From contig CBDANF010000003.1 in assembly GCA_965197475.1 (NCBI GenBank), positions 4,000,001-4,064,000 on the forward strand: DNA of 64,000 nt, written 5' to 3'. Under the pieces are notes generated by a model that saw nothing but the letters and a program-made list of their open reading frames with translations, had not been told where the DNA came from and searched no databases. Shown here one piece after another: positions 1 through 64,000 of the stretch (positions are counted from its first letter, which is position 1; every line of letters starts with the position of its first letter). Both the position numbers and the translations under genes were made by a program. The stretch is from Candidatus Poribacteria bacterium. Lineage in GTDB: Bacteria > Poribacteria > WGA-4E > WGA-3G.

Positions 1-1382
1 AGGTATCATACCAAGAAAATGGAATTGTTTTATATATTTGGCGATCCGGCAAAATGCCAGCACTGAAGTTAGAAGACGGTATGCCCCATGTCAACGACAT
101 CGCAGCGCGGTTAAGTTATTCCTCAATTCCATCTTGGGATGATGTATACAAGTGGTATAAAAACCTCGCAAAAGGACGCTACGCGCCTGACCAGCACTTA
201 CAGGAAACTGTTGAAAAACTCACAGAAAATCTAACTACTGACGAGGCGATGATTCGGACTATTTACCATTATGTCGCAAAACACATCCGCTACGTTGGTA
301 TTGAACTTGGACAGAGCGCATATCAGCCTTCGCCTGCTGCCGAAGTTCTCAAAAAGCAATATGGAGATTGCAAGGATAAAACGACCCTTCTCATTTCAAT
401 GCTTGACCTTGTCGGTATAAAAGCGTATCCGGTTATGCTTAGCACCTCACCATATCAGAGAGTTGATACTGCTTTGCCATCCCTAAGTCAGTTTAACCAT
501 ATGATCGCCGCTATTCCTGCGGGTAATGACAACTATATATGGTTGGATGCAACATCCGAAACCTGTAGTTATGGTAATTTGCCCTATATTGACCAAGGGC
601 GAGTAGGATTTTTCATAGGCGATATGCGTGGCACTTTTGTTGATATACCTGTTTATCCGGCAGAGTCTAACAAACTCGTGTCAACAACGGAATTGTGGTT
701 AAGTAGAAAAGGGGATGTACATGGAGAAATTCGAATCCACATGACTGGTCAATACAACTTGGATGCTCGTTGGACATATAAGCAGATTCTCCCTACTGAA
801 TGGAAAAATACGCTTGCTGCAGAACTGAGCCAGCAAATTCCGAACATTCATGTGGATTCTGTCAACATCTCCGAGTTAGGCGATCTTGACTTACCGGTCG
901 AAATAGCACTCAAGTTCCATGTTGAAAATTATGCAATTCATTTAAATAAACAAATACTCCTGCCGTTGCCAATTGATGAGTTTGCGGACTATGCAGAAAT
1001 TGTTGCCGCATCAGAACGGACGTATCCACTTGACCTAAGTTATCCCATGAAACTTGAGAAAATAATTCAGATTCACTTGCCAGATGGATGGACTGCTGTG
1101 TTACCACCTGATTTTCAACAAACCACAAGTTTTGCAGCAATGGAAAGGCGGTACACCCAACATGGAGGCTTAGTTAGTTATTTCCTTAGTTTTACATTAA
1201 AACAACGGGCGATCCCTGTCAAGGCTTACGCAGATGCAAAACAATTATTTAATCGACTTGCAAGTGAGGACGGTAGCCGCTTACTACTGAATACGGGAAG
1301 TAGTAGTGCTTCCTCCTCAACCCATCGCAAAACTCTTGGTGATCGGAGTACAAATTTAGAGCAGTCCAAAACGAGAAAATAA
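1..1382 (+). CDS. Transglutaminase-like (DUF3857-associated) protein, 5' partial
   Basis: Frame is open from nt 3, so the gene begins upstream. Cys-His-Asp triad motifs GDCKDK, FNHMI and WLDAT, plus IRYVGIELG. Confidence 0.85.
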   Translation, partial: VSYQENGIVLYIWRSGKMPALKLEDGMPHVNDIAARLSYSSIPSWDDVYKWYKNLAKGRYAPDQHLQETVEKLTENLTTDEAMIRTIYHYVAKHIRYVGIELGQSAYQPSPAAEVLKKQYGDCKDKTTLLISMLDLVGIKAYPVMLSTSPYQRVDTALPSLSQFNHMIAAIPAGNDNYIWLDATSETCSYGNLPYIDQGRVGFFIGDMRGTFVDIPVYPAESNKLVSTTELWLSRKGDVHGEIRIHMTGQYNLDARWTYKQILPTEWKNTLAAELSQQIPNIHVDSVNISELGDLDLPVEIALKFHVENYAIHLNKQILLPLPIDEFADYAEIVAASERTYPLDLSYPMKLEKIIQIHLPDGWTAVLPPDFQQTTSFAAMERRYTQHGGLVSYFLSFTLKQRAIPVKAYADAKQLFNRLASEDGSRLLLNTGSSSASSSTHRKTLGDRSTNLEQSKTRK

Positions 1383-1506
1383 ATATTAAAGATGCATACG
1401 GCAATTCTATCACTGACGATGCCAGAAAGCATGTTGAATTCGGCAATCTTTTTATAACAAATCCAGAAATATGTTGATAATTACTTTCAAAAGAGGTGTC
1501 TATTTT

Positions 1507-3111
1507 ATGAGTGAAAACAAAAACCCTAATATAGTTCTTATTTTGAATGATGATATGGGCTTTTCAGACTTAGGGTGCTATGGCGGAGAAGTTCATACTC
1601 CGAATTTAGACCGACTCGCCGCGGGTGGACTTCGGTTCACACAGTTCTATAATACCGCAAGGTGTTGTCCTTCTCGTGCTTCAATGCTTACCGGCCTTCA
1701 CCCACATCAAACCGGTGTAGGGCACATGATGGGCGACGACGGCTTGGATGGTTATCGCGGCGACCTAAATGACCGCTGTATCACAATTGCAGATGCCGTC
1801 CGTTCAGAAGGCTACGGCACTTATATGAGCGGTAAATGGCATATTTCTCGACACACCGGTCCAGACGGTCCCAAACATAGTTGGCCGTGTCAACGTGGTT
1901 TTGATGAATACTATGGAATTATTACGGGTGCAGCCAACTTTTGGAAACCAAACACCTTAACACGAGATAACACGCGGCTTGATAGTGACGAACTTCCAGA
2001 AGGGTATTTCTTTACAGATGCCGTCAGTGATGAGGCGGTGAAATTTATTCAGAATCACCACGATAAGAAAGCTGATAGTCCGTTCTTCACTTACGCGGCA
2101 TATACGGCACCACACTGGCCCCTACATGCACACGAAGAGGACATCGCAGCATACAATGGACGTTTCGCTGCAGGATGGGATGAACTGCGAGAAGAGCGGT
2201 TATCACGGATGCGCGAGATGAAGATTTTGGATGAACCATGGCAACTGACTGCTCGTGATCCGTCACAACGACCGTGGAGTGAGGCACAATATAAGGAGTG
2301 GAACCAACGTCGAATGGAGGTCTATGCTGCCCAAATCACACGCATGGACGCAGGCATTGGACGAATCATTAACACGCTTGAAGAAACAGGACAATTAGAC
2401 AATACGCTGATCCTGTTTTTAGCCGATAACGGCGGTTGTGCGGAAGAACTCGGTGGTCCGCCCGCGAAACGTGATGGCGGTTCACTCATCAGCACGCAGA
2501 CTACCTCTGATGGAAAACCTGTTTATCGTGGTAACGATCCGAGCATTATGCCCGGGCCTGAAACTACCTATCAGAGTTATGGAGTTCCATGGGCAAATCT
2601 GTCTAATACACCGTTCCGTTTATACAAGCATTGGGTGCATGAGGGTGGAATCGCGACTCCGCTGATCGCCCACTGGCCCGATGCTATAAAATCGGCAGGT
2701 GAACTACGCCATCAACCAGGACAACTTCCTGATATGATGGCAACGTGCCTGGAGGTCTCCGGGGCAAGTTACCCTGAAGAACACGATGGTAAGCCGATTT
2801 TGCCTTTAGAAGGAACAAGTTTAGTCCCGATTTTTGATGATAAAGATAACGGTAAAGATGTCCTTCTTTGGGAACATGAAGGCAATTGTGCTGTGCGTCA
2901 AGGGGATTGGAAACTTGTTTGTAGATTCCCTGGAGATTGGGAACTCTATGATTTGCAAGCAGAACGCACAGAAATCGACAATATCGCTGACAAGCATCCG
3001 GAAAAGGTGAAGGAGTTGGATGGTCTGTATCAAGACTGGGCGAACCGCTGCTTTATCTATCCTTGGGATAAACTCGGAGAACATCGTAGGCAACGTCGGC
3101 AACAAAGATAG
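1507..3111 (+). CDS. Arylsulfatase (formylglycine-dependent)
   Basis: PNIVLILNDDMG, CCPSR (CxPxR), GKWH and GFDEYYG motifs. ATG 1507 follows an AGAGGT RBS. Confidence 0.95.
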   Translation: MSENKNPNIVLILNDDMGFSDLGCYGGEVHTPNLDRLAAGGLRFTQFYNTARCCPSRASMLTGLHPHQTGVGHMMGDDGLDGYRGDLNDRCITIADAVRSEGYGTYMSGKWHISRHTGPDGPKHSWPCQRGFDEYYGIITGAANFWKPNTLTRDNTRLDSDELPEGYFFTDAVSDEAVKFIQNHHDKKADSPFFTYAAYTAPHWPLHAHEEDIAAYNGRFAAGWDELREERLSRMREMKILDEPWQLTARDPSQRPWSEAQYKEWNQRRMEVYAAQITRMDAGIGRIINTLEETGQLDNTLILFLADNGGCAEELGGPPAKRDGGSLISTQTTSDGKPVYRGNDPSIMPGPETTYQSYGVPWANLSNTPFRLYKHWVHEGGIATPLIAHWPDAIKSAGELRHQPGQLPDMMATCLEVSGASYPEEHDGKPILPLEGTSLVPIFDDKDNGKDVLLWEHEGNCAVRQGDWKLVCRFPGDWELYDLQAERTEIDNIADKHPEKVKELDGLYQDWANRCFIYPWDKLGEHRRQRRQQR

Positions 3112-3297
3112 GATATTTGTGCAATAGCAAGTTTTGGAAACAACACAATCGGAAGAAACAGGTGGATATGAAAACGCAATAAGTAATTTTGGGCTTGAAA
3201 ACCCTTTAAAAAACGCCTGAAAATTAGTTTGAAAAAAGTGTCATGAACCCTTATATTTATTGATTTTTCTTAATTTCACTTGTCAAAAAATGGTATA

Positions 3298-3385
3298 ATA
3301 CCAAATTAACGGGATTAGTCTTTTTTTGGGGTAGACAGCGTGCTTACAAAGCGCGACTACAAGTTGAATCAAGTTAATTTGGTAT
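3298..3385. repeat. 88-bp MITE-like element nested in the cargo promoter region
   Basis: Terminal IR ATACCAAATTAAC (3298-3310) / GTTAATTTGGTAT (3373-3385). Internal core GACAGCGTGCTTACAAAGCGCGACTAC is shared with 5293-5380 and 60922-60991. A similar end occurs at 28511-28532. Confidence 0.7.
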
Positions 3386-3400
3386 AAGAGGTAAAATCTT

Positions 3401-4112
3401 ATGAATTTTGCATTTGTATCTATGGAATATCAAGAGCTCGGATTCCCACTGAAAAATGAAAATGCGTTGGTGATATTAAATGAGGACAACCAACCTTCAT
3501 ACGTAGCACACGAGGGAGTGTTTAAACAACTTGGCAAATGGTTTCTACAGGGTTTGAAAGACGCAAAGAAATAATCAATAACCCTGAATACGCAGAATTA
3601 CTTAGTGACCCTAAATACAGGGATTTACATTTCCGACCTGACGCATGTGCAAAAATAATTAGCGGTTCTCAACATAGTAATCTACATTTAAACTACGAGT
3701 CATGGCAGGCGAGCACATCTTTTAGTGAAAACGTGGAATTATACAAGCCTATATCCGTTTCCCCATTTGAGAACCCTCAACAAAAATTAGTATTTGCCGA
3801 TATTACGGTATATGCTGGTGATATGTATAAACTAATCCCGGTAATTATGCAAGCAAAGAACCAGTCCGTAACAAATCTGCTCTCGTATGCATTAACGCAG
3901 AATCTAAAATCATTTTTGTCGCACAAGCCCGTAAATTTAGAAAAGTATCTCCCGAAGAACTTGTTTTGCATAAACTTCCCCAAACCGAAGATAACCTTGC
4001 ATATAAAACATACTCATTCACCAAAAATATTGAATTTGACCACCTTAATTGGTCATGGAGAATACCATCAAAAATGTATAACCCATTTCAAAAACCTAAA
4101 GTATGTCCTTAA
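3401..4112 (+). CDS. Hypothetical cargo protein (~237 aa, two similar halves), broken by two -1 frameshifts in A-runs
   Basis: ATG 3401 after GAGG. Adding one A at ~3536 and one at ~3855 joins three frames, ending TAA 4112 just inside the TIR. Halves resemble each other (PLKNENALVILNEDNQPSYVA vs PVRNKSALVCINAESKIIFVA). Confidence 0.6.
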
Positions 4113-4166
4113 AATCCAAGTCCAAAACTACTTATTGCGTATGAAAATATCCCTCCGTTTCTTTTG

Positions 4167-5264
4167 TTATGCACTGCATGCAAGCATTTTTAAGCAGACT
4201 GGGTTTGGCACTTCTGCAATATTACCTGTTTCAGTCAGTTTACCGGTATCCGCATCAACCGCAAACGTGGCAATCGAATTTGTTGATTGATTGGCAGCCA
4301 AAAGGAAAGTGCCGGCAGGATTCAAACCGAAGTTGCGTGGTGTTTGTCCTTGCGTCGATTCACAGTCAATGTAAGTAAGCATTCCAGTTTCTTCATCAAT
4401 TGAGCAGATGACTATACTATCATGCCCACGATTAGACCCGTATAGAAATTTTCCGGAAGGATGGACGTGAACATCAGCACAGTGGCTGGTACCATCAAAG
4501 TCTTCGGGTAGCGTTGAAATTGTTTGAATTTCAGTGAGTGTTCCCGTGCTTGCGTCATACTGAAATGCGGTGAAAGTAGAATCCAATTCATTAATCACAT
4601 ACACGTATTTACCGTTTGGATGAAAATCAAGGTGGCGTGGACCTGCACCCGGATGTACTTGAGCCCACGGCTGTGTGTTAGGAATGAGTTTTCCATCTTC
4701 CAGATTCAGCTGATAGATAAGGATTTTATCAAGTCCGAGGTCAGGTGCAAAGGCGAAACGATTGTCGGAATCAATCATAATAGCATGTGCATGGGGTTCA
4801 GATTGACGTCTCGGATTGACGCTGGAGCCGCTGTGTTGAACGAAATCAGATGCTTCACCGAGTCTTCCATCTTTCCCAATAGGTAACGCAGCAACACTTC
4901 CTCCACCGTAATTTGCCACAAGCAGATATTTGCCCGTAGCATCTACACTTACGTGACAAGGTGCTCCGCCACCCGTAGCTCGCTGGTTAAGGAAACTGAT
5001 CTCTCCCGTACTCCGATGGATGTAAAATGCTGTGACTGCCCCGCTTGCTTTACCATTAAATTCACCGATCTCATTTACTGAGTAAAGATAACGACCACTT
5101 GGATGAATATCCAAAAACGAAGGATTTTCTACGCCTGTTATCTTACTGGAATATTCTAATGCACCGGTCTCACTATCTAAGCGATAGACGTAGATTCCTT
5201 CGCTATCTCCATGTGTATAGGTGCCAATGTATACATAATAGTCTTGATTTTTTTCTTGAGCCAT
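4167..5264 (-). CDS. pgl: 6-phosphogluconolactonase (beta-propeller lactonase family)
   Basis: VYIGTYT, NPSFL, ANYGGG, HAH, GAGPRH, SNRGHDS and TPRNF motifs. Confidence 0.9.
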   Translation of the reverse strand: MAQEKNQDYYVYIGTYTHGDSEGIYVYRLDSETGALEYSSKITGVENPSFLDIHPSGRYLYSVNEIGEFNGKASGAVTAFYIHRSTGEISFLNQRATGGGAPCHVSVDATGKYLLVANYGGGSVAALPIGKDGRLGEASDFVQHSGSSVNPRRQSEPHAHAIMIDSDNRFAFAPDLGLDKILIYQLNLEDGKLIPNTQPWAQVHPGAGPRHLDFHPNGKYVYVINELDSTFTAFQYDASTGTLTEIQTISTLPEDFDGTSHCADVHVHPSGKFLYGSNRGHDSIVICSIDEETGMLTYIDCESTQGQTPRNFGLNPAGTFLLAANQSTNSIATFAVDADTGKLTETGNIAEVPNPVCLKMLACSA

Positions 5265-5292
5265 TGTTAATCTTCTCCTTATTGGGTAGCAC

Positions 5293-5380
5293 TATGGTAA
5301 ACTATAATTACTTAACACGATTGACAGCGCGCTTACAAAGCTCGCCTACAAGGAATTGTATATGTTTTAGATTTACTATA
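5293..5380. repeat. MITE/REP-like element
   Basis: Imperfect IR ends TATGGTAAA / TTTACTATA around the core GACAGCGCGCTTACAAAGCTCGCCTAC. Confidence 0.65.
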
Positions 5381-5387
5381 ATTCTAT

Positions 5388-7022
5388 TTATGAAACTGTG
5401 ACGTTTAAGGATTTCTCATCACTCTCTTTGTACCCTATCCGAATTGCTTTTGCCCGCACGGTTGTTTGACCTTTCGGCAAACGCAAAGGCTCGGTATACA
5501 ACTGCCATTGAACGTCTTCACCCTGTTCTGTTGTATACGCAATTGATGCGCCTTGCGTAGAACAGTGGAGTTGCAAAAGCAGAGGTGCTTCCCACTTGCC
5601 AGCCTCATTAGCAGGCTCCCTACCGGGATGAGATGTGTTAATTGGAATAAAGATTGGGGACGCTGTTTGTGGTTGCACCCCGTTAGGGTACCACTTTGCC
5701 ACCATCTGTTCTTCAGATATATCTCCCATATCCCCAAATTCAGATTGCCACTGCGCCAACGCTCCACGCATCCGCTCAAGCACATTTGCATGTGCTGCAT
5801 TCTGCGCCAAGTTATTAAGTTCAAATTTGTCATTTTCAACATCATAGAGCTCTTCTGTTGGACGTGGTGATTGGAACATGACCAATTGGTCTCCCTCTAA
5901 TTTGCCTTCAGCATACAGTCGCCACATCTCCTGCATCACAGGGTGTCGGTTTCGGTAAGGAACCCAGAGAAGATACGGTTTTTCCGGATAGTAATTGCGG
6001 ATGTATTTATACTTTTTGTCGCGTACAGCACGTATCATGTCGTAGGATTCATCGTAACGGTCGCGCGTTGCGAAGATATAGTCACGTTCTTCTGTTTCTG
6101 GGCCGAGGAAGGTTTTTCCTTGAAGATGTTGCGGTGCTTGTACACCACATAACGACAGCACAGTTGGTCCGAGGTCAATCAAACTCACCAATTGATCACT
6201 TTCAGTTCCTGGACTAATTTGTCCGTGCCATCGTACAATCAACGGAATGCGTATCCCTGCATCGTAGGGCCATCGTTTTCCACGGGGGAGTCCTTCACCG
6301 TGGTCGCTCCAGAGAAAAACGATCGTATTTTCTGCGAGTCCATCTTCTTCCAACTGTCCTAACAACTTACCCACACGCGCATCGGCTGTGGCAAGGTTAT
6401 CATACTGTCGGGCGAGTGCGGCACGTGCTTTGGGGGTGTCTGGAAGATACGGCGGTAATTTCACATCATCTGGGTTAGTTTTCAAAGGTCTATCGTTTCG
6501 TTCCCACATACCGCTTTCATGCGTAACTGTAGGGTTAAAAACTGAAAAGAAGGACTGTCCTTCCTTGCGATTTCGCCAGTGTGCTTTATTACTGCTGTCA
6601 TCCCATGCAGTAACCGGTGGTGTAAACTGATAATCGGTTTTGCTATTGTTAGTGCAGTAGTAGCCAGTACCTCTCAAGTATTCCGTAAAGGTTTTGACGT
6701 AGGGTGGCGGAACAGCAGAATACGGCGTTGGCCTGTATGGCATATTGCGCGTATGCGTCGTTCGCATGTGGTGTGTTCCAATAGAGGTTTGATACATACC
6801 GGTGATGATAGCGGAACGACTGGGCGCACAGACACCCGCCGTTGAAAAGGCATTTGGAAACCGACATCCGCCAGCAGCGAGTCGGTCAATATTTGGGGTG
6901 CAAGCGATTGGGTCTCCATAGCAACCAAATCTGGGGGTTGTATCCTCTAAAGAGATCCAGAGAATATTCGGACGAAGATCTGAATACGGAATTTGATCGG
7001 TGATCAAGTTTGGTGGGGACAT
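5388..7022 (-). CDS. Sulfatase with C-terminal Fn3-associated/CHB_HEX_C-like domain
   Basis: PNILWISLED, CAPSR and SDHG motifs. C-terminal STQGASIAYT...LYTEPL...VRAKAIRIG beta domain. Confidence 0.92.
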   Translation of the reverse strand: MSPPNLITDQIPYSDLRPNILWISLEDTTPRFGCYGDPIACTPNIDRLAAGGCRFPNAFSTAGVCAPSRSAIITGMYQTSIGTHHMRTTHTRNMPYRPTPYSAVPPPYVKTFTEYLRGTGYYCTNNSKTDYQFTPPVTAWDDSSNKAHWRNRKEGQSFFSVFNPTVTHESGMWERNDRPLKTNPDDVKLPPYLPDTPKARAALARQYDNLATADARVGKLLGQLEEDGLAENTIVFLWSDHGEGLPRGKRWPYDAGIRIPLIVRWHGQISPGTESDQLVSLIDLGPTVLSLCGVQAPQHLQGKTFLGPETEERDYIFATRDRYDESYDMIRAVRDKKYKYIRNYYPEKPYLLWVPYRNRHPVMQEMWRLYAEGKLEGDQLVMFQSPRPTEELYDVENDKFELNNLAQNAAHANVLERMRGALAQWQSEFGDMGDISEEQMVAKWYPNGVQPQTASPIFIPINTSHPGREPANEAGKWEAPLLLQLHCSTQGASIAYTTEQGEDVQWQLYTEPLRLPKGQTTVRAKAIRIGYKESDEKSLNVTVS

Positions 7023-7177
7023 ATAATTTCCTTTTTCGAGAATGTGGAAGTTAATACAGAAAATATCTGGGAAACAGTAATACCAATATACTCTAATCAG
7101 AGATTTAAGTCAACCCTAATCGTTGAAACATCAAGGTATATTGAATTGTCATTGTCTCCTAAAGCTCTAATCAAGTA

Positions 7178-8014
7178 TTACGAGTTCCAACAACCCTCTG
7201 TATACGCCTCACGATCAAATAACTTCTGACGTTCCGGAGTGGCACGTTCTATCCATTCCGAAGGGATTTCTTGGGTGTAACGATGCGGCGGGCCCGCCTC
7301 TTTGAAGATGTCTATGTTGAAAATACGGTAAAGCTGCGGGGAATCCACAGACTTCGCTTCCACTCCGTGGAAGATGCGAGCGTCGATGTAGACCATACTT
7401 CCTGGCGGCAATTCAAGCCGTTTCTCTTCCAATGTGCGTCCAGCCTCTATGTCAAACTCGCCTGTGAGCATCCGATCCGGTGTTGCCTCTTTCGTCGGCG
7501 CGACCTTGTGGCTACCCGGTATAACTTTTAGATTCCGATCACCGCGTGTGAAGCCGTTCGGATAGTACAGTATCTGGATGTAGTAGTTATCACGTTCTGC
7601 AAGGTTGACCGGGTTCTCATGCTTCCAATGGTGATGGTCCTGATGAAATTGAATTGGCCCGATTCCACGGGGTGCGATGTTGAGTGCAGAGTGACAGAAG
7701 TGGTACGCGTCGCCGATGGTTGCCCGTATCAGTGCTGTAATAAAGGGATCGTCAATAAGTCTATCGCTATATTCACCGCGATCGTTCCATGGACGGATGA
7801 AATAGGCGCGCTCCTGTTCATCACCGTTATTCAATGTTTCAATATACTGACGCGTAGGTTCAAAACGTTGTGTTATTTCCTCAATTAAGCCTTCTCTTCC
7901 ATCGTCAGTGAAAACATCTGGGTAAGCGATGTACCCATCGTTATGAAATGAATCAATCTCTTCCTGTGAGGGGCCTGATAAGCGGAAGAGTGAATCAAGT
8001 TTGGTTGTTTCCAT
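7178..8014 (-). CDS. Phytanoyl-CoA dioxygenase (PhyH) family protein
   Basis: FHNDGY, HQD, VIPGSH and distal His (IFHG). Confidence 0.9.
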   Translation of the reverse strand: METTKLDSLFRLSGPSQEEIDSFHNDGYIAYPDVFTDDGREGLIEEITQRFEPTRQYIETLNNGDEQERAYFIRPWNDRGEYSDRLIDDPFITALIRATIGDAYHFCHSALNIAPRGIGPIQFHQDHHHWKHENPVNLAERDNYYIQILYYPNGFTRGDRNLKVIPGSHKVAPTKEATPDRMLTGEFDIEAGRTLEEKRLELPPGSMVYIDARIFHGVEAKSVDSPQLYRIFNIDIFKEAGPPHRYTQEIPSEWIERATPERQKLFDREAYTEGCWNS

Positions 8015-8147
8015 AGTGTTATTCCTATCATTATTGTGGAGCGCGGGTACGCCTGCTGATTTAGTTTGACGTATAATCTCTTTAAGAGTACAATTTTATT
8101 ATTCTTTGATAATATGTGCAATAAAAATTTCAGACTAACACGTAATT

Positions 8148-8384
8148 TTGATAGCAAGAGAAGAAACATTGCAAAATCTTGACCGCATAACGTTTGATCC
8201 AAATGTAATGGGTGGCAAAGCATGTATCCGAGGCATGCGGGTTACCGTCGGAACAGTTGTTGGATTGATTGCCTCTGGTTATTCCAATGCTGATATTCTG
8301 AATGCTTATCCCTATTTGGAAGAAGAAGATATCTGTCAATCTCTCTCCTATGCCGCATGGCGAGTTACGGACTCTACTCTTTAA
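8148..8384 (+). CDS. DUF433 family protein (putative antitoxin), no toxin downstream
   Basis: RITFDPNVMGGKACIRGMRVTV...YPYLEEEDI...YAA. The start may be TTG 8169. Confidence 0.88.
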   Translation: MIAREETLQNLDRITFDPNVMGGKACIRGMRVTVGTVVGLIASGYSNADILNAYPYLEEEDICQSLSYAAWRVTDSTL

Positions 8385-8403
8385 ATCTGAGGATTTGTAA
8401 CCT

Positions 8404-9876
8404 TTACATTCTGCTGTGACCTTCCTGTTTAAACCTGTCCAACAATACCGTTAATCGTTGCACAATTTCGGGACGACTTGACCACAGATTTTCAGTTTCA
8501 CCTGGGTCATCAAAAATATGATATAACTGCCCTGGAGTCCCTGGTTTAGGACCTCCATCGCGGGGTGGAGGCCATCCGCCCGATCCCTGTGTGCCTAAAA
8601 CCAATTTCCACTCGCCGTGCCGTATAGAAAAAACGCCGGTACTGGAATGATGTACAATAGCCTCTCGTAGCGGTTTTTCTGTCTCTTCACCTAACAGTGC
8701 GGACAAAATATTACAACTGTCCTGTCCAGCATCGTCGGGGACATCCGATCCTACGATCGCTGCAGATGTTGCCATCAGATCTGTTAAGCAGACCAATTCA
8801 TCCGTTGCCGTATTAGGTTGAATGACACCCGGCCAGCGCGCAATAAACGGTTCGCGATGTCCGCCTTCCCAGATGTGTGCTTTGTATCCGCGCCAGTCTC
8901 CGCAAGATTTGTGGTCATAGAGATTATATGGCATCGGACTGTTGCCACCCCGAATTCGGTCGCCAGGCAGTGCGCCGTTGTCGCTTGTAACAAAAATCAA
9001 AGTCTCGTCGGTTTTACCTGTACGATCTAACGCTTCCATTATTTCACCCACCATCCAATCTACTAACCAGACCAGATCGCCGCGCGGTCCAGCATCGCTC
9101 TGCCCGCGGGCAAATTCTGGCACAACCTCGACGACACACGGTTCATGCGGTGCCGAGGGTGTCAGATAAAGAAAGAACGGTTCATCCGAATCGGCTTGTG
9201 CGTCAATATATTCAACAGCCTTTTGTGCAATCATCGGGTCGGCATCTTTATGCTGCCAACTCGGGGCAGTCATCCCTGGTCGACCTGTAAAATCTGGCAC
9301 TCCACGGTATTCACTTGGAATTTCAACAAAAGCGTCATTTTCAATAAAACCGTAAGGGGGTTGGCACGTTGGGCAGCCTGAGGTGCCATAGAAATAGTCA
9401 AAACCGATATCAATTGGACCGCTTGTCAATGGTGCGTTGAAATTTATATGTTCCTCTAATTCTCGTTTGGCATTCCCCCAAGGCAGCGGCGCATCGAAAT
9501 CGTAATCGTATCCCGGTTTTGTCGAAAATCCGAGTCCTAAATGCCATTTACCGACACATGCGGTGTTGTAACCTGTATCTTTCAGCAAACCAGCAACTGT
9601 TAGTCTTTCTGATTCGATTAAAGGGGGTTCGTATCCGTAAAGCACACCACGTTTTAGACGACTCCGCCAGCAATATCTGCCTGTTAAGACACCATATCGC
9701 GTCGGCGTGCAAACAGCAGAAGGGGAATGTGCATCTGTGAAGCGAATTCCTTCCTGCGCAAGTTGATCCATATTAGGGGTGGGAATTTTTGAGTCCGGGT
9801 TATAGCATCCGACATCGCCATAGCCCATATCATCTGCCATAATAAATACAATATTCGGTAATTTTTGATTGTCCAT
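8404..9876 (-). CDS. Arylsulfatase
   Basis: PNIVFIMADDMG, CTPTR, GKWHLG, SDNG and WEGGHR motifs. Confidence 0.95.
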   Translation of the reverse strand: MDNQKLPNIVFIMADDMGYGDVGCYNPDSKIPTPNMDQLAQEGIRFTDAHSPSAVCTPTRYGVLTGRYCWRSRLKRGVLYGYEPPLIESERLTVAGLLKDTGYNTACVGKWHLGLGFSTKPGYDYDFDAPLPWGNAKRELEEHINFNAPLTSGPIDIGFDYFYGTSGCPTCQPPYGFIENDAFVEIPSEYRGVPDFTGRPGMTAPSWQHKDADPMIAQKAVEYIDAQADSDEPFFLYLTPSAPHEPCVVEVVPEFARGQSDAGPRGDLVWLVDWMVGEIMEALDRTGKTDETLIFVTSDNGALPGDRIRGGNSPMPYNLYDHKSCGDWRGYKAHIWEGGHREPFIARWPGVIQPNTATDELVCLTDLMATSAAIVGSDVPDDAGQDSCNILSALLGEETEKPLREAIVHHSSTGVFSIRHGEWKLVLGTQGSGGWPPPRDGGPKPGTPGQLYHIFDDPGETENLWSSRPEIVQRLTVLLDRFKQEGHSRM

Positions 9877-9914
9877 ATTATACACCAAGAGAGAATAGCA
9901 GTTACAAAATCCTC

Positions 9915-11039
9915 CTATTGTAATTTCGCCTTTAATTCCGAGAGTTCTTTGTCAATTGATTCGTCTTCCGCGTAATTCGCAAATTCACGATGCAATTTGA
10001 TGTCTTTGAATTCAATATCTACTTCGGACGCTGCTTTTGCTAAAGCTGCAGCTTCAGTTACATTTTGTCCCATTTTCTTAAGAATCTCAAAAGCTTCACT
10101 ATCTTGGAACTCTGTCAACGTTTGGTGCAGATGTTCGTGTGCGTCAACGTTTCTGTGTTGTGCAATGACAACATCCCTTTCCCTCTGTGTTTCCTGAGTT
10201 TTCTGTTGCAGTGTTTCAAGGAGTGTTGTGAGATGTGCGACTGTCTGTTTCTGTTCTTCCCACTGCGTTTTATATTGAGTTGCAAGTTGTCTGTATTCAT
10301 TTCTTTGTGTGAGGTCTTCCCGCGCAAGGTCTTCACGTCCAGCCTTGAGTGAGATAATTGCGCGTTCCTCACACCGTTCGGCTTGGACAACAGCACCCTC
10401 ATGAGCGTTTTGAAACTGTTTCTCTATTCCTATAGAAGCATCAACCTTATGTTTTGCTTCTGAAAACCGATTTGTGATCTCAAGGATTACATCCTCTAAA
10501 ACCTTTTCAAGGTCCTTTTCTTCATCTTCCTTTTCAGATTCGACCTCAGATTCCGTTTCAGACACCATTTCGACGAGTATTGAATCTAATTTGATAACAA
10601 CTGTCTCGGCGAGTTTATCACCCATCCGCTGTTTTTCTTTCCCCAACGCGAATAACCAGTCAATAGGCTGAAATATCGCTGAAAAACGACGGATGAACGC
10701 ATCTTTAAAGTTCGCAGGTTTTCCATCTTTCAAACGGACTATCCGTAAAGATAAGAGTTTCTTTCCAAATCCAGCCCCATTTTTGACACCGTCCATAAAA
10801 AATATGCCAAATATCCACAAGGCAGCACTTAAAAAGACCATTGTGCTTATTGTTAAACCATCTACAAACCGATAGTGTAGACCAACAACATTGTCAAGAA
10901 AATTCGCTTCTAAAAAACCGCCAAGAAACACAATACCTTGGCAAAAACCCAAGAAACCTATATCAAGTAAAAACGCACCTAACCTCGCCCATCGAGATGC
11001 CAATTTAAACTTTTTTCCTGCGACCCTAACAATAGACAT
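9915..11039 (-). CDS. RDD-domain + PspA/IM30 fusion protein (copy 1)
   Basis: RDD motifs (LASRWARLGAFLLD, GFGKKLLSLRIV, KQRMGDKLAETVVI) followed by a PspA coiled coil (AGREDLARE ... IDKELSELKAKL). ATG 11039 follows GGAGG. Confidence 0.85.
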   Translation of the reverse strand: MSIVRVAGKKFKLASRWARLGAFLLDIGFLGFCQGIVFLGGFLEANFLDNVVGLHYRFVDGLTISTMVFLSAALWIFGIFFMDGVKNGAGFGKKLLSLRIVRLKDGKPANFKDAFIRRFSAIFQPIDWLFALGKEKQRMGDKLAETVVIKLDSILVEMVSETESEVESEKEDEEKDLEKVLEDVILEITNRFSEAKHKVDASIGIEKQFQNAHEGAVVQAERCEERAIISLKAGREDLAREDLTQRNEYRQLATQYKTQWEEQKQTVAHLTTLLETLQQKTQETQRERDVVIAQHRNVDAHEHLHQTLTEFQDSEAFEILKKMGQNVTEAAALAKAASEVDIEFKDIKLHREFANYAEDESIDKELSELKAKLQ

Positions 11040-11252
11040 TATTGCAACTCCTCCCATCTTATAAGAGTTTGCTGCTTCAAAAAAGATAGTTAAAAGATTG
11101 TTGTTGGAATATCCGTTTTTGTACTGCCCCACTCAAAATTGTGTTGAGTTTAGAGCATGCTCGGATAGCCTTAAATAGGGTTCTTGATCTGAATACAAGT
11201 TTGTAGAAAACTGAAGGGAATAGACTTGATAGTTTTCAAGGGTTGTCTGCGT

Positions 11253-12316
11253 TTACTGTAATTTCGCTTTTAATTCTGCGAGATCGTTGTCAATTGATGC
11301 TTCTTCAGCATAACCAGCAAATTCTCTGTTTAACTTTGTATCTCTAAGATCGATATCTACTTCAGATGCTGCTCTTGCTAACGTGGCGGCTTCACTGGCA
11401 TTTTGTTCCATTTTATTGAGAATTTCAAACGCTGTCCCATCTTGCATTTCTGTTAATGTTTCCTGAAGATGCTGGTGTGCATCAACATTTCTGTGTTGTG
11501 CGATGACAATATCTCTTTTTCTTTCTGCTTCCTCAGTCTTCTTTTGGAGCGTTTCAAGCAGAGTCGTGAGGTCAGCTACGACCTGTTTCTGTTCATCCCA
11601 CTGTGTTTTGTAGCGGTTTGCAAGTTGCCGATATTCGTTGCGTTGTGCGATATCCTCGCGTGCCAAGTCTTCTCTCCCTGCCTGTATCGCTATAGTTGCC
11701 CGTTCCTCACACCTTTCCGCTTGCACAACGGCACCTTCATAAGCGTTCTGAAACTGCTTTTCAATTCCAATAGACGCATCAACCTTTTGTTTTGCCTCTG
11801 ACAGCCGGTTTGTCATTTCAAGGATTGCATTCTCTAAAACCTTTTCGGGGTCTTTTACTGCTTCGGCTGCGATTTCTTCAAGATAAGGTTCATATTTCAC
11901 GACAACCGTCTCCGCGAATTTATCACCCATTCGCTGCCTTTTGCCACCGAGTGCAAAGAGCAGATCAAACGGCTGGAAAAAACCTGTGACTCGACGAATG
12001 AAAGAATCCTTAAAGGAACACGGTTTGCCATCTCTCAACCGAATAACCTGTAATGATAGTACCCTTTTGCCAAATCCTTGTCCGTTTTTGAATCCATCCA
12101 TGAAAAGTAGTCCGGCACTCCATAGTACTATACTTAGCAACATCATAAACGGAAGGGTCATAACAGCATTTCGGGGCATTAATAGCAATCCCCAATAAAT
12201 GAGACTAAAATGGAAGAGCAAAAAGAGGTGACAATTAGATCAAAGAAGAGCGCGAACATCCGAGCCGCTCGGGACGCTAATTTGAATTTTTTTCCTGCAA
12301 TTTCAAATGGTTCCAT
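11253..12316 (-). CDS. RDD-domain + PspA/IM30 fusion protein (copy 2), one -1 frameshift
   Basis: True start ATG 12316 (MEPFEIAGKKFKLASRAAR, like copy 1). The frame breaks at or near the G4 run 12190-12193, and the remainder is ORF 11253-12221. Confidence 0.82.
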
Positions 12317-12467
12317 CGTGGACAAACCCCTTTTTGTCGAGAAAACCCATCCGTTGTTGAATTATGCCAAACTGACATCATCACCACCAAGACAGGTTTT
12401 CTTCGTCTTCAACTTATAACTTAATAATAGAGTCTCCAAAGTTAAAAAGGATAGCCAAATTTGGTGG

Positions 12468-13532
12468 TTACAACGTCGGTACTGTTACTGCTACTTCGCG
12501 TCCACCAGCCTCTGAAGAATCAATGACTCCCTGAATGATCACATTCGTAAGCAACACACCATAAGGATCAATCGGGGAAGGTTTGCCTTCACGGACTGCA
12601 TCAATAAATGCGCTATCCTCTTCATGGAATACACTTACTGATTCAAACTCAGTGAACGTTTCGTCGTGTATTTTGCCATCCTTGTCGCCATAGACGCGAA
12701 CTCCATCTTGCGGACCGCGGACTTCGCCGATACCGATTCGCAACCCCGCTTTTTTACCGAGAAAAATTGTGCCGCCCAGAGAATCCATATTCATGCACCA
12801 ACACGTCTTAAAGACCATGCGTGCGCCGTTGTCAAAAACTACCCAACCCACACCGAAGTCTTCCACTTCTGTCTCTCTAAGTGCGGGATTCCATGTGTTA
12901 TGTAGGCTAAGGTAGTTAGATGTAATACCAGAGACAGCAATAGGTTTGGGATGCCCCATTAAATAGAGTGCGGTATCCAATGCGTAAACACCGATGTCTG
13001 CAGACGCACCTAAACCGGCAGTTGCTTTACGGATAAAACTTCCACCGGGATTTCCGCGCCGCCGGTCTGCCACGGTTTCAACATAGTAGATGTCGCCAAG
13101 TGTGCCCGCGTCCACAACCTCTTTCGCTTTGATGACTTGTGGCGAATAACGAAGTTTGAGACCGATCCTCAGAATCTTATCGTTTTCTACTGAAGCGCGC
13201 CACATAGCAGTTGCCGCGTCCAACGTTGCCTCCATCGGCTTTTCACAGAAAACGTGTTTGCCCGCGTTTAATGCTGCAACGGTAGGTGCAGAATGCACAC
13301 CTGTAGGGGTACACACATACACTGCCTCAATCTCGTCCATTTTGAGCATTTCGTTGTAATCCGTAAATGTGTTTTTGATTTCCCACCGTTCTTTCGCTCG
13401 TTCCAAATTTCCCGGAACCAGATCAGCAGCTGCGATAATCTCAGCACCTTTAATTTCTGCAAGCGTTCCACAATGTGCCTGCGCAATACCGCCCGCACCA
13501 ATTAAACCTAATTTGACTGTTCTCATAGTCAT
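12468..13532 (-). CDS. Gfo/Idh/MocA family oxidoreductase
   Basis: GLIGAGGIA, AGKHVFCEKP and DIGVY motifs. Confidence 0.93.
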   Translation of the reverse strand: MTMRTVKLGLIGAGGIAQAHCGTLAEIKGAEIIAAADLVPGNLERAKERWEIKNTFTDYNEMLKMDEIEAVYVCTPTGVHSAPTVAALNAGKHVFCEKPMEATLDAATAMWRASVENDKILRIGLKLRYSPQVIKAKEVVDAGTLGDIYYVETVADRRRGNPGGSFIRKATAGLGASADIGVYALDTALYLMGHPKPIAVSGITSNYLSLHNTWNPALRETEVEDFGVGWVVFDNGARMVFKTCWCMNMDSLGGTIFLGKKAGLRIGIGEVRGPQDGVRVYGDKDGKIHDETFTEFESVSVFHEEDSAFIDAVREGKPSPIDPYGVLLTNVIIQGVIDSSEAGGREVAVTVPTL

Positions 13533-13715
13533 CTCCTCATCACAGATTTGTTCTATAGATTTTATCTTATTTTTCCGTTAGAAGTCAAGTGAATTTCTGC
13601 TTTGGGGTGTGTAAAGTTTTTGGCATAAAAATGAATTGAGTGGGGTCTTGCGAAGTATTTATAAAAATGGTATCCTTACCTAATAAACTATATACTCATA
13701 TAGGAGAGGGTACCA

Positions 13716-14570
13716 ATGTTTAGTATATCATCAGAAAGTTGTGAAGTCAATGAACATAGAGAAGAAACGACCCAGTTTGTAAGAGAAGTAGAGGATTTTG
13801 TGTCAGACCTCACTTCACAAGAGTGTGTATCATTAGAAGATACCGAAGTGCTTGTCTCAGAAAAAGTCCGTTTGTGGGAACAGAGGCTTTAGAGATGTGT
13901 GTCTCTCAAAAGGCATCTGAGAAAGTGAGTGAACCTGTTGAATGTCCACAGTGTCAACAAGCGTGTCGTCCGTTGCGTCCAAGAGTTCGGTATATGACGA
14001 CGCTATGTGGTGTTATCCGTGTAGAGCGTTGGGTGTATTGTTGTGATCGTGGACATACCTATGTGCCGTGGGAGGCCAACCAGAAGTTGAAGGGCAAATA
14101 CACGCATCGTGTGGCAGAAGCAATGTGTCGTCTGGCAGCACTTCTTGACTTTAGAGAAGCTGCTTCGGAGTTGTCTCGTCAGGGATAGAAGTCCGCCATA
14201 CGACGTTACAACAGAAAGTGGGTGAATGGTCTCAAAAGTTGAGCGTTTGTGAACAGGTGGAAACACAAAAACTTGAGGTCAATCAGCGATGGTATGTGAG
14301 TTGTGATGGCTGTCGGACGAACTCACCGGATGGTTGGAAAGAAGTAAAAGTTGGTTGTATTTACAGGGATTATCCGCAACAGGGTTCGGATGCGACACTG
14401 AGTGTGAGGATGCCAAGTATCCGTTATGTTGCAACTCGTCCTGATGCGGCGCATTTTGGTAAGGAGTTGTTGCGTTAGCAACGCACAGCGGTATCTATCA
14501 AGAAGCTATAGATACCCAAGAAGTTGTCTTTATCGGGATGGTGCTGCGTGGATTTGGAACTTATCATTGG
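13716..14570 (+). pseudogene. ISKra4-family transposase pseudogene
   Basis: Fragments: CPQC..C Zn finger, SCDG, DGWKEVKVG, YVA and VVFIG[D]GAAWIWNL. Several frameshifts, and the C-terminal half is missing. Confidence 0.8.
13722..13750 (-). promoter_or_regulatory. Antisense sigma70 promoter overlapping the transposase start (pOUT-like)
   Basis: Minus strand TTGACT-17 bp-TATACT with TGn extension. Confidence 0.55.
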
Positions 14571-14773
14571 CGGTGTTTGTTGAAGAATAATGATTTGGGA
14601 CGGATATTGGTATCCAGACACAGAAGCCGCGTAATCTTCATGCCAAAAACTTTACATACCCAAATGAGAGTCTGTGCTTGACTTTTTCAATCGCATGTGG
14701 TATTACTGTTGTGATTGCTCATGGAATTTCAAACAGGTAGAAGACAAACCACGTTAATAACTTTGGAAGCATC

Positions 14774-16363
14774 ATGAAAATAAGTCAATTGTTTATTGGA
14801 TATTTTACTTTTATTGTGCTGTTAGTGATACATCTTCTGCCGGTTTGGGGTTTTAAGTATTTTCCAACTCAGGATGGGGCAAGCCATATCTACAACGCGT
14901 ATGTCCTGAAGGAGTACCACAAGCACGAAAACTATAGATTGCGCGAAGTCTACGAACTGAACCCTACCCTCTTCCCTAACTGGATGTCCCACGCGCTTAT
15001 GGTCGTACTGATGTACGTCTTCCCGCCGATTGTTTGTGAAAAGATTGTGCTTACGTTCTGCATCGGTCTTTTACCGTTGTCTCTCTTCTATTTCCTGAAC
15101 GGTGTACAGAAGAAAAACATAGTTTTCGGGTTGGTTGGGTTTATCTATGCCTACAACTACCTGCTTCACATGGGATTCTACAACTTTGTTCTCAGTATGT
15201 CCCTGTTTTTCTTCACGATGGGTTATTGGTGGCGAGTCAGGGATAAATTGCGTTGGACAAACATTGCGGTCATATACATATTGCTGTTGGCGACTTACTT
15301 CACCCACTACCACTCCTATGCGTTGCTCATCATATCACTGACATTCTTTGTGCTTTTCTCATCGGTTTACGATGTCTTACGCGAGGTATGGGGCTATAAG
15401 AAAACAACACATCCACCGATGCATCGCTTTAAGGATGGGATGATAAAACTCAAACCTACACTGATTTTCATCGTTGTGCTAATCCCTGCTTACTATATCA
15501 TGCTATCCTACTACCTCTACCTTGTTAACACGCACGGGCATGGTGGGGACCATAGAGGGTTTGAATGGCTTATAAACTACTTCTTCTCTATGAAATCTCT
15601 GGTCGCGTTTCGGGACGATCATGTGCTCATCGGACGGATGTTGTTGGCACTTTTTGGGATCGCCTTTGTTCTCACAGTTATCAGCAGAGTCCGGGGCTAT
15701 CAAAAGGAATTGGACACATCCGACGAACGACTCTGGACGCGCATTGTAACCCAAACAGACGGATTTCTGGCCTTGGCAATCCTCGTCACAGCGATGTATT
15801 TCATATCGCCTTGGTCGGGCTTCAGCGGGGGTTGGATAAACGACCGTTTTCACCTATACATATTCCTGATATTGCTTCCGTTCTTCGCTATCAACCTCCA
15901 TCGGCACATCAATTACGGAATGGCGGGTGTTATCATCGTGCTATCCTTATGGCATCTCAGTTACAATGTGCACACTTACACGATGCTGAATCAGGATATC
16001 GCTAACGCGCTGTCATTGGAAGGAATGGATGAGAAACACACAATTCTCACGAGTGAACCGGGTGAATGGGGTGGTTTATCTGATTCACTCGGTTTTGAAC
16101 CGAAGTATGTTGAACCTTTTGGACACATTGAATGCTTGCTTGCTGTGAAAAAGGGGATTGCCTATCTCGACAACTATGAGGCCAATACAGATCATTTTCC
16201 GTTGCGGTATAAGCGAAAGGATTTGCCTGCTGACTTCGTTATCGTATGGCAAACAGAGTACGATGATGTCGCTGGTTTGGAGCAAGAGTACGACCTCATT
16301 GATTCCAACGACTACAATCGTCTCTATCGCCGCAAGCGCACCTTACCGGATACGCAACTGTGA
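14774..16363 (+). CDS. Multi-pass membrane protein (possible GT-C-fold glycosyltransferase-like)
   Basis: About 11-12 hydrophobic segments, with first-loop motif PTQDGASH and later INDRF. Confidence 0.6.
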   Translation: MKISQLFIGYFTFIVLLVIHLLPVWGFKYFPTQDGASHIYNAYVLKEYHKHENYRLREVYELNPTLFPNWMSHALMVVLMYVFPPIVCEKIVLTFCIGLLPLSLFYFLNGVQKKNIVFGLVGFIYAYNYLLHMGFYNFVLSMSLFFFTMGYWWRVRDKLRWTNIAVIYILLLATYFTHYHSYALLIISLTFFVLFSSVYDVLREVWGYKKTTHPPMHRFKDGMIKLKPTLIFIVVLIPAYYIMLSYYLYLVNTHGHGGDHRGFEWLINYFFSMKSLVAFRDDHVLIGRMLLALFGIAFVLTVISRVRGYQKELDTSDERLWTRIVTQTDGFLALAILVTAMYFISPWSGFSGGWINDRFHLYIFLILLPFFAINLHRHINYGMAGVIIVLSLWHLSYNVHTYTMLNQDIANALSLEGMDEKHTILTSEPGEWGGLSDSLGFEPKYVEPFGHIECLLAVKKGIAYLDNYEANTDHFPLRYKRKDLPADFVIVWQTEYDDVAGLEQEYDLIDSNDYNRLYRRKRTLPDTQL

Positions 16364-16881
16364 GCGGAACAGTTGGTATCGCATTTGATATGCAACCTCG
16401 CGATGCACAAACGGCACCCGGATTTATCCCTGTGTATACGGATACAGTTTTCACCGATGGAAAATACGGTTGGCTGACGCAGTCAGCAAGGGACGATTTC
16501 AAAAGTGAATTAGAGGTTCCACAGATGTACCGTGACAGTATTTTGGGAGAGGAAGATGGTGTTTTTCAGGTAGCACTTCCTAATGGAGAGTATGAGGTTA
16601 GATGCTATTTCAGAGCGAGTGAATCTGAACCTTTAGAGATAAACCTAATTGCGAATGATGAAAAGAAGATTCAGCGATTGCAGATTCCTGCTGGAAGTTA
16701 TAGGATTAACAGCCGTTATACTATCGCAATTACTGATGAACAATTAACTCAGGTGATATATACTCATGGAAAAGGAAAATACAAAAGGTGGGGTTGGTGT
16801 AGTTGTACCATACTATGTATTGATGGTGATATGCGCTTCAATCTACCTGAAAAACCCATGAACGATGATTCTAACGAATAA
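16360..16881 (+). CDS. Galactose-binding-like beta-sandwich domain; either a coupled gene or the frameshifted C-terminus of 14774-16363
   Basis: AFDMQP...GF..V..DTVF..GKYGW...FQVALPNGEYEV. GTGA overlap; one extra G would give L-W-S-G read-through. Confidence 0.55.
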   Translation: MSGTVGIAFDMQPRDAQTAPGFIPVYTDTVFTDGKYGWLTQSARDDFKSELEVPQMYRDSILGEEDGVFQVALPNGEYEVRCYFRASESEPLEINLIANDEKKIQRLQIPAGSYRINSRYTIAITDEQLTQVIYTHGKGKYKRWGWCSCTILCIDGDMRFNLPEKPMNDDSNE

Positions 16882-16896
16882 GAAAAGGAGACATGA

Positions 16897-18516
16897 ATGG
16901 CAAACTTTCAAGAAATTGGTTGGAAAGCAAGTAGCAACGTAGGTGTCGTTGCGGCTGGAGGTGCAAAGGCAGTCGCAGCAGGGATTGAGATTTTAGAAGC
17001 AGGTGGAAACGCTGCTGATGCAGCTGCAGGAACGATTCTTGCGCTCAACGTCACAGACCACGGTGCGTGTTCGATCGGGGGTGAGGTGCCACTTCTTATT
17101 TTTGATGCCGAAAAGCAGGAAGTGAAATCACTCTCCGGACAGGGGCGTGCCCCGCTTTCACAAAGTGCTATCGATTGGTATATGGAGAACGGTATTCCAA
17201 ACGGCGACATCAAAATGGCACCTGTGCCATCGGTTGTTGATCTCTGCACGACCACGCTTAAACAGTACGGGACCATGACGTTTGAGGAAATCGTAGCACC
17301 CACACTGGCACTGCTTGATGCTGGAAAGGCGGAGTGGCACTCTAAATTGGCGGTTACCCTACGGCGAATGGTTGATGAGGAACACAAAACATCTGGGAGT
17401 CGTGAGCAGAAAGTGCAAGCGGCAAGCGATCGGTTTTATGGACGGAACGGTGTTCATAGGGACATTGCTGATGAATTAGAGGCATTTTACATTGAAAAGA
17501 GTGGATTTCTTCGTAAGAGGGACCTTGCTGCCCATGTTACACTAATTGAAGAGCCGGTAACGGTGGAGTATCAAGGTTATACAGTGTGCAAGTGTGGTCC
17601 GTGGACACAAGGTCCCTATCTTTGTCAAGCACTGCGTCTGTTGGAAGGTTTTGATCTCAAAGACATGGGACACTTCTCTGCAGATTACGTGCATGTGGTC
17701 ACTGAAGCACTCAAGTTGGCAATGGCAGACCGAGATGAATATTACGCGGATCCAGAATTTGTAGATGTCCCTATGTCTAAGCTACTTTCCGATGCATACA
17801 CCGAGATTCGCAGACCGCTAATTGATATGAAAAAAGCATCACACGAGGCACGACCAGGTGACGTAGAAAATATGAAACCGCTAAAATCAGATGGTGTATT
17901 CCGCCCCGGTGTCGGTGGGACAACAACTTGTGTAGTTGCTGATAGGTGGGGTAATGTCGTTTCTGCTACACCGAGTGCGAACGTCTATCACGCAGGAGGT
18001 ACAGGCACCACAGGTGTCAGTTACGGTAATCGCTTGCGGAGCCTCAATACGACTCCCGGACATCCGAACTGTATTGAGCCTGGGAAGCGTCCGAGAATTA
18101 CGCTTACGCCTACATTGGTTCTAAAGGATGGCGCGCCTATTTTAGCAATCAGTGTTGCAGGTGGTGATCTGCAAGACCAAGCAACAATGAATCTGCTGCT
18201 CAATTTTGTTGAGTTTGGTTTGAAACCTGAAGAGGCTGTGACAGCACCGCGTTTTGCCACTGCACATCGCCAAGATTCGTTTGATCCAAATCCTAATCGT
18301 GAGCAGACGTTTAAGGGTCCAGGTTCGTTGACTATCAGTGATAGTGTGAGCGAGAACGTTCAGGAAGAACTTGCAGGGCGCGGTCATCAGGTTAAAGCAC
18401 AATCCTCTCCAATCGCTGTGCCTGTTATGCTCTATGTTGATCAAGATAGTGGGATATACTATGCTGCGGGTGACCCTGCTGCTCAAAGGCATGCTGCGGG
18501 TTTAGATGAAGAGTGA
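16897..18516 (+). CDS. ggt: Gamma-glutamyltransferase family protein (no signal peptide)
   Basis: GGNAADAA, ADRDEYYADP, nucleophile region GTTTCVVADRWGN, PGKRPRITLTP. Confidence 0.9.
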   Translation: MANFQEIGWKASSNVGVVAAGGAKAVAAGIEILEAGGNAADAAAGTILALNVTDHGACSIGGEVPLLIFDAEKQEVKSLSGQGRAPLSQSAIDWYMENGIPNGDIKMAPVPSVVDLCTTTLKQYGTMTFEEIVAPTLALLDAGKAEWHSKLAVTLRRMVDEEHKTSGSREQKVQAASDRFYGRNGVHRDIADELEAFYIEKSGFLRKRDLAAHVTLIEEPVTVEYQGYTVCKCGPWTQGPYLCQALRLLEGFDLKDMGHFSADYVHVVTEALKLAMADRDEYYADPEFVDVPMSKLLSDAYTEIRRPLIDMKKASHEARPGDVENMKPLKSDGVFRPGVGGTTTCVVADRWGNVVSATPSANVYHAGGTGTTGVSYGNRLRSLNTTPGHPNCIEPGKRPRITLTPTLVLKDGAPILAISVAGGDLQDQATMNLLLNFVEFGLKPEEAVTAPRFATAHRQDSFDPNPNREQTFKGPGSLTISDSVSENVQEELAGRGHQVKAQSSPIAVPVMLYVDQDSGIYYAAGDPAAQRHAAGLDEE

Positions 18517-18535
18517 AGGAATTCAGTTAGAAAGA

Positions 18536-18616
18536 TTACGGATGTTGAGGCTGAATCAATGCCGTGAGAAAATCCTCATGGGCAACATCTTCAACAAATA
18601 GATTGATATTACGCAT
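18536..18616 (-). pseudogene. Truncated partner gene (DUF4276/TOPRIM-like N-terminus) of the AAA ATPase
   Basis: ATG overlaps the ATPase 3' end. MRNINLFVEDVAHEDFLTALIQ shows the hydrophobic-VED motif, then stops after 26 aa. Confidence 0.6.
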
Positions 18617-19931
18617 CAAAGTCCCCTCTCAAAATACGTTCAGAAGGGGACAAAGCATCTTCGTCGTCCAATGCTACCTCAGTATCTGATTTCCTCCATA
18701 GTGGTCCTGTATCCATCATCTTTAACGACTCAATTTTTGTGTTGCCGTTGACTTTGCGACAAACGTATAAAGATTCGTAAGGTACGAGGTCAGGCAAAAG
18801 TGATGAATGTGTTGTTACAATGAATTGGATATCTTGGAGAATCATACGAGTTTCCAAAAAGCGAGCAATGCGACGAATTCTGCGAGGGTGAATCCCATTT
18901 TCAGGTTCTTCAAATCCTATCAACGCTGGAGACTCTTCGGAACCAACGAGTGCTAAAAGTCCTAAAATTCGGAGTGTACCCTCGGATAAGACGCGGGCAG
19001 AAATGCGCTTTTCACCTTCACGAAGATCCAATTCAACTTCACCTAATTCATTGACACTAACATTAATTCCCGTTATAGATGGAATCATGGTATGGAGAGA
19101 TTTCTCAACAGATTCAAATTGACGCTTATTACGAGCTTGCAAGGTATTGAGAAAGGCTGCGAGATCCTCTCCCATTGGTCCAATATCGTGAACCGCCCTG
19201 ACCGGATTTGGGAGTCGCATCTGTTCTCTTGGCTCAAGGTAGAAAGTAAGCCAGTTCGCCAACTCTTGCTGCATTGCAGTCAAATGAGGATAGTGAGGTG
19301 GATAGTGCGACCTCGAAAGGATACTATAATCAAGATAACGTTCATAGTAAAGCGGATGCGACTGTCCCTCCATCCGCAAATGCAACCGATTCTGCCTTCG
19401 CTCTAAAAAAGCCTTCCTGTTTCGTTTTGGTTGCCCTTCGGTACTGAGTGCCGCGAGATATTCATCTGCCACACGTAAAAATCCTTGCTTTGGAAGCATT
19501 TCAATCTCAATCCGATATCGCAGATAATTCTCATTCACGGGCAGCCGCCGGTCTGAAACAGGTTTATTTACACTTTTTGTGTCCTTTATCGTTGTTTCCC
19601 TTATTTCTTGGATTCGCTTATTGATGCTTTCAATAACATCTGTAGAAAGTAGAACATCTACCTCTATACTAAACGACACTTTTTCCTTTTTCAGGAGACT
19701 CTTAATGCCCTCATCTCCAAAAGTGAACGATTCCAGCGGATGGCCTCGGTAGGGTGGGTCGAATGCTTCTTCCAAGGTCTGACAGGTCGCCATCCGAGAC
19801 AGAAGTTGCAAGGCATCAAGGAAATTGCTCTTTCCTGAGGCGTTAGGACCAACCAGCACAGAAAGAGGTTCGAGATTTAGTTCAAGATCCGCAAGTGATT
19901 TGTAACCTTGAATTTTGATTCGCTTCAGCAT
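18609..19931 (-). CDS. AAA_21-type ABC-superfamily ATPase (defence/TA-associated)
   Basis: Walker A GPNASGKSN, signature LSEGT, Walker B FEEPENGIHP, TTHS. Confidence 0.9.
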   Translation of the reverse strand: MLKRIKIQGYKSLADLELNLEPLSVLVGPNASGKSNFLDALQLLSRMATCQTLEEAFDPPYRGHPLESFTFGDEGIKSLLKKEKVSFSIEVDVLLSTDVIESINKRIQEIRETTIKDTKSVNKPVSDRRLPVNENYLRYRIEIEMLPKQGFLRVADEYLAALSTEGQPKRNRKAFLERRQNRLHLRMEGQSHPLYYERYLDYSILSRSHYPPHYPHLTAMQQELANWLTFYLEPREQMRLPNPVRAVHDIGPMGEDLAAFLNTLQARNKRQFESVEKSLHTMIPSITGINVSVNELGEVELDLREGEKRISARVLSEGTLRILGLLALVGSEESPALIGFEEPENGIHPRRIRRIARFLETRMILQDIQFIVTTHSSLLPDLVPYESLYVCRKVNGNTKIESLKMMDTGPLWRKSDTEVALDDEDALSPSERILRGDFDA

Positions 19932-19947
19932 GGTAGCGTCCCTCCGT

Positions 19948-20745
19948 TCAATACCCTAAATCCCGAAGGTATTCTCGATTCACCTTTGCAGCTTCAGCAA
20001 GCGGACGCGGTGGATACGGACGGTCAAGTTCAATCGAAACCCATCCATCATAGCCGACAGATTCAAGTCCTTCAAGAACTGCTTTGACATCAAGCCCAAG
20101 GTTTCCTGCACCCAGTTCAGCAAAACGCGCTTTCTCGCCAAAACGTTGCGTTCGGTAATCCCAAGTTTCCGGGTCATCCGCGTGACAGTCTTTGAGGTGG
20201 ACATGTCCAATTCGATTACGCAAAAGTTCGCTATCAAAAACTTTCATAGGGTCGCTCCCAGCTGCAAGCATGTGTCCTGTATCAAACAGCAGCCAGAGAC
20301 TCGGTGCTACAGCCAAGAGACGTTCTGCATCCTCAACCGTCTCAATCAATGTGCCGAGATGTGCATGATGGAAGCCTTTGATATGGTGTGCATAGCAAAA
20401 CGCGAGGATGTCATCTAATGTACGGGCGGCGTTCTCAAAATCCGCATCACTTGGATTCGCACCACCCCACGAGCTCCGACCTAACACTGGAACTTCGGCA
20501 GCATTATTACCAAGCGTGATATTAAATCTTATCCTGTCAAGTCCTGCACCGCCCGCGTTGACGATGTGCAGTCCTAAACTACGTGCAAGTGTTGCCATTT
20601 CAACAAGTCTGTCTGTTCCCTCAATAGGAACACTTTCAACCCCTTCCCAACCGGCATCTGCGACTTCTCGCAACACTTTTTCTGGATTTTCTTGCTGTTC
20701 ACCACCAAACTGTATGAGATGACATGCGAATCTCAATTTGCTCAT
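19948..20745 (-). CDS. Sugar phosphate isomerase/epimerase (IolE-like TIM barrel)
   Basis: HHAHLGT, FDTGH, HVHLKD, FAELGAG and GWVSIELD motifs. Confidence 0.88.
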   Translation of the reverse strand: MSKLRFACHLIQFGGEQQENPEKVLREVADAGWEGVESVPIEGTDRLVEMATLARSLGLHIVNAGGAGLDRIRFNITLGNNAAEVPVLGRSSWGGANPSDADFENAARTLDDILAFCYAHHIKGFHHAHLGTLIETVEDAERLLAVAPSLWLLFDTGHMLAAGSDPMKVFDSELLRNRIGHVHLKDCHADDPETWDYRTQRFGEKARFAELGAGNLGLDVKAVLEGLESVGYDGWVSIELDRPYPPRPLAEAAKVNREYLRDLGY

Positions 20746-20767
20746 CAATATGCCTCCTTATACTATC

Positions 20768-20887
20768 CTACCGAAAACGTAATTTTTCCCGACAACTTCC
20801 GCATACTTTCTCAATGTCGAAAGCGTAACATTTTCAGCTCGGTATCTCTCGCCTTACGTTTTCAATATACTGTTTTAAATCGCTCAT
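20768..20887 (-). pseudogene. Decayed XRE/HTH antitoxin remnant
   Basis: Across frameshifts it reads MSDLKQYIE(K)RKARDTE...RFSTLRKYAEVVGK(K)LRF: the N- and C-termini of HigA-like antitoxins with the HTH core deleted. Confidence 0.5.
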
Positions 20888-20969
20888 TGTGTTTTCCATC
20901 TACCGATGAGATCTATCTTTTTGTTACTTTGAGCTTCGCTCTGGCGCGAGAAATATTAAAATTGGACGC

Positions 20970-21698
20970 TTATCTCTCAGCCTTTTTTAGCATACCCCAA
21001 GTCGTCGCAGATTTGCCCAATGGTGATACACTTAAGACCTGATTCATATCCTGCTGAATCTCAGCTTCTGTCAGGGCACGGTTGTAGATGACAAATTCAT
21101 CAAGCATTCCCTTATAAGGCCATGCACCATCCAAGCGATTGCCAAACCAATGGTCTGCGTTAGAAGTAGGAATTTCACCCTCCAGTTTATGGGTCTGATC
21201 AAGCTTGCCGTTAATATAAAACCGAAGTTCCTTATTGAACTCGTAAACAGCAGCGACATGTGACCATTTATTGAGCGGAATACTGCTTTTTGCGCTGTTC
21301 CATGTTTTCCCACCAGCACCGCCGCTGCCAATCCATACTGAAGGTTTACCTTGATGGATACTCAGATAATACGTATGAGGATTCTCCTGCCCGCGCACAT
21401 TGCGAAAATCACCGACACTCTCTGGGTATACCCATACTTCCATAGTCAAACTCTTGGTAATCGCCAGGCTATTAGACGCTTTGACCGCGACAACCCCTTG
21501 CTGAACCTGTTCATTAAAAAACACCGCTGATTGGATCTTTCCATTTTGCATCCATTGGACATCACCTTCAAGCGTGCCATCATTTCCATTGCCACTCAGG
21601 TCTTCTACATCTTTTCCCTTTCCCTCATCAAACGAAAGATAAAGGACCATTGCGTCGTCCTTAATAGCATCGCTCACAAGGTGAAATGAAAAAATAAA
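20970..21698 (-). CDS. LamG (concanavalin A-like) domain protein, 5' end disrupted by IS1595
   Basis: LYLSFDEG..DLSGNGNDG, WSHVAAVY, YKGMLDEFVIYNRAL; tail VSPLGKSATTWGMLKK. The ORF runs into the IS TIR (in-frame GTG 21761). Confidence 0.85.
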   Translation of the reverse strand, partial: FIFSFHLVSDAIKDDAMVLYLSFDEGKGKDVEDLSGNGNDGTLEGDVQWMQNGKIQSAVFFNEQVQQGVVAVKASNSLAITKSLTMEVWVYPESVGDFRNVRGQENPHTYYLSIHQGKPSVWIGSGGAGGKTWNSAKSSIPLNKWSHVAAVYEFNKELRFYINGKLDQTHKLEGEIPTSNADHWFGNRLDGAWPYKGMLDEFVIYNRALTEAEIQQDMNQVLSVSPLGKSATTWGMLKKAER

Positions 21699-21917
21699 CG
21701 CAATGAGTAGTTTTGGACTTGAGAAAAATTTTAAAAAATCGCTATAAAGCCTTGTGTCCACTGGGTTTATATGGTATAATATAGATAAGAAAATAGGGGG
21801 TTGGTAGCCCCCTAAATGAACACAAAAAGCGAGTTGCTTTTTGACGGTTCTAATCTTATCTGGTATTATATCAGAAATCCGTCAGAAAAAGCAACTCCTA
21901 TTTCAAGGAGTTATCTG

Positions 21918-22799
21918 ATGGATTTGTTGAAGGTGATGGAGCGTTTTCCCGATCAAGAGAGTTGTATTTCGCATTTAGAGAAGATTCGGTGGCGAGGTAA
22001 ACCTGTGTGTCCGCATTGTGAAAGCGATCATATAGGAGAACGGACAGAAACAGAAATCGGTCGTATCGGTCGTTGGAACTGCCACGAGTGCCAAGTGAGT
22101 TTCAAGGTGACGTGCAGGTCGGTGTTTCACGGGACAAAGATAGCGTTACAGAAGTGGTTTTTGGCTATTTCGTTGATAACGAATGCGAAGAAAAGTTTGT
22201 CAAGTCATCAACTTGCGCGCGATTTAGACTTGAATCAAAAGACAGCATGGTATATCATGACTCGTATCCGTGCTGAAATGGCAAAGAAAGGTAACGTGCT
22301 ACTACAAGGCATCATAGAGGCAGATGAAACTTACATCGGGGGTAAACCTCGTAAGCCTAATAAGAAGGAAGACCACGTGCCTGCCAAGCGTGGACGTGGA
22401 ACAGAGAAAGACGCTATTATCGGGGCAGTACAGCGGGGCGGGAAAGTTGTAGCACAACTCGCTAAAGATTTGACAGGACGGACTATTTTAGACTTTATCC
22501 GAAGAGTCGTCAAAGTTGAGGATTCGGAGTTGATGACCGATGAGTATAAGGCGTATCTCGCTATCGGCAAGGAGATGAAACACCATATCATAGATCATCA
22601 AACGCAATTTGTTGAGGGTGATGTCCACACAAACACAATTGAGGGGTTTTGGAGTCTACTCAAACGAGCTTGGTATGGAAGTCATCACCACTACTGGACT
22701 AAATATACGCCCCTGTATGTAGCAGAGGCGTGCTATAAATACAACTATAGGAGCATTGACAGTATCTTTGATAAGTTTGTTAATGAAAGTATGCGATGA
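21918..22799 (+). CDS. IS1595-family transposase (Zn ribbon + DDE)
   Basis: CPHC...CHEC, IEADETYIGG, MTDEYKAY and HTNTIEGFWSLLKR motifs. ATG 21918 follows AGGAG. Confidence 0.95.
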   Translation: MDLLKVMERFPDQESCISHLEKIRWRGKPVCPHCESDHIGERTETEIGRIGRWNCHECQVSFKVTCRSVFHGTKIALQKWFLAISLITNAKKSLSSHQLARDLDLNQKTAWYIMTRIRAEMAKKGNVLLQGIIEADETYIGGKPRKPNKKEDHVPAKRGRGTEKDAIIGAVQRGGKVVAQLAKDLTGRTILDFIRRVVKVEDSELMTDEYKAYLAIGKEMKHHIIDHQTQFVEGDVHTNTIEGFWSLLKRAWYGSHHHYWTKYTPLYVAEACYKYNYRSIDSIFDKFVNESMR

Positions 22800-22808
22800 T
22801 GGACACAA

Positions 22809-23081
22809 CTAAAGGTATGCCTTATCAATCTTGTTCTTTTTGTCATCAGGATTTGAGGGAAAATGCTGTGGAAGTTCAAAAGTTGGCTTTCCATCTTTCA
22901 GAGCATCGATCATGTCAAGAGCAAATTCCAACCTCTCATTGTCCGTGTCAAAAGGTTTCTGAATCACTACGCGAAAATTTGTATCAAGTTTTACAAGGGC
23001 GAGTTCTACAAAACTCTCTGTATGTAAGGCTAAAAGTGAAAAATCAACAGGATCGGAAGGCGGCTTGAATATTACCCACAT
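22809..23081 (-). CDS. Hypothetical protein (IS cargo)
   Basis: 90-aa ORF with an AAGGAG RBS, convergent on the transposase. Confidence 0.6.
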   Translation of the reverse strand: MWVIFKPPSDPVDFSLLALHTESFVELALVKLDTNFRVVIQKPFDTDNERLEFALDMIDALKDGKPTFELPQHFPSNPDDKKNKIDKAYL

Positions 23082-23137
23082 GGGTTTAGTCTCCTTTGGG
23101 GTTAGAGGGGACAGAGTCCCCTCGTTGGTTGGAATTG

Positions 23138-23527
23138 CTAATACCCGTATGGAGAATCAGCAGCTGAAATTAAAATTATCCAAAGTCCCACCATAGTGCC
23201 AGTTCCAATAACACATCCTATTGTAGCATGTGTTATTTGGTCGTTTTTCACAAGTTTTTGATAAATGCTTGTGTAATAAGCAACATATTCTGGTGATTTT
23301 CCAAGCAATTTTTCTGGTAGTACCGTTGGTGTGACAACATACGCAATTAACATACCGGTAACACCAAGTAGACAACCAACAGTTCCCCATATTTGAGTGT
23401 TTGCAAGTGTTGCATCACGTCGTGCATCAAATATTGCTTGCGCAGCATCACTTGTTTGTTGTGCAAGTGTGAGATATGGCGTAGTGAATAACATCACAAC
23501 CATTATAAACGACAAAGTTTTCATCAA
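23138..23527 (-). CDS. Hypothetical membrane protein with signal peptide (IS cargo)
   Basis: Signal-like N-terminus and two Gly/Cys-rich hydrophobic helices; AAGGAA RBS. Confidence 0.7.
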   Translation of the reverse strand: MMKTLSFIMVVMLFTTPYLTLAQQTSDAAQAIFDARRDATLANTQIWGTVGCLLGVTGMLIAYVVTPTVLPEKLLGKSPEYVAYYTSIYQKLVKNDQITHATIGCVIGTGTMVGLWIILISAADSPYGY

Positions 23528-23594
23528 TGTTCCTTTTGTGAGGTAAAATGTGTATGTAGGGGATCAAAAGACCCCCTACATGTTTGCAAGCGGA

Positions 23595-23726
23595 TTATTT
23601 ACACCGCTTGTGAGGTTTGACAGTTTCTTTCACCGTTGTGGCGGGACGGCGTTTGTCCGTGCCTTTGGGAAGGAACCGTCCATCTTTGGCATCGCGTACA
23701 CGCGTGCCAGTGGCTTTTTTAGCCAT
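23595..23726 (-). CDS. Small basic protein, 43 aa (IS cargo)
   Basis: MAKKATGTRVRDAKDGRFLPKGTDKRRPATTVKETVK..., GAGG RBS, followed by hairpin ATGTAGGGG..CCCCTACAT (23555-23581). Confidence 0.65.
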   Translation of the reverse strand: MAKKATGTRVRDAKDGRFLPKGTDKRRPATTVKETVKPHKRCK

Positions 23727-23744
23727 AGTATACCTCACTTTGCT

Positions 23745-23912
23745 TGAGATAAATTGGTGCATAGCGTATTTCCAGTGCGTTATGCACTGTTCAAGCATAT
23801 AAAATTGATACGTTAAACGGGTATCGTTCGTAGGTTCGTTTACACCTTTCTATGGGTGAGGGCAGGACACAACACAAGGAGTGTTGCGATAGAAATCCTG
23901 CCCAACGAACTT
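23745..23912 (-). ncRNA. Candidate structured leader/sRNA inside IS1595
   Basis: Nested helices GTTCGTT/AACGAAC, GGGCAGGA/TCCTGCCC, CAACAC/GTGTTG and CACC/GGTG, then GCTTGA/TCAAGC + GTGCATA/TATGCAC. Lies just downstream of TTGACA-18-TATACT. Confidence 0.5.
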
Positions 23913-24088
23913 GAGAATAGTATAACATGGAAAGAATTTGAGTGTCAAGTGAAAAATTTGAGAAAAAATTTCAAGTCCAAAACTACTCATTGCGTATTTT
24001 TATAATTCACCATAGTAGGTGGTATAGCACATTAAATTATACAATTTCTATAACCTGAATTTCCAAAAAATGTTGTAGTTGTCCTGAA

Positions 24089-26521
24089 TTAAAATTCAAT
24101 CGTCAAGCCGAAATAGGGTAGCCGCGGAAGTTGATCAGTTTCTCCAATTTCATTCTCTTCAATTGTGAATTCCTCACCTTGTATCTCAAATGTTCCCGCT
24201 TCCTGAATAAACGTGATTTTATTTTTACGGTTGTATACATTTAGTATCTCAATGAAACCACCTATCTTCATTCCCATAAAGTCCCATTTTTTGCTAATCC
24301 TGAAATCTAATTTGTGATACGGTGCTAGTTTCGCACTCAAAGCTCGATCGAAACCTGCAAAGAGTGGGTTTAACCCGCGCGTCACTGGGTCTTGAATCAG
24401 TATAAATGTACTGATAGGTGCCTCAGATGTTCCGCTTAGATATTGCCACTTCGCGCCGATTTCGAAATCAAGACTGAAGTTATAGTTTGCCACAATGCTA
24501 ACGATGTGTGTATTATCAAAAAGATAAGGTTGATATGCAATGTCAGGATTTTCGCGCCGTTCTGCGTGCGTGTATGCATAAGATATCCACCCGAAGAACT
24601 TATCAGGAACACGATGGCGCAAGAACGTCTCTACACCGCCAACATACGAAGCACCATGATTGAGGAAATTTGACACCTCATCCTCGGTAATCAATTTCTG
24701 CATGTCTTTGTAATATGTAGCAAACTTCAATTCTGTTTGAGATGAGAGTTCATGTTCTATCTCCATGATATAGTGGCGCGCAAGACTGGATTTTAACGTT
24801 GTGTTCCCATTCTCTGATAATAGCTGAGAGAGTTGTGGACTCTGTTCATAATGTCCGTAAGCGAATCGAAGGTTAGAACCGATTGGAAGTGTGATACTTA
24901 CGCTCCCGCGTGGTTGAATGGAAACCTGCTCTATCAAATCAAGATAATCAAGCCGAACACCGAGCGCGACTGAAAGTGCAGGCAGAGGGTCGTATCGTGT
25001 TTGTAGATAGCCTTCAGCACGTTGTAAATCGTGTCCGAATTCATAGTCTCTTATATCAGTCGTGCGTACCCGCGCATTTCCATCATCGTCAAACTCTACC
25101 TTCTCTGGATCTGTTCGCAATAATTCTTGTAGTCTCTCTTCATCTGGAACTTCATCTTCAAATGCGGGAAAACTTGCATGTTCAGTACTATTTGCAGGAC
25201 TAAAAGCAAAGAGAAATCCCGGTTCAAGATGAAGTGTAGGTGTAAACCTATAAGACAGGTCTTCGCGGAGTGTATAGACAGGGACATTAACCTTTAATAG
25301 GTATTCAGCGGATTCTGTGGATCTTGAGATCAGCTCACCGTTTTCATCTCTATAGGTAGTTTCTGAGATGGTCGCATTAAAGTCTATATCGAGAAAGTTA
25401 AGTGATCGGGTAAGCGATAAATGTGAAGTGAGATTATCGGTGAAGTTTGAACGGAGATGGAATCCTTGCCCGTTGAATCCGTTTTTGAAAAAGGCAGAAG
25501 AAGTGAATGGCTGTGATTCCATTTCATCATCTCCTATCTGTAATTCCGCACTTGTTTCTTCAGATTCAAAATGAAAATGGTCTGTTGCCGCAAATGCATT
25601 AACTGTGAGATGATGTTTTTCAGTAAGCGGATAGGCAAACTTTAACTGATAATCAGAAAAATAGGGAAACTGCTGTTCTGATCCACTCTGCCTTTCAGCA
25701 ATAGGTCCAATGATAAGATCTAAGTAACTTCGTCGTCCGGAGACAGATAGATATCCCTTATCGCCGATTTTTCCTTCCAGTAACCCTTCAGAATACCAAA
25801 TATTGAGGTTGAATTTCCCATCAAACTTGTCATCAATACTGTCGCGTGCATGGATGTCAATCACGGATTGCGAATCTAAACCAAATTGCGCTCCGTATCC
25901 ACCTGCATAAATGTCAATTGTATCAATCGTTTCTGAACTGATGGTTGAAAGCAAACCGCCCCAATGGAACGGGTATCCGAGAGGTGTTCTGTCAAGATAG
26001 TAGAGATTAGATCCAGGTTCACTACCACGGATATAAAGCACACCAAAAAAATCGTTTGGAATGCCGATACTTGGGAGTGTTGTCAACCCCTTTAGTGCAT
26101 CGGTGCCTGCACCAGCGATCCGTAGAAGTTCGCTGCCGCGGATATCCTTACGGCTCACCGTTGGTGGAACGCGCTCCCCTTCAACGACGACTGTTTCTAA
26201 CTCAAATACTTCACCGAGGGACATTTTTGCTTGCGTGGTATGCCCTGCGGTTACCTCAACGGAGGTTCTTGTAGGCGTGGTAAAAGAGGGATGTGTGATT
26301 GTGAGGGTGTATGTGCCGGGCGCAACACCTGTGAACCAGACTTTTCCGTCTGTATCACTCTTTTGGCGTTCATCCGTTTCAAGGATGTGGACTTCTGCAC
26401 CTGCAAGTGGTTTTCCTGTATCTTTATTATAGACGGTGCCTTCAATAGTGCCTGTTTGTGCAAAAAGCGGCAAAGATGTGATAGTCAACAAAAATAGAAT
26501 TAGAAGAAAAAAATTTTTCAT
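24089..26521 (-). CDS. TonB-dependent receptor with N-terminal carboxypeptidase-regulatory-like domain
   Basis: Signal peptide, GTIEGTV..GKPLAGA, plug LYIRGS...IDIYAGG, barrel ending YFGLTIEF. Confidence 0.92.
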   Translation of the reverse strand: MKNFFLLILFLLTITSLPLFAQTGTIEGTVYNKDTGKPLAGAEVHILETDERQKSDTDGKVWFTGVAPGTYTLTITHPSFTTPTRTSVEVTAGHTTQAKMSLGEVFELETVVVEGERVPPTVSRKDIRGSELLRIAGAGTDALKGLTTLPSIGIPNDFFGVLYIRGSEPGSNLYYLDRTPLGYPFHWGGLLSTISSETIDTIDIYAGGYGAQFGLDSQSVIDIHARDSIDDKFDGKFNLNIWYSEGLLEGKIGDKGYLSVSGRRSYLDLIIGPIAERQSGSEQQFPYFSDYQLKFAYPLTEKHHLTVNAFAATDHFHFESEETSAELQIGDDEMESQPFTSSAFFKNGFNGQGFHLRSNFTDNLTSHLSLTRSLNFLDIDFNATISETTYRDENGELISRSTESAEYLLKVNVPVYTLREDLSYRFTPTLHLEPGFLFAFSPANSTEHASFPAFEDEVPDEERLQELLRTDPEKVEFDDDGNARVRTTDIRDYEFGHDLQRAEGYLQTRYDPLPALSVALGVRLDYLDLIEQVSIQPRGSVSITLPIGSNLRFAYGHYEQSPQLSQLLSENGNTTLKSSLARHYIMEIEHELSSQTELKFATYYKDMQKLITEDEVSNFLNHGASYVGGVETFLRHRVPDKFFGWISYAYTHAERRENPDIAYQPYLFDNTHIVSIVANYNFSLDFEIGAKWQYLSGTSEAPISTFILIQDPVTRGLNPLFAGFDRALSAKLAPYHKLDFRISKKWDFMGMKIGGFIEILNVYNRKNKITFIQEAGTFEIQGEEFTIEENEIGETDQLPRLPYFGLTIEF

Positions 26522-27144
26522 TATAGCGCGATGACTCCTGTTCTGGTGTGTTATGCACTATAAGACGTATAATTTAGATTTTTGTTGACTTTAAATTGGA
26601 TTTTCTGGAATGGGAAAGAATAGTTATACAGATGTGAACACTTCGTTGGTTCAGTTATTTTTGGCATGTATAAATAACTGACTGATATTTCTTACAATCG
26701 TCTGGTCCCTAATGATAATCACTTCAAAAAGGGTATAACATCATGAAAATGCGTTTTGACTTTATAAATTTACTTGATTTTTATCGCATGATCTATCATC
26801 CTAAATAGATATTGAAATCTGTAGAGATTTGATAAATACCAGATAAATTGCAAACTAAGCTGCACGCTCAATCGACCAATGGCGATCTGTGCTTGAACAA
26901 CAACAACACCCGGCATGTCCATCTGTGTCAACATCTGATTGACTTCGGCAAGTGTGAAGATCGAAACTGTGGAAGGACTAATGCCACACCCTTACAATAA
27001 GATAGGTGCGCAAACTTTACTACAACCTTACATCCTACGTGCGTATTTCCTTGCAATTATTTCTATATTAGGGTATCTTGTGGGTTACAAAATGTAAATT
27101 ACACAATAATTTACAACCGATTTTTATACCCTTCGGAGACTCAC

Positions 27145-28374
27145 ATGTCCAACCAGTTAGCGATTTCTGGCGGTACGCCTGTACGAAACACACAAACCCA
27201 CCCGTGGTCTTCCTGGCCGATACGGACATCTGATGAATGGGAATTGCAGATTGAGCCGTTGCTTCGTGATGTCTATATGAGTGGTAACGAAGGATTAGGT
27301 GGCACAATGATACCACGTTTTTGTGAGCAATATGCTGTATATTCTGGCACAAATTACGCCCTCTTTATGCCACACGGGACAGATTCTATCAGTGCAGCGT
27401 TAGCTGGTGCGCTTGACCTTGATGGGTTCAGCGATGGCGGAGAAGTCATCGTTCCAAACTATACGTTTGTAGCGACAGCAAGTGCTGTTTTGGAACGTAG
27501 ATGTACCGTCGCGTTTGTGGATATTTGCCCTAATACGTTTACGATTGATCCCGAAGCGGTAGCGGCTGCGATTCGATCAGAAACTTGTGCAATTCTCCCT
27601 GTCCACCTTGGTGGGCATCCTGCAGATATGGGAGCGTTACAAGAAATTGCCAAACATCATAAGCTTAAAATTATTGAAGATTGCGCGCAGGCACACGGTG
27701 CAGAATACCAAACAGAAAAGGTCGGCAGTCTCGGTGATGTGGGTGCATTTAGTTTTCAATCGTCGAAAAATCTTACTTCTGGTGAAGGTGGCATGGTTAC
27801 GACAGACGACAAAGATATCCACGACCGTGTTTGTGCCTTCATGAATGTGGGACGTGCGCCCGGCGGTGCAAGATGGGAATACCCGCGACTCGGATGGAAC
27901 TACCGTCCATCTGAATATCTCGCAGCAATCTTACTAGTGCGCTTAGAACTCCTTGAGGCGCAAACCGACCTTCGCAATCGAAATGCAACGTATCTCTCAA
28001 ATTCGTTGAAAATGATTTCTGGTATCACACCACCAAAACTTGCAGCCTGGGTTACAAAACATGGGTACCACCTTTACTGTATGAAGTATGATTCCGAAGG
28101 CTTCGGCGGAAAATCGAGACAGGAATTCGTCAATGCCCTATCTGCAGAAGGGATACCGTGTTCAATCGGTTACCGTTCTCCTTTATCTCAGGAACTGGGA
28201 ATGGCACACGTCGCTGATAAATACCCACACCTTATAAGGTCATTACCATGTCCAAATGCAGAATTAGTTTGTGATCAGAGTGTGTGGCTTTTCCAAAATC
28301 TTCTCCTTGGATCAGAATCAGACATGGATCAGATTGTGGAGGCTATCACCAAAATTAGTATGGCGTGGAACTAA
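27145..28374 (+). CDS. DegT/DnrJ/EryC1/StrS family PLP aminotransferase
   Basis: TFVATA, PVHLGG, IIEDCAQAHGA, FSFQSSKNLTSGEGG and GWNYR motifs. Confidence 0.95.
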   Translation: MSNQLAISGGTPVRNTQTHPWSSWPIRTSDEWELQIEPLLRDVYMSGNEGLGGTMIPRFCEQYAVYSGTNYALFMPHGTDSISAALAGALDLDGFSDGGEVIVPNYTFVATASAVLERRCTVAFVDICPNTFTIDPEAVAAAIRSETCAILPVHLGGHPADMGALQEIAKHHKLKIIEDCAQAHGAEYQTEKVGSLGDVGAFSFQSSKNLTSGEGGMVTTDDKDIHDRVCAFMNVGRAPGGARWEYPRLGWNYRPSEYLAAILLVRLELLEAQTDLRNRNATYLSNSLKMISGITPPKLAAWVTKHGYHLYCMKYDSEGFGGKSRQEFVNALSAEGIPCSIGYRSPLSQELGMAHVADKYPHLIRSLPCPNAELVCDQSVWLFQNLLLGSESDMDQIVEAITKISMAWN

Positions 28375-28383
28375 TCTTCAATT

Positions 28384-28463
28384 TATAGTAAATTCCGAAA
28401 ATATGTGAACACTCCATTGTAGGCACGGTTTCAAACCACGCCTACCGCAGTGTGTAAATATAG
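28384..28463. repeat. REP/MITE-like element
   Basis: TATAGTAAA end plus palindrome GTAGGCACGGTTTCAAACCACGCCTAC, then CGCAGTGT (shared with 60922). Confidence 0.65.
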
Positions 28464-28540
28464 AATAAATTGACATTAGATTCAAAATTTGCTATGCTCT
28501 TTATCTTATGATACCAAATCAACTTGATTAAACATCTTCT

Positions 28541-28689
28541 GATACAAAGTTGGATAGCGACATGCCTCACTTAGTACGGACTGCTATGACTACTGTGCAC
28601 TTCATCTTTTACAGCAACTGCGGTTATAATGTTGTTGATTCGACATACGACTACGTCAAAGACATCTCTGAAACACAACCCCCGAGTAG
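28541..28689 (+). pseudogene. 3' remnant of a GNAT paralogue
   Basis: KVG*RHASLSTDCYD...FYSNCGYNVVDSTYDYVKD closely matches the 3' ends of the two downstream GNAT genes. Confidence 0.8.
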
Positions 28690-28733
28690 TAATACTAACC
28701 GTTCCTACTGCCCGTAAAAAAACAGACAAATAG

Positions 28734-29657
28734 ATGAAAATTGTCCAATATACGCCTGATATTCTTACACCTCTAACTCAATTTTACAATCGCTTAACCG
28801 CCGATGTGCCGCATTGCTACCCCGTAAAAGGGGAGGAATTCGCTACTGCGATGCGTGGAGTTACTATTTGTAAAGACAATAAAAAGCAGAGGGAACATGA
28901 GTCTGAAACAGCTTTCGTGACGATAGCTGATGGTACTGTGGAAGCGTTTATTCACGTTTGTCTAAGTCCGATTGAAGAAAACGGAGAAGAGAATATAGGT
29001 ATTATTCGGTTCTTAGGTTACGAACGCGGTGCGCGGCATGCTGGACAAGCCGTACTTGAAAAGGCGGAGACCTATCTGAAAACGTTTAACGTAACCAGAA
29101 TTTTCGCTTTCCGATCTGGTTTTGAATATCGTTTTTATCATCTTGAACACGCTAATCTATCGGATGCCCTTGATCAAGTTCATGCCCTCCTTGGATTCAA
29201 CGGATACCACCGTCTTCAGCGTTGGATCTTTTTAGACTGGGAAAACTACAATGTTAAACCGATACCATCACCTATACCGATAAAACTTTCTGTTGACTGG
29301 GTACAAGGACGTGGACAACGTCCAGACTGCATCGTAAAAGTCTACCGAGAGAATGAACAGATTGGTGAATGTTGTTCTGTCTCTGGCGGTGAGTTTTCAT
29401 CCCATCCTGATGCACAAAATTGGCTTCATACTATTTGGATCGAAATTGAAAATAAATATCAAGGGAAAGGTTTAGGTCGATATCTGCTTAACTACACGCT
29501 TCAAGAGATGCATAAGGTCGGATATCGGCACGCACAAATTAGCACGAGTTGGGATAATTATCGCGCCCTTCTCTTTTATAGCAACTGCGGTTATCGTGTT
29601 GTTGATAGGACTTATGAGTATGAAAAAGTCCTATTTGAAACTCCAACGCACGTGTAG
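28734..29657 (+). CDS. GNAT family N-acetyltransferase (two-domain)
   Basis: Motif A YQGKGLGRYLL and NYRALLFYSNCGY. Confidence 0.9.
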   Translation: MKIVQYTPDILTPLTQFYNRLTADVPHCYPVKGEEFATAMRGVTICKDNKKQREHESETAFVTIADGTVEAFIHVCLSPIEENGEENIGIIRFLGYERGARHAGQAVLEKAETYLKTFNVTRIFAFRSGFEYRFYHLEHANLSDALDQVHALLGFNGYHRLQRWIFLDWENYNVKPIPSPIPIKLSVDWVQGRGQRPDCIVKVYRENEQIGECCSVSGGEFSSHPDAQNWLHTIWIEIENKYQGKGLGRYLLNYTLQEMHKVGYRHAQISTSWDNYRALLFYSNCGYRVVDRTYEYEKVLFETPTHV

Positions 29658-29782
29658 AAATGCGCGATTCAAATGATTAGCACAACTTTAAGCGCAGCAT
29701 CTTATTCCCTGTTTCTGCAGTGGAAATAATGATGGAACAATTCTACTGTGGGATGCTCCATAAAAAGAGATAGAAAAAATTG

Positions 29783-30712
29783 ATGGAAATTTTTCAATAT
29801 ACACCCGGTTTTCTTGTTCCTTTAACGCAATTTTATAATCGCCTAACCGCCGACGTGCCGCATTGCTACCCCGTAAAGCAGGCAGAATTGGCTGCTGAGA
29901 TGAACGGTACTACTGGGCAAATCAAAATACCGATGATGTCCTTGATTCCGAAACTGCGTTTGTCGCAATGCAAAATGGTGTGGTGCTGGCGTTTATTCAC
30001 GTTGGTCATCATCGGTATGGAAAAAACGATGAAGTGCACGAAGGTGTTATTCGGTTTTTTGGGTTACGAACGCGGTGCGCGACATGCGGGACAAACCTTG
30101 CTTGAAAAAGCAGAAGCCTATCTGAATACGTTTAACGTACCTAAAATTATCGCTTTCTGTTCGCACGCTCGCTGCTATCGCTATGATTTTTATCATTTTA
30201 TGCACGCCAAACTTTCGATTACCCTTGATCATGTTCATGCCCTTCTTGGACACAACGGTTACCGTCCCCGCTATTGTCAAGTCTTCTTAGATTGGGAAAA
30301 CTACGCTGTCACACCAATACCTTCAAGACTGCCGGTAACACTATCTGTAGATTGGAAACAGGGACGTGGACAACGTCCAAACTGCACTGTGCGTGCCCAC
30401 CAAGAAGGTGAAAGGTTTGGTATCTGTTTGTCTGTCTGCGGTGGTGAGTTTTCAAGCCACGCCGATGCACAAGACTGGGTTTATACGGAATAGCTTAGTG
30501 TTGAAGATAGGTTTCAGGGAAAAGGTTTGGGGAAATACTTGCTTCAGTACTCACTTCAAGAGATGCACAAGGTCGGATACCGACACGCCTCACTTAGTAC
30601 TGAATGTTATGAATACCTTCCAATTCTTTTTTATAGCAACTGTGGATATCGAGTTGTAGATTGGACATACGATTATTTCAAAGATGTCTGCGAACCATCA
30701 ACGCAAAAGTAG
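29783..30712 (+). pseudogene. GNAT paralogue with compensating frameshifts and an in-frame TAG
   Basis: Similar to 28734-29657. Shift at ~29915 is restored at ~30058 (T6 run). TAG at 30491 replaces Trp, and the frame continues FQGKGLGKYLL. Confidence 0.82.
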
Positions 30713-30780
30713 TCCAGGAAGTACGGCATATCATCCTCTATTTGTCTGCGTAATATGCCGCACCTCAATTGAAATGGAAA

Positions 30781-31032
30781 CTACCAAATGAATGCTATCT
30801 TCGCAAACAGTTGGTTGACAGTCTCCTTTGCATCTTGATCACCGTAAACGAGATACAGAACGAAGTCTTCGCTGAACATGTATTTAAAGACAGCATTGAG
30901 ATTTGGCTTATGGTGTTTTGTCGAACGCAGCCTGAATGTAATCCATTTTTCAGTGCCTATTTCAACGTTTGCACTCGCTCGCAGAGAAAACTCACGGGTT
31001 TTGTTTCCATCCGGAAATGTCATAGCCGTCAA
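30781..31032 (-). CDS. Hypothetical protein
   Basis: 83-aa ORF only; no recognisable motif. Confidence 0.3.
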   Translation of the reverse strand: MTAMTFPDGNKTREFSLRASANVEIGTEKWITFRLRSTKHHKPNLNAVFKYMFSEDFVLYLVYGDQDAKETVNQLFAKIAFIW

Positions 31033-31059
31033 TTTAGTGTGCTATATGCACTTAACATT

Positions 31060-31420
31060 GTAGGGCGGGTCCTGTGCCCGCCAAGCAGCACCAGCGGTGC
31101 GAAAGGTGTATAGAACATGCAACACTACCAAAAAACAAGTACCAGCGGGTGCGAAAGGTGAATCTCATACCTATGTCCCTTCATCAAGACAGATACACCT
31201 GTCGCCCTCTGGGGAAACCATACACATCCATAAAAAACGGATATATATTTTTAAATTGACTCCTATGGGTAGAACAACGTGAAACCCAACACGCTTTCAG
31301 GTTCGCGGCGGTTAATTGTTAGGTTTCGCTATACCTATCCATACAATAGGTGCTGAAACGCATAATTCCTGTGAATACTTGGTAACAGCAGATTGTTTTT
31401 TACCGCTCTACCTAACCTAC
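31060..31420. repeat. Cluster of REP-like palindromic repeats
   Basis: GTAGGGCGGGTCCTGTGCCCGCC; ACCAGCGG(G)TGCGAAAGGTG twice (31090, 31141) plus an inverted variant (31194-31214); GGGTAGAAC..AACCCAAC / CTCTACCTAACCTAC. Confidence 0.65.
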
Positions 31421-31474
31421 AAATACACTCGAATTCTTATTTCGAACTCCTGTTATTGTTAGGTTTCTGAAAAA

Positions 31475-31553
31475 ATCTGGCACTAAAAACAAAATGGCTG
31501 AAGAAAATCTCATTTTGATGAAATGTTCAGCCAATTTTAACTTAGCACCAGAT
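31475..31553. repeat. 79-bp imperfect palindrome (MITE or IS-end scar)
   Basis: ATCTGGCACTAAAAACAAAATGGCTGAA versus reverse complement ATCTGGTGCTAAGTTAAAATTGGCTGAA. Confidence 0.6.
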
Positions 31554-31648
31554 TATCCTGAGTTGTCTTCTTATATTTTGAATCACAGAGTGTTGAGATT
31601 TTTAGTAAGTATTCACAAATTGAGGAATACGTTTCGTGTTCTGCAACT

Positions 31649-32701
31649 TTAGGGATGATTAACTGAAGTATCAACGTTCACTTCCTGCAGAACCGCAGCT
31701 GCTTTCTTCGCTAAATCGGTTGTAGGATCACGTTTGATGACTCGGTTTAAATGAAGCACTGCGCGATCGTCGCCATTCCTTGCCAAGTCCAATGCCTCCG
31801 CAAACCCCTTGTTTCCGTAGCTGAAATCTCTCGGTATAACGGTGAGGTCAAGGTCTTTCCAGTAATATTTGAGTTCGTCAGAGTTCCAGTTCTCGTAAAC
31901 ATTGTCCCACTGCAACGAGTTGAAGATGTTCAGATGCGGCTCAAGCATGTGTTCTGCAATTGGGTCATCAACTGCCTGATAGCGATTGTCAAGCGACACA
32001 CGCAGCCGATCTTCAGTCAAATTTGGCAGTGCCTTGTGGATGGTCAAAGCAGGAAATATCAATGTATCGCCAATTTCATAGTTCGTGGAATGCCATTCAT
32101 CCGACAACTCGTCCGCATTTACACACAGACCACCAGCTCCAAGCGAGAAATGATGTTCCATTACTTTATCGACTTTATGCGAACCGGGAAGCACCGCTAA
32201 ACCTCCCAATTCTATCGGGCAATTGCCAACGGGTGCCCAACAAGTATAGGTTTGGAAATTTCCTTGAAAGTGGACAAAATCTTGGTGTATCGGTGTGGTA
32301 TGGGCGGTATACTTTGGGTACCAGAGGCGTGCAATCTTTTGCGGATGCGGCAGCACTGCGCTGCCGATGATTTTTTCCACCATATCTACAACTTCATCCC
32401 AATGTCCAGAACGGTGGAACGCTTCTAACTTATAGACTTCATGGTATACATCGGTGTACTCCGCATCTCCTTCGGTACACTGTGTGGAAATATCTGCGAT
32501 GCCATCCATCGGATCGGTACCTGCTATGAGCCAACTGCCTTCTTGCATGGTCGTTAGCATCTCTCGCCGCAATGCCCAGAGTTTGTCAGGGTCTTGCAGT
32601 TTCTTGAAGAAAAGATACCCCGCTTCCGACATCCTGGCACGTAACTCCTCAGAATCGTTCATCGCATCGTTCGATACGCGAAGTTCTTTTAATTCCTCCA
32701 T
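31649..32701 (-). CDS. PhyH family dioxygenase
   Basis: TPIHQD, LAVLPGSH, TIHKA and LRVSLDNRYQ motifs. Confidence 0.9.
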   Translation of the reverse strand: MEELKELRVSNDAMNDSEELRARMSEAGYLFFKKLQDPDKLWALRREMLTTMQEGSWLIAGTDPMDGIADISTQCTEGDAEYTDVYHEVYKLEAFHRSGHWDEVVDMVEKIIGSAVLPHPQKIARLWYPKYTAHTTPIHQDFVHFQGNFQTYTCWAPVGNCPIELGGLAVLPGSHKVDKVMEHHFSLGAGGLCVNADELSDEWHSTNYEIGDTLIFPALTIHKALPNLTEDRLRVSLDNRYQAVDDPIAEHMLEPHLNIFNSLQWDNVYENWNSDELKYYWKDLDLTVIPRDFSYGNKGFAEALDLARNGDDRAVLHLNRVIKRDPTTDLAKKAAAVLQEVNVDTSVNHP

Positions 32702-32754
32702 GTCGGCTTCTCCTTGGGTTTACCCAACATAAGGTCTGTAACTGATCATATTTT

Positions 32755-33303
32755 TTATTTCTCATCTGAGAATTCAGGGAAGATGAATTTCTTTAGAAAA
32801 GAAGTCCTTGCATAAAAAGCTCTTGAGGTGCTTCCATGTCCAGCACCTTTTGTTCTCGGTTGAATGTATACACCCATTTTGCCAGTAAGAGCAGAAAACC
32901 CTTGCGTGCAGATAGTTTCTCTAACTAAGTCATAATCTTCTTTTACTTGACTGTAGACTTCTGGATCATCTAAATCGAAAGTTGTTACACGGTGTAAAAT
33001 TGATCTTTCTTCTTTTTGACTTTCCCAAATTCTTGCAGCTACTATCATTCGTCTTAATTTGATTAACAAATGACTATTTTCAAAATCAGTTCGTTCAACA
33101 TTATATGGATCAATCATTGTTACAGCCATTGTCTCTTTAACCGTCAACTTGCCGCTTTTCAGGTATTTCAAGGGAATTGTTTTTAGTTCCCAAGATCCGA
33201 AGTTAGGTGATTGTGATGAATTGATTGGCAGACCTAAATGTCTCTCAAGTACCTGTCCTGCCCAACCTTTATTAATCTTTTTGCCCTTACATACTGAAGT
33301 CAT
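32755..33303 (-). pseudogene. MutH/Sau3AI-like restriction endonuclease, N-terminus truncated at IS5
   Basis: NKGWAGQVLERHLG, PNFGSWELKT, YIQPRTKG and RAFYAR motifs. The 5' end abuts the IS, and the missing part is not found on the far side. Confidence 0.75.
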
Positions 33304-33306
33304 ATT

Positions 33307-34302
33307 GAGTAAAACATAAGGATGTGGTAGAATAGGGAAAGAAAAGGATATAGTTTATGTCCCTTTTTTTCACTGGACATCCACATTTACTTTATGAAAG
33401 GTTTTATTATGGCAGACGAAACTCAAAAGGTTCCGAGATACAAAGGTATTCCCAAGCAGGTTTCCCGCAAGGATTTTAATCGTTATATCTTGCCCCATCT
33501 AAAGAAACGAGTGAAAGGGCCAAAGCCCAAACTCTCCTTCTATAAGATATTCAACTATATCCTCTATGTTTTGCATACTGGCATTCAATGGGAGCGGCTC
33601 CGCACACGGCATCCTGAACTCCATTGGTCTAATGTCTATAAATGGCATAATAGATGGTCAAAAGACGGCTCTTATCAGAAACTTTTTGAAGCGTCTATCA
33701 TACATCTGCTTGATACCGATCAACTTGACACCTCTCAACTTCATGGTGATGGGTCAAATACCGTCGTAAAAAAAGGGGCAATGGCATCGGCTATTCGGGA
33801 CACAAACATCAGAAAGGTGAAAAAGAGTTGACCATCACCGACAATCAAGGGTTCATCGTCAGTCCGATAACCACCAAACCGGTCAATCACCATGGGACAA
33901 CGATTTTGCCCGAAGCATTCGCAGATTTTATCACCTTTACCCATCGCATTGGGATGGATCTCAGCGCATCTGCGCTAACGCTGGATTCCGGTTTTGATTC
34001 CAAAGAGGATCATAAGATTATCAAAGAACAAGGGATTATCCCAGTGATCTATCCGAACCGACGGAATGCCAAAGAACCTATTGTCATCGCTCGCAAGTTC
34101 CGGTGGTTTAGCAAAGATATGGACAAAAACCGATATAAAGTAGAGCGAACTTTCGGTTGGCAAGGGACTTATCGGAAACTCGCTCTTAGCTACGATAAAC
34201 TTAAAGAAACCCGTTTAGGTTTTCGTTATTTAGCATATTCAATGATAAACTTTCGGGGGACTTTCAACGATGCTTAGCTCGTACTCGCTATGAGTTCGAC
34301 TC
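33307..34302 (+). mobile_element. IS5-family insertion sequence (ends approximate)
   Basis: Two-ORF transposase; weak IRs GAGTAAAAC.. / ..GTTCGACTC. Confidence 0.75.
33409..34277 (+). CDS. IS5-family transposase via probable programmed -1 frameshift
   Basis: orfA ILYVLHTGIQW, HGDG; slippery A7G4 at 33768-33778 joins to KGGNGIGYSGHKHQKG; orfB LDSGFD, VERTFGW. Confidence 0.88.
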
Positions 34303-34574
34303 TAATTTCAGAGGCAAAGGTTGCATAAAGTTACGCGATTTATGCAAAATTTAACAGAAAATAGAGGAAAAACTGGGTTGATCTGAATTAGGTGTAATTT
34401 GTGTTTGGGTAAAGTGACTTTTGTTGTGAGATTATAGCATGCTTTAAGTATTATTTGCAGTGTCTGAATTGAACAAACGCGAAAAATAATTGACAAATTA
34501 TAGACATGATGATACCATAAAATAAAAATAGAGGCACGCTTGTAGTGTCGTAACATGTTCAAGGTGAACCCTCC

Positions 34575-35678
34575 ATGAAAATAACGAAATTAGAAACTTT
34601 TCTTGTACAGCCACGTTGGCTCTTTCTAAAAATACACACCGATGAAGGATTAGTTGGTCTCGGAGAACCGATTTTAGAAGGACGCGCGAAAACGTGTGCA
34701 CAAGCCGTTGACGAGCTTGCACCTTACCTTATTGGCGAAGATCCAAGACGTGTAGTCCATCATTGGCAGGCGATGTATCGTCATGCATTTTACCGTGGGG
34801 GTCCCATTCTTACGAGTGCACTGAGCGGCGTTGAACAGGCACTCTGGGATTTAGCAGGGAAATCACTCGGTGTTCCCGTTTACCAACTTTTTGGTGGACC
34901 AACCCGAGATCGTATTAGGTTGTATAAAGGTGGAGGTGACCCACAAGGGATTCAAGAGTGGATAGACAAAGGATTTACCGCATTTAAAACTGGTGTTGCT
35001 GGTGGTAGACCCGCACGGATCATCGAAAACAAGGCATTCATAGACAGAGCCGTCAATCACTTTGCAGCATTGCGTGAAGCTGCAGGGACAGAGGTTGATT
35101 TGGCAATTGACTTTCACGGTGCTGTGAGTCCACAGACAGCGAAGGTGTTGATTAAGGCGTTGGAACCGTATCAACCGATGTTTGTTGAAGAGCCGATTCA
35201 GTGTCAAAATGTAGATACACTCGCAGAGATCGCGCGTAGCACACATTTACCGATTGCAACAGGTGAACGGGTTTTCACCAAATGGGGATTCCGTGAGATC
35301 TTGGAGAAACAGGCAGCATCTATTCTGCAACCGGATTTATGTCATGCGGGTGGCATCAACGAAGTGCGCATCATCGCTGGCATGGCAGAAGCTTATTACG
35401 GTGGTATCGCACCGCACAACCCGCTCGGTCCTATTTCGTTAGCTGCGTGTATTCAGCTGGATGCTTCTATTCCTAATTTTGTGATGCAAGAACATACAAC
35501 CCTCGGTGAAGGGTATCTCAAAAATCCGTTTGTATTCAAAGACGGATTCGTTGAACTACCTACAGGTCCAGGATTAGGGATTGAACTTGATGAAGACGCT
35601 CTTGAAGATAAAATTGACCACGATTGGCGAAATCCTGAATCTTACCATCCAGATGATGGTTCTGTGGTGGATTGGTAA
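34575..35678 (+). CDS. dgoD: Galactonate dehydratase (mandelate racemase family)
   Basis: MKITKLETF..PRWLFLKI, FYRGGPIL, IDFHG, FVEEP, ATGER, PHNPLGP, C-terminal DGSVVDW. Confidence 0.92.
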   Translation: MKITKLETFLVQPRWLFLKIHTDEGLVGLGEPILEGRAKTCAQAVDELAPYLIGEDPRRVVHHWQAMYRHAFYRGGPILTSALSGVEQALWDLAGKSLGVPVYQLFGGPTRDRIRLYKGGGDPQGIQEWIDKGFTAFKTGVAGGRPARIIENKAFIDRAVNHFAALREAAGTEVDLAIDFHGAVSPQTAKVLIKALEPYQPMFVEEPIQCQNVDTLAEIARSTHLPIATGERVFTKWGFREILEKQAASILQPDLCHAGGINEVRIIAGMAEAYYGGIAPHNPLGPISLAACIQLDASIPNFVMQEHTTLGEGYLKNPFVFKDGFVELPTGPGLGIELDEDALEDKIDHDWRNPESYHPDDGSVVDW

Positions 35679-35746
35679 GGTAGTAGGTGTACTCCAACTA
35701 CATTGGACTTACAAAGTCCTCCTACAATTTTGAAACAGACTAAAAT

Positions 35747-36547
35747 ATGAAATTTATAATGTTCACAAAACATCTGGAAGGTTTAGAAATTCCAGACATT
35801 ATCACTGCATTACAAGCAGTGGGAGTTAAAGGTGCCGACCTTTGTGTTCGTCCCGGTTATCCAGTAAATCCCGAAAATGCAGAAAAGGAATTACCCGCAG
35901 CCGCGAAACAGTTTGCGGAAGCGGGTTTGTCTATTCCGCTTGTGACTACCCCTGGAGATTTTTTAGACCCCTCTGAAGAAGAGACAGTCCGCGTTTTTGC
36001 TGCTGCGGGTGAAGCGGGTGTTGAAAATATCAAATTAGGATATTGGCATTGGCACGCAGGGGATGGCGGTTACTGGGCACAGGTTGATTTTATCCGTAGC
36101 CAGCTTGACAGATTTGCCAAACTCTCTGATAAATATGGACCCCGCACGTGCATTCATAACCATTCGGGAACTTCTATGGGGCTTAACTCGTGTGCAGTGA
36201 TGAACCTTGTGAAGGAGTTTGACCCACAACATATTGGCGTTTTTGCTGACACGGGACACCTGTCAATTGTTGGTGAACCGATTAACATGGCACTTGATAT
36301 TGTCAGCTCACACCTCGCTGTGATTGCCTTCAAAGACCTCGCGCGTTCACCCGGAATGCGAGGCGGTAAGGTCGTCCGTATCGGAAAAGGCTTTGTTGAT
36401 TGGGAAACAGCACTTGACACGTTGAAAACAATGGAATTTTCAGGACCCGTTAGCTTTCATAGTGAATACAGTGGCGAACCCGTGGACAGTGTGATTGATC
36501 TTGCTCGTGTAGATGTGCGATTCATTCGCGCTTTGATGGACAAATAA
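35747..36547 (+). CDS. Sugar phosphate isomerase/epimerase (TIM barrel)
   Basis: DLCVRPG, HNHSG, DTGH, FKD and SFHSEY motifs. Confidence 0.85.
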   Translation: MKFIMFTKHLEGLEIPDIITALQAVGVKGADLCVRPGYPVNPENAEKELPAAAKQFAEAGLSIPLVTTPGDFLDPSEEETVRVFAAAGEAGVENIKLGYWHWHAGDGGYWAQVDFIRSQLDRFAKLSDKYGPRTCIHNHSGTSMGLNSCAVMNLVKEFDPQHIGVFADTGHLSIVGEPINMALDIVSSHLAVIAFKDLARSPGMRGGKVVRIGKGFVDWETALDTLKTMEFSGPVSFHSEYSGEPVDSVIDLARVDVRFIRALMDK

Positions 36548-36556
36548 GGAGATAGA

Positions 36557-37369
36557 ATGGGACAATTTCAGTTAGGGTTAAATACAAGTACGATTCGTCC
36601 TGCCGATTTGATGGATAAAATTCGGATTGCAGGAGAAACTGGGTATACAGCAATTGAGTTGTGGAATAACGATCTGTCTGATTATGAGGAACAAGGTGGT
36701 TCGCTCGCTGATGTAAAAAAAGCACTTGATGATCAAGGGCTTACCGTGCCTACCGTCATAGCGTTGCACGGATGGCTCAATGCAACTGGTGCGGAACTTC
36801 AGAAAGCGATGGAAGACGCTAAAAAACGGATGGCGCAAGCCGCCGCTGTCGGTGCAACCTATATCATCTCAAGTCCACCGCGTGAAGTAGCAGACTTGCA
36901 GTTAGGCGGTGAGAATTACCGTAAACTACTTGAACTCGGACGAGAATTTGGTGTTAAACCTGCGATGGAATTCCTCGGTTTTGTTGATGGCGTTAATCAG
37001 GTGAAACATGCGTGGGAAGTGATAGAAGTCGCTGACCATCCAAATAGCACAATTGTGCTTGACCCGTTCCATATCTATCGTGGTGGCGGAGAAATAGAGG
37101 ATATGGAAGGCATTCCTGGTGATAAAATCGCAGTGTTCCACTTCAACGACGCGCCTGCCGAACCTGAACGTGCAGAACAATCTGATGCTGATAGGGTTTA
37201 TCCGGGTGATGGTATTCTCGATCTAAAGCGGATGATCTCTATTTTGAAAGATGCAGACTATTCGGGTGTTATCTCGTTAGAACTGTTCAATCCGAGTTAT
37301 TGGGAGGAAGACCCTGCAGAGGTTGCTCGGATTGGGTTGGAAAAGATGAAATCTGTTCTAAACAACTAA
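36557..37369 (+). CDS. Sugar phosphate isomerase/epimerase (IolI-like)
   Basis: MEFLGF, DPFH, FHFND, RVYPGDG and SLELFN motifs. Confidence 0.88.
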   Translation: MGQFQLGLNTSTIRPADLMDKIRIAGETGYTAIELWNNDLSDYEEQGGSLADVKKALDDQGLTVPTVIALHGWLNATGAELQKAMEDAKKRMAQAAAVGATYIISSPPREVADLQLGGENYRKLLELGREFGVKPAMEFLGFVDGVNQVKHAWEVIEVADHPNSTIVLDPFHIYRGGGEIEDMEGIPGDKIAVFHFNDAPAEPERAEQSDADRVYPGDGILDLKRMISILKDADYSGVISLELFNPSYWEEDPAEVARIGLEKMKSVLNN

Positions 37370-37387
37370 AAAATAAGGAGGCAGCAA

Positions 37388-39135
37388 TTGCAAGACGGAC
37401 AAAAAACAATTAAAACTTTGTTTGATAGTAGCACAATTTTCAACATTCCCAAATATCAACGGGCTTATGCCTGGGAAAAAGAACAACTTGATGCCTTTGT
37501 TGAGGATCTAGAAAATCAAGATACCAACAAAGATCATTTCTTCGGAACTATTCTGCTTCAGAAACAGGAACCAGAGGGCGAATTTAACATTATAGACATT
37601 GTTGACGGTCAACAGCGTATTACAACGATCATAATCTTTATGAAACTGCTTTTAGCACAACAGGAAGAATGTAACAATGTCAAACTGTTAAAACGTATTT
37701 ACATCCAAGATTTTGATATATATAAACTTCGAGTTTTGGACATTGATAACGACTTTTTTGAATCTTGTATTTTGGAAGATAACGGGTCTGGTGACAATGA
37801 CGCGGAAACACCCTCGCAATTCCGATTGCTTAAAGCGAAAGAGCTCCTCAATGACTGGATAGAAGCACACCCAGATAAAGTCGAGGATTTCATAGAAAAG
37901 ATTGGGGGAATGAAAGTCTTAACTTATTCAGTAGAAGATGATTCTGCTGCCGCATTAATGTTTGAGACAACCAATAACCGGGGAAAATCGCTGACTAGTT
38001 TAGAGAAAGTCAAAAGTTTCTTGATGCACAAAACCTACCTTACATCGGAAAACCCAGAGAATCGCTTGGAAAATCTTCAAAATCGGTTTAGCAAAATTTA
38101 CCGAGATTATGAGGAAATTGAAGATTCTGGAAAAATTAGAGGTGAATTCGGCAAGACTGCTGAAGATTTAATTTTGCAGTACCACTCCATCGCTTTTGAA
38201 AAATGGAAGGACAAAGAATACCAAGACTCTGTTCGGATGGTTAATCAACAGTTAAATGACCTGATTAATGAGGATAGGAAGACAGTTGCAGCGAATTTCA
38301 TCAGTAGGTATAGTAAGGTACTAAGACAGAGTTTTAAATTTATGAAAAAATTGCTTCTGAATCGCGACTCTTATCTCCTTGACATACCCTCAATCGCCCA
38401 GCGGCGTTTTATCCCTTGCTCATCAAAAGCTATAAACTAGACGATTCGGATAAAATGCAGTATTTCAAACGTGTTACACAATTAGTAGAAATTATTGGAT
38501 TCCGTTTCGGTATTACTAAATCTCGGTCTGATAAAGGAGTTAGTCAACTGTACCGGTTATCAAGGGATTTTAATGGGGATTTCGATCAACTCATCATAGG
38601 CCTTCAAGATTTTGTAAAATCGTATTGCAACGATTCTGAATTTGAGCGATCTCTACGCCAACCCAGATTTTACGAGGTTGTTGATACTGGCGATTTGCGG
38701 TATTTATTCTGGAAGTACGAGAACCATCTCAGATTGACAGAACGCCCACTTTTTCCTGAAATGTCCCATGAGACGTTTATGAATACGCACACGCGGACAA
38801 AATTTACAATTGATCATATCATCCCACAAAACCCTAGAGACAGTAAGAAAGTTGTTGTAGATGACTCAATCTTGTCTATTGCCGATTTCGAGGAGAATTA
38901 TCTCCACAGTATCGGAAATTTGGTGCTAGACTCGCGTTCAGCAAATGCTAGTAAATCGAATCAGGATTTTGATGACAAAGATGATCAGTATAGTAAAGCC
39001 CCGCTCAAAACACAGCTTGAATTGAGAAAGTATTGGAATCCGAAAGCAGATCGATGGAATCATGTTTCCATTAACCAAAGAGCAGACAAGATTGTAGAAT
39101 TTGCTTTGAAACGTTGGAACCCCCAGAATGTCTAA
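37388..39135 (+). CDS. DUF262 + DUF1524 (GmrSD-like) nuclease, one -1 frameshift at ~38385
   Basis: IPKYQRAYAW, VDGQQRITT and FETTNNRG; second frame LNRPAAFYPLLIK..., IDHIIPQ, SIGNL...N (HNH-like). Confidence 0.87.
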
Positions 39136-39294
39136 ACTATGAAAATACTCTTCTCTTATCGTAGGATTGTATTATGATTCGGAAAGTATTTAGAAAATTG
39201 GATATTCTTGTGTTATAATTGATTTGAAAACAGCAGTTTATAACTTTTAATTCGCTTGAAAATAGCGTAAAGGACTTGTATAGGAATTAAATTA

Positions 39295-40443
39295 ATGAAC
39301 TATGTTGATGGAATATTGGCATCGTTGACGCGTGTGAAAGATGCGCGGTCTGGACGCGCCTCCTCGTGGGATACCACAGGGCGAAATAACGATGCATGGG
39401 ATATTGCTCCCGGTGAAACTCGCGTCCTTGCCGATATTAGAGGTCCGGGATGTATCAATCATATCTGGATGACACAACCGAACGGTTATCGGAATGTTCT
39501 AATTCAGATGTTTTGGGACGATGAGGAACATCCGAGTGTTTTGTGTCCGTTAGGCGATTTTTTTGGTCTTGGAAACGAAATCGTTAACTCTTACGATTCA
39601 ATTCCCTTGTCAGCATCTACGCATAGCAACAACAAATTTAATACGGGGTGTGCGTTGAACTGCTACTTACAAATGCCGTTTAACCGTGCTGCCCGAATTG
39701 AACTTGTCAACGAAGGTGAGACACCGCACCGTCAATACTTTTATGTTGATTATGAACTATATCCCACAGAACACGGTGAGGATGTTGCCTATTTTCATGC
39801 GCAATTTCATCGCGAAAATCCTTGTGATGGGTGGGGACATGAAATCAAAGTTAACACAGCGGAAGCGAATATCATAAATGCCGAACGTCTTGCATGGGAC
39901 AACAACTATCTTATTTTATCCGCAGAAGGTAGAGGACACTACATTGGGTGTAACCTTTCTGTCAGCAACTTCCAAGGCACGTGGTGGGGCGAAGGCGATG
40001 ATATGATTTGGATAGATGGTTATAAGTGGCCTCCCGATTTGCACGGCACTGGGTCAGAGGATTATCTCAATCAGGCGTGGGGCATGCAACAGAACGCGTT
40101 CGCACATAACGGTTCGTCTATTCACGAAAACAATACCAATGGTTACCAGACATCCTATGTGTTCCACTTAGAGAACCCTATCCGTTTTGAGAAGGAGATT
40201 CGGGTGACAATTGAACACGGACACGGCAACCATCTTAGCAATGAGATGTCCTCTGTTGCATATTGGTATCAGATAGAGCCGCATAAACCGTTTGATGTGT
40301 TACCTGTTGGACAACGTAAACCTGTGCTGAAAGATGAAGATGGCACTTGGATCATTGACGAGGCGAACCAAACGCCATCATCTGACCTCGTTATCAACGA
40401 TGAAATGAAACAGAAAAAACAGCAGTGGCAAGAGAAGCAATAA
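39295..40443 (+). CDS. DUF2961 / glycoside hydrolase family 172 protein
   Basis: GPGCINHIW, P(L)GDFF, WWGEGDD, GTGSEDY, IEHGH and SSVAYWYQ motifs. Confidence 0.92.
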   Translation: MNYVDGILASLTRVKDARSGRASSWDTTGRNNDAWDIAPGETRVLADIRGPGCINHIWMTQPNGYRNVLIQMFWDDEEHPSVLCPLGDFFGLGNEIVNSYDSIPLSASTHSNNKFNTGCALNCYLQMPFNRAARIELVNEGETPHRQYFYVDYELYPTEHGEDVAYFHAQFHRENPCDGWGHEIKVNTAEANIINAERLAWDNNYLILSAEGRGHYIGCNLSVSNFQGTWWGEGDDMIWIDGYKWPPDLHGTGSEDYLNQAWGMQQNAFAHNGSSIHENNTNGYQTSYVFHLENPIRFEKEIRVTIEHGHGNHLSNEMSSVAYWYQIEPHKPFDVLPVGQRKPVLKDEDGTWIIDEANQTPSSDLVINDEMKQKKQQWQEKQ

Positions 40444-40483
40444 ATACCATTTTCTGTCCTAAATAGACCAGAGGAGATATAAA

Positions 40484-43400
40484 ATGCTGACGTTTTTCCA
40501 ACATTTTCTTATCGGAAAAATGGAAGAAGAAACACATAATGACGAAGAGGTAGTTGATCAAGAACAACCGGAGTCTGAACATCAACATGAGACTCCTAAT
40601 CCTGATTCTCCAGAACCTGTTGAAGAAATGGCAGGGGAAGAAACCTCTGATGACGCACAGCCGGAATCTGATTCGGATGCTTCATCAGAAGAGGCAGAAA
40701 CACCTCACTCCGAAGAAACACCTGAACCTCAAGAAACATCTGAAGTTGAAGGGACACCAGAAGTTGAGATGATGCCTGAAACTGAAGATATGTCTGAGGC
40801 AGATCATACATCCGAGTCTGAAGATACACCAGCGGAAGATATGCAATCTGAAGTTGAAGTAATGTCTGAGACCGAACAAGCATCAGAGGAAGATAAAAAA
40901 CCTGAAACTGAAGAAGCACCAGGGGAAGAAGCGGCACCTGAAGTTGATGAAACACCCGCTCCAACCGAACCGCAAATCCCCTATTCTCTCGGAGAGAATG
41001 AGGAATTGTTTGATTTCGTTGCGATGTTTGAGGAAAGCCAGCACTCTGGTGCCGAACACATATCAGCAAGCATGGCAGATTCAGCAGGAGGTGTTACCAA
41101 ACCTGCACTCTTTGAACACCCATCATCGACCGGTTCTGCACGAATTGTCTATGAATTAGACCTGCCTTCAGTTGAGGATAACGAGAACCTCTGTCTATAT
41201 TTCAGTATCGGTCTAAGAGATGGTGTCGTGTTTGATGATCCGCAAAGACAACCCGGCGGTGTTAAATTTTCTATTGAAATTTCTAGTGAACAATGTTTTG
41301 AATCTGTTTCAACAGAATGCAATTGGACCCAAAACGGCATAGATTTGACTCGTTCCGCTGGTGAAAAAGTTGAACTTGTTTTTATCACGCAATGTAATGT
41401 TGAGGGTAATAGCAGCTTTGCATGGGCACTATGGGGACAACCAAAACTTCTCAAACTCACTCGGACAGAAGCTGCCTCAACGAAAAAGGGTGCTAAGGAT
41501 CCACAAGCACTGCCTTCAGAAATACAATGTGGACTTGCGATTGCGAAATTGCCTGAGGATCGCACAGCTCTATTTGAATTCAATCGTGACGGTTTTACAC
41601 CTGCACATGAAATTGCTGCTGAAATTTATAACCAATTAGATATTGAACCAATTGATTTAGTGCTTTACGCTGCACAACCGAAATTAGAAATCGTGAGTGT
41701 GGGACCAACAGCAGCGGTCGTTGGCACAGGAGAAGCGTTTGAAGTCCAATGCACTATCAAAAACGTTGGTGCGGGACCTCTCGGAAAGGATAGTAAAACG
41801 CGACTTAGCATCAGCGATCTTAAGTTGCGACGCGGTCGATCCGCACATAATGTGAAGACAATTGCCCCCGGTGACACATCAACTTTTGTATGGTATGCAC
41901 GTGGAGTTCCACATCAAACTGACCTCAATTTTTCTGTTTCGCTTAAGTCTCACACTCCCAAAGTAGGTGAACGGATGAAGGGAGTTGTTCACATCTGCCC
42001 GGCATTGCCGAAGCTCGAAACGCAGGTCGTTCCGGAACTCCATACCTACATGCACGGTGAACATGTGGTACTTGGAAATAAAAATCTCCGTATCGTTTTT
42101 GTTCATAGCAGTGAACAATCCAAGTCAAACAATCGAAAATCTAATAAGGGTATATCCTCACAAATAAAAACAGAGGTTGGTTTCGAATATTACGCGATTT
42201 TCGTGGCGAAAGGCAGTAGCTATCAGCAGGTAGCGACCTCCAAAATGATTGCTGAGGCAACCTATCTTTCTGATGATGTCATCCACAACCTAAATTTTGT
42301 TCCAAACGATGTCCAATTAGCAGGTAATAGCCTTGGTGAATCCATTGTCCACCTAACAAGTGAACACAAAGATTCGGATGAGGTTACCTGGACGCTTCAG
42401 TTACAGTTGATCCTCACGGAAGATGCAAAACGCATCAAAACGACATATCGATTAACGACTGATAGGGAACGTGAACTTCTCGCTTTCCGAGGTACAGAAA
42501 TTTACGCTGGACATAAGAGCAGCCGCGAAAAGAAAACTGCAGCTCTATTTCCCGGTCTCGAATTCCTTGAAGGTGGTGAACCCTCTTCAAATACCCGTGA
42601 CGCGGCACCACCGCTTAACAATCGATTGGTCCCGCATCCCTATAAGATCACTGTTCCTGTGATGGTAGTTGAGATTCAGAAATCGGTTGTCGGGATCGCT
42701 TGGAATCCATTGCAAAGTTGGGATGGTGAAGCACAAAATGTTTCTGCTGTATTTGCTTCACCCAATTGGCATCATCAAGAGAGAAATCATCTAATGGGTC
42801 TCTTTCTTCCGACTGTGCTGGAATGGGTGCAGGAGAATACACTTGTTGCTGAAACTGCTTATCAGTTAACGCCGGAACGTCCAGTCACAATGGACTGTGA
42901 GATTATTGCTGATGGAAACGCCTCTATCTTAGATGGAATTGCACATTGGACAGACGCGTACGGCACTCCTGAACGACTTGAACCTCCTCGCAATGATGAA
43001 GAGGAGATTATGCTATCGCGGCACGGATTCATGCACACGGTTTGGGATGAAGAGACAAGACAATCCAGACACTGCGTTGATTGGGCTTCCCATAACGAAC
43101 CCGGATTTGCTACCTTACTTTGGTACGATTATTTAGTGACGAAATCTGAAGATGTTAAGGGGCGGGTTAAGGAAATAGCAGAAAAAACAATTGCTGACGT
43201 TGGTGCTAGCGGTTTGGCTGCTCGTGGATCGTGCCATATTCTAAGCGGAGAGTTTCCGTTCTATTTCGGACACTTAGATGCTGCGTTGGGATACTATGAA
43301 GCTGAGGTGCAGCCCATAATTGAGTCTCAAGCCGAAGATGGTAGTTGGGGTTTTAATCCGACATCTGAGAAAACACAAAACCTTGGGAAAGCGGGTGATG

Positions 43401-44371
43401 TCGTTCTTGGCACGTGTGCAGCAAAGGCACTCAAACTCCTAAAACATGCCCGCATCACGGGTAACAGTGCTTCGCTGGAAGCAGGCAAGAAAGCACTCTC
43501 TTTCATGGATCGTTTTTCCGTGCCGCGAGGCGCACAAGCGTGGGAATGTCCACTATATGAGCCGGATATCCTCGCTGCCGCACATGCAATCGGTGTCTAT
43601 GTGGAAGCACATGAAGTTATCGGTAATAAATCATATCTAAAACGTGCTGAATATTGGGCAGAGACGGGGCTGCCATTCTTATATCATTGGCATCTCGCTG
43701 ACCGACCCGGCATGCAGTTCGCTTCCATACCGGTTTTCGGAACAACCTTTTATACCCATTCTTGGCTTGGTGTGCCGGTACAGTGGAACGGTTTGGTATA
43801 TGCCTACTATTTGCAAAGACTGAATCAACATACACGGGACGAAAGATGGCGGAAAATTGCTGAAGGCATTACAATAAGTGCAATGTATCAGCAGTGGACG
43901 GATGGTGAACTGAAAGGCACGTATCCTGATGGATTTTACGGGTTCTGCACCGAAGGTAAAGGTCCACATCTCAATCCTGAAGATATTATGGCCAATGTCT
44001 ATATGCTCCGTGGACTTGACCCAGGCGTTAAGACTGCAATCTCAGGTTCAATCCATTTGAGTTCTGGTGCGAATCCCGAATCTGTTACCATATCCCGGAA
44101 TGGTGAATTAAAATGGACTCTTAACTATGCGGAAAATGAAATAAGCCACACCCTGATTACCGGTTATGAACAAGCCCCTTCCCTCATGCGTGCGCAAATC
44201 GCAGAGAGTGGTGGCGATAAAGATGATGCTCCTTTTGATATTCCTCAAGTTGATTCCTTAGAAGAGGTCACATCTGGATGGCGTTATCTTGAAGAAAAAG
44301 ACGCAATCCTGATTAAACAGATTCATACTACTACAGAGATGCAGTTTCAACTTCTTAAAAAGGTTGAATAA
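40484..44371 (+). CDS. Large hypothetical protein: acidic repeat N-terminus, beta-sandwich/CARDB-like modules, probable alpha/alpha toroid C-terminus
   Basis: 1295-aa ORF with GAGGAG RBS, E/P/T-rich hexapeptide repeats, CTIKNVG motif, QAEDGSW, YLKRAEYWA. Confidence 0.7.
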   Translation: MLTFFQHFLIGKMEEETHNDEEVVDQEQPESEHQHETPNPDSPEPVEEMAGEETSDDAQPESDSDASSEEAETPHSEETPEPQETSEVEGTPEVEMMPETEDMSEADHTSESEDTPAEDMQSEVEVMSETEQASEEDKKPETEEAPGEEAAPEVDETPAPTEPQIPYSLGENEELFDFVAMFEESQHSGAEHISASMADSAGGVTKPALFEHPSSTGSARIVYELDLPSVEDNENLCLYFSIGLRDGVVFDDPQRQPGGVKFSIEISSEQCFESVSTECNWTQNGIDLTRSAGEKVELVFITQCNVEGNSSFAWALWGQPKLLKLTRTEAASTKKGAKDPQALPSEIQCGLAIAKLPEDRTALFEFNRDGFTPAHEIAAEIYNQLDIEPIDLVLYAAQPKLEIVSVGPTAAVVGTGEAFEVQCTIKNVGAGPLGKDSKTRLSISDLKLRRGRSAHNVKTIAPGDTSTFVWYARGVPHQTDLNFSVSLKSHTPKVGERMKGVVHICPALPKLETQVVPELHTYMHGEHVVLGNKNLRIVFVHSSEQSKSNNRKSNKGISSQIKTEVGFEYYAIFVAKGSSYQQVATSKMIAEATYLSDDVIHNLNFVPNDVQLAGNSLGESIVHLTSEHKDSDEVTWTLQLQLILTEDAKRIKTTYRLTTDRERELLAFRGTEIYAGHKSSREKKTAALFPGLEFLEGGEPSSNTRDAAPPLNNRLVPHPYKITVPVMVVEIQKSVVGIAWNPLQSWDGEAQNVSAVFASPNWHHQERNHLMGLFLPTVLEWVQENTLVAETAYQLTPERPVTMDCEIIADGNASILDGIAHWTDAYGTPERLEPPRNDEEEIMLSRHGFMHTVWDEETRQSRHCVDWASHNEPGFATLLWYDYLVTKSEDVKGRVKEIAEKTIADVGASGLAARGSCHILSGEFPFYFGHLDAALGYYEAEVQPIIESQAEDGSWGFNPTSEKTQNLGKAGDVVLGTCAAKALKLLKHARITGNSASLEAGKKALSFMDRFSVPRGAQAWECPLYEPDILAAAHAIGVYVEAHEVIGNKSYLKRAEYWAETGLPFLYHWHLADRPGMQFASIPVFGTTFYTHSWLGVPVQWNGLVYAYYLQRLNQHTRDERWRKIAEGITISAMYQQWTDGELKGTYPDGFYGFCTEGKGPHLNPEDIMANVYMLRGLDPGVKTAISGSIHLSSGANPESVTISRNGELKWTLNYAENEISHTLITGYEQAPSLMRAQIAESGGDKDDAPFDIPQVDSLEEVTSGWRYLEEKDAILIKQIHTTTEMQFQLLKKVE

Positions 44372-44500
44372 ATTACCAAAATTTCGTAAAGTGTATAAAG
44401 TTGTATAAATTTAGAATAGAAATGAAATCTATCGTTCTTACAAACTTTTGCACATTTTCAAACTTTTGTAACGGGGCGTTTTGTCCCAATTGGAGGAACC

Positions 44501-44842
44501 ATGAAAGCGCAAAGAATCGTATCAACAACATTCTGCTTAGTTATGGTGTCACTGTGCGTCTTCGCTATATTTTCAACGCAGGTTAGTGCACAGGATGATG
44601 GTGCTGCGGCAGAAAATATCTCAATGTTTAATTGGCAGATGATTGCACGAGATATTATTTTAGTGGCAGTCTTTAGCATTGTTGGCTTAATCATTTTAAT
44701 GATCGGATATAAGGTCTTTGATATGGCAACGCCGTATGACCTCAACCGGCAAATTGCTGAAGAGAATAACACTGCTGCGGGTATTGCCGTTGCAGGTGTC
44801 CTTGTTTCACTCGGTATTATCGTTGCGGCTGCTATGGGGTAA
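44501..44842 (+). CDS. DUF350 domain membrane protein
   Basis: YKVFDMATPYDLNRQIAEENNTAAGI motif; GGAGG RBS. Confidence 0.88.
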   Translation: MKAQRIVSTTFCLVMVSLCVFAIFSTQVSAQDDGAAAENISMFNWQMIARDIILVAVFSIVGLIILMIGYKVFDMATPYDLNRQIAEENNTAAGIAVAGVLVSLGIIVAAAMG

Positions 44843-44925
44843 TTTACCCGTTATAGCTGCGATCTGACAATCATATTTAGGCGGGGTATGAGCTCCGCCT
44901 ATTTCGGATTACGAAGGGGTATTTT

Positions 44926-45736
44926 ATGTATGAGACGCTTTATTGGTCGGAGCAGGATGTCAGTCCAGAGCAAATTCAGGAATGGGTTGAAACCTTCCAC
45001 CGTGACGGATGCCTATTCCTTGAAGATGTGTCGACTCCGCCACACTGTGCGGAACTTCGGCAGGATTTGGATTGGTCACTTGAAAATAATCCAAACGGTT
45101 TAAATGGTGGAAATCACGAATCAACGATGCACTTGTGTCATCGCATGTTTGAACATAGCAAGGCAAACCTGAGGTTATTTGACCTTGAACCAATTGCATC
45201 GTTTGCTGAAGCACTTGTAGCGAATAATTGCCACGTTATACACAATAACTCCTTTCAAACACGCCCCGGCGGTGGAATTACGAGCTGGCATCAAGACGAT
45301 GCACTACACTACATCGTCACAGAGGGGGAACCACCTACAAATGTCAAACTTCCAGTGCTACTCTTCACCGCAAATTACTACCTCACCGATGTCACCAAGA
45401 TTGAACATGGCGGAACAGAGGTTATTCCGGGTTCGCATCTTTTCGGTGCATCCCCTCCGAATCCGGTAGAAGGGACGGAGTGGGAAGAGAAAATCCGTTA
45501 CAACCTTGGCCAAGCGGGCAGCGTTGCTATGTTCAACAATCAGGTATGGGCACCGTGGCGGTCCGAATCGTAGCCAACGCACTCGATACATTACGCAGGT
45601 GACCTACGCGCGCCGACTTGTTGGTCATAAATACTATCCGTTTATGAATTACACAATGTCAGAATCGGTTTATCGGGACGCAAATCCGAGGTTACGCCGA
45701 TTGCTCGGGTTCCTCAACCATGGTGCTTACGGTTAG
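44926..45736 (+). CDS. PhyH family dioxygenase, one +1 frameshift
   Basis: WHQD and VIPGSH. Removing one G from GGG 45548-45550 restores VWHRGGPN with the distal His. Confidence 0.85.
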
Positions 45737-45808
45737 GGACGCTATCCGTACCATAGATTTGATTCACCATAAGAGCACGGAATGTATCGATTCAGATTGG
45801 ATGTGAGA

Positions 45809-46852
45809 ATGAAAACAATTGCGTTTTCAGAACAAGGTGAAATTGACGTATTGCAGTATCAAGAGGTCGCCGTACCTACTCTTGGCCCCGAGGAAATCCT
45901 TGTCAAGGTTAAAGCGTGTGCTGTCAACTATCTTGATATCCACGCGCGGCGCAACCGCCCTGAGATAAAGCAGAAACTTGAAGAAACTGGCACACCCCAC
46001 ATTTTAGGATCTGACATTGCTGGTGAAATTGCCGAAATTTCTGGAACACATCCCGAACTCGCTATCGGAGACCGTGTGCTCCTTGCGCCATGTATTCCGT
46101 GCGGTATCTGTAACGACTGCATCAACGGTTATGAAAATCTATGTGACACACAGCAGCTGCTCGGATTCCAAACCGATGGCGGTTATGCCGAGTTCGTCAA
46201 AGCACCAACCAAAAATGCGATTCAGATAGCGAATACATTGTCTTTCGTTGAAGCATCAGCACTGCCGATTGCTTACCTGACAGCATGGCACATGCTCATC
46301 ACGCGTGCACAACTCCGCGCGGGAGATGATATATTGATACTGGGTGCTGGCGGAAATGTCGGAAGTGCGGGCTTACAAATCGCCAAACTTGTCGGGGCGC
46401 GCATCTTTGCGACAGCGAGTACGGATGAAAAATTAGCACGCGCCAAACAATTCGGTGCTGATGTTACCATTAATTATACTGATATTGATTTCTCAGAAGT
46501 AATACTTGAGGAGACAAACGGTCGTGGTGTTGATGTTGTTCTGGAACATGTAGGTGCTGCAACATGGGAACAGAGTATCAGTAGTCTCGCCAAAAACGGC
46601 AGGCTCGTGTCTTGCGGTGTAACAACGGGCAACATTGGGGAAATAAACATCCGAAAAATGTATCAAAAACAACTCACCATCATGGGGTCTGCGTTAGGCA
46701 CTCCGACTGAACTCCGAACCCTTGTCCGCCTTGCAGAACAGAGACGGTTAATCCCCATCATTGATCGAACACTACCTTTAGAGCAAGCGGCTAAAGCGCA
46801 CCAACTGCTGGAGTCGCGTAAGAACTTTGGAAAGGTATGTCTGCTTCCCTAA
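45809..46852 (+). CDS. Zinc-binding dehydrogenase (MDR family)
   Basis: CGICNDC..C structural Zn, ILGAGGNVG, GRGVDVV and FGKVCL motifs. Confidence 0.92.
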   Translation: MKTIAFSEQGEIDVLQYQEVAVPTLGPEEILVKVKACAVNYLDIHARRNRPEIKQKLEETGTPHILGSDIAGEIAEISGTHPELAIGDRVLLAPCIPCGICNDCINGYENLCDTQQLLGFQTDGGYAEFVKAPTKNAIQIANTLSFVEASALPIAYLTAWHMLITRAQLRAGDDILILGAGGNVGSAGLQIAKLVGARIFATASTDEKLARAKQFGADVTINYTDIDFSEVILEETNGRGVDVVLEHVGAATWEQSISSLAKNGRLVSCGVTTGNIGEINIRKMYQKQLTIMGSALGTPTELRTLVRLAEQRRLIPIIDRTLPLEQAAKAHQLLESRKNFGKVCLLP

Positions 46853-46871
46853 AGTTTGGAAAATACGTGGA

Positions 46872-47765
46872 TTAGGATCCGAGAGGTCCCTGTGTATACA
46901 CAGCGTTCTCACCAAATTGCTCAATGAGCCATCCCCGCAACGGCACATCCTCATCAGTTGGGACATAGCGACCATTATTTCTCACAGCAGCACCAAGCAA
47001 TTGACGGCGGATCGGATCGCAGCGTTCATAGAGGTGTTCAACTGTCATATCGTCTTTAGGACGAATCCATCGGTACCCATAACCGTAAAAGAGAGCCTTC
47101 CGAGTCATCTCTGAGGTATTTGGGCTACGCGAGTGCCAAAGTCGCCTATCAAACAGTACTGCTGTCCCATGTTCCACACAGACCGACATTGCATCTTCGG
47201 GAATACCTGCTGCAGTCTTTTCGCGTGGGTCACGACTGATTTCCAATTCAGGCAGCGGCACATCCGAGAAATGGCTACCGGGACGAATGTAAAAGTTACC
47301 GCGACCGGGTTCGGAGACATCTGTGAGGAAATATGCGACTTTCAAGGATAAGCGGGGACGCGGGTGTGTCTCCATCTCAATATTGACGCGACCGCTATCT
47401 TGATGCCATTCCAACCATCCGTCACCCTCTTGTGCATCTTGCGGGGCAGGTGGTTTAACGTGCATGTGTGCGTGGTAGAGATAGATATTCCATCCCAGAA
47501 TACCCCACACTTTAGGTAGCGTTGTCGGTAGGTCAACAAGGTCTAAAAAAGCATCGTCTACCTCTAAGAAATTTGACATACCCCAGTGATTGTCCGGTTT
47601 TGCCTTGCCAGTTGCAAGCACATCGCTATGAAGTTTATCTATAGCGTTCGTAAGATGTTCCACCATCTCCGATGATAGCGCGTTCGACACGTAAAGGTAT
47701 CCCTGTTCTTCGAAATGATTTCGCTCTTCTTCTGTTAATAAGTGAGAAAGGCATTCTTCGTTCAT
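46872..47765 (-). CDS. PhyH family dioxygenase
   Basis: FEEQGY, WHQD, IRPGSH and LWHSR motifs. Confidence 0.92.
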   Translation of the reverse strand: MNEECLSHLLTEEERNHFEEQGYLYVSNALSSEMVEHLTNAIDKLHSDVLATGKAKPDNHWGMSNFLEVDDAFLDLVDLPTTLPKVWGILGWNIYLYHAHMHVKPPAPQDAQEGDGWLEWHQDSGRVNIEMETHPRPRLSLKVAYFLTDVSEPGRGNFYIRPGSHFSDVPLPELEISRDPREKTAAGIPEDAMSVCVEHGTAVLFDRRLWHSRSPNTSEMTRKALFYGYGYRWIRPKDDMTVEHLYERCDPIRRQLLGAAVRNNGRYVPTDEDVPLRGWLIEQFGENAVYTQGPLGS

Positions 47766-47786
47766 AATTAGCACTCCTTGTCCTGA

Positions 47787-48590
47787 TTACCTTTTGTCGC
47801 TTTCTCTAAGATGTTTTTGTAATTCTACAAGATACTCTTCTATCGGTGTTGCGTTCCAGTTTGGCAGGAGTTTATCGGGTCTCGCTACAAGACTTTCTCG
47901 GATAGGACATTCATTCACAATTGTAGGTTTCGGGTGCTTGTATTTTTTTCCGTGTTGGTACAACTGATCAACTAATGTTGCTATATTCGTCGGCTGCGCA
48001 GTACCGATATCAAATACACCATGTTCCCAATCATTCACTACGCGTTGTACCGCGTTAGCAACATTAGACACATGAACAAAATCACGGAGACATCCTTTAT
48101 ATGCCCTCTCCAGTTTCCCTGTCAAAATCTTGAATACAATACTTGGACTCTCTTTTCCGAACTCGTCATAATCCCAAATATTGAAAGGTCGCAGGATACA
48201 TAGATTCATTCTGGTAACAGTTTGGGAGATATAAAACTCAGCACAGTGTTTGCTCCATCCATAAGGAACATCAGGATCAATCGCTGCTGCCGACGAAATA
48301 AAGATCAATTTTGTATTGGTCTGTTCGCAGTAATCCGCAAATTCTGTGCTGGCTCTGTAGTTGAGTTGCCAAAGTAAGTTGTCTGTTACTTGAGAATTGC
48401 TGATAGCACCGCTGTGAACTACTAAATCAAATTTAACGCCATCACACTTCAATTCCCGAAACATGTCAACAAACACACTATATTTGGAATCGCAATCAAG
48501 TCCGTAAACGTCATGTTCGTCATTGAATTTGAGTATCTTATGGATGTGTCTGCCGAGGAAACCCTTATGTCCTGTTAGAAGAATTCTCAT
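47787..48590 (-). CDS. NAD-dependent epimerase/dehydratase (extended SDR, RfaD-like)
   Basis: LTGHKGFLG, ISSAA, YGWSK, LRPFN and RDFVHV motifs. Confidence 0.88.
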   Translation of the reverse strand: MRILLTGHKGFLGRHIHKILKFNDEHDVYGLDCDSKYSVFVDMFRELKCDGVKFDLVVHSGAISNSQVTDNLLWQLNYRASTEFADYCEQTNTKLIFISSAAAIDPDVPYGWSKHCAEFYISQTVTRMNLCILRPFNIWDYDEFGKESPSIVFKILTGKLERAYKGCLRDFVHVSNVANAVQRVVNDWEHGVFDIGTAQPTNIATLVDQLYQHGKKYKHPKPTIVNECPIRESLVARPDKLLPNWNATPIEEYLVELQKHLRESDKR

Positions 48591-48755
48591 AACGTTTTAC
48601 TCCTTTAGATAGTCTGTATAGTGTTTAAATAGCACATGACACTGTGGGATATGGTATCACATCAATACGCTGCTAACCTGGATATAACTGTGCATGACAC
48701 CGTTTACATCCACAGGATGTGGGTTGAATCGCACGCAGAGCAATATACCAATAAT

Positions 48756-48894
48756 TATGAAGTTTATTGACAACATTCGTTAGATGCTCCACCATCTCTG
48801 ATGATAGCGCATTCGGCACGTAAAGGTATCCCTGTTCTTCAAAATGATTTCGCTCTTCTTCTGTTAATAAATGAGATAGACATTCTCCGTTCAT
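48756..48894 (-). pseudogene. 5' fragment of phyH (copy 2)
   Basis: MNGECLSHLLTEEERNHFEEQGYLYV...NKLH, then unrelated sequence. Confidence 0.85.
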
Positions 48895-49012
48895 AATTAG
48901 CACTCCACATCCCTAATTTTTACAACGACTTTTGTATCTGAATCTTCTTTAGCATAATTTATTTGTCCATACTTAACCATATATGAAATAATATAGAGTA
49001 TATCCATCTCTT

Positions 49013-49090
49013 ATTATATCTTATAACATACTGATATGTCAAAAAGAACACATAATTTTGCTTGACAAACTATAAAAATAAAGGTACAAT
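49013..49090. promoter_or_regulatory. Back-to-back sigma70 promoters
   Basis: Plus strand TTGACA-17-TACAAT (49062-49090) with ATG at 49097 (leaderless spacing). Minus strand TTGACA-18-TATAAT (49042-49013). Confidence 0.65.
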
Positions 49091-49096
49091 TGTGAT

Positions 49097-49516
49097 ATGG
49101 AAAATCAAAGTGAATACGTATCGTTAGTCCGAATCCGAAAAAATTGGTTTTATGTATTCATTGTTACGTTTTCAACCCTAATCATTATCAGCACTATTCT
49201 TGACTTAACACTTGATTGGTACATAAAAGATCTAGGCGATACAATACTAACACGAACCGCAGTCCTTATGACGTTAATAATAGGCTGGTTCTTTATAATA
49301 TCTAACATTTGGGAGGGCATCATGTACGGATGGGCAAAAATATACAAAGACAAAATTAGAGAAGAAGCTAAGGATGAAGTATTATCTGTATTAGAAAATG
49401 CTATAAGTGAAGGTATACCGGTTGAAACAATACTTACTGAACTTCGCAACAATAAAGCTGTTCCTCTCACAAGAGAAACTAAAAATCCAAACCAATTAGA
49501 CTCTGCAATAAAGTAA
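49097..49516 (+). CDS. Hypothetical two-TM membrane protein
   Basis: Two hydrophobic helices plus a charged C-terminal helix; AT-rich. Confidence 0.7.
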   Translation: MENQSEYVSLVRIRKNWFYVFIVTFSTLIIISTILDLTLDWYIKDLGDTILTRTAVLMTLIIGWFFIISNIWEGIMYGWAKIYKDKIREEAKDEVLSVLENAISEGIPVETILTELRNNKAVPLTRETKNPNQLDSAIK

Positions 49517-49684
49517 ATTGTAGTCAAGGCAGAAAGGGTACGGTTATCCTCATTGAAAGGTATCCCTGTTTTCAAAATGGTTTCGCTCTTCTTCTGTTAA
49601 TAAATGAGATAGACATTCTCCGTTCATAATTCGTGCTCCGTAGATTTTATATTATCCGATAAACATATTTGCAAACCTTAGGAC

Positions 49685-51154
49685 CTAACAACCTTGTAAC
49701 AATGCGCCTATCAGTCCAAGAATACTGAAGATGATAATTTGTAAAAGGCATCCGGTTCCACCTCTTGGCCATCCTTGTTTAATCATAATTAATTCTGCGG
49801 TATCATCAACTAATTGCTTGTTTATCTTATCCATCCCAGGTACACCATCCTTAAAGAGTAGAGTGAGTGAAAATGTTATCTGAATGGCGAATTCAAGTTT
49901 TTGATGTTCATTCCAAAGATGAAGGGCAATGTTTCTCACAACAATTGCTACTGTGCTATTTGCCTCAATAGGTTGTGTAGAGGTATCCCATGTTTTGACA
50001 GTTTGTATGAGTTGGTTGACCATAGGAGTTAAAGTATAATCAGGTTTTTTGGCATCTGCTGCTTCCTTAAGCTTTTCAACTTGTGTGCTAATTTCTTTAA
50101 ATTTTTTTACCCCAGTAACAAAAGGTATTTGTTCCTTTAATAGCTTTAAATCTCTATCAATCCCTTCAACAATTTCGGGCACTTCTGCAAATACTTCCTT
50201 GATCATATTTAGGATTTTCCAGGAGAATTCAAACTTACCATACTCATTAATTGGATCATCACTAAATATTTTGAATAGGTCAGCACCCAATATTCTGAGG
50301 TGACTTGCAATTTCAAAGCTGGCGGCATGTCGTTCACCTCTACTTCTTTTACTCAGTTGGATCGGTTGTGCAATGGTGTCCCAATCTTTAACGGCTTCAA
50401 TTAGTTGATTCACAATCGGTTGCAGCGTAGTATCTGGATTTTTTGCATCTGCCATTGATCGAAGTTTTTTGTCTTGTGCTTCAATTATTTTCTGTTTTTT
50501 TTCTAAATCATTCCCGACCTCAACTTCATACGACTGAATTAAGTCATCAATCAATATAGGATATCGGTTGTTATCATTGCCTATTACTGTCTCAAGTGTT
50601 AAAGTTAATATTCTTGCACGTTCAGCTACGGATAGATTGTTGATTACAAAGGAGAGTGTTTGACTATAATAACGTCTTTGGTTTTGAATTTCGGCAGTTA
50701 TCACTGATAAATCCGCAATTTGGGGAAAGCCCGATAAATTGCGTTCTTCGTTAAGTGTTCCCCTAACTTCTTCAGGATCAATTCTTTCATAAGCGTGAGA
50801 AATTGCAAGAATCCACTCTACAATGTTTGCAGAAGCAATATTTGTAAGACGTGACAATCCAGCCGTAAAGACATTAGCACTTGCAATCGATGACAGTCCT
50901 ATAATGTTGAGTAGGTATTGACTTGGAGAAACTAACTGCTTTAACACTGATTCTATATGTTCTGGATTAACTCCGGGCAGCCACGCTACTTCAGCTGAAA
51001 TACGGTTACGCGGGTTAATCAGCACTGCACGTGCAGCAGCACATTTATTTGGATCTGATAACAGACTCTGTTCCTCCGCGAGTTCCATTATTCTTTGGCG
51101 GTTATCTCGCGGCGTGGCACCTAAAATATGAAAAGGATTTTTTAATAGATCCAA
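49685..51154 (-). CDS. Hypothetical helical protein with J-domain-like (HPD-less) N-terminus, internal repeat and C-terminal TM
   Basis: NPFHILG...ARAVLINPRNR; duplicated segment ADAKNPDTTLQPIVNQLIEAVKDWD / ADAKKPDYTLTPMVNQLIQTVKTWD; tail GCLLQIIIFSILGLIGALL. Confidence 0.7.
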   Translation of the reverse strand: MDLLKNPFHILGATPRDNRQRIMELAEEQSLLSDPNKCAAARAVLINPRNRISAEVAWLPGVNPEHIESVLKQLVSPSQYLLNIIGLSSIASANVFTAGLSRLTNIASANIVEWILAISHAYERIDPEEVRGTLNEERNLSGFPQIADLSVITAEIQNQRRYYSQTLSFVINNLSVAERARILTLTLETVIGNDNNRYPILIDDLIQSYEVEVGNDLEKKQKIIEAQDKKLRSMADAKNPDTTLQPIVNQLIEAVKDWDTIAQPIQLSKRSRGERHAASFEIASHLRILGADLFKIFSDDPINEYGKFEFSWKILNMIKEVFAEVPEIVEGIDRDLKLLKEQIPFVTGVKKFKEISTQVEKLKEAADAKKPDYTLTPMVNQLIQTVKTWDTSTQPIEANSTVAIVVRNIALHLWNEHQKLEFAIQITFSLTLLFKDGVPGMDKINKQLVDDTAELIMIKQGWPRGGTGCLLQIIIFSILGLIGALLQGC

Positions 51155-51174
51155 ACCTGCTCCAGTAATCGAGG

Positions 51175-52416
51175 TTAGTTTTTCTGTTCACGTTGGTCGG
51201 CTATTTTATTTAGTGTTTCAAGGTCAGCGGTGATGCGTTCGGTAATTGTGGGTACCTCCGCGAACACTTCTCGTAACATACACAAGATTTGTTGAGAAAT
51301 ACCAAGTTTATCATGTTCATTATAAAGGTATATAGCCAATTGTCGGACCTTCATAGCGACACTGTGACTTGCATCATCATGAAAGCCCATTCTTTTTTTC
51401 TTGAGTAAGATTGGTTGTGCCATATTGTGCCAGTTTTTAACAGCTTGAATGAGTTTATCCACCAGTGGGGCTAAAGTTGTATCAGAAGCTATTATATCTG
51501 CAGCATATCGCAGTTTCTGATCTTGTGTATTAATATTCTTTTCTTCGTTTTCAAGAATTGGTGTAGCCTTCACTGCATAGGCATCAATGGTGTCGTCTAT
51601 CAAAAGTGGTTTACGATTCTTTTTATGAACAATTGTAGATTCATCAACTATCATCATAATAGCATTCAAACGTTCTTTAGCAGAATGTATATTACTCAAT
51701 ACCGATTTAATAACCTGTTGATAATAATATCTACGATTCTGGATTTCTACTGCTACAGATGAAACGTCAGTAATTTCTGGGAAACTTGCCTCTCTACGTT
51801 CTATGTTGAGTGTTGCACACACCGTTTCTGGATCAATATCCTCAAATGCTTGGGCAATTGCAAGTATCCATTTAGCGATATCGTCGGGCATGTAGTTTGG
51901 TAAACGGCACATCCTAGCAGCAAGTATGTTTGATCGTGCAATAGAGTTAAGTTTCTCTATGCAGAGGTACTGACGAATTTGCTTTAGAGTATCTATTTTA
52001 TTTGAATGTCTCTTAGGTTGAAATATGCTTTCAAGTAAAAAATGTTCCTCCGATAGTTTCAATAAATCTAACACTTCGTCAGCAACATTATATGTTTCAG
52101 CACAAGGCAAACGGGATAGTGCAGCGGCAAGCGAATCAACTGGAATTATAGATGTTAACTTATCACGGCAACGGTGGCTCCCTGCTGATGCCTCTAACAA
52201 CATTAGCATTTCATCTGCGCGATTTTGGTTGACACCTGGCAGCCATGCTACCTCAGCAGAGATGCGCTTGCGCGGGTTTGTTAGTATAGACCTTGCCTTC
52301 ATACAAGCGTCAACATCAGATAACAGACTACGTTCTTCAGCTGATTCTTCAATTCTACGTATATCATCTCGCGGTGTCAAGCCAAGAATATGAAAGGGGT
52401 TATCAAATAAATCCAT
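51175..52416 (-). CDS. Soluble paralogue of 49685-51154 (J-like N-terminus)
   Basis: NPFHILGLTPRD...ARSILTNPRKRISAEVAWLPG is near-identical to the neighbour; no TM tail. Confidence 0.7.
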   Translation of the reverse strand: MDLFDNPFHILGLTPRDDIRRIEESAEERSLLSDVDACMKARSILTNPRKRISAEVAWLPGVNQNRADEMLMLLEASAGSHRCRDKLTSIIPVDSLAAALSRLPCAETYNVADEVLDLLKLSEEHFLLESIFQPKRHSNKIDTLKQIRQYLCIEKLNSIARSNILAARMCRLPNYMPDDIAKWILAIAQAFEDIDPETVCATLNIERREASFPEITDVSSVAVEIQNRRYYYQQVIKSVLSNIHSAKERLNAIMMIVDESTIVHKKNRKPLLIDDTIDAYAVKATPILENEEKNINTQDQKLRYAADIIASDTTLAPLVDKLIQAVKNWHNMAQPILLKKKRMGFHDDASHSVAMKVRQLAIYLYNEHDKLGISQQILCMLREVFAEVPTITERITADLETLNKIADQREQKN

Positions 52417-52437
52417 TCTCAATAATTATTCTGTAAA

Positions 52438-55023
52438 TCATACCTTGAATATATTGACAACAATATCACGTTCAGTTGTTTTGTCATCCTCAAAGCGAGG
52501 TATTAACATCATCTGCCTTACAATCTCACGTAGTTCTTCAATAGTTCCATCGTCAATAATCGCAGTTTGATATTTCTCTGCTGGCGAGAGCTCTTCATAT
52601 CTACGAATGAGATCACTGCCTAAAAGTTGCTTTCCTTTCAATGCAAGTTCCTCAAAACGAGCACTGTCTGTAAAAAACTGAGGAGTACTGATCAGGCGTT
52701 TGAACCTTTCAATTATAAACCAGGGCTGCCTCCAGAGAATTTCAAAAATCCTGGCTCTAAGTTCATCCAAATGCTCATCAAAGTCATTATCGTTATTATC
52801 AATGGAACGCTGAGCAGTTGCTACAAGACTGTCAAACGCTCTTTCCTCCGAGGGACGTGAATGCTGTCGACAATACATATCAAAAAATGTGAGTTCACTA
52901 TTCAGTTCAACCTGACAGATTCCCTTCCGATTTTTTCTTTTCACTTCCTCAAGGAGTTCCTTAGCTTGTGTGATACACTGATCTGCTTCTTTTACCTTAT
53001 CAGGATCAGATTCATCGGAATCAAGTGAGAGAGGTGTTTCAAGTTTTTGTAGTGCCTGATCTAACTTTGGATCATCCACAACGTCTTTAATCTCGTTTAT
53101 ACTGTTGCGTACAACGATTCCCTTTTCAATTATCTCATTGGCGATTAAAGTATAATTGCGTTTTCCTTCATCAGGAGAATAGTGATCTGTTTTGCATAAT
53201 TCAAATATGCCACGGATATCTGGCACTTCTAACTTTAATTTGATTTCTGCCGAGTTCTTTATCTCAAAATTACATATTAAGTCCGCGCTTTCGGGAATAA
53301 CACCTTCATAAAAATCGGTGCCCTTTATTTTGAATTCACCGATATTTTCATTGGCATAAATATCTTCCTTAAATTCACCCTCCAGTAGGATAAAATTTAG
53401 GAATTCAGATGAACCAGCTTCAAGTGCTTTGCGAGCTTTTAGCCCAGGAACGCTGACCTTTTTAGGTAGCGTATCTCCCTTTTCTATCAACGGAACAAGA
53501 ATATCTTTACCAATAGATTTGTCATGAACTACTAAACTTATTGATGATGGAGATGGAATAGCTTCAACAATAGCAGTAGTTTTTGTGATGACAATTTCGT
53601 GCTGTTCTATAGGTTCTCCGACAGCGTCATATACAACTACTTTAAACGTATTCTCCCCTGGCTTTGTCAAGTTAACGTCTACGGTTGTCCCATGTTTTAG
53701 CGGAATCCTTCCAGATGTCGATGCAGTATCAAGACTATCAATTTGGAATTCAAAACCCAAGGGAACCTCTCCTCCTACTTGCACAGCAATCTTTGATGTA
53801 TCGCTTGGTGTTCGTGCTGTGTAATTAAAACTTAATGTTAATTCATCAGAAGATATTTGACCGCGGGTAGGTTTCATTTTATAATCTTCAGAACTCCAGT
53901 CAATAGATTCTGCAAAAAGACTCGCGCCTTCAGCTACAGCGGTCATGGGTTTGTATTTTGATATTTCAATTTCACCGTTAATTCCAAGTTCTGAAGATAC
54001 TTTGTCCCGCAAAGGTTTGTAATGTGTCGGGCCGCCAACCCAGACGATACGGTCAATATCGTGTGCGTTTACACCACATTCTTCCATTGTTTTACGAGCA
54101 CAATTTATTGTGTCGTTTATTTTCTCTACTATTAGCTTGTCAAAAGTATCACGTCGCAAAGGGAACTCCTGGAAGATTGTTTCACCTTTTAAATCTTTTA
54201 GACAATCAGGTAAAGTGCCCTGTGTAGGAGGAATGGTTATAGTAGATTCTTCACTGCGGGATAATTCTATCTTTGCCCGTTCTGCTGAACGATCGAATAT
54301 AGAAGTAAAATTTTCGAAATCTTTGTTTTTATCTAAATCATCTGGCAAATCGTATTTCTCATATAATTGAGGTAGAATAATATTATCTACAATTAGACGA
54401 TCAAAATCCTCTCCACCGCAAACTTCTATTCCACCGTGTGCAAGAAGGTTTACCTTTCCTCCAGTACTTTGTGCAATGGCCACGTCAAACGTCCCGCCAC
54501 CGAGATCGTAGATTAGAAAGGTGCCATCGGCGTTGTGTGTTCTCATAAAACTCATCACCGCTGCAACAGGCTCTTGCATCAGTTCAACTTTGCCAATTCC
54601 CGCCATTTCCGCAGCTTGTCTTGTCGCGTATCTTGCTTTCTGATTGAATGCCGCAGGTACAGTAATAACTGTGCCTGTTTCAGACGATTTTCTGATTTCC
54701 TCTAGCTCGGGGGAACCAAACAACTCTTTCAATATGTCCACAGAACATTCTTCAGGTGTCACGGTGAGATTCACTGCGGAGAGTTCAATTAAGTGGTCTT
54801 CTCCCATTCTACGTTTGAATGACTTTGCACAACTTTTAGGATATATTGGCCACAACGTATAAGCTGCGTGCCCAATTTGTTTTCTTCCTCGTGGGTCATA
54901 ATAAATGACTGATGGAGTTACATCGTTTCCTTCTCTGCTTTTAATGAGTACTGTTTCTGCGCCGTCGTATACGTAGATGACACTATTTGTTGTACCTAAG
55001 TCGATACCGATAAAATTATTCAT
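52438..55023 (-). CDS. Atypical Hsp70-family protein (861 aa)
   Basis: GIDLGTTNS, TVPAAF, EPVAA, DLGGGTFD, GGEDFD and VGGPT motifs. Extra beta-rich insert after the ATPase domain and a long helical tail. Confidence 0.93.
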   Translation of the reverse strand: MNNFIGIDLGTTNSVIYVYDGAETVLIKSREGNDVTPSVIYYDPRGRKQIGHAAYTLWPIYPKSCAKSFKRRMGEDHLIELSAVNLTVTPEECSVDILKELFGSPELEEIRKSSETGTVITVPAAFNQKARYATRQAAEMAGIGKVELMQEPVAAVMSFMRTHNADGTFLIYDLGGGTFDVAIAQSTGGKVNLLAHGGIEVCGGEDFDRLIVDNIILPQLYEKYDLPDDLDKNKDFENFTSIFDRSAERAKIELSRSEESTITIPPTQGTLPDCLKDLKGETIFQEFPLRRDTFDKLIVEKINDTINCARKTMEECGVNAHDIDRIVWVGGPTHYKPLRDKVSSELGINGEIEISKYKPMTAVAEGASLFAESIDWSSEDYKMKPTRGQISSDELTLSFNYTARTPSDTSKIAVQVGGEVPLGFEFQIDSLDTASTSGRIPLKHGTTVDVNLTKPGENTFKVVVYDAVGEPIEQHEIVITKTTAIVEAIPSPSSISLVVHDKSIGKDILVPLIEKGDTLPKKVSVPGLKARKALEAGSSEFLNFILLEGEFKEDIYANENIGEFKIKGTDFYEGVIPESADLICNFEIKNSAEIKLKLEVPDIRGIFELCKTDHYSPDEGKRNYTLIANEIIEKGIVVRNSINEIKDVVDDPKLDQALQKLETPLSLDSDESDPDKVKEADQCITQAKELLEEVKRKNRKGICQVELNSELTFFDMYCRQHSRPSEERAFDSLVATAQRSIDNNDNDFDEHLDELRARIFEILWRQPWFIIERFKRLISTPQFFTDSARFEELALKGKQLLGSDLIRRYEELSPAEKYQTAIIDDGTIEELREIVRQMMLIPRFEDDKTTERDIVVNIFKV

Positions 55024-55916
55024 GATTCTGTTTTCCTTAAATAAACTTTTCCTCTTTTGATTAAATTTGTTCCCTTCATTATTATTGGTTCAATCATCCA
55101 AGTGACTTCCAAAGAATCGTTAACACCAATGTTCTTCGGTGGATCTACGGGGTCCGCAGCCATTCCTGCATCATAAGCGTGTCCTTCAACATTGACGATC
55201 CGTAAACCTACATCATTAAGGGATTCTTCTGCTTTCTTTAAAAACCATTCTATTCGACTTGTATAACGTCTGGGTTGATCTATTTTAAGCTGTAAAATTG
55301 CATGTTCAAATGTTTTCGCAAGGTACCAAGCTTCAGTTGTTAACTTTATAATGGTCTCTTCATGCTCTTCCACATCATTTTCAGCGGTTACGTTAATTAC
55401 TGCTTCATTTTGTCCCTCCATATCCTTTTCAGGTACATCTTTCAACTTGGCTAACTGATCAAGTACAGGTGGGTAATATTGCATACCAATACACAAAGCC
55501 AATGCAATGGGCAATCTGTATAGATCTATTTTTGTTTTTGGGAACCATATCAATATCGCACAATAACTTGCTCCAAACGCGATAAACATTGCCCATGTAG
55601 TGGATATTAGCGCATATTCTTGGATATCAGTTGATGATACCGTTATTCGGGTTATAAAGTAAATGAGAGCCAAGACTAATATTGTGCCTATACAAATAGG
55701 GGTTATGAAAGAAATAGAATCTAATGATTGTGGTGAGATGAATATCAGTGCTGTAATGATAATTATCTGTGAAATAATTAGAGATAACAGGACACAAAAA
55801 TAGAGAAAATCTAATTTCTTGAAAAGTCCCTTTTTTTTCATAACGTTTACGCAAACTACCATCATAGATACTATGAAGACGTAAACAAATAACTCTATTA
55901 TCACCATTTTTAACAA
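55020..55916 (-). CDS. Membrane protein with C-terminal GrpE-like domain
   Basis: About 5 N-terminal hydrophobic segments. C-terminus GLRIVNVEGHAYDAGM...V..MIEPIIM.G..LIKRGKV resembles the GrpE head. ATGA overlap with Hsp70. Confidence 0.7.
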   Translation of the reverse strand: MLKMVIIELFVYVFIVSMMVVCVNVMKKKGLFKKLDFLYFCVLLSLIISQIIIITALIFISPQSLDSISFITPICIGTILVLALIYFITRITVSSTDIQEYALISTTWAMFIAFGASYCAILIWFPKTKIDLYRLPIALALCIGMQYYPPVLDQLAKLKDVPEKDMEGQNEAVINVTAENDVEEHEETIIKLTTEAWYLAKTFEHAILQLKIDQPRRYTSRIEWFLKKAEESLNDVGLRIVNVEGHAYDAGMAADPVDPPKNIGVNDSLEVTWMIEPIIMKGTNLIKRGKVYLRKTES

Positions 55917-55985
55917 CCTAAGATCGTTTTATCTATCTTTACATAAATATTCTCTTAATTAAATTTTTGCGTCTAAGTATTATGA

Positions 55986-56816
55986 CTACATATCGCCTTT
56001 CACAGAACGATTAGGATGGCTAAAACCGATACCACGTTTGGACGATTCTATAAACTGGAGTAGATATTCAACTTCTGGATCTGCTGGTAATTCCTCTTTC
56101 ACTTTGCTAACAGCATGTCTCAACGGTAAACCAGAACGGAACAAAATACGGAAAGCTTTTTTTAGGAGGGCAAATGTTTCGGGGGAAAGTTTCGATAACG
56201 GATTGATTTGTGATGTCCGAATACCGATGCGATTTAAGTCTCGGACACGGGCAGGTTGACCAGCCGAAAGCGCGAACGGTGGGATGTCTTGAACAATTTT
56301 TGAACAACCACCCGCCATCGCCATTTTACCGACACGAACAAATTGATGAAGTGCAGCGTAAGCACCGAGGCGAACATCATCTTCAATGGTAACATGACCA
56401 GCAAGTGTGGCAAAATTCGCCATAATCGTTCTGCTGCCGATAATAGAGTCATGAGCAATATTCACCCAATTCATTAAAAGATTATCATCGCCAATAACAG
56501 TTTCGCCATCTTCAAAAGTTGAACGAGAGATAGAGACGTACTCACGCAGGACATTTCGGTTGCCGATGCGGACATAACTCCGTCCACCACTATATTTGAG
56601 GTCCTTTGAGGGATTTCCGACGGTTGCACCGAAAAAGATTTGGCAATCTTCACCAATAGTCGTCCATTTTCCGATCTGAACATGCGGCCCGATCACAGTA
56701 TTAGCACCAATCTGAACATGGTCTTCAACAATGGTATAAGGATCAATGTGAACACCTTCTCCCAATTCGGACTTAGGTGAAATAATTGCGGTTGGATGAA
56801 TGTTTGTCGCTGTCAC
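55986..56816 (-). CDS. lpxA: UDP-N-acetylglucosamine O-acyltransferase
   Basis: IHPTAII, hexapeptide repeats, DLKY, IAHD, LAGHV, HQF, SKRGI. Confidence 0.95.
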   Translation of the reverse strand: MTATNIHPTAIISPKSELGEGVHIDPYTIVEDHVQIGANTVIGPHVQIGKWTTIGEDCQIFFGATVGNPSKDLKYSGGRSYVRIGNRNVLREYVSISRSTFEDGETVIGDDNLLMNWVNIAHDSIIGSRTIMANFATLAGHVTIEDDVRLGAYAALHQFVRVGKMAMAGGCSKIVQDIPPFALSAGQPARVRDLNRIGIRTSQINPLSKLSPETFALLKKAFRILFRSGLPLRHAVSKVKEELPADPEVEYLLQFIESSKRGIGFSHPNRSVKGDM

Positions 56817-56888
56817 AAGTTTGCCTCTACTTTCTAATTATTTTTGTGTTATCAAAATACATTCACGAGGATGTTGTCATTGTTGAGT

Positions 56889-58199
56889 TTACCCGTTTCC
56901 TGTAGGTGCAAGTGCAATAGACAATTCAGCTTCCGCCGCGAGAGCATCGCCTACATACACCTCCCCAGTGATTCGTGCCAAGGTGCTGCGCCGCTGAACG
57001 ATCTCAACTTCTAATCGAAGTTGATCCCCAGGTATAACCGTTTTCCGAAAAGTTGCTTTGCTGATAGATCGGAAATAACCGAGTTGCTCCTCTTCTCCGA
57101 TTTCCTGAAGCAACAACCATGCACCGAGCTGTGCAAGTGCCTCTACTTGCAAAACGCCCGGCATCACTGGTTGCGCTGGAAAATGTCCTTCAAATATAGG
57201 TTCATTGTACGTTAGATTTTTTATGCCGACAGCGCGTTTTCCGTTCTCAAATTCAATTACTCGATCGAGTAAACACATCGGGTGCCGATGTGGTAGAATT
57301 CGATAAATCTCCTTCGCTTCAACGGGTTGATTTTTCTCACCATCATCCGCCTGTACAAAATCAAGGAACCCTTTTTCTGCCAGAGTCTGAACAAATTCGG
57401 CATGGAATGTGTGCCCACTGCGCATAGCGATGACTCGCGCTTTCGGCAGGTATCCCGCAAGGTAAAGATCACCAATTAGGTCAAGCGTTTTATGACGAAC
57501 AAATTCGTCTTTGAACCTTAACTCCGAACTCGTCTGCCCATCTGGTTTTATAACGACGACGTTCTCATAACTTGCGCCTTTCCCAATTCCCAGCGATTGC
57601 AATGCTTCAATTTCAGCCTCAAAACAGAAACTGCGAGCGGGTGCAATTTCGCGAATATAGGTATCTTCAGTCATCTCCCATGTGACAAATTGTGGGATTG
57701 TATTCGGATGATCATAAGCAAAGGTAACCTCAAAAGTATCGGATGGGAGAAAGATAAGTTGCTTGTTACCATCACAAACAGCAAAGGGGTCGGATACTTC
57801 AATGAAACGACGGGGAGCATCTTGCGCTGCCAATCCAACTTCTTGGATTTTCGCGACATACGGTAGCGCGCTACCATCAAGCCCTGGAGGTTCCTGTGCA
57901 TCAAGTTCCACCCTTGCATTGTCAATCTTGAGACCACCTAAGGCAGACAAAAGATGTTCAATGCTACTTATTGTTGTGTCGCCATGTTGTAAACTAGTAC
58001 AACGCGGTAATACCTCTGCACAATTCTCCGGACAAACTTTCACCTCCGGTGTCCCCGGCTTATCAATCCGCTGAAAAACAATACCGGAATTCGCAGGAGC
58101 TGGCTTTATTGTCAGCGTAACCGGTTCTCCCAGCATCAACCCTTTTCCAGAAATTGTGACTTCAGACTGAAGTGTTTGTTGAGATTCAACATTTCCCAT
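56889..58199 (-). CDS. lpxC: Bifunctional LpxC/FabZ
   Basis: LpxC motifs IEHLLSAL, LDGSA, IAPARSF, RHKTLDLIGD, SGH; FabZ motifs LPHR, FEGHFP..PVMPGVLQVEALAQ. Confidence 0.95.
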   Translation of the reverse strand: MGNVESQQTLQSEVTISGKGLMLGEPVTLTIKPAPANSGIVFQRIDKPGTPEVKVCPENCAEVLPRCTSLQHGDTTISSIEHLLSALGGLKIDNARVELDAQEPPGLDGSALPYVAKIQEVGLAAQDAPRRFIEVSDPFAVCDGNKQLIFLPSDTFEVTFAYDHPNTIPQFVTWEMTEDTYIREIAPARSFCFEAEIEALQSLGIGKGASYENVVVIKPDGQTSSELRFKDEFVRHKTLDLIGDLYLAGYLPKARVIAMRSGHTFHAEFVQTLAEKGFLDFVQADDGEKNQPVEAKEIYRILPHRHPMCLLDRVIEFENGKRAVGIKNLTYNEPIFEGHFPAQPVMPGVLQVEALAQLGAWLLLQEIGEEEQLGYFRSISKATFRKTVIPGDQLRLEVEIVQRRSTLARITGEVYVGDALAAEAELSIALAPTGNG

Positions 58200-58268
58200 A
58201 TATATGTATGACTCCGTTCACTAGTATATGTTTATTTTGTGTGTTGATGTATCGTCCATTTTATTATT

Positions 58269-59339
58269 CTATCGTTTTTCTGAGGAGGCTCTTTTCTGTC
58301 TAATTTGGCGAATCATCCGATTATGTTCAGCAAGCGTCTTTGAGAAATGATGTTGTCCCGTCTCAATAGCGACAAAATAGTAATAAGATGTTTTTTCTGG
58401 TCTCAGCGCACCTAAAATCGAAGCCATTCCTGGATTACCGATTGGACCGGGCGGCAAACCTTTATGAAGATAGGTGTTGTAAGGCGATTCAACTTTTAGG
58501 TCTTCTCTCGTCAATAGACGTTTCGGATCACCCAGTGCGTAAAGCACAGTCGGATCCGCTTGAAGTCGCCAGTTATGCTTAAGCCGATTGTGAAAAACAC
58601 TCGCAATTTGAGGTATTTCTGACTCAGATCCTGCCTCTCTTTGAATAATGGATGCAAGCGTAATTACTTGGTGCCGCGTAAAACCGAATACTTCTGCTTC
58701 TTCTGTCAATGTCTCGTTCCAACGTTTATCAGATTCAGCCAACATCATCTTAACAACTGTTTCGGCTGTACTACCCTTAGCGAATTTATACGTGTTTGGA
58801 AAAAGGTAGCCTTCCGCTGTAGCACTTTCAGGCACGTATTTTTGCAGTAATTCAGGTAACTGCATTGCTGCCCGAAACGCTTCTCCCGTGCCAAATCCAG
58901 AGGTTTCCCAAAGTTCAGCAATTGCTGTTGACGTAATACCTTCAGGGACAGTAAAAGTCTGAAACTCAATTTGCCCTTTCTTGAGTTCATCAAGAATCCG
59001 CGTGAGCGACATATTACGACTGAGTTGATAAGTACCAGCACGCAGTTGAGTGCCTATCCCCCGATACCGTACCGCAACTTTGAAAACAAAAGGACTTCGA
59101 ATTAAATTATTGGTCGCAAGATGTTTCGCAATTGTTGCTGTGCTACTGCCAGGATCAATCGTAATAGACACAATCTCCTCTGATGATGCGGTTGGGGATA
59201 GGTAGTATCCACCAACCAAGACCGCACTGAAGCAGATGATTCCAAGACAGCCAAGCGCGTATAACACAACCGTCTGAACTCGTTTTGAAGTCAATACTGC
59301 TCCTATATTCCGTAGGAACATGGGATGTCTCCAAATCAA
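58269..59339 (-). CDS. mltG: Endolytic transglycosylase MltG
   Basis: EGYLFPNTY, LASIIQRE, LQADPT and SPYNTY..GLPPGPIGNPG motifs. Confidence 0.95.
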   Translation of the reverse strand: MIWRHPMFLRNIGAVLTSKRVQTVVLYALGCLGIICFSAVLVGGYYLSPTASSEEIVSITIDPGSSTATIAKHLATNNLIRSPFVFKVAVRYRGIGTQLRAGTYQLSRNMSLTRILDELKKGQIEFQTFTVPEGITSTAIAELWETSGFGTGEAFRAAMQLPELLQKYVPESATAEGYLFPNTYKFAKGSTAETVVKMMLAESDKRWNETLTEEAEVFGFTRHQVITLASIIQREAGSESEIPQIASVFHNRLKHNWRLQADPTVLYALGDPKRLLTREDLKVESPYNTYLHKGLPPGPIGNPGMASILGALRPEKTSYYYFVAIETGQHHFSKTLAEHNRMIRQIRQKRASSEKR

Positions 59340-59397
59340 CGCTGCCTAATCATATAATTTACAACACTGAGTTGGCGAAAATGTTGGGAACTTATCC

Positions 59398-59820
59398 TTA
59401 CTTTTCGCCTATGTTATCACGCAAATACTCGTCCAAGATTATCACAGCTGAAATTTGGTCAATAACTTTTTTTCGGTCTTTCGGATCCATGTTGACTTGA
59501 TCCAATATTTCTTCTGCTTCCGATGTCGTAAACCTCTCATCCAAAAACTCAACAGGGATCTGAAGTCCTTGCGCTAACCTATTCCCAAATTTTTGCACCT
59601 TCTCTGCTTGTGTGCCAACGGTTCCGTCAAGTGAGATAGGTAGTCCAATCACGATTCGTTCCACCTTGTGGATAGAGACGAGGTCACCTATTGCTGTTAT
59701 ATCACGTTGTCGATTTGTCCGAGTCAGCGTACACAATGGATGTGCACCACTTCCAAGCACATCACTAACTGCCACACCAATCCTTACGTCACCGACATCT
59801 AATCCAAGTAAGACAGCCAT
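59398..59820 (-). CDS. ruvX: YqgF/RuvX family nuclease
   Basis: LGLDVGDVRIGVA, GLP, DERFTT and IDQISAVIIL motifs. Confidence 0.95.
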   Translation of the reverse strand: MAVLLGLDVGDVRIGVAVSDVLGSGAHPLCTLTRTNRQRDITAIGDLVSIHKVERIVIGLPISLDGTVGTQAEKVQKFGNRLAQGLQIPVEFLDERFTTSEAEEILDQVNMDPKDRKKVIDQISAVIILDEYLRDNIGEK

Positions 59821-60029
59821 ATTGACTCCTTTTGCGGGGAACCCGTTCAAACTTTCTGATTTTCACATATTTTTTAATTTTACACGAAAAAACAGATATC
59901 GTCAAGATAAATATCTATCGCGAATCCAGTTGATAAATTATACATATTTTGATATAATTTATCCACAAAAAAGTAACCTTGTTTCAAATCTTATAGCGTG
60001 TTTGAAAGCACGAATTAGAAAAGATCCGC

Positions 60030-60893
60030 ATGTCTAAACACCGTCTCTATTATGGGGATAATCTCACAATTCTTCAGAAGTATGTCTCTGATGAGAGTAT
60101 TAATCTAATATATATTGATCCGCCGTTCAACACAGGAAAATACCAATTGCGCACTGAATTGCAGGTTGAACAGGATGATCAAGGTGATCGTATCGGTTTC
60201 CAAGGCAAGACATACAGAACCTATAAAGGCAAAACAAGACACTACTCCGATAAGTTCGAGAGTTCGGATGTCTACTTGCAGTTTTTACGTCCCCGTTTTG
60301 AAGAGGCATACCGGGTAATGCATCCTTATGGAAGTTTTTTTCTGCATATTGATTACCGGGAGGTGCATTACTGTAAAATAATACTTGATGAGATATTTGG
60401 ACGCGACTCCTTTGTCAATGAAATTATTTGGGCTTACGATTACGGTGGACGGTCCAAATCGCGATGGCCCGCCAAGCACGATAATATCCTGTGGTACGCT
60501 AAAACCCCGAAACGTTATACCTTCAATTTTGATGAGATGGATAGGATACCTTATATGGCACCCGGTTTAGTCGGCAAAGAGAAGGCAGCGCGAGGTAAAA
60601 CACCTACCGATGTCTGGTGGCATACAATTGTCAGCACTAATGGACAAGAAAAAACCGGCTATCCGACACAAAAACCGCTCGGAATTCTTAACCGTATTGT
60701 CAAAGTGCATTCATCCTCCGGAGACACACTTATGGATTTTTTTGCTGGCAGCGGATCATTCGGAGAAGCTGCAGCACTACACAATCGTTCCTCGATTCTA
60801 ATTGATAACAATATCCCCGCAATCAGGAGCATTATGAGTCGGTTGGCAATTTTTGGCGTTGAACTTGTCAACGCTAATTACGAGATGTTGTAG
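60030..60893 (+). CDS. Orphan N6/N4 DNA methyltransferase (beta class)
   Basis: YIDPPF precedes YPTQKP and DFFAGSG; no adjacent REase. Confidence 0.92.
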   Translation: MSKHRLYYGDNLTILQKYVSDESINLIYIDPPFNTGKYQLRTELQVEQDDQGDRIGFQGKTYRTYKGKTRHYSDKFESSDVYLQFLRPRFEEAYRVMHPYGSFFLHIDYREVHYCKIILDEIFGRDSFVNEIIWAYDYGGRSKSRWPAKHDNILWYAKTPKRYTFNFDEMDRIPYMAPGLVGKEKAARGKTPTDVWWHTIVSTNGQEKTGYPTQKPLGILNRIVKVHSSSGDTLMDFFAGSGSFGEAAALHNRSSILIDNNIPAIRSIMSRLAIFGVELVNANYEML

Positions 60894-60921
60894 AAATATC
60901 TTGTTTCCATATTGCGTATTA

Positions 60922-60991
60922 TACACTGCGGTAGGCGCGCTTTGTAAGTGCGCTGTTAATGGTGTCCAAGTAATTATAAACTTTTCTATGG
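60922..60991. repeat. REP/MITE-like element
   Basis: GTAGGCGCGCTTTGTAAGTGCGCTGT...AAGTAATTATA is the reverse complement of the 5293-5380 element. Confidence 0.7.
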
Positions 60992-61167
60992 TTTGTACGA
61001 AGAATCAAAAATATTTTTCCTATCTTCTTAAGGTTAGATGTCTCAATTAGTATGAGTGGTATATTCAAGACCAAACCTTCAATACAAGAATACTGAGTGG
61101 TAAATAATCAACACAATTCACAATTATCGTCCGAAATAGGATATAGTAGACACTCGGAGGTATAAAC

Positions 61168-61836
61168 ATGAAAAGGCTAAAGGAAATTTCAGAACAGATA
61201 AAAGAGAGTATCAACCAATTTATAGATGAGATAGAAGGCAACGAATCGCTTCTTGAAAAAACCGTTGTTGATATGAAAAAACGAATCGCTGAGGCGAAAA
61301 AACTTGTTGCCACAGCTATCGCTGAGGAACAAATACTCAAGCAGGCTTATCAAGAAACCGTTGAAGCAGGGCAGATATGGGAAGCAAAGGTAGACGCTGC
61401 TTTAAACGATAGTGACACAGAAAGAGCAACCGAAGCACGACAGCGCAAGCAACAGTATCAGCAACGTGCAAACGATTTAGAACAACAGGTTCATGCACAG
61501 GAAACTGTAGTAGCAAACCTTAAAGCGGCACTTCTCGAATTTTATCAGCAATTTCAAGATGCGTCAAAGCGGGTAAAAACCTTAGCCCGCCGTCAAAAAC
61601 AGGCAGAAACCCGGGCAGAATTTTATAAATTATTGGCAGAGTTTGATCTGCTTGCTGATAATATAACGTTTCAACAGGCAGAACAGGAACTGAAAAAGAC
61701 AGAAGCAAAAGCAAAAAGGTGGGAAGAACGCAATCGGCGCACCACCGTGAAGACTGAAACACGCGAAGATGATTTTAACCTGGACGAAGCACTTGCAGCA
61801 CTCAAAAGCGATGTCCTTGGCAGTAGTCAAAAATGA
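61168..61836 (+). CDS. PspA/IM30 family protein
   Basis: LEKTVVDMKKRIAEAK..VATAIAEE, WEAK..AAL..D.ERA.EA, LDEALAALK; GGAGG RBS. Confidence 0.85.
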   Translation: MKRLKEISEQIKESINQFIDEIEGNESLLEKTVVDMKKRIAEAKKLVATAIAEEQILKQAYQETVEAGQIWEAKVDAALNDSDTERATEARQRKQQYQQRANDLEQQVHAQETVVANLKAALLEFYQQFQDASKRVKTLARRQKQAETRAEFYKLLAEFDLLADNITFQQAEQELKKTEAKAKRWEERNRRTTVKTETREDDFNLDEALAALKSDVLGSSQK

Positions 61837-62591
61837 TTGAAACCTCAAATTTAACCAAATATTTCGGTGACTTGTGTGCTGTGGATTCACTCATGCTGCA
61901 TGTAGACTCTGGTGAAATATTTGGATTTCTCGGACCCAATGGTGCGGGTAAGACAACCACAATCAATATGCTCACAGGTTTGCTCCGTCCCACATCCGGC
62001 ACGGCAACACTCGGCGGGTACGATATACAAAAACAGAGTTTACAGGCGAAAGCGATTCTCGGTCTTATGCCAGATACACCACAACTTTATGAAGCGTTAA
62101 GCGGTAGACAGTTCGTGCGGATGATATCTGATTTGTATGAGGTGCCGCCACGACAAGCTGAAAGTGGAATGGGGGCATTGCTTGAACAGCTTGAACTCGT
62201 TGATGCTGCTGATGACCAGATTAAAGGGTATTCCTATGGCATGCAGAAGAAAATTCTGCTCATCTCTGTTCTCATACATCATCCGCAAATTCTTTTTCTT
62301 GATGAACCTACCAGCGGGTTAGATCCGAGAAGTGCACGTACCGTCAGGGAAATTCTGCGAGAACGTTGTGAGCAAGGCTGTACTGTCTTTATGACAACAC
62401 ATATTCTCGAAATTGCGGAAAGGATTTGTGACCGGGTTGGTATTATCAGCAAAGGTCGACTTATTGCTGTTGGGACGCTGGCTGAATTACAGCAGAAGAA
62501 ACGTGAATTGCGTGCACAACCCACAGATATTAACCAGCATCAGGCAGAGACACTTGAGGATATTTTTCTTGATCTTACCGCAGATGTCTAA
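61833..62591 (+). CDS. ABC transporter ATP-binding protein
   Basis: GPNGAGKTT, YSYGM, LDEPTSGLD and TTH motifs; ATGA overlap with the PspA gene. Confidence 0.95.
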   Translation: MIETSNLTKYFGDLCAVDSLMLHVDSGEIFGFLGPNGAGKTTTINMLTGLLRPTSGTATLGGYDIQKQSLQAKAILGLMPDTPQLYEALSGRQFVRMISDLYEVPPRQAESGMGALLEQLELVDAADDQIKGYSYGMQKKILLISVLIHHPQILFLDEPTSGLDPRSARTVREILRERCEQGCTVFMTTHILEIAERICDRVGIISKGRLIAVGTLAELQQKKRELRAQPTDINQHQAETLEDIFLDLTADV

Positions 62592-62681
62592 AAGATATGA
62601 GTTCAATCTGGACGATGCCATACGCGCATTCGGCGTTGATTCACTACGCGTTATAAATTTTATATTCTGTTTGAGAACCGA

Positions 62682-64000
62682 ATGTTAAGAAATATTAAGA
62701 TACTGCTAAAAGCAGATTGCCATGCATGGTTGAACAGTTTTAAACACGATAGACAAGCATGGCGAAAAAGCGTTTTGAAGGGTATCGGATACCTCATTTT
62801 CATCGTTGCATTGTCGGTATTAGGCTATACTCTTTTCTCGCATCTGCGGTTCACAGACGCACCCCCGCAACTTCTTTTGAGTGTGATTAACGGTTTCATG
62901 CTGTTCGGGATTATTATTGTGATGAAGGAATTGATGGAAAGTTCTTTGAAAATACTATATGAGGCACCGGACACACCACTTTTACACGCAGCACCGATTC
63001 AACCTATCGCAATCTTCGGATATAAATTTATCCATATTACTGCCACCCGATTTCTGAGTATACTCTGTTTTTTGGGGCCACCGTGGGTAGTTTTCGGTGT
63101 GATATATGAATTGCCGTGGCATTTTTATGCAGTGTTATTTCCTGTGTCCGTGTGCCTTCTTATCATGATTGCGAGTTATGTTACCATCAGCATGATGGTG
63201 ATTGCCCGATTCTTTTCATCCGCAGGTCTTCTCACAACACTTAAGATACTCGGCACCGTAATAGGCGTGACGGTAGGTTTCCTACTATCCTTCACCTTAT
63301 TTTCTAGGGGTGGGCTATTACCGATAAAACGTGTTCTGCTTGATTGGGCTTCCGCAAGAACAGCAGATACCGTCGCCACGTGGTATCCACACGAATGGAT
63401 AGGGAAACTGCTGTTGAGTTGGGGAACTGAATCTACGGTATGGGTGCGGTTGCGATGGGCACTTGGTGGGTTCGCGATAAGTCTTATCTCAGCGGGGTTT
63501 GCAACACTCACAGCACAATGGATATACCAACGCGGATGGGAAAATATCCGCCAATTGAAATCCAAGCGTAAGTCCGTACGAACGAACGGAAATGCTGCCG
63601 CTTCAGACCTGAGCCGAATTGTTGTTACTTTCGGACGCGGCAAGATACAATCCATGATGTTGAAAGATTTTCTAATCTTCATCAGACATAGTGGACGGGT
63701 GATTGCGATCATCATGCTCACGTTCTTTTTGGCAGTTCACATCGGTTTTTTGCTTGTAGATGGCAGCGGCGCAGATGAAAACGCAGCCGGAATTCTCACT
63801 GTTCAGGTGCTACTTTATAGTTTGCTCATTACATTCGGTATTAGTTGCAACGGTCTTCGCGATGAAGCGAAAACATGGTGGATGTTGAAATCCGCACCCG
63901 TTACACCTAAACTGATATTCACAAGTAAGTTTTTTACAGCCTTGCTATGTGCGTTGGTCTACGCCGAGTTCTGGTCATTAATTGCTATTTACCTGCTCCG
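62682..64000 (+). CDS. Putative ABC exporter permease, 3' partial
   Basis: ATG 62682; frame appears open to the window end, with many TM segments and L.SAP(V/I) motifs (WWMLKSAPVTP). Confidence 0.8.
   Translation, partial: MLRNIKILLKADCHAWLNSFKHDRQAWRKSVLKGIGYLIFIVALSVLGYTLFSHLRFTDAPPQLLLSVINGFMLFGIIIVMKELMESSLKILYEAPDTPLLHAAPIQPIAIFGYKFIHITATRFLSILCFLGPPWVVFGVIYELPWHFYAVLFPVSVCLLIMIASYVTISMMVIARFFSSAGLLTTLKILGTVIGVTVGFLLSFTLFSRGGLLPIKRVLLDWASARTADTVATWYPHEWIGKLLLSWGTESTVWVRLRWALGGFAISLISAGFATLTAQWIYQRGWENIRQLKSKRKSVRTNGNAAASDLSRIVVTFGRGKIQSMMLKDFLIFIRHSGRVIAIIMLTFFLAVHIGFLLVDGSGADENAAGILTVQVLLYSLLITFGISCNGLRDEAKTWWMLKSAPVTPKLIFTSKFFTALLCALVYAEFWSLIAIYLL

Follow-up and report, generated by a model that had tools for sequence, protein, structure and literature searches.

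The lpxA-linked cassette

Within the window, the whole 64,000-nucleotide stretch of Candidatus Poribacteria DNA analysed here, four genes lie beside lpxA and form a compact cassette. The genes, the regions assigned to their products and the adjoining lpxA are as follows.

49685-55916, minus strand: four-gene cassette, all genes co-oriented (open reading frame list)
55020-55916, minus strand: gene 1, 298 aa, polytopic membrane domain and GrpE-like head (open reading frame)
55539-55916, minus strand: predicted membrane region of gene 1, residues 1-126 (hydropathy; AlphaFold2 helices)
55023-55397, minus strand: GrpE-fold domain of gene 1, residues ~174-298, a helical hairpin and small beta domain (AlphaFold2, Foldseek)
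52438-55023, minus strand: gene 2, atypical Hsp70 of 861 aa (open reading frame; Pfam HSP70)
53899-55023, minus strand: Hsp70 nucleotide-binding domain of gene 2, residues 1-375 (aligned to the genome's own DnaK)
53554-53871, minus strand: inserted, family-specific beta-rich domain of gene 2, residues ~385-490, between the ATPase domain and a linker-like segment
53248-53550, minus strand: divergent region of gene 2 resembling a substrate-binding beta-domain, residues ~492-592 (hhalign)
52441-53181, minus strand: helical C-terminal region of gene 2, residues ~615-861, conserved across the family
51175-52422, minus strand: gene 3, soluble adaptor of 415 aa (open reading frame; probable start ATG at 52416)
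52234-52422, minus strand: predicted J-fold domain of gene 3 without HPD, residues 1-63 (wide VIA search)
49685-51154, minus strand: gene 4, 489 aa, paralogous to gene 3, its C-terminal helical unit duplicated (BLASTP)
49688-49765, minus strand: predicted C-terminal membrane anchor of gene 4, residues 464-489 (hydropathy, one hydrophobic segment)
55986-56816: lpxA, directly upstream of the cassette (open reading frame list; orthologues located in relatives)

The ATG of gene 2 overlaps the stop codon of gene 1 in an ATGA, and genes 2 and 3 are 21 nt apart if gene 3 starts at the ATG yielding MDLF, a start that is probable because the homologues start likewise. A further 20 nt separate genes 3 and 4, and a GGAG precedes the TTG start of gene 4. 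All four reading frames are intact, and the GC content of the cassette is 0.34-0.42 compared to 0.43-0.50 in the flanking genes. The initial annotation had described four tightly spaced, co-oriented, AT-rich genes by lpxA: a GrpE-like protein with about five transmembrane helices, coupled through ATGA to an Hsp70 with intact ATPase motifs, and two J-like paralogues without HPD, the second with a C-terminal transmembrane anchor. This description agrees with the layout given here and with the protein analyses below.

The neighbours of the cassette in the window are lipid A, cell-wall and redox genes, including lpxA, lpxC/fabZ and an MltG-like gene; no defence genes occur among them, and the open reading frame list contains no mobility genes within the insert. 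A promoter and terminator scan returned 37 promoter-like sites against 27 expected and three terminator-like sites against five expected, and no operon boundary could be read from it. Expression of the cassette is only hinted at by contigs from two RNA libraries of one study, which match parts of genes 1-4 at a depth of 2-3 with DNA carry-over possible, and the parts of the cassette outside this contig cover carry no meaning.

The Hsp70 and its putative partners

Sequence comparison strongly supports the reading of gene 2 as an ATPase-competent Hsp70. Residues 5-371 match Pfam HSP70 (PF00012) at E 6.2e-53, with 180 bits against a cut-off of 20.6, the closest PDB matches of the protein are ATPase domains of DnaK (E 7.6e-48), and the motifs GIDLGTTNS, FKRRMG, QEPVAA, YDLGGGTFD and VGGPT have aligned counterparts in the DnaK of the same genome; canonical dnaK, grpE and dnaJ are kept as separate genes in this genome. 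The phosphate-1, phosphate-2, connect and adenosine motifs of an Hsp70 ATPase domain and its catalytic lysine are all present. Across 56 Hsp70 sequences of the family, D8, G10, T11, D173, G175-T178, D180, G330, G331 and P332 are invariant and K70 is kept in at least 90%. At the position of DnaK Arg167, gene 2 has a Glu. NCBIfam returned 15 matching families, none named HscC; all of them were generic models (DnaK, HscA, MreB-type and other actin-like), with matches well under the respective cut-offs.

The inserted domain of gene 2 (~105 residues) has no counterpart in the DnaK alignment and is conserved in the family; it gave a weak match to a Pfam Cadherin-like beta-sandwich (E 8.3e-5, below the cut-off). 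Residues ~492-592 were aligned by hhalign to the DnaK substrate-binding domains of 30 relatives over 87 collinear columns at 28% identity, a weak match (P 0.0018, probability 15%), and a PDB profile search gave no match for this region. The C-terminal region from residue ~615 has no Pfam match and belongs to no recognised family. With a profile of the C-terminal half, the PDB yielded de novo helical proteins only (E>0.04), which were set aside.

In gene 1, a membrane anchor is combined with a domain of GrpE fold. Its residues 1-126 are read as four to five predicted transmembrane helices, on the basis of overlapping hydropathy segments (1-28, 30-49, 34-65, 51-69, 64-96 and 107-126) and of helices in the AlphaFold2 model (2-29, 35-60, 71-92 and 96-124). 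The C-terminal helix-hairpin and beta domain was modelled with a pLDDT of 85-97 and has the helical hairpin followed by a small beta-sheet domain that is expected of GrpE. The best ten Foldseek matches in the PDB were all GrpE (probability 0.80-1.00, E 4e-3 to 0.1), and VIA-align gave Z 7.8-8.9 for six GrpE chains, with superpositions on 4ani_A (Z 8.2, rmsd 4.3 A, 111 residues) and 8gb3_E (rmsd 3.8 A, 103 residues). In this single-chain model, helix 174-209 could be a remnant of the long N-terminal dimerising helix of GrpE.

By sequence, hhalign of gene 1 against the GrpE of relatives gave P 1.9e-4 and a probability of 47% over 52 columns, and weak Pfam GrpE matches were found in three of 40 gene 1 homologues (best E 0.0012); Pfam returned no match for gene 1 itself at E<=1 and no six-frame GrpE match at the cassette. 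The 283 representative homologues at E<=0.001 mostly cover residues ~180-298 only, and relatives of the GrpE-like domain occur fused to Mrr_N, HSDR_N and EVE domains. Matches of the membrane region to GPCR-like, ZnT8 and DgkA structures (VIA, Z ~6-7) were set aside as lying in a range that the tool calls common for helices. PADLOC and NCBIfam have no specific family for genes 1, 3 and 4, and PDB sequence searches with genes 1 and 3 gave chance-level rows only.

Genes 3 and 4 are paralogous (BLASTP, 38% identity, E 5e-71), and the C-terminal unit of gene 4 gives a second match to gene 3 (E 5e-17). Both proteins are well supported as having an N-terminal J-fold domain that lacks HPD and, behind it, helical repeats that vary, and the hydrophobic segment at residues 464-489 likewise makes gene 4 a well-supported candidate for a tail-anchored protein; the tail motif GCLLQI-IF-ILGLIGALLQGC at this anchor is common to many homologues. 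The AlphaFold2 model of gene 3 is all-helical (pLDDT 82). A Foldseek search of the PDB with the whole model returned generic helical-repeat proteins only and was uninformative for the small N-terminal domain, so that an exhaustive VIA search was needed. Residues 1-63, in a model taken from the larger chain rather than from the isolated domain, matched 2dmx, the J domain of DNAJB8, with Z 7.8 and rmsd 2.8 A over 61 residues; 2dmx is one of two among the best 50 VIA rows that cover these residues. The helix II-loop-helix III hairpin of a compact J fold is present in the model. VIA matches of the C-terminal bundle to designed bundles and to syntaxin-like and MUN-like structures (Z 9-10.6) were discarded, this range being common for helices, and a protein-atlas search with residues 1-82 gave no usable match.

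Sequence evidence for a J domain in the adaptors is weak: hhalign gave a probability of 7.8% and P 0.0045 over 17 columns only, and the Pfam DnaJ model matched neither the cassette proteins nor the six-frame translation at the cassette. The N-terminal consensus of 35 adaptor sequences is MDLLxNPFHILGATxRDNRHRIMELAEERSLLSDxDECMxARxxLTNPRxRISAEVAWLPGV, and the HPD motif is absent from genes 3 and 4 and from all 35 aligned family members. The loop between helices II and III is LLSD in genes 3 and 4; L33 is invariant in the 35 sequences, and L34 and D36 are kept in at least 90% of them. According to the portion consulted of a 2026 review (PMC13580251), HPD is found in 99% of J domains and is required for stimulating Hsp70.

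Searches found 380 homologues of gene 3, and the 120 of them listed are all named only 'hypothetical protein'. PF00012 is carried by 50 of 59 longer relatives of gene 3, and in many poribacterial copies a second Hsp70 ATPase domain is fused to the J-like adaptor. The fused domain is 53-56% identical to that of gene 2, and in some cases its motifs are degenerate. The J-like motif lies ~25 residues after the end of the ATPase domain in four of the six fusions examined, the pattern being unmatched in the other two. One adaptor paralogue ends in NPHP3-type TPR repeats, the C-terminal units of the adaptors are repeated in variable number, and the adaptors are the more variable proteins, with a mean column identity of 34% compared to 63% for the Hsp70. 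Searches of the four cassette proteins with Pfam, PADLOC and NCBIfam recognised no toxin, nuclease, pore-forming or other effector domain.

The initial annotation had also proposed checking the Hsp70 with its partners as a predicted complex, and the pair that was run passed weakly. Residues 1-620 of gene 2 paired with residues 1-82 of gene 3 scored 0.38, and the best of three controls scored 0.00. The mark that was applied is reached by 58 of 80 solved complexes and two of 110 mismatched pairs, and passing scores of 0.60 or below comprise seven of the 80 solved complexes and both passing mismatches, counts that are only rough because custom alignments were used. The prediction runs agreed in at least 95% of contacts, with a partner pLDDT of at least 69 and no interface reported. 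The prediction thereby gives weak support to a possible docking of gene 3 on gene 2.

Gene order and mobility of the family

The order GrpE-like gene, Hsp70 gene, J-like adaptor gene was found on the same strand in all 60 related loci, the count being made where at least 4.4 kb of upstream DNA was available and with both the Hsp70 and the GrpE-like gene upstream of the adaptor. These loci span Poribacteria, Proteobacteria, Bacteroidota and Chlorobi; the three kinds of protein always travel together. An AAA+ ATPase gene lies between the Hsp70 and the adaptor in 39 of the 42 loci outside Poribacteria, compared to none of the 18 poribacterial loci. The AAA+-bearing relatives share with the window cassette a GrpE-like protein, an Hsp70 (~830 aa) and a J-like adaptor in identical order, and their Hsp70s share 44-55% identity with gene 2, across phyla. 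They have a classic AAA ATPase of ~488 aa (PF00004), their GrpE-like protein is short (~125 aa) and soluble, and the adaptor is usually single, whereas in the window cassette the AAA is missing, the GrpE-like protein is membrane-anchored and there are two adaptors. Poribacterial loci usually have at least two adaptor paralogues, and in all 18 the AAA-less layout comes with intact frames and with relatives of gene 3 that are 36-77% identical to it. The poribacterial form without AAA+ may work differently. The initial annotation had named three outcomes that would count against it, namely partners without structural similarity to GrpE or J, gene order that varies among homologues and a match to a characterised system, and none of them was observed. 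Its structural account is confirmed; it had omitted the AAA+ ATPase of the relatives, the fusions of Hsp70 ATPase domain and adaptor, and the inserted beta-domain of the Hsp70.

Cultured carriers of the family include Comamonas, Geomonas, Aeromonas, Shewanella and Oligella. Peptidoglycan-binding and RDD-family membrane proteins are encoded in some relatives' operons. The ~250-aa gene after the adaptor was considered as a peptidoglycan-binding protein and rejected, as it has no Pfam match; the PG_binding_1 domain sits in other proteins, of ~510 aa, in some variants.

The cassette is present in 14 of 61 genomes of the poribacterial family and nine of 27 in the genus, and is absent from close strains. 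Its insertion site after lpxA is variable: the gap between lpxA and a 300-aa gene measures 0.3 kb in genome G054, where the site is empty, 2.4 kb in G046, 3.1 kb in G003, 8.2 kb in the window and 9.1 kb in G064. Three features mark the insert.

48756-55986: stretch of 7231 bp skipped by one contig of sequencing run X1, comprising the cassette and a small separate membrane-protein gene
48822-48906: direct repeat of ~85 bp, copy 1 (repeat families D1 and D3, 94% and 86% identity)
49556-49639: direct repeat of ~85 bp, copy 2, immediately downstream of gene 4

In one contig of run X1, position 48755 is followed directly by 55987 (word depth 115, compared to 10-34 over the cassette), and the same run also contains the cassette itself. 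Small word shares in runs X5-X18 and X20-X22 carry no information on habitat. In our reading, the ~85-bp repeat appears to resemble the 5′ end of the 300-aa gene at 46872-47774. The patchy presence, the variable insertion site and the contig that skips the insert support horizontal acquisition of the cassette, as the initial annotation had suggested, and the low GC also counts for an accessory, mobile nature.

Full-length relatives are found on four plasmids, among them an IncP plasmid on which TnsD and TnsE (Tn7-like transposition genes) adjoin the cassette. The cassette was also found in four IMG/VR contigs; in one of them a portal-like gene lies next to it, and in another two integrases do. 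A census of 128 flanking open reading frames at 22 loci recorded Type I restriction five times, HamA (Hachiman) five times and Type IV restriction three times, counts that come without a matched control and in which five loci represent a single, non-independent restriction-Hachiman arrangement. PDC-S02, PDC-S68, PDC-M27C, HEC-05, mad3 and a capH-like regulator were also recorded.

Known Hsp70 systems and the role of the cassette

PADLOC-DB v2.0.0, with which five proteins were scanned, has no model for the cassette and gave chance-level matches only (SspC, E 0.0029, for gene 3; Cas6, E 0.016, for a neighbouring 139-aa open reading frame), and no published description of the family was found in the literature; the initial annotation, too, had known of no characterised system with this architecture. 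Like DnaK-DnaJ-GrpE, the cassette co-encodes an Hsp70 whose catalytic ATPase motifs are conserved, together with predicted J-fold partners and a partner of GrpE fold. It differs in that its J fold lacks HPD, only the head remains of its GrpE-like protein and is joined to a membrane domain, its Hsp70 contains an additional, inserted beta-domain and ends in a long, unrelated helical stretch, and the whole is accessory and mobile. The Escherichia coli HscC is a specialised Hsp70 paralogue whose private membrane-anchored J proteins, DjlB and DjlC, are encoded adjacent to it and retain HPD; we know of no private GrpE-like factor for HscC. Compared by description only, the two share a specialised Hsp70 with private membrane-anchored J proteins. 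The mitochondrial import motor consists of mtHsp70, Pam18, the J-like Pam16, Tim44 and the GrpE homologue Mge1. Pam16 is an HPD-less J-like protein that docks and regulates rather than stimulates, and its partner is a true HPD J protein. By description, the motor resembles the cassette in its membrane-held Hsp70, GrpE-type exchange factor and HPD-less J-like protein; the cassette, however, has no HPD partner, and the likeness established here is one of folds.

Two predicted conflict systems also contain Hsp70-type proteins. The sections consulted of Kaur et al. 2020 (PMC7159879) describe GAP1-N2 GTPase-centred predicted conflict systems with Hsp70, GrpE and DnaJ-FNIII proteins. As described there, these systems likewise recruit Hsp70 and GrpE, and some have an additional Hsp70 ATPase domain without a peptide-binding part, but they are built on a GTPase and have true DnaJ domains, whereas the cassette has neither a GTPase nor a tubulin. 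A separate cluster elsewhere in the genome resembles the GAP1-N2 systems more than the cassette does. In the sections consulted of Bell et al. 2024 (PMC11090510), CoCoNuT CnuD is an Hsp70-like module within a predicted defence system, tied to McrBC-type GTPases and HEPN nucleases; it has degenerate Walker A-like motifs, whereas gene 2 has intact ATPase motifs and no McrBC-type gene was recognised in the cassette. No TRAFAC or McrB-type GTPase domain was found in the four cassette genes, and an identity as a CoCoNuT or GTPase-linked Hsp70 was set aside because the defining GTPases are absent.

We have high confidence in the molecular identity of the cassette. Its best explanation, which we regard as reasonably probable, is that it represents the AAA-less poribacterial form of a widespread, mobile 'private Hsp70' module that acts at the membrane and has an accessory conflict function. 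Gene 1 would hold the Hsp70 at the inner membrane and reset it by nucleotide exchange, while soluble gene 3 and membrane gene 4 would dock their J-fold domains on the ATPase domain and linker region of gene 2, the variable helical parts of both choosing a client or sensing a trigger. Since HPD is missing and gene 2 has a Glu at the DnaK Arg167 position, the coupling of adaptor and ATPase is probably non-canonical, by docking or gating instead of classical stimulation. The role would most likely be defence against phages or other mobile elements at the membrane and not general protein folding, although we hold a conflict or defence role tentatively, at slightly less than even confidence. The initial annotation had guessed at a defence or envelope-sensor function: distant relatives among defence and mobile genes speak for defence and the housekeeping neighbours in the window against it, and the role is still one that we infer. 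Doubtful, although it deserves consideration, is the proposal that the family as a whole is an undescribed chaperone-driven immune system. Adaptors with an HPD-less J fold and fast-varying helical-repeat, TPR or membrane tails would here recognise a phage or plasmid product and then dock on the dedicated Hsp70, and the GrpE-like partner, with its variable membrane or DNA-reader domains (TM, Mrr_N, HSDR_N, EVE), would reset the ATP cycle of the Hsp70. Recognition would be converted by that cycle into damage to the membrane or into the unfolding of invader proteins; in the poribacterial form this would take place at the membrane, without the AAA+ unfoldase.

The membrane anchors on genes 1 and 4 would also suit a dedicated quality-control chaperone for envelope or membrane proteins, which extracts, holds or inserts particular inner-membrane or secreted proteins under stress and has no conflict role. 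DnaK and ClpB form an Hsp70/AAA+ disaggregase pair, which the Hsp70 with AAA+ ATPase resembles, and lpxA, lpxC/fabZ, the MltG-like gene and the peptidoglycan-binding and RDD-family proteins in some relatives' operons point in the same direction. We nevertheless judge it unlikely: presence in 14 of 61 genomes and absence from close strains would be surprising in a core function of the envelope, the position next to lpxA is no more than an insertion site, empty in G054, and relatives reside on plasmids, on prophage-like contigs and in defence neighbourhoods. Genes 3 and 4 could instead be clients or effectors, so that the Hsp70 and GrpE-like pair would restrain, and on a trigger release, either a latent membrane-active protein, namely tail-anchored gene 4, or an oligomerising helical protein; such chaperone 'thresholding' of an effector has been proposed for other conflict systems. 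The position of the J fold, N-terminal and fused directly behind Hsp70 ATPase domains, better fits a docking co-factor, and no pore-forming or toxin family was recognised, so that we consider this arrangement distinctly unlikely, even though the missing HPD makes classical ATPase stimulation doubtful, the C-terminal units recur in differing numbers, gene 4 has a tail anchor, and chaperone-regulated effectors are a theme of the sections consulted of Kaur et al. 2020 (PMC7159879).

It is very unlikely that the module serves its carrier elements, for instance as a chaperone in phage or plasmid assembly, transfer or superinfection exclusion, with the poribacterial copy as stranded cargo. The Tn7-like genes on the IncP plasmid and the portal-like gene and integrases in the IMG/VR contigs speak for it, but the carrier elements are of unrelated kinds, and the cassette is also chromosomal, in an insert without mobility genes and with intact frames in 18 poribacterial loci. 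Hardly credible is a decaying remnant that stopped working after losing the AAA+ ATPase. The distribution of that gene (none of 18 poribacterial loci, 39 of 42 others) and the degenerate motifs of some fused second ATPase domains could be read in this way; the four intact frames, the conserved catalytic residues, the RNA-library contigs matching the genes, and the recurrence of the AAA-less layout in 18 poribacterial loci, with gene 3 relatives 36-77% identical, all speak against it.

The mobile private Hsp70 module is a well-conserved family that combines an apparently ATPase-competent Hsp70 with predicted J-fold partners that never have HPD and a minimal GrpE-fold partner, a set that moves between phyla on plasmids and prophage-like contigs and through variable sites in the chromosome. 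Should the partners bind in the way that their folds suggest, the family would be a natural test of whether an Hsp70 cycle can be driven or gated without HPD, and were it an immune system, it would follow that Hsp70 can couple to a J fold that lacks this motif. If the conflict reading is true, Hsp70 machines would join the list of bacterial immune mechanisms. The cultured carriers make the family open to direct experiment, and the poribacterial variant shows remodelling of the module in sponge symbionts.

Organization of the cassette and its Hsp70

The cassette consists of four co-oriented genes, all recovered as open reading frames on the minus strand, as the initial annotation had described them.

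55916..55020, minus strand: gene 1, 298-aa ORF, GrpE-like membrane protein
55023..52438, minus strand: gene 2, 861-aa ORF, Hsp70
52422..51175, minus strand: gene 3, 415-aa ORF, J-like adaptor
51154..49685, minus strand: gene 4, 489-aa ORF, J-like adaptor

Genes 1 and 2 overlap in the ATGA reported to couple them, and the cassette is AT-rich as claimed, with a GC content of 0.34-0.42 compared to 0.43-0.50 in its flanks. The start of gene 3 is most likely the ATG giving MDLF, 21 nt past the gene 2 stop, while gene 4 opens with a TTG, 20 nt from the gene 3 stop and with GGAG in front of it.

Gene 2 is a real Hsp70: its residues 5-371 match the Pfam HSP70 model (E 6.2e-53), and its closest solved structures are DnaK ATPase domains (E 7.6e-48). 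Alignment with the genome's own DnaK bore out the claim of intact ATPase motifs, since none of the phosphate-1, Lys70, connect, phosphate-2 and adenosine motifs is missing, and across 56 family members their key residues show little or no variation. The same alignment showed that gene 2 has Glu at the position of DnaK Arg167, a residue that contacts the Asp of HPD. Behind the ATPase domain sits a beta-rich insertion of ~105 residues, whose sole match was a weak Cadherin-like Pfam family below the cut-off, followed in turn by a linker-like segment, residues 492-592 and a helical tail. Residues 492-592 are collinear with DnaK substrate-binding domains over 87 columns (28% identity, P 0.0018), at a probability of only 15%. 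The helical C-terminal tail is conserved in the family, and a profile search of the PDB gave no recognisable relative for it.

The GrpE-like and J-like partners of the Hsp70

In gene 1, residues 1-126 contain hydrophobic stretches that we interpret as 4-5 membrane segments. The last ~120 residues constitute a separate domain family (283 representatives at E<=0.001), whose members are mostly free-standing proteins of about 120 aa; the AlphaFold2 model of this domain has a pLDDT of 85-97. In a Foldseek search against the PDB, the best ten matches to gene 1 were all GrpE (probability 0.80-1.00, E 4e-3 to 0.1), and structure alignment against PDB representatives (VIA-align) placed six GrpE chains at Z 7.8-8.9, with an rmsd of 4.3 A over 111 residues for 4ani_A. 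These results agree with the proposal of a GrpE-like head joined to transmembrane helices. Sequence support for the GrpE identity of the head is thin and agrees with the fold: hhalign against the GrpE of 24 relatives gave P 1.9e-4 over 52 columns, where the corresponding helix and the G-x-x-(F/Y)-D-P turn line up, and weak Pfam GrpE matches were found in 3 of 40 gene 1 homologues, although the Pfam GrpE model did not detect gene 1 itself. Within the same set of 40 homologues, single members join the head to Mrr_N, HSDR_N, EVE or other membrane domains.

Genes 3 and 4 are paralogues, as had been suggested (38% identity, E 5e-71). In gene 4 a C-terminal helical unit of ~110 residues is duplicated, and hydropathy revealed a hydrophobic tail at its end, where a transmembrane anchor had been claimed. 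The N-terminus is the most conserved part of the adaptor family. No HPD was present in the N-termini of 35 adaptor sequences, in keeping with the earlier observation; the loop between helices two and three is LLSD, in which L33 is invariant and L34 and D36 are each conserved in at least 90% of these sequences. By sequence methods, a J domain is barely detectable in the adaptors: hhalign of the adaptor N-terminus against the J domain gave a probability of 7.8% (P 0.0045), Pfam returned no J-domain match in genes 3 and 4, and the protein atlas held no usable match for the N-terminal part of gene 3. The structural test, which relies on a predicted model, was clearer than sequence. When the AlphaFold2 model of gene 3 (pLDDT 82) was aligned with 48,161 PDB representatives, two of the best 50 matches listed covered residues 1-63, namely 2dmx, the DNAJB8 J domain (61 residues aligned at Z 7.8 and rmsd 2.8 A), as expected of the J-like N-termini proposed initially, and a ciliate respiratory supercomplex subunit (Z 7.7). 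The remainder of gene 3 is a helical bundle for which neither Foldseek nor VIA-align against the PDB gave a telling structural match.

Complex prediction lends weak support to a pairing of genes 2 and 3: residues 1-620 of gene 2 with residues 1-82 of gene 3 scored 0.38, compared to 0.00 for the best of three controls, with at least 95% contact agreement between runs and a partner pLDDT of at least 69. The mark for this score was reached by 58 of 80 solved complexes and 2 of 110 mismatched pairs, and only 7 of the 80 solved complexes, along with both passing mismatches, passed at 0.60 or under; these counts hold only roughly for genes 2 and 3, as their alignments were self-made.

Conservation, insertion and mobility

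A scan of one genome per species yielded 124 gene 3 relatives, and 79 loci were retained. The carriers include metagenome-assembled genomes titled Candidatus Poribacteria; beyond these are Desulfobulbaceae, Geomonas, Syntrophus, Comamonas testosteroni and Oligella urethralis, as well as Advenella, Anaeromyxobacter, Chlorobium, Alistipes senegalensis, Thermoflexus and others, with Comamonas and Geomonas among the cultured ones. Gene order proved to be conserved among these homologues, as a same-strand Hsp70 and a GrpE-like gene were each found upstream in all 60 loci for which 4.4 kb or more of upstream sequence was available. The loci were grouped by record title, one untitled, poribacterial-looking locus being counted with the others. 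Between the Hsp70 and the adaptor, a classic AAA ATPase of ~488 aa (PF00004, E 1e-26 to 1e-30) is encoded in 39/42 of the other loci and in 0/18 of the Poribacteria-titled ones, whereas two or more adaptor paralogues occur in 15/18 Poribacteria-titled loci and 3/42 others. When all 79 loci are counted, 13/19 poribacterial GrpE-like ORFs, versus 3/43 others, are of the long, membrane-bearing gene 1 type.

PF00012 is present in 50 of the 59 longer gene 3 relatives. In four of six fusions examined, the J-like motif lies about 25 residues past the end of an ATPase domain that is 53-56% identical to that of gene 2; its pattern was unmatched in the other two, and some adaptor-fused ATPase domains carry degenerate motifs. 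Fusion of this kind, between an Hsp70 ATPase and a J-like part, is a classic sign that both act jointly.

The cassette is an accessory, inserted element. Relatives of gene 3 occur in 14/61 genomes of the family and 9/27 of the genus. In five single-contig genomes of the genus, including that of the window, lpxA and the orthologue of the 300-aa gene on the far side of the site (46872-47774 in the window) lie at varying distances: 0.3 kb (G054), 2.4 kb (G046), 3.1 kb (G003), 8.2 kb (window) and 9.1 kb (G064, in which the cassette is present). Furthermore, a sequencing run that holds 94% of the cassette's sampled words (X1) also contains a contig joining 48755 to 55987 and omitting 7231 bases, with a word depth of 115 compared to 10-34 over the cassette. 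The patchy presence, the variable spacing at lpxA and this contig uphold the earlier claim of horizontal acquisition. A direct repeat of ~85 bp (48822-48906 and 49556-49639, main part 94% identical) brackets a small gene beside the cassette. On our reading of the sequence, the repeat appears to copy the 5′ end of the 300-aa gene, which suggests that insertions have occurred repeatedly at one position downstream of lpxA. No integrase or transposase was found within the window's insert.

Other genes were noted around this site. Within the 7.2-kb stretch omitted by the X1 contig, 49097-49516 (plus strand) encodes a 139-aa protein predicted to have 2-3 membrane helices, convergent to gene 4 and preceded just upstream by back-to-back sigma-70-like sites (12-of-12 and 11-of-12). 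The corresponding site of G046, a genome without any detected gene 3 relative, holds a close copy of 143 aa, so that the small protein is a module separate from the cassette. Other cargo at the lpxA-proximal site, in G003 (G003:C1:24800-28100) and G046 (G046:C1:4586900-4589400), shares a 269-306-aa protein (306 aa in G003), accompanied by a putative 438-aa transposase in G003 and a putative 82-aa HTH regulator in G046, both identified by eye. In the window, a 436-aa ORF adjoining lpxA (56889-58199, minus strand) is by eye a putative LpxC-FabZ fusion, and a 1295-aa protein (40484-44371, plus strand) has a very acidic, repeat-like, Glu/Pro/Thr-rich N-terminal region of ~190 residues.

Full-length relatives were found on four plasmids, from Shewanella, Aeromonas, Polaromonas and Vibrio. 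On the Aeromonas IncP plasmid, TnsD and TnsE precede the cassette, whose genes bear no annotation beyond 'Hsp70 family protein', 'ATP-binding protein', 'peptidoglycan-binding domain-containing protein' or hypothetical protein. The cassette is present in four IMG/VR contigs, complete in three of them and ending before the GrpE-like gene in the fourth; a portal-like gene adjoins it in one contig and two integrases are present in another. A census with PADLOC models of 128 ORFs lying no more than three genes from the cassette at 22 non-poribacterial loci matched Type I restriction (5 ORFs), HamA of Hachiman (5), Type IV restriction (3), PDC-S02 (2), mad3 (2), and PDC-S68, PDC-M27C, HEC-05 and a capH-like regulator (one each), counts that stand without a matched control and overstate independence because five loci have one common restriction-Hachiman arrangement. 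One adaptor relative carries a TPR tail.

A larger variant of the family was seen in Aerolutibacter (L132), Comamonas (L135), Zestomonas (L138), an IMG/VR contig (L177) and the Aeromonas plasmid (L178). It adds a peptidoglycan-binding-domain protein of ~510 aa (by Pfam in L132 and L138, by annotation on the plasmid), with a 305-aa protein lacking a Pfam match at that place in L135, and at least five small downstream genes, one of them annotated on the plasmid as an RDD-family membrane protein.

Outside the window, the source genome contains a second non-canonical Hsp70 cluster (G000:C2:896000-912000), encoding a 968-aa caspase-domain protein (Peptidase_C14 and CARDB), a 693-aa Hsp70-vWA fusion, a Pfam-detectable GrpE of 304 aa, two ankyrin-repeat proteins and a 550-aa Hsp70 with a Pfam match limited to the ATPase domain. 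It resembles the chaperone-based conflict systems described by Kaur et al. 2020 (PMC7159879). A third module (G000:C2:1396000-1408000) has three genes in a row, for a 235-aa GrpE, a truncated Hsp70-like ATPase of 492 aa and a 406-aa FGE-sulfatase-domain protein.

Possible function and relation to known systems

We favour a conflict function for the cassette, yet this is the weakest step of our interpretation. It is suggested by the patchy presence, the mobility, the defence genes near relatives, the fusions of GrpE-like heads to DNA readers and the TPR-tailed adaptor. On the other hand, no effector domain is recognisable in the cassette, PADLOC has no model for it, and its neighbours in the window are housekeeping genes. 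Expression is only hinted at: two RNA libraries from a single sponge study gave contigs that agree exactly with parts of genes 1-4, at a depth of 2-3.

Conflict systems with an Hsp70 have been described in the CoCoNuT work (PMC11090510) and by Kaur et al. 2020, in both cases linked to GTPases, which are absent from the cassette. Searches of openly searchable full texts yielded no description of this architecture, in line with the lack of a PADLOC model and with the initial remark that no characterised system was known to have it. A 2026 review (PMC13580251) describes bacterial DnaK derivatives as largely unexplored.

Taken together, the cassette is well supported as a self-contained set of an Hsp70, a membrane partner with a GrpE fold and adaptors with a J fold. 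The loss of HPD from the adaptors, together with the loss of its partner Arg from the Hsp70, suggests a non-canonical coupling between them. Gene 1 would be a membrane anchor that also acts in nucleotide exchange; genes 3 and 4 may be docking adaptors whose variable tails select the client or sense a trigger.
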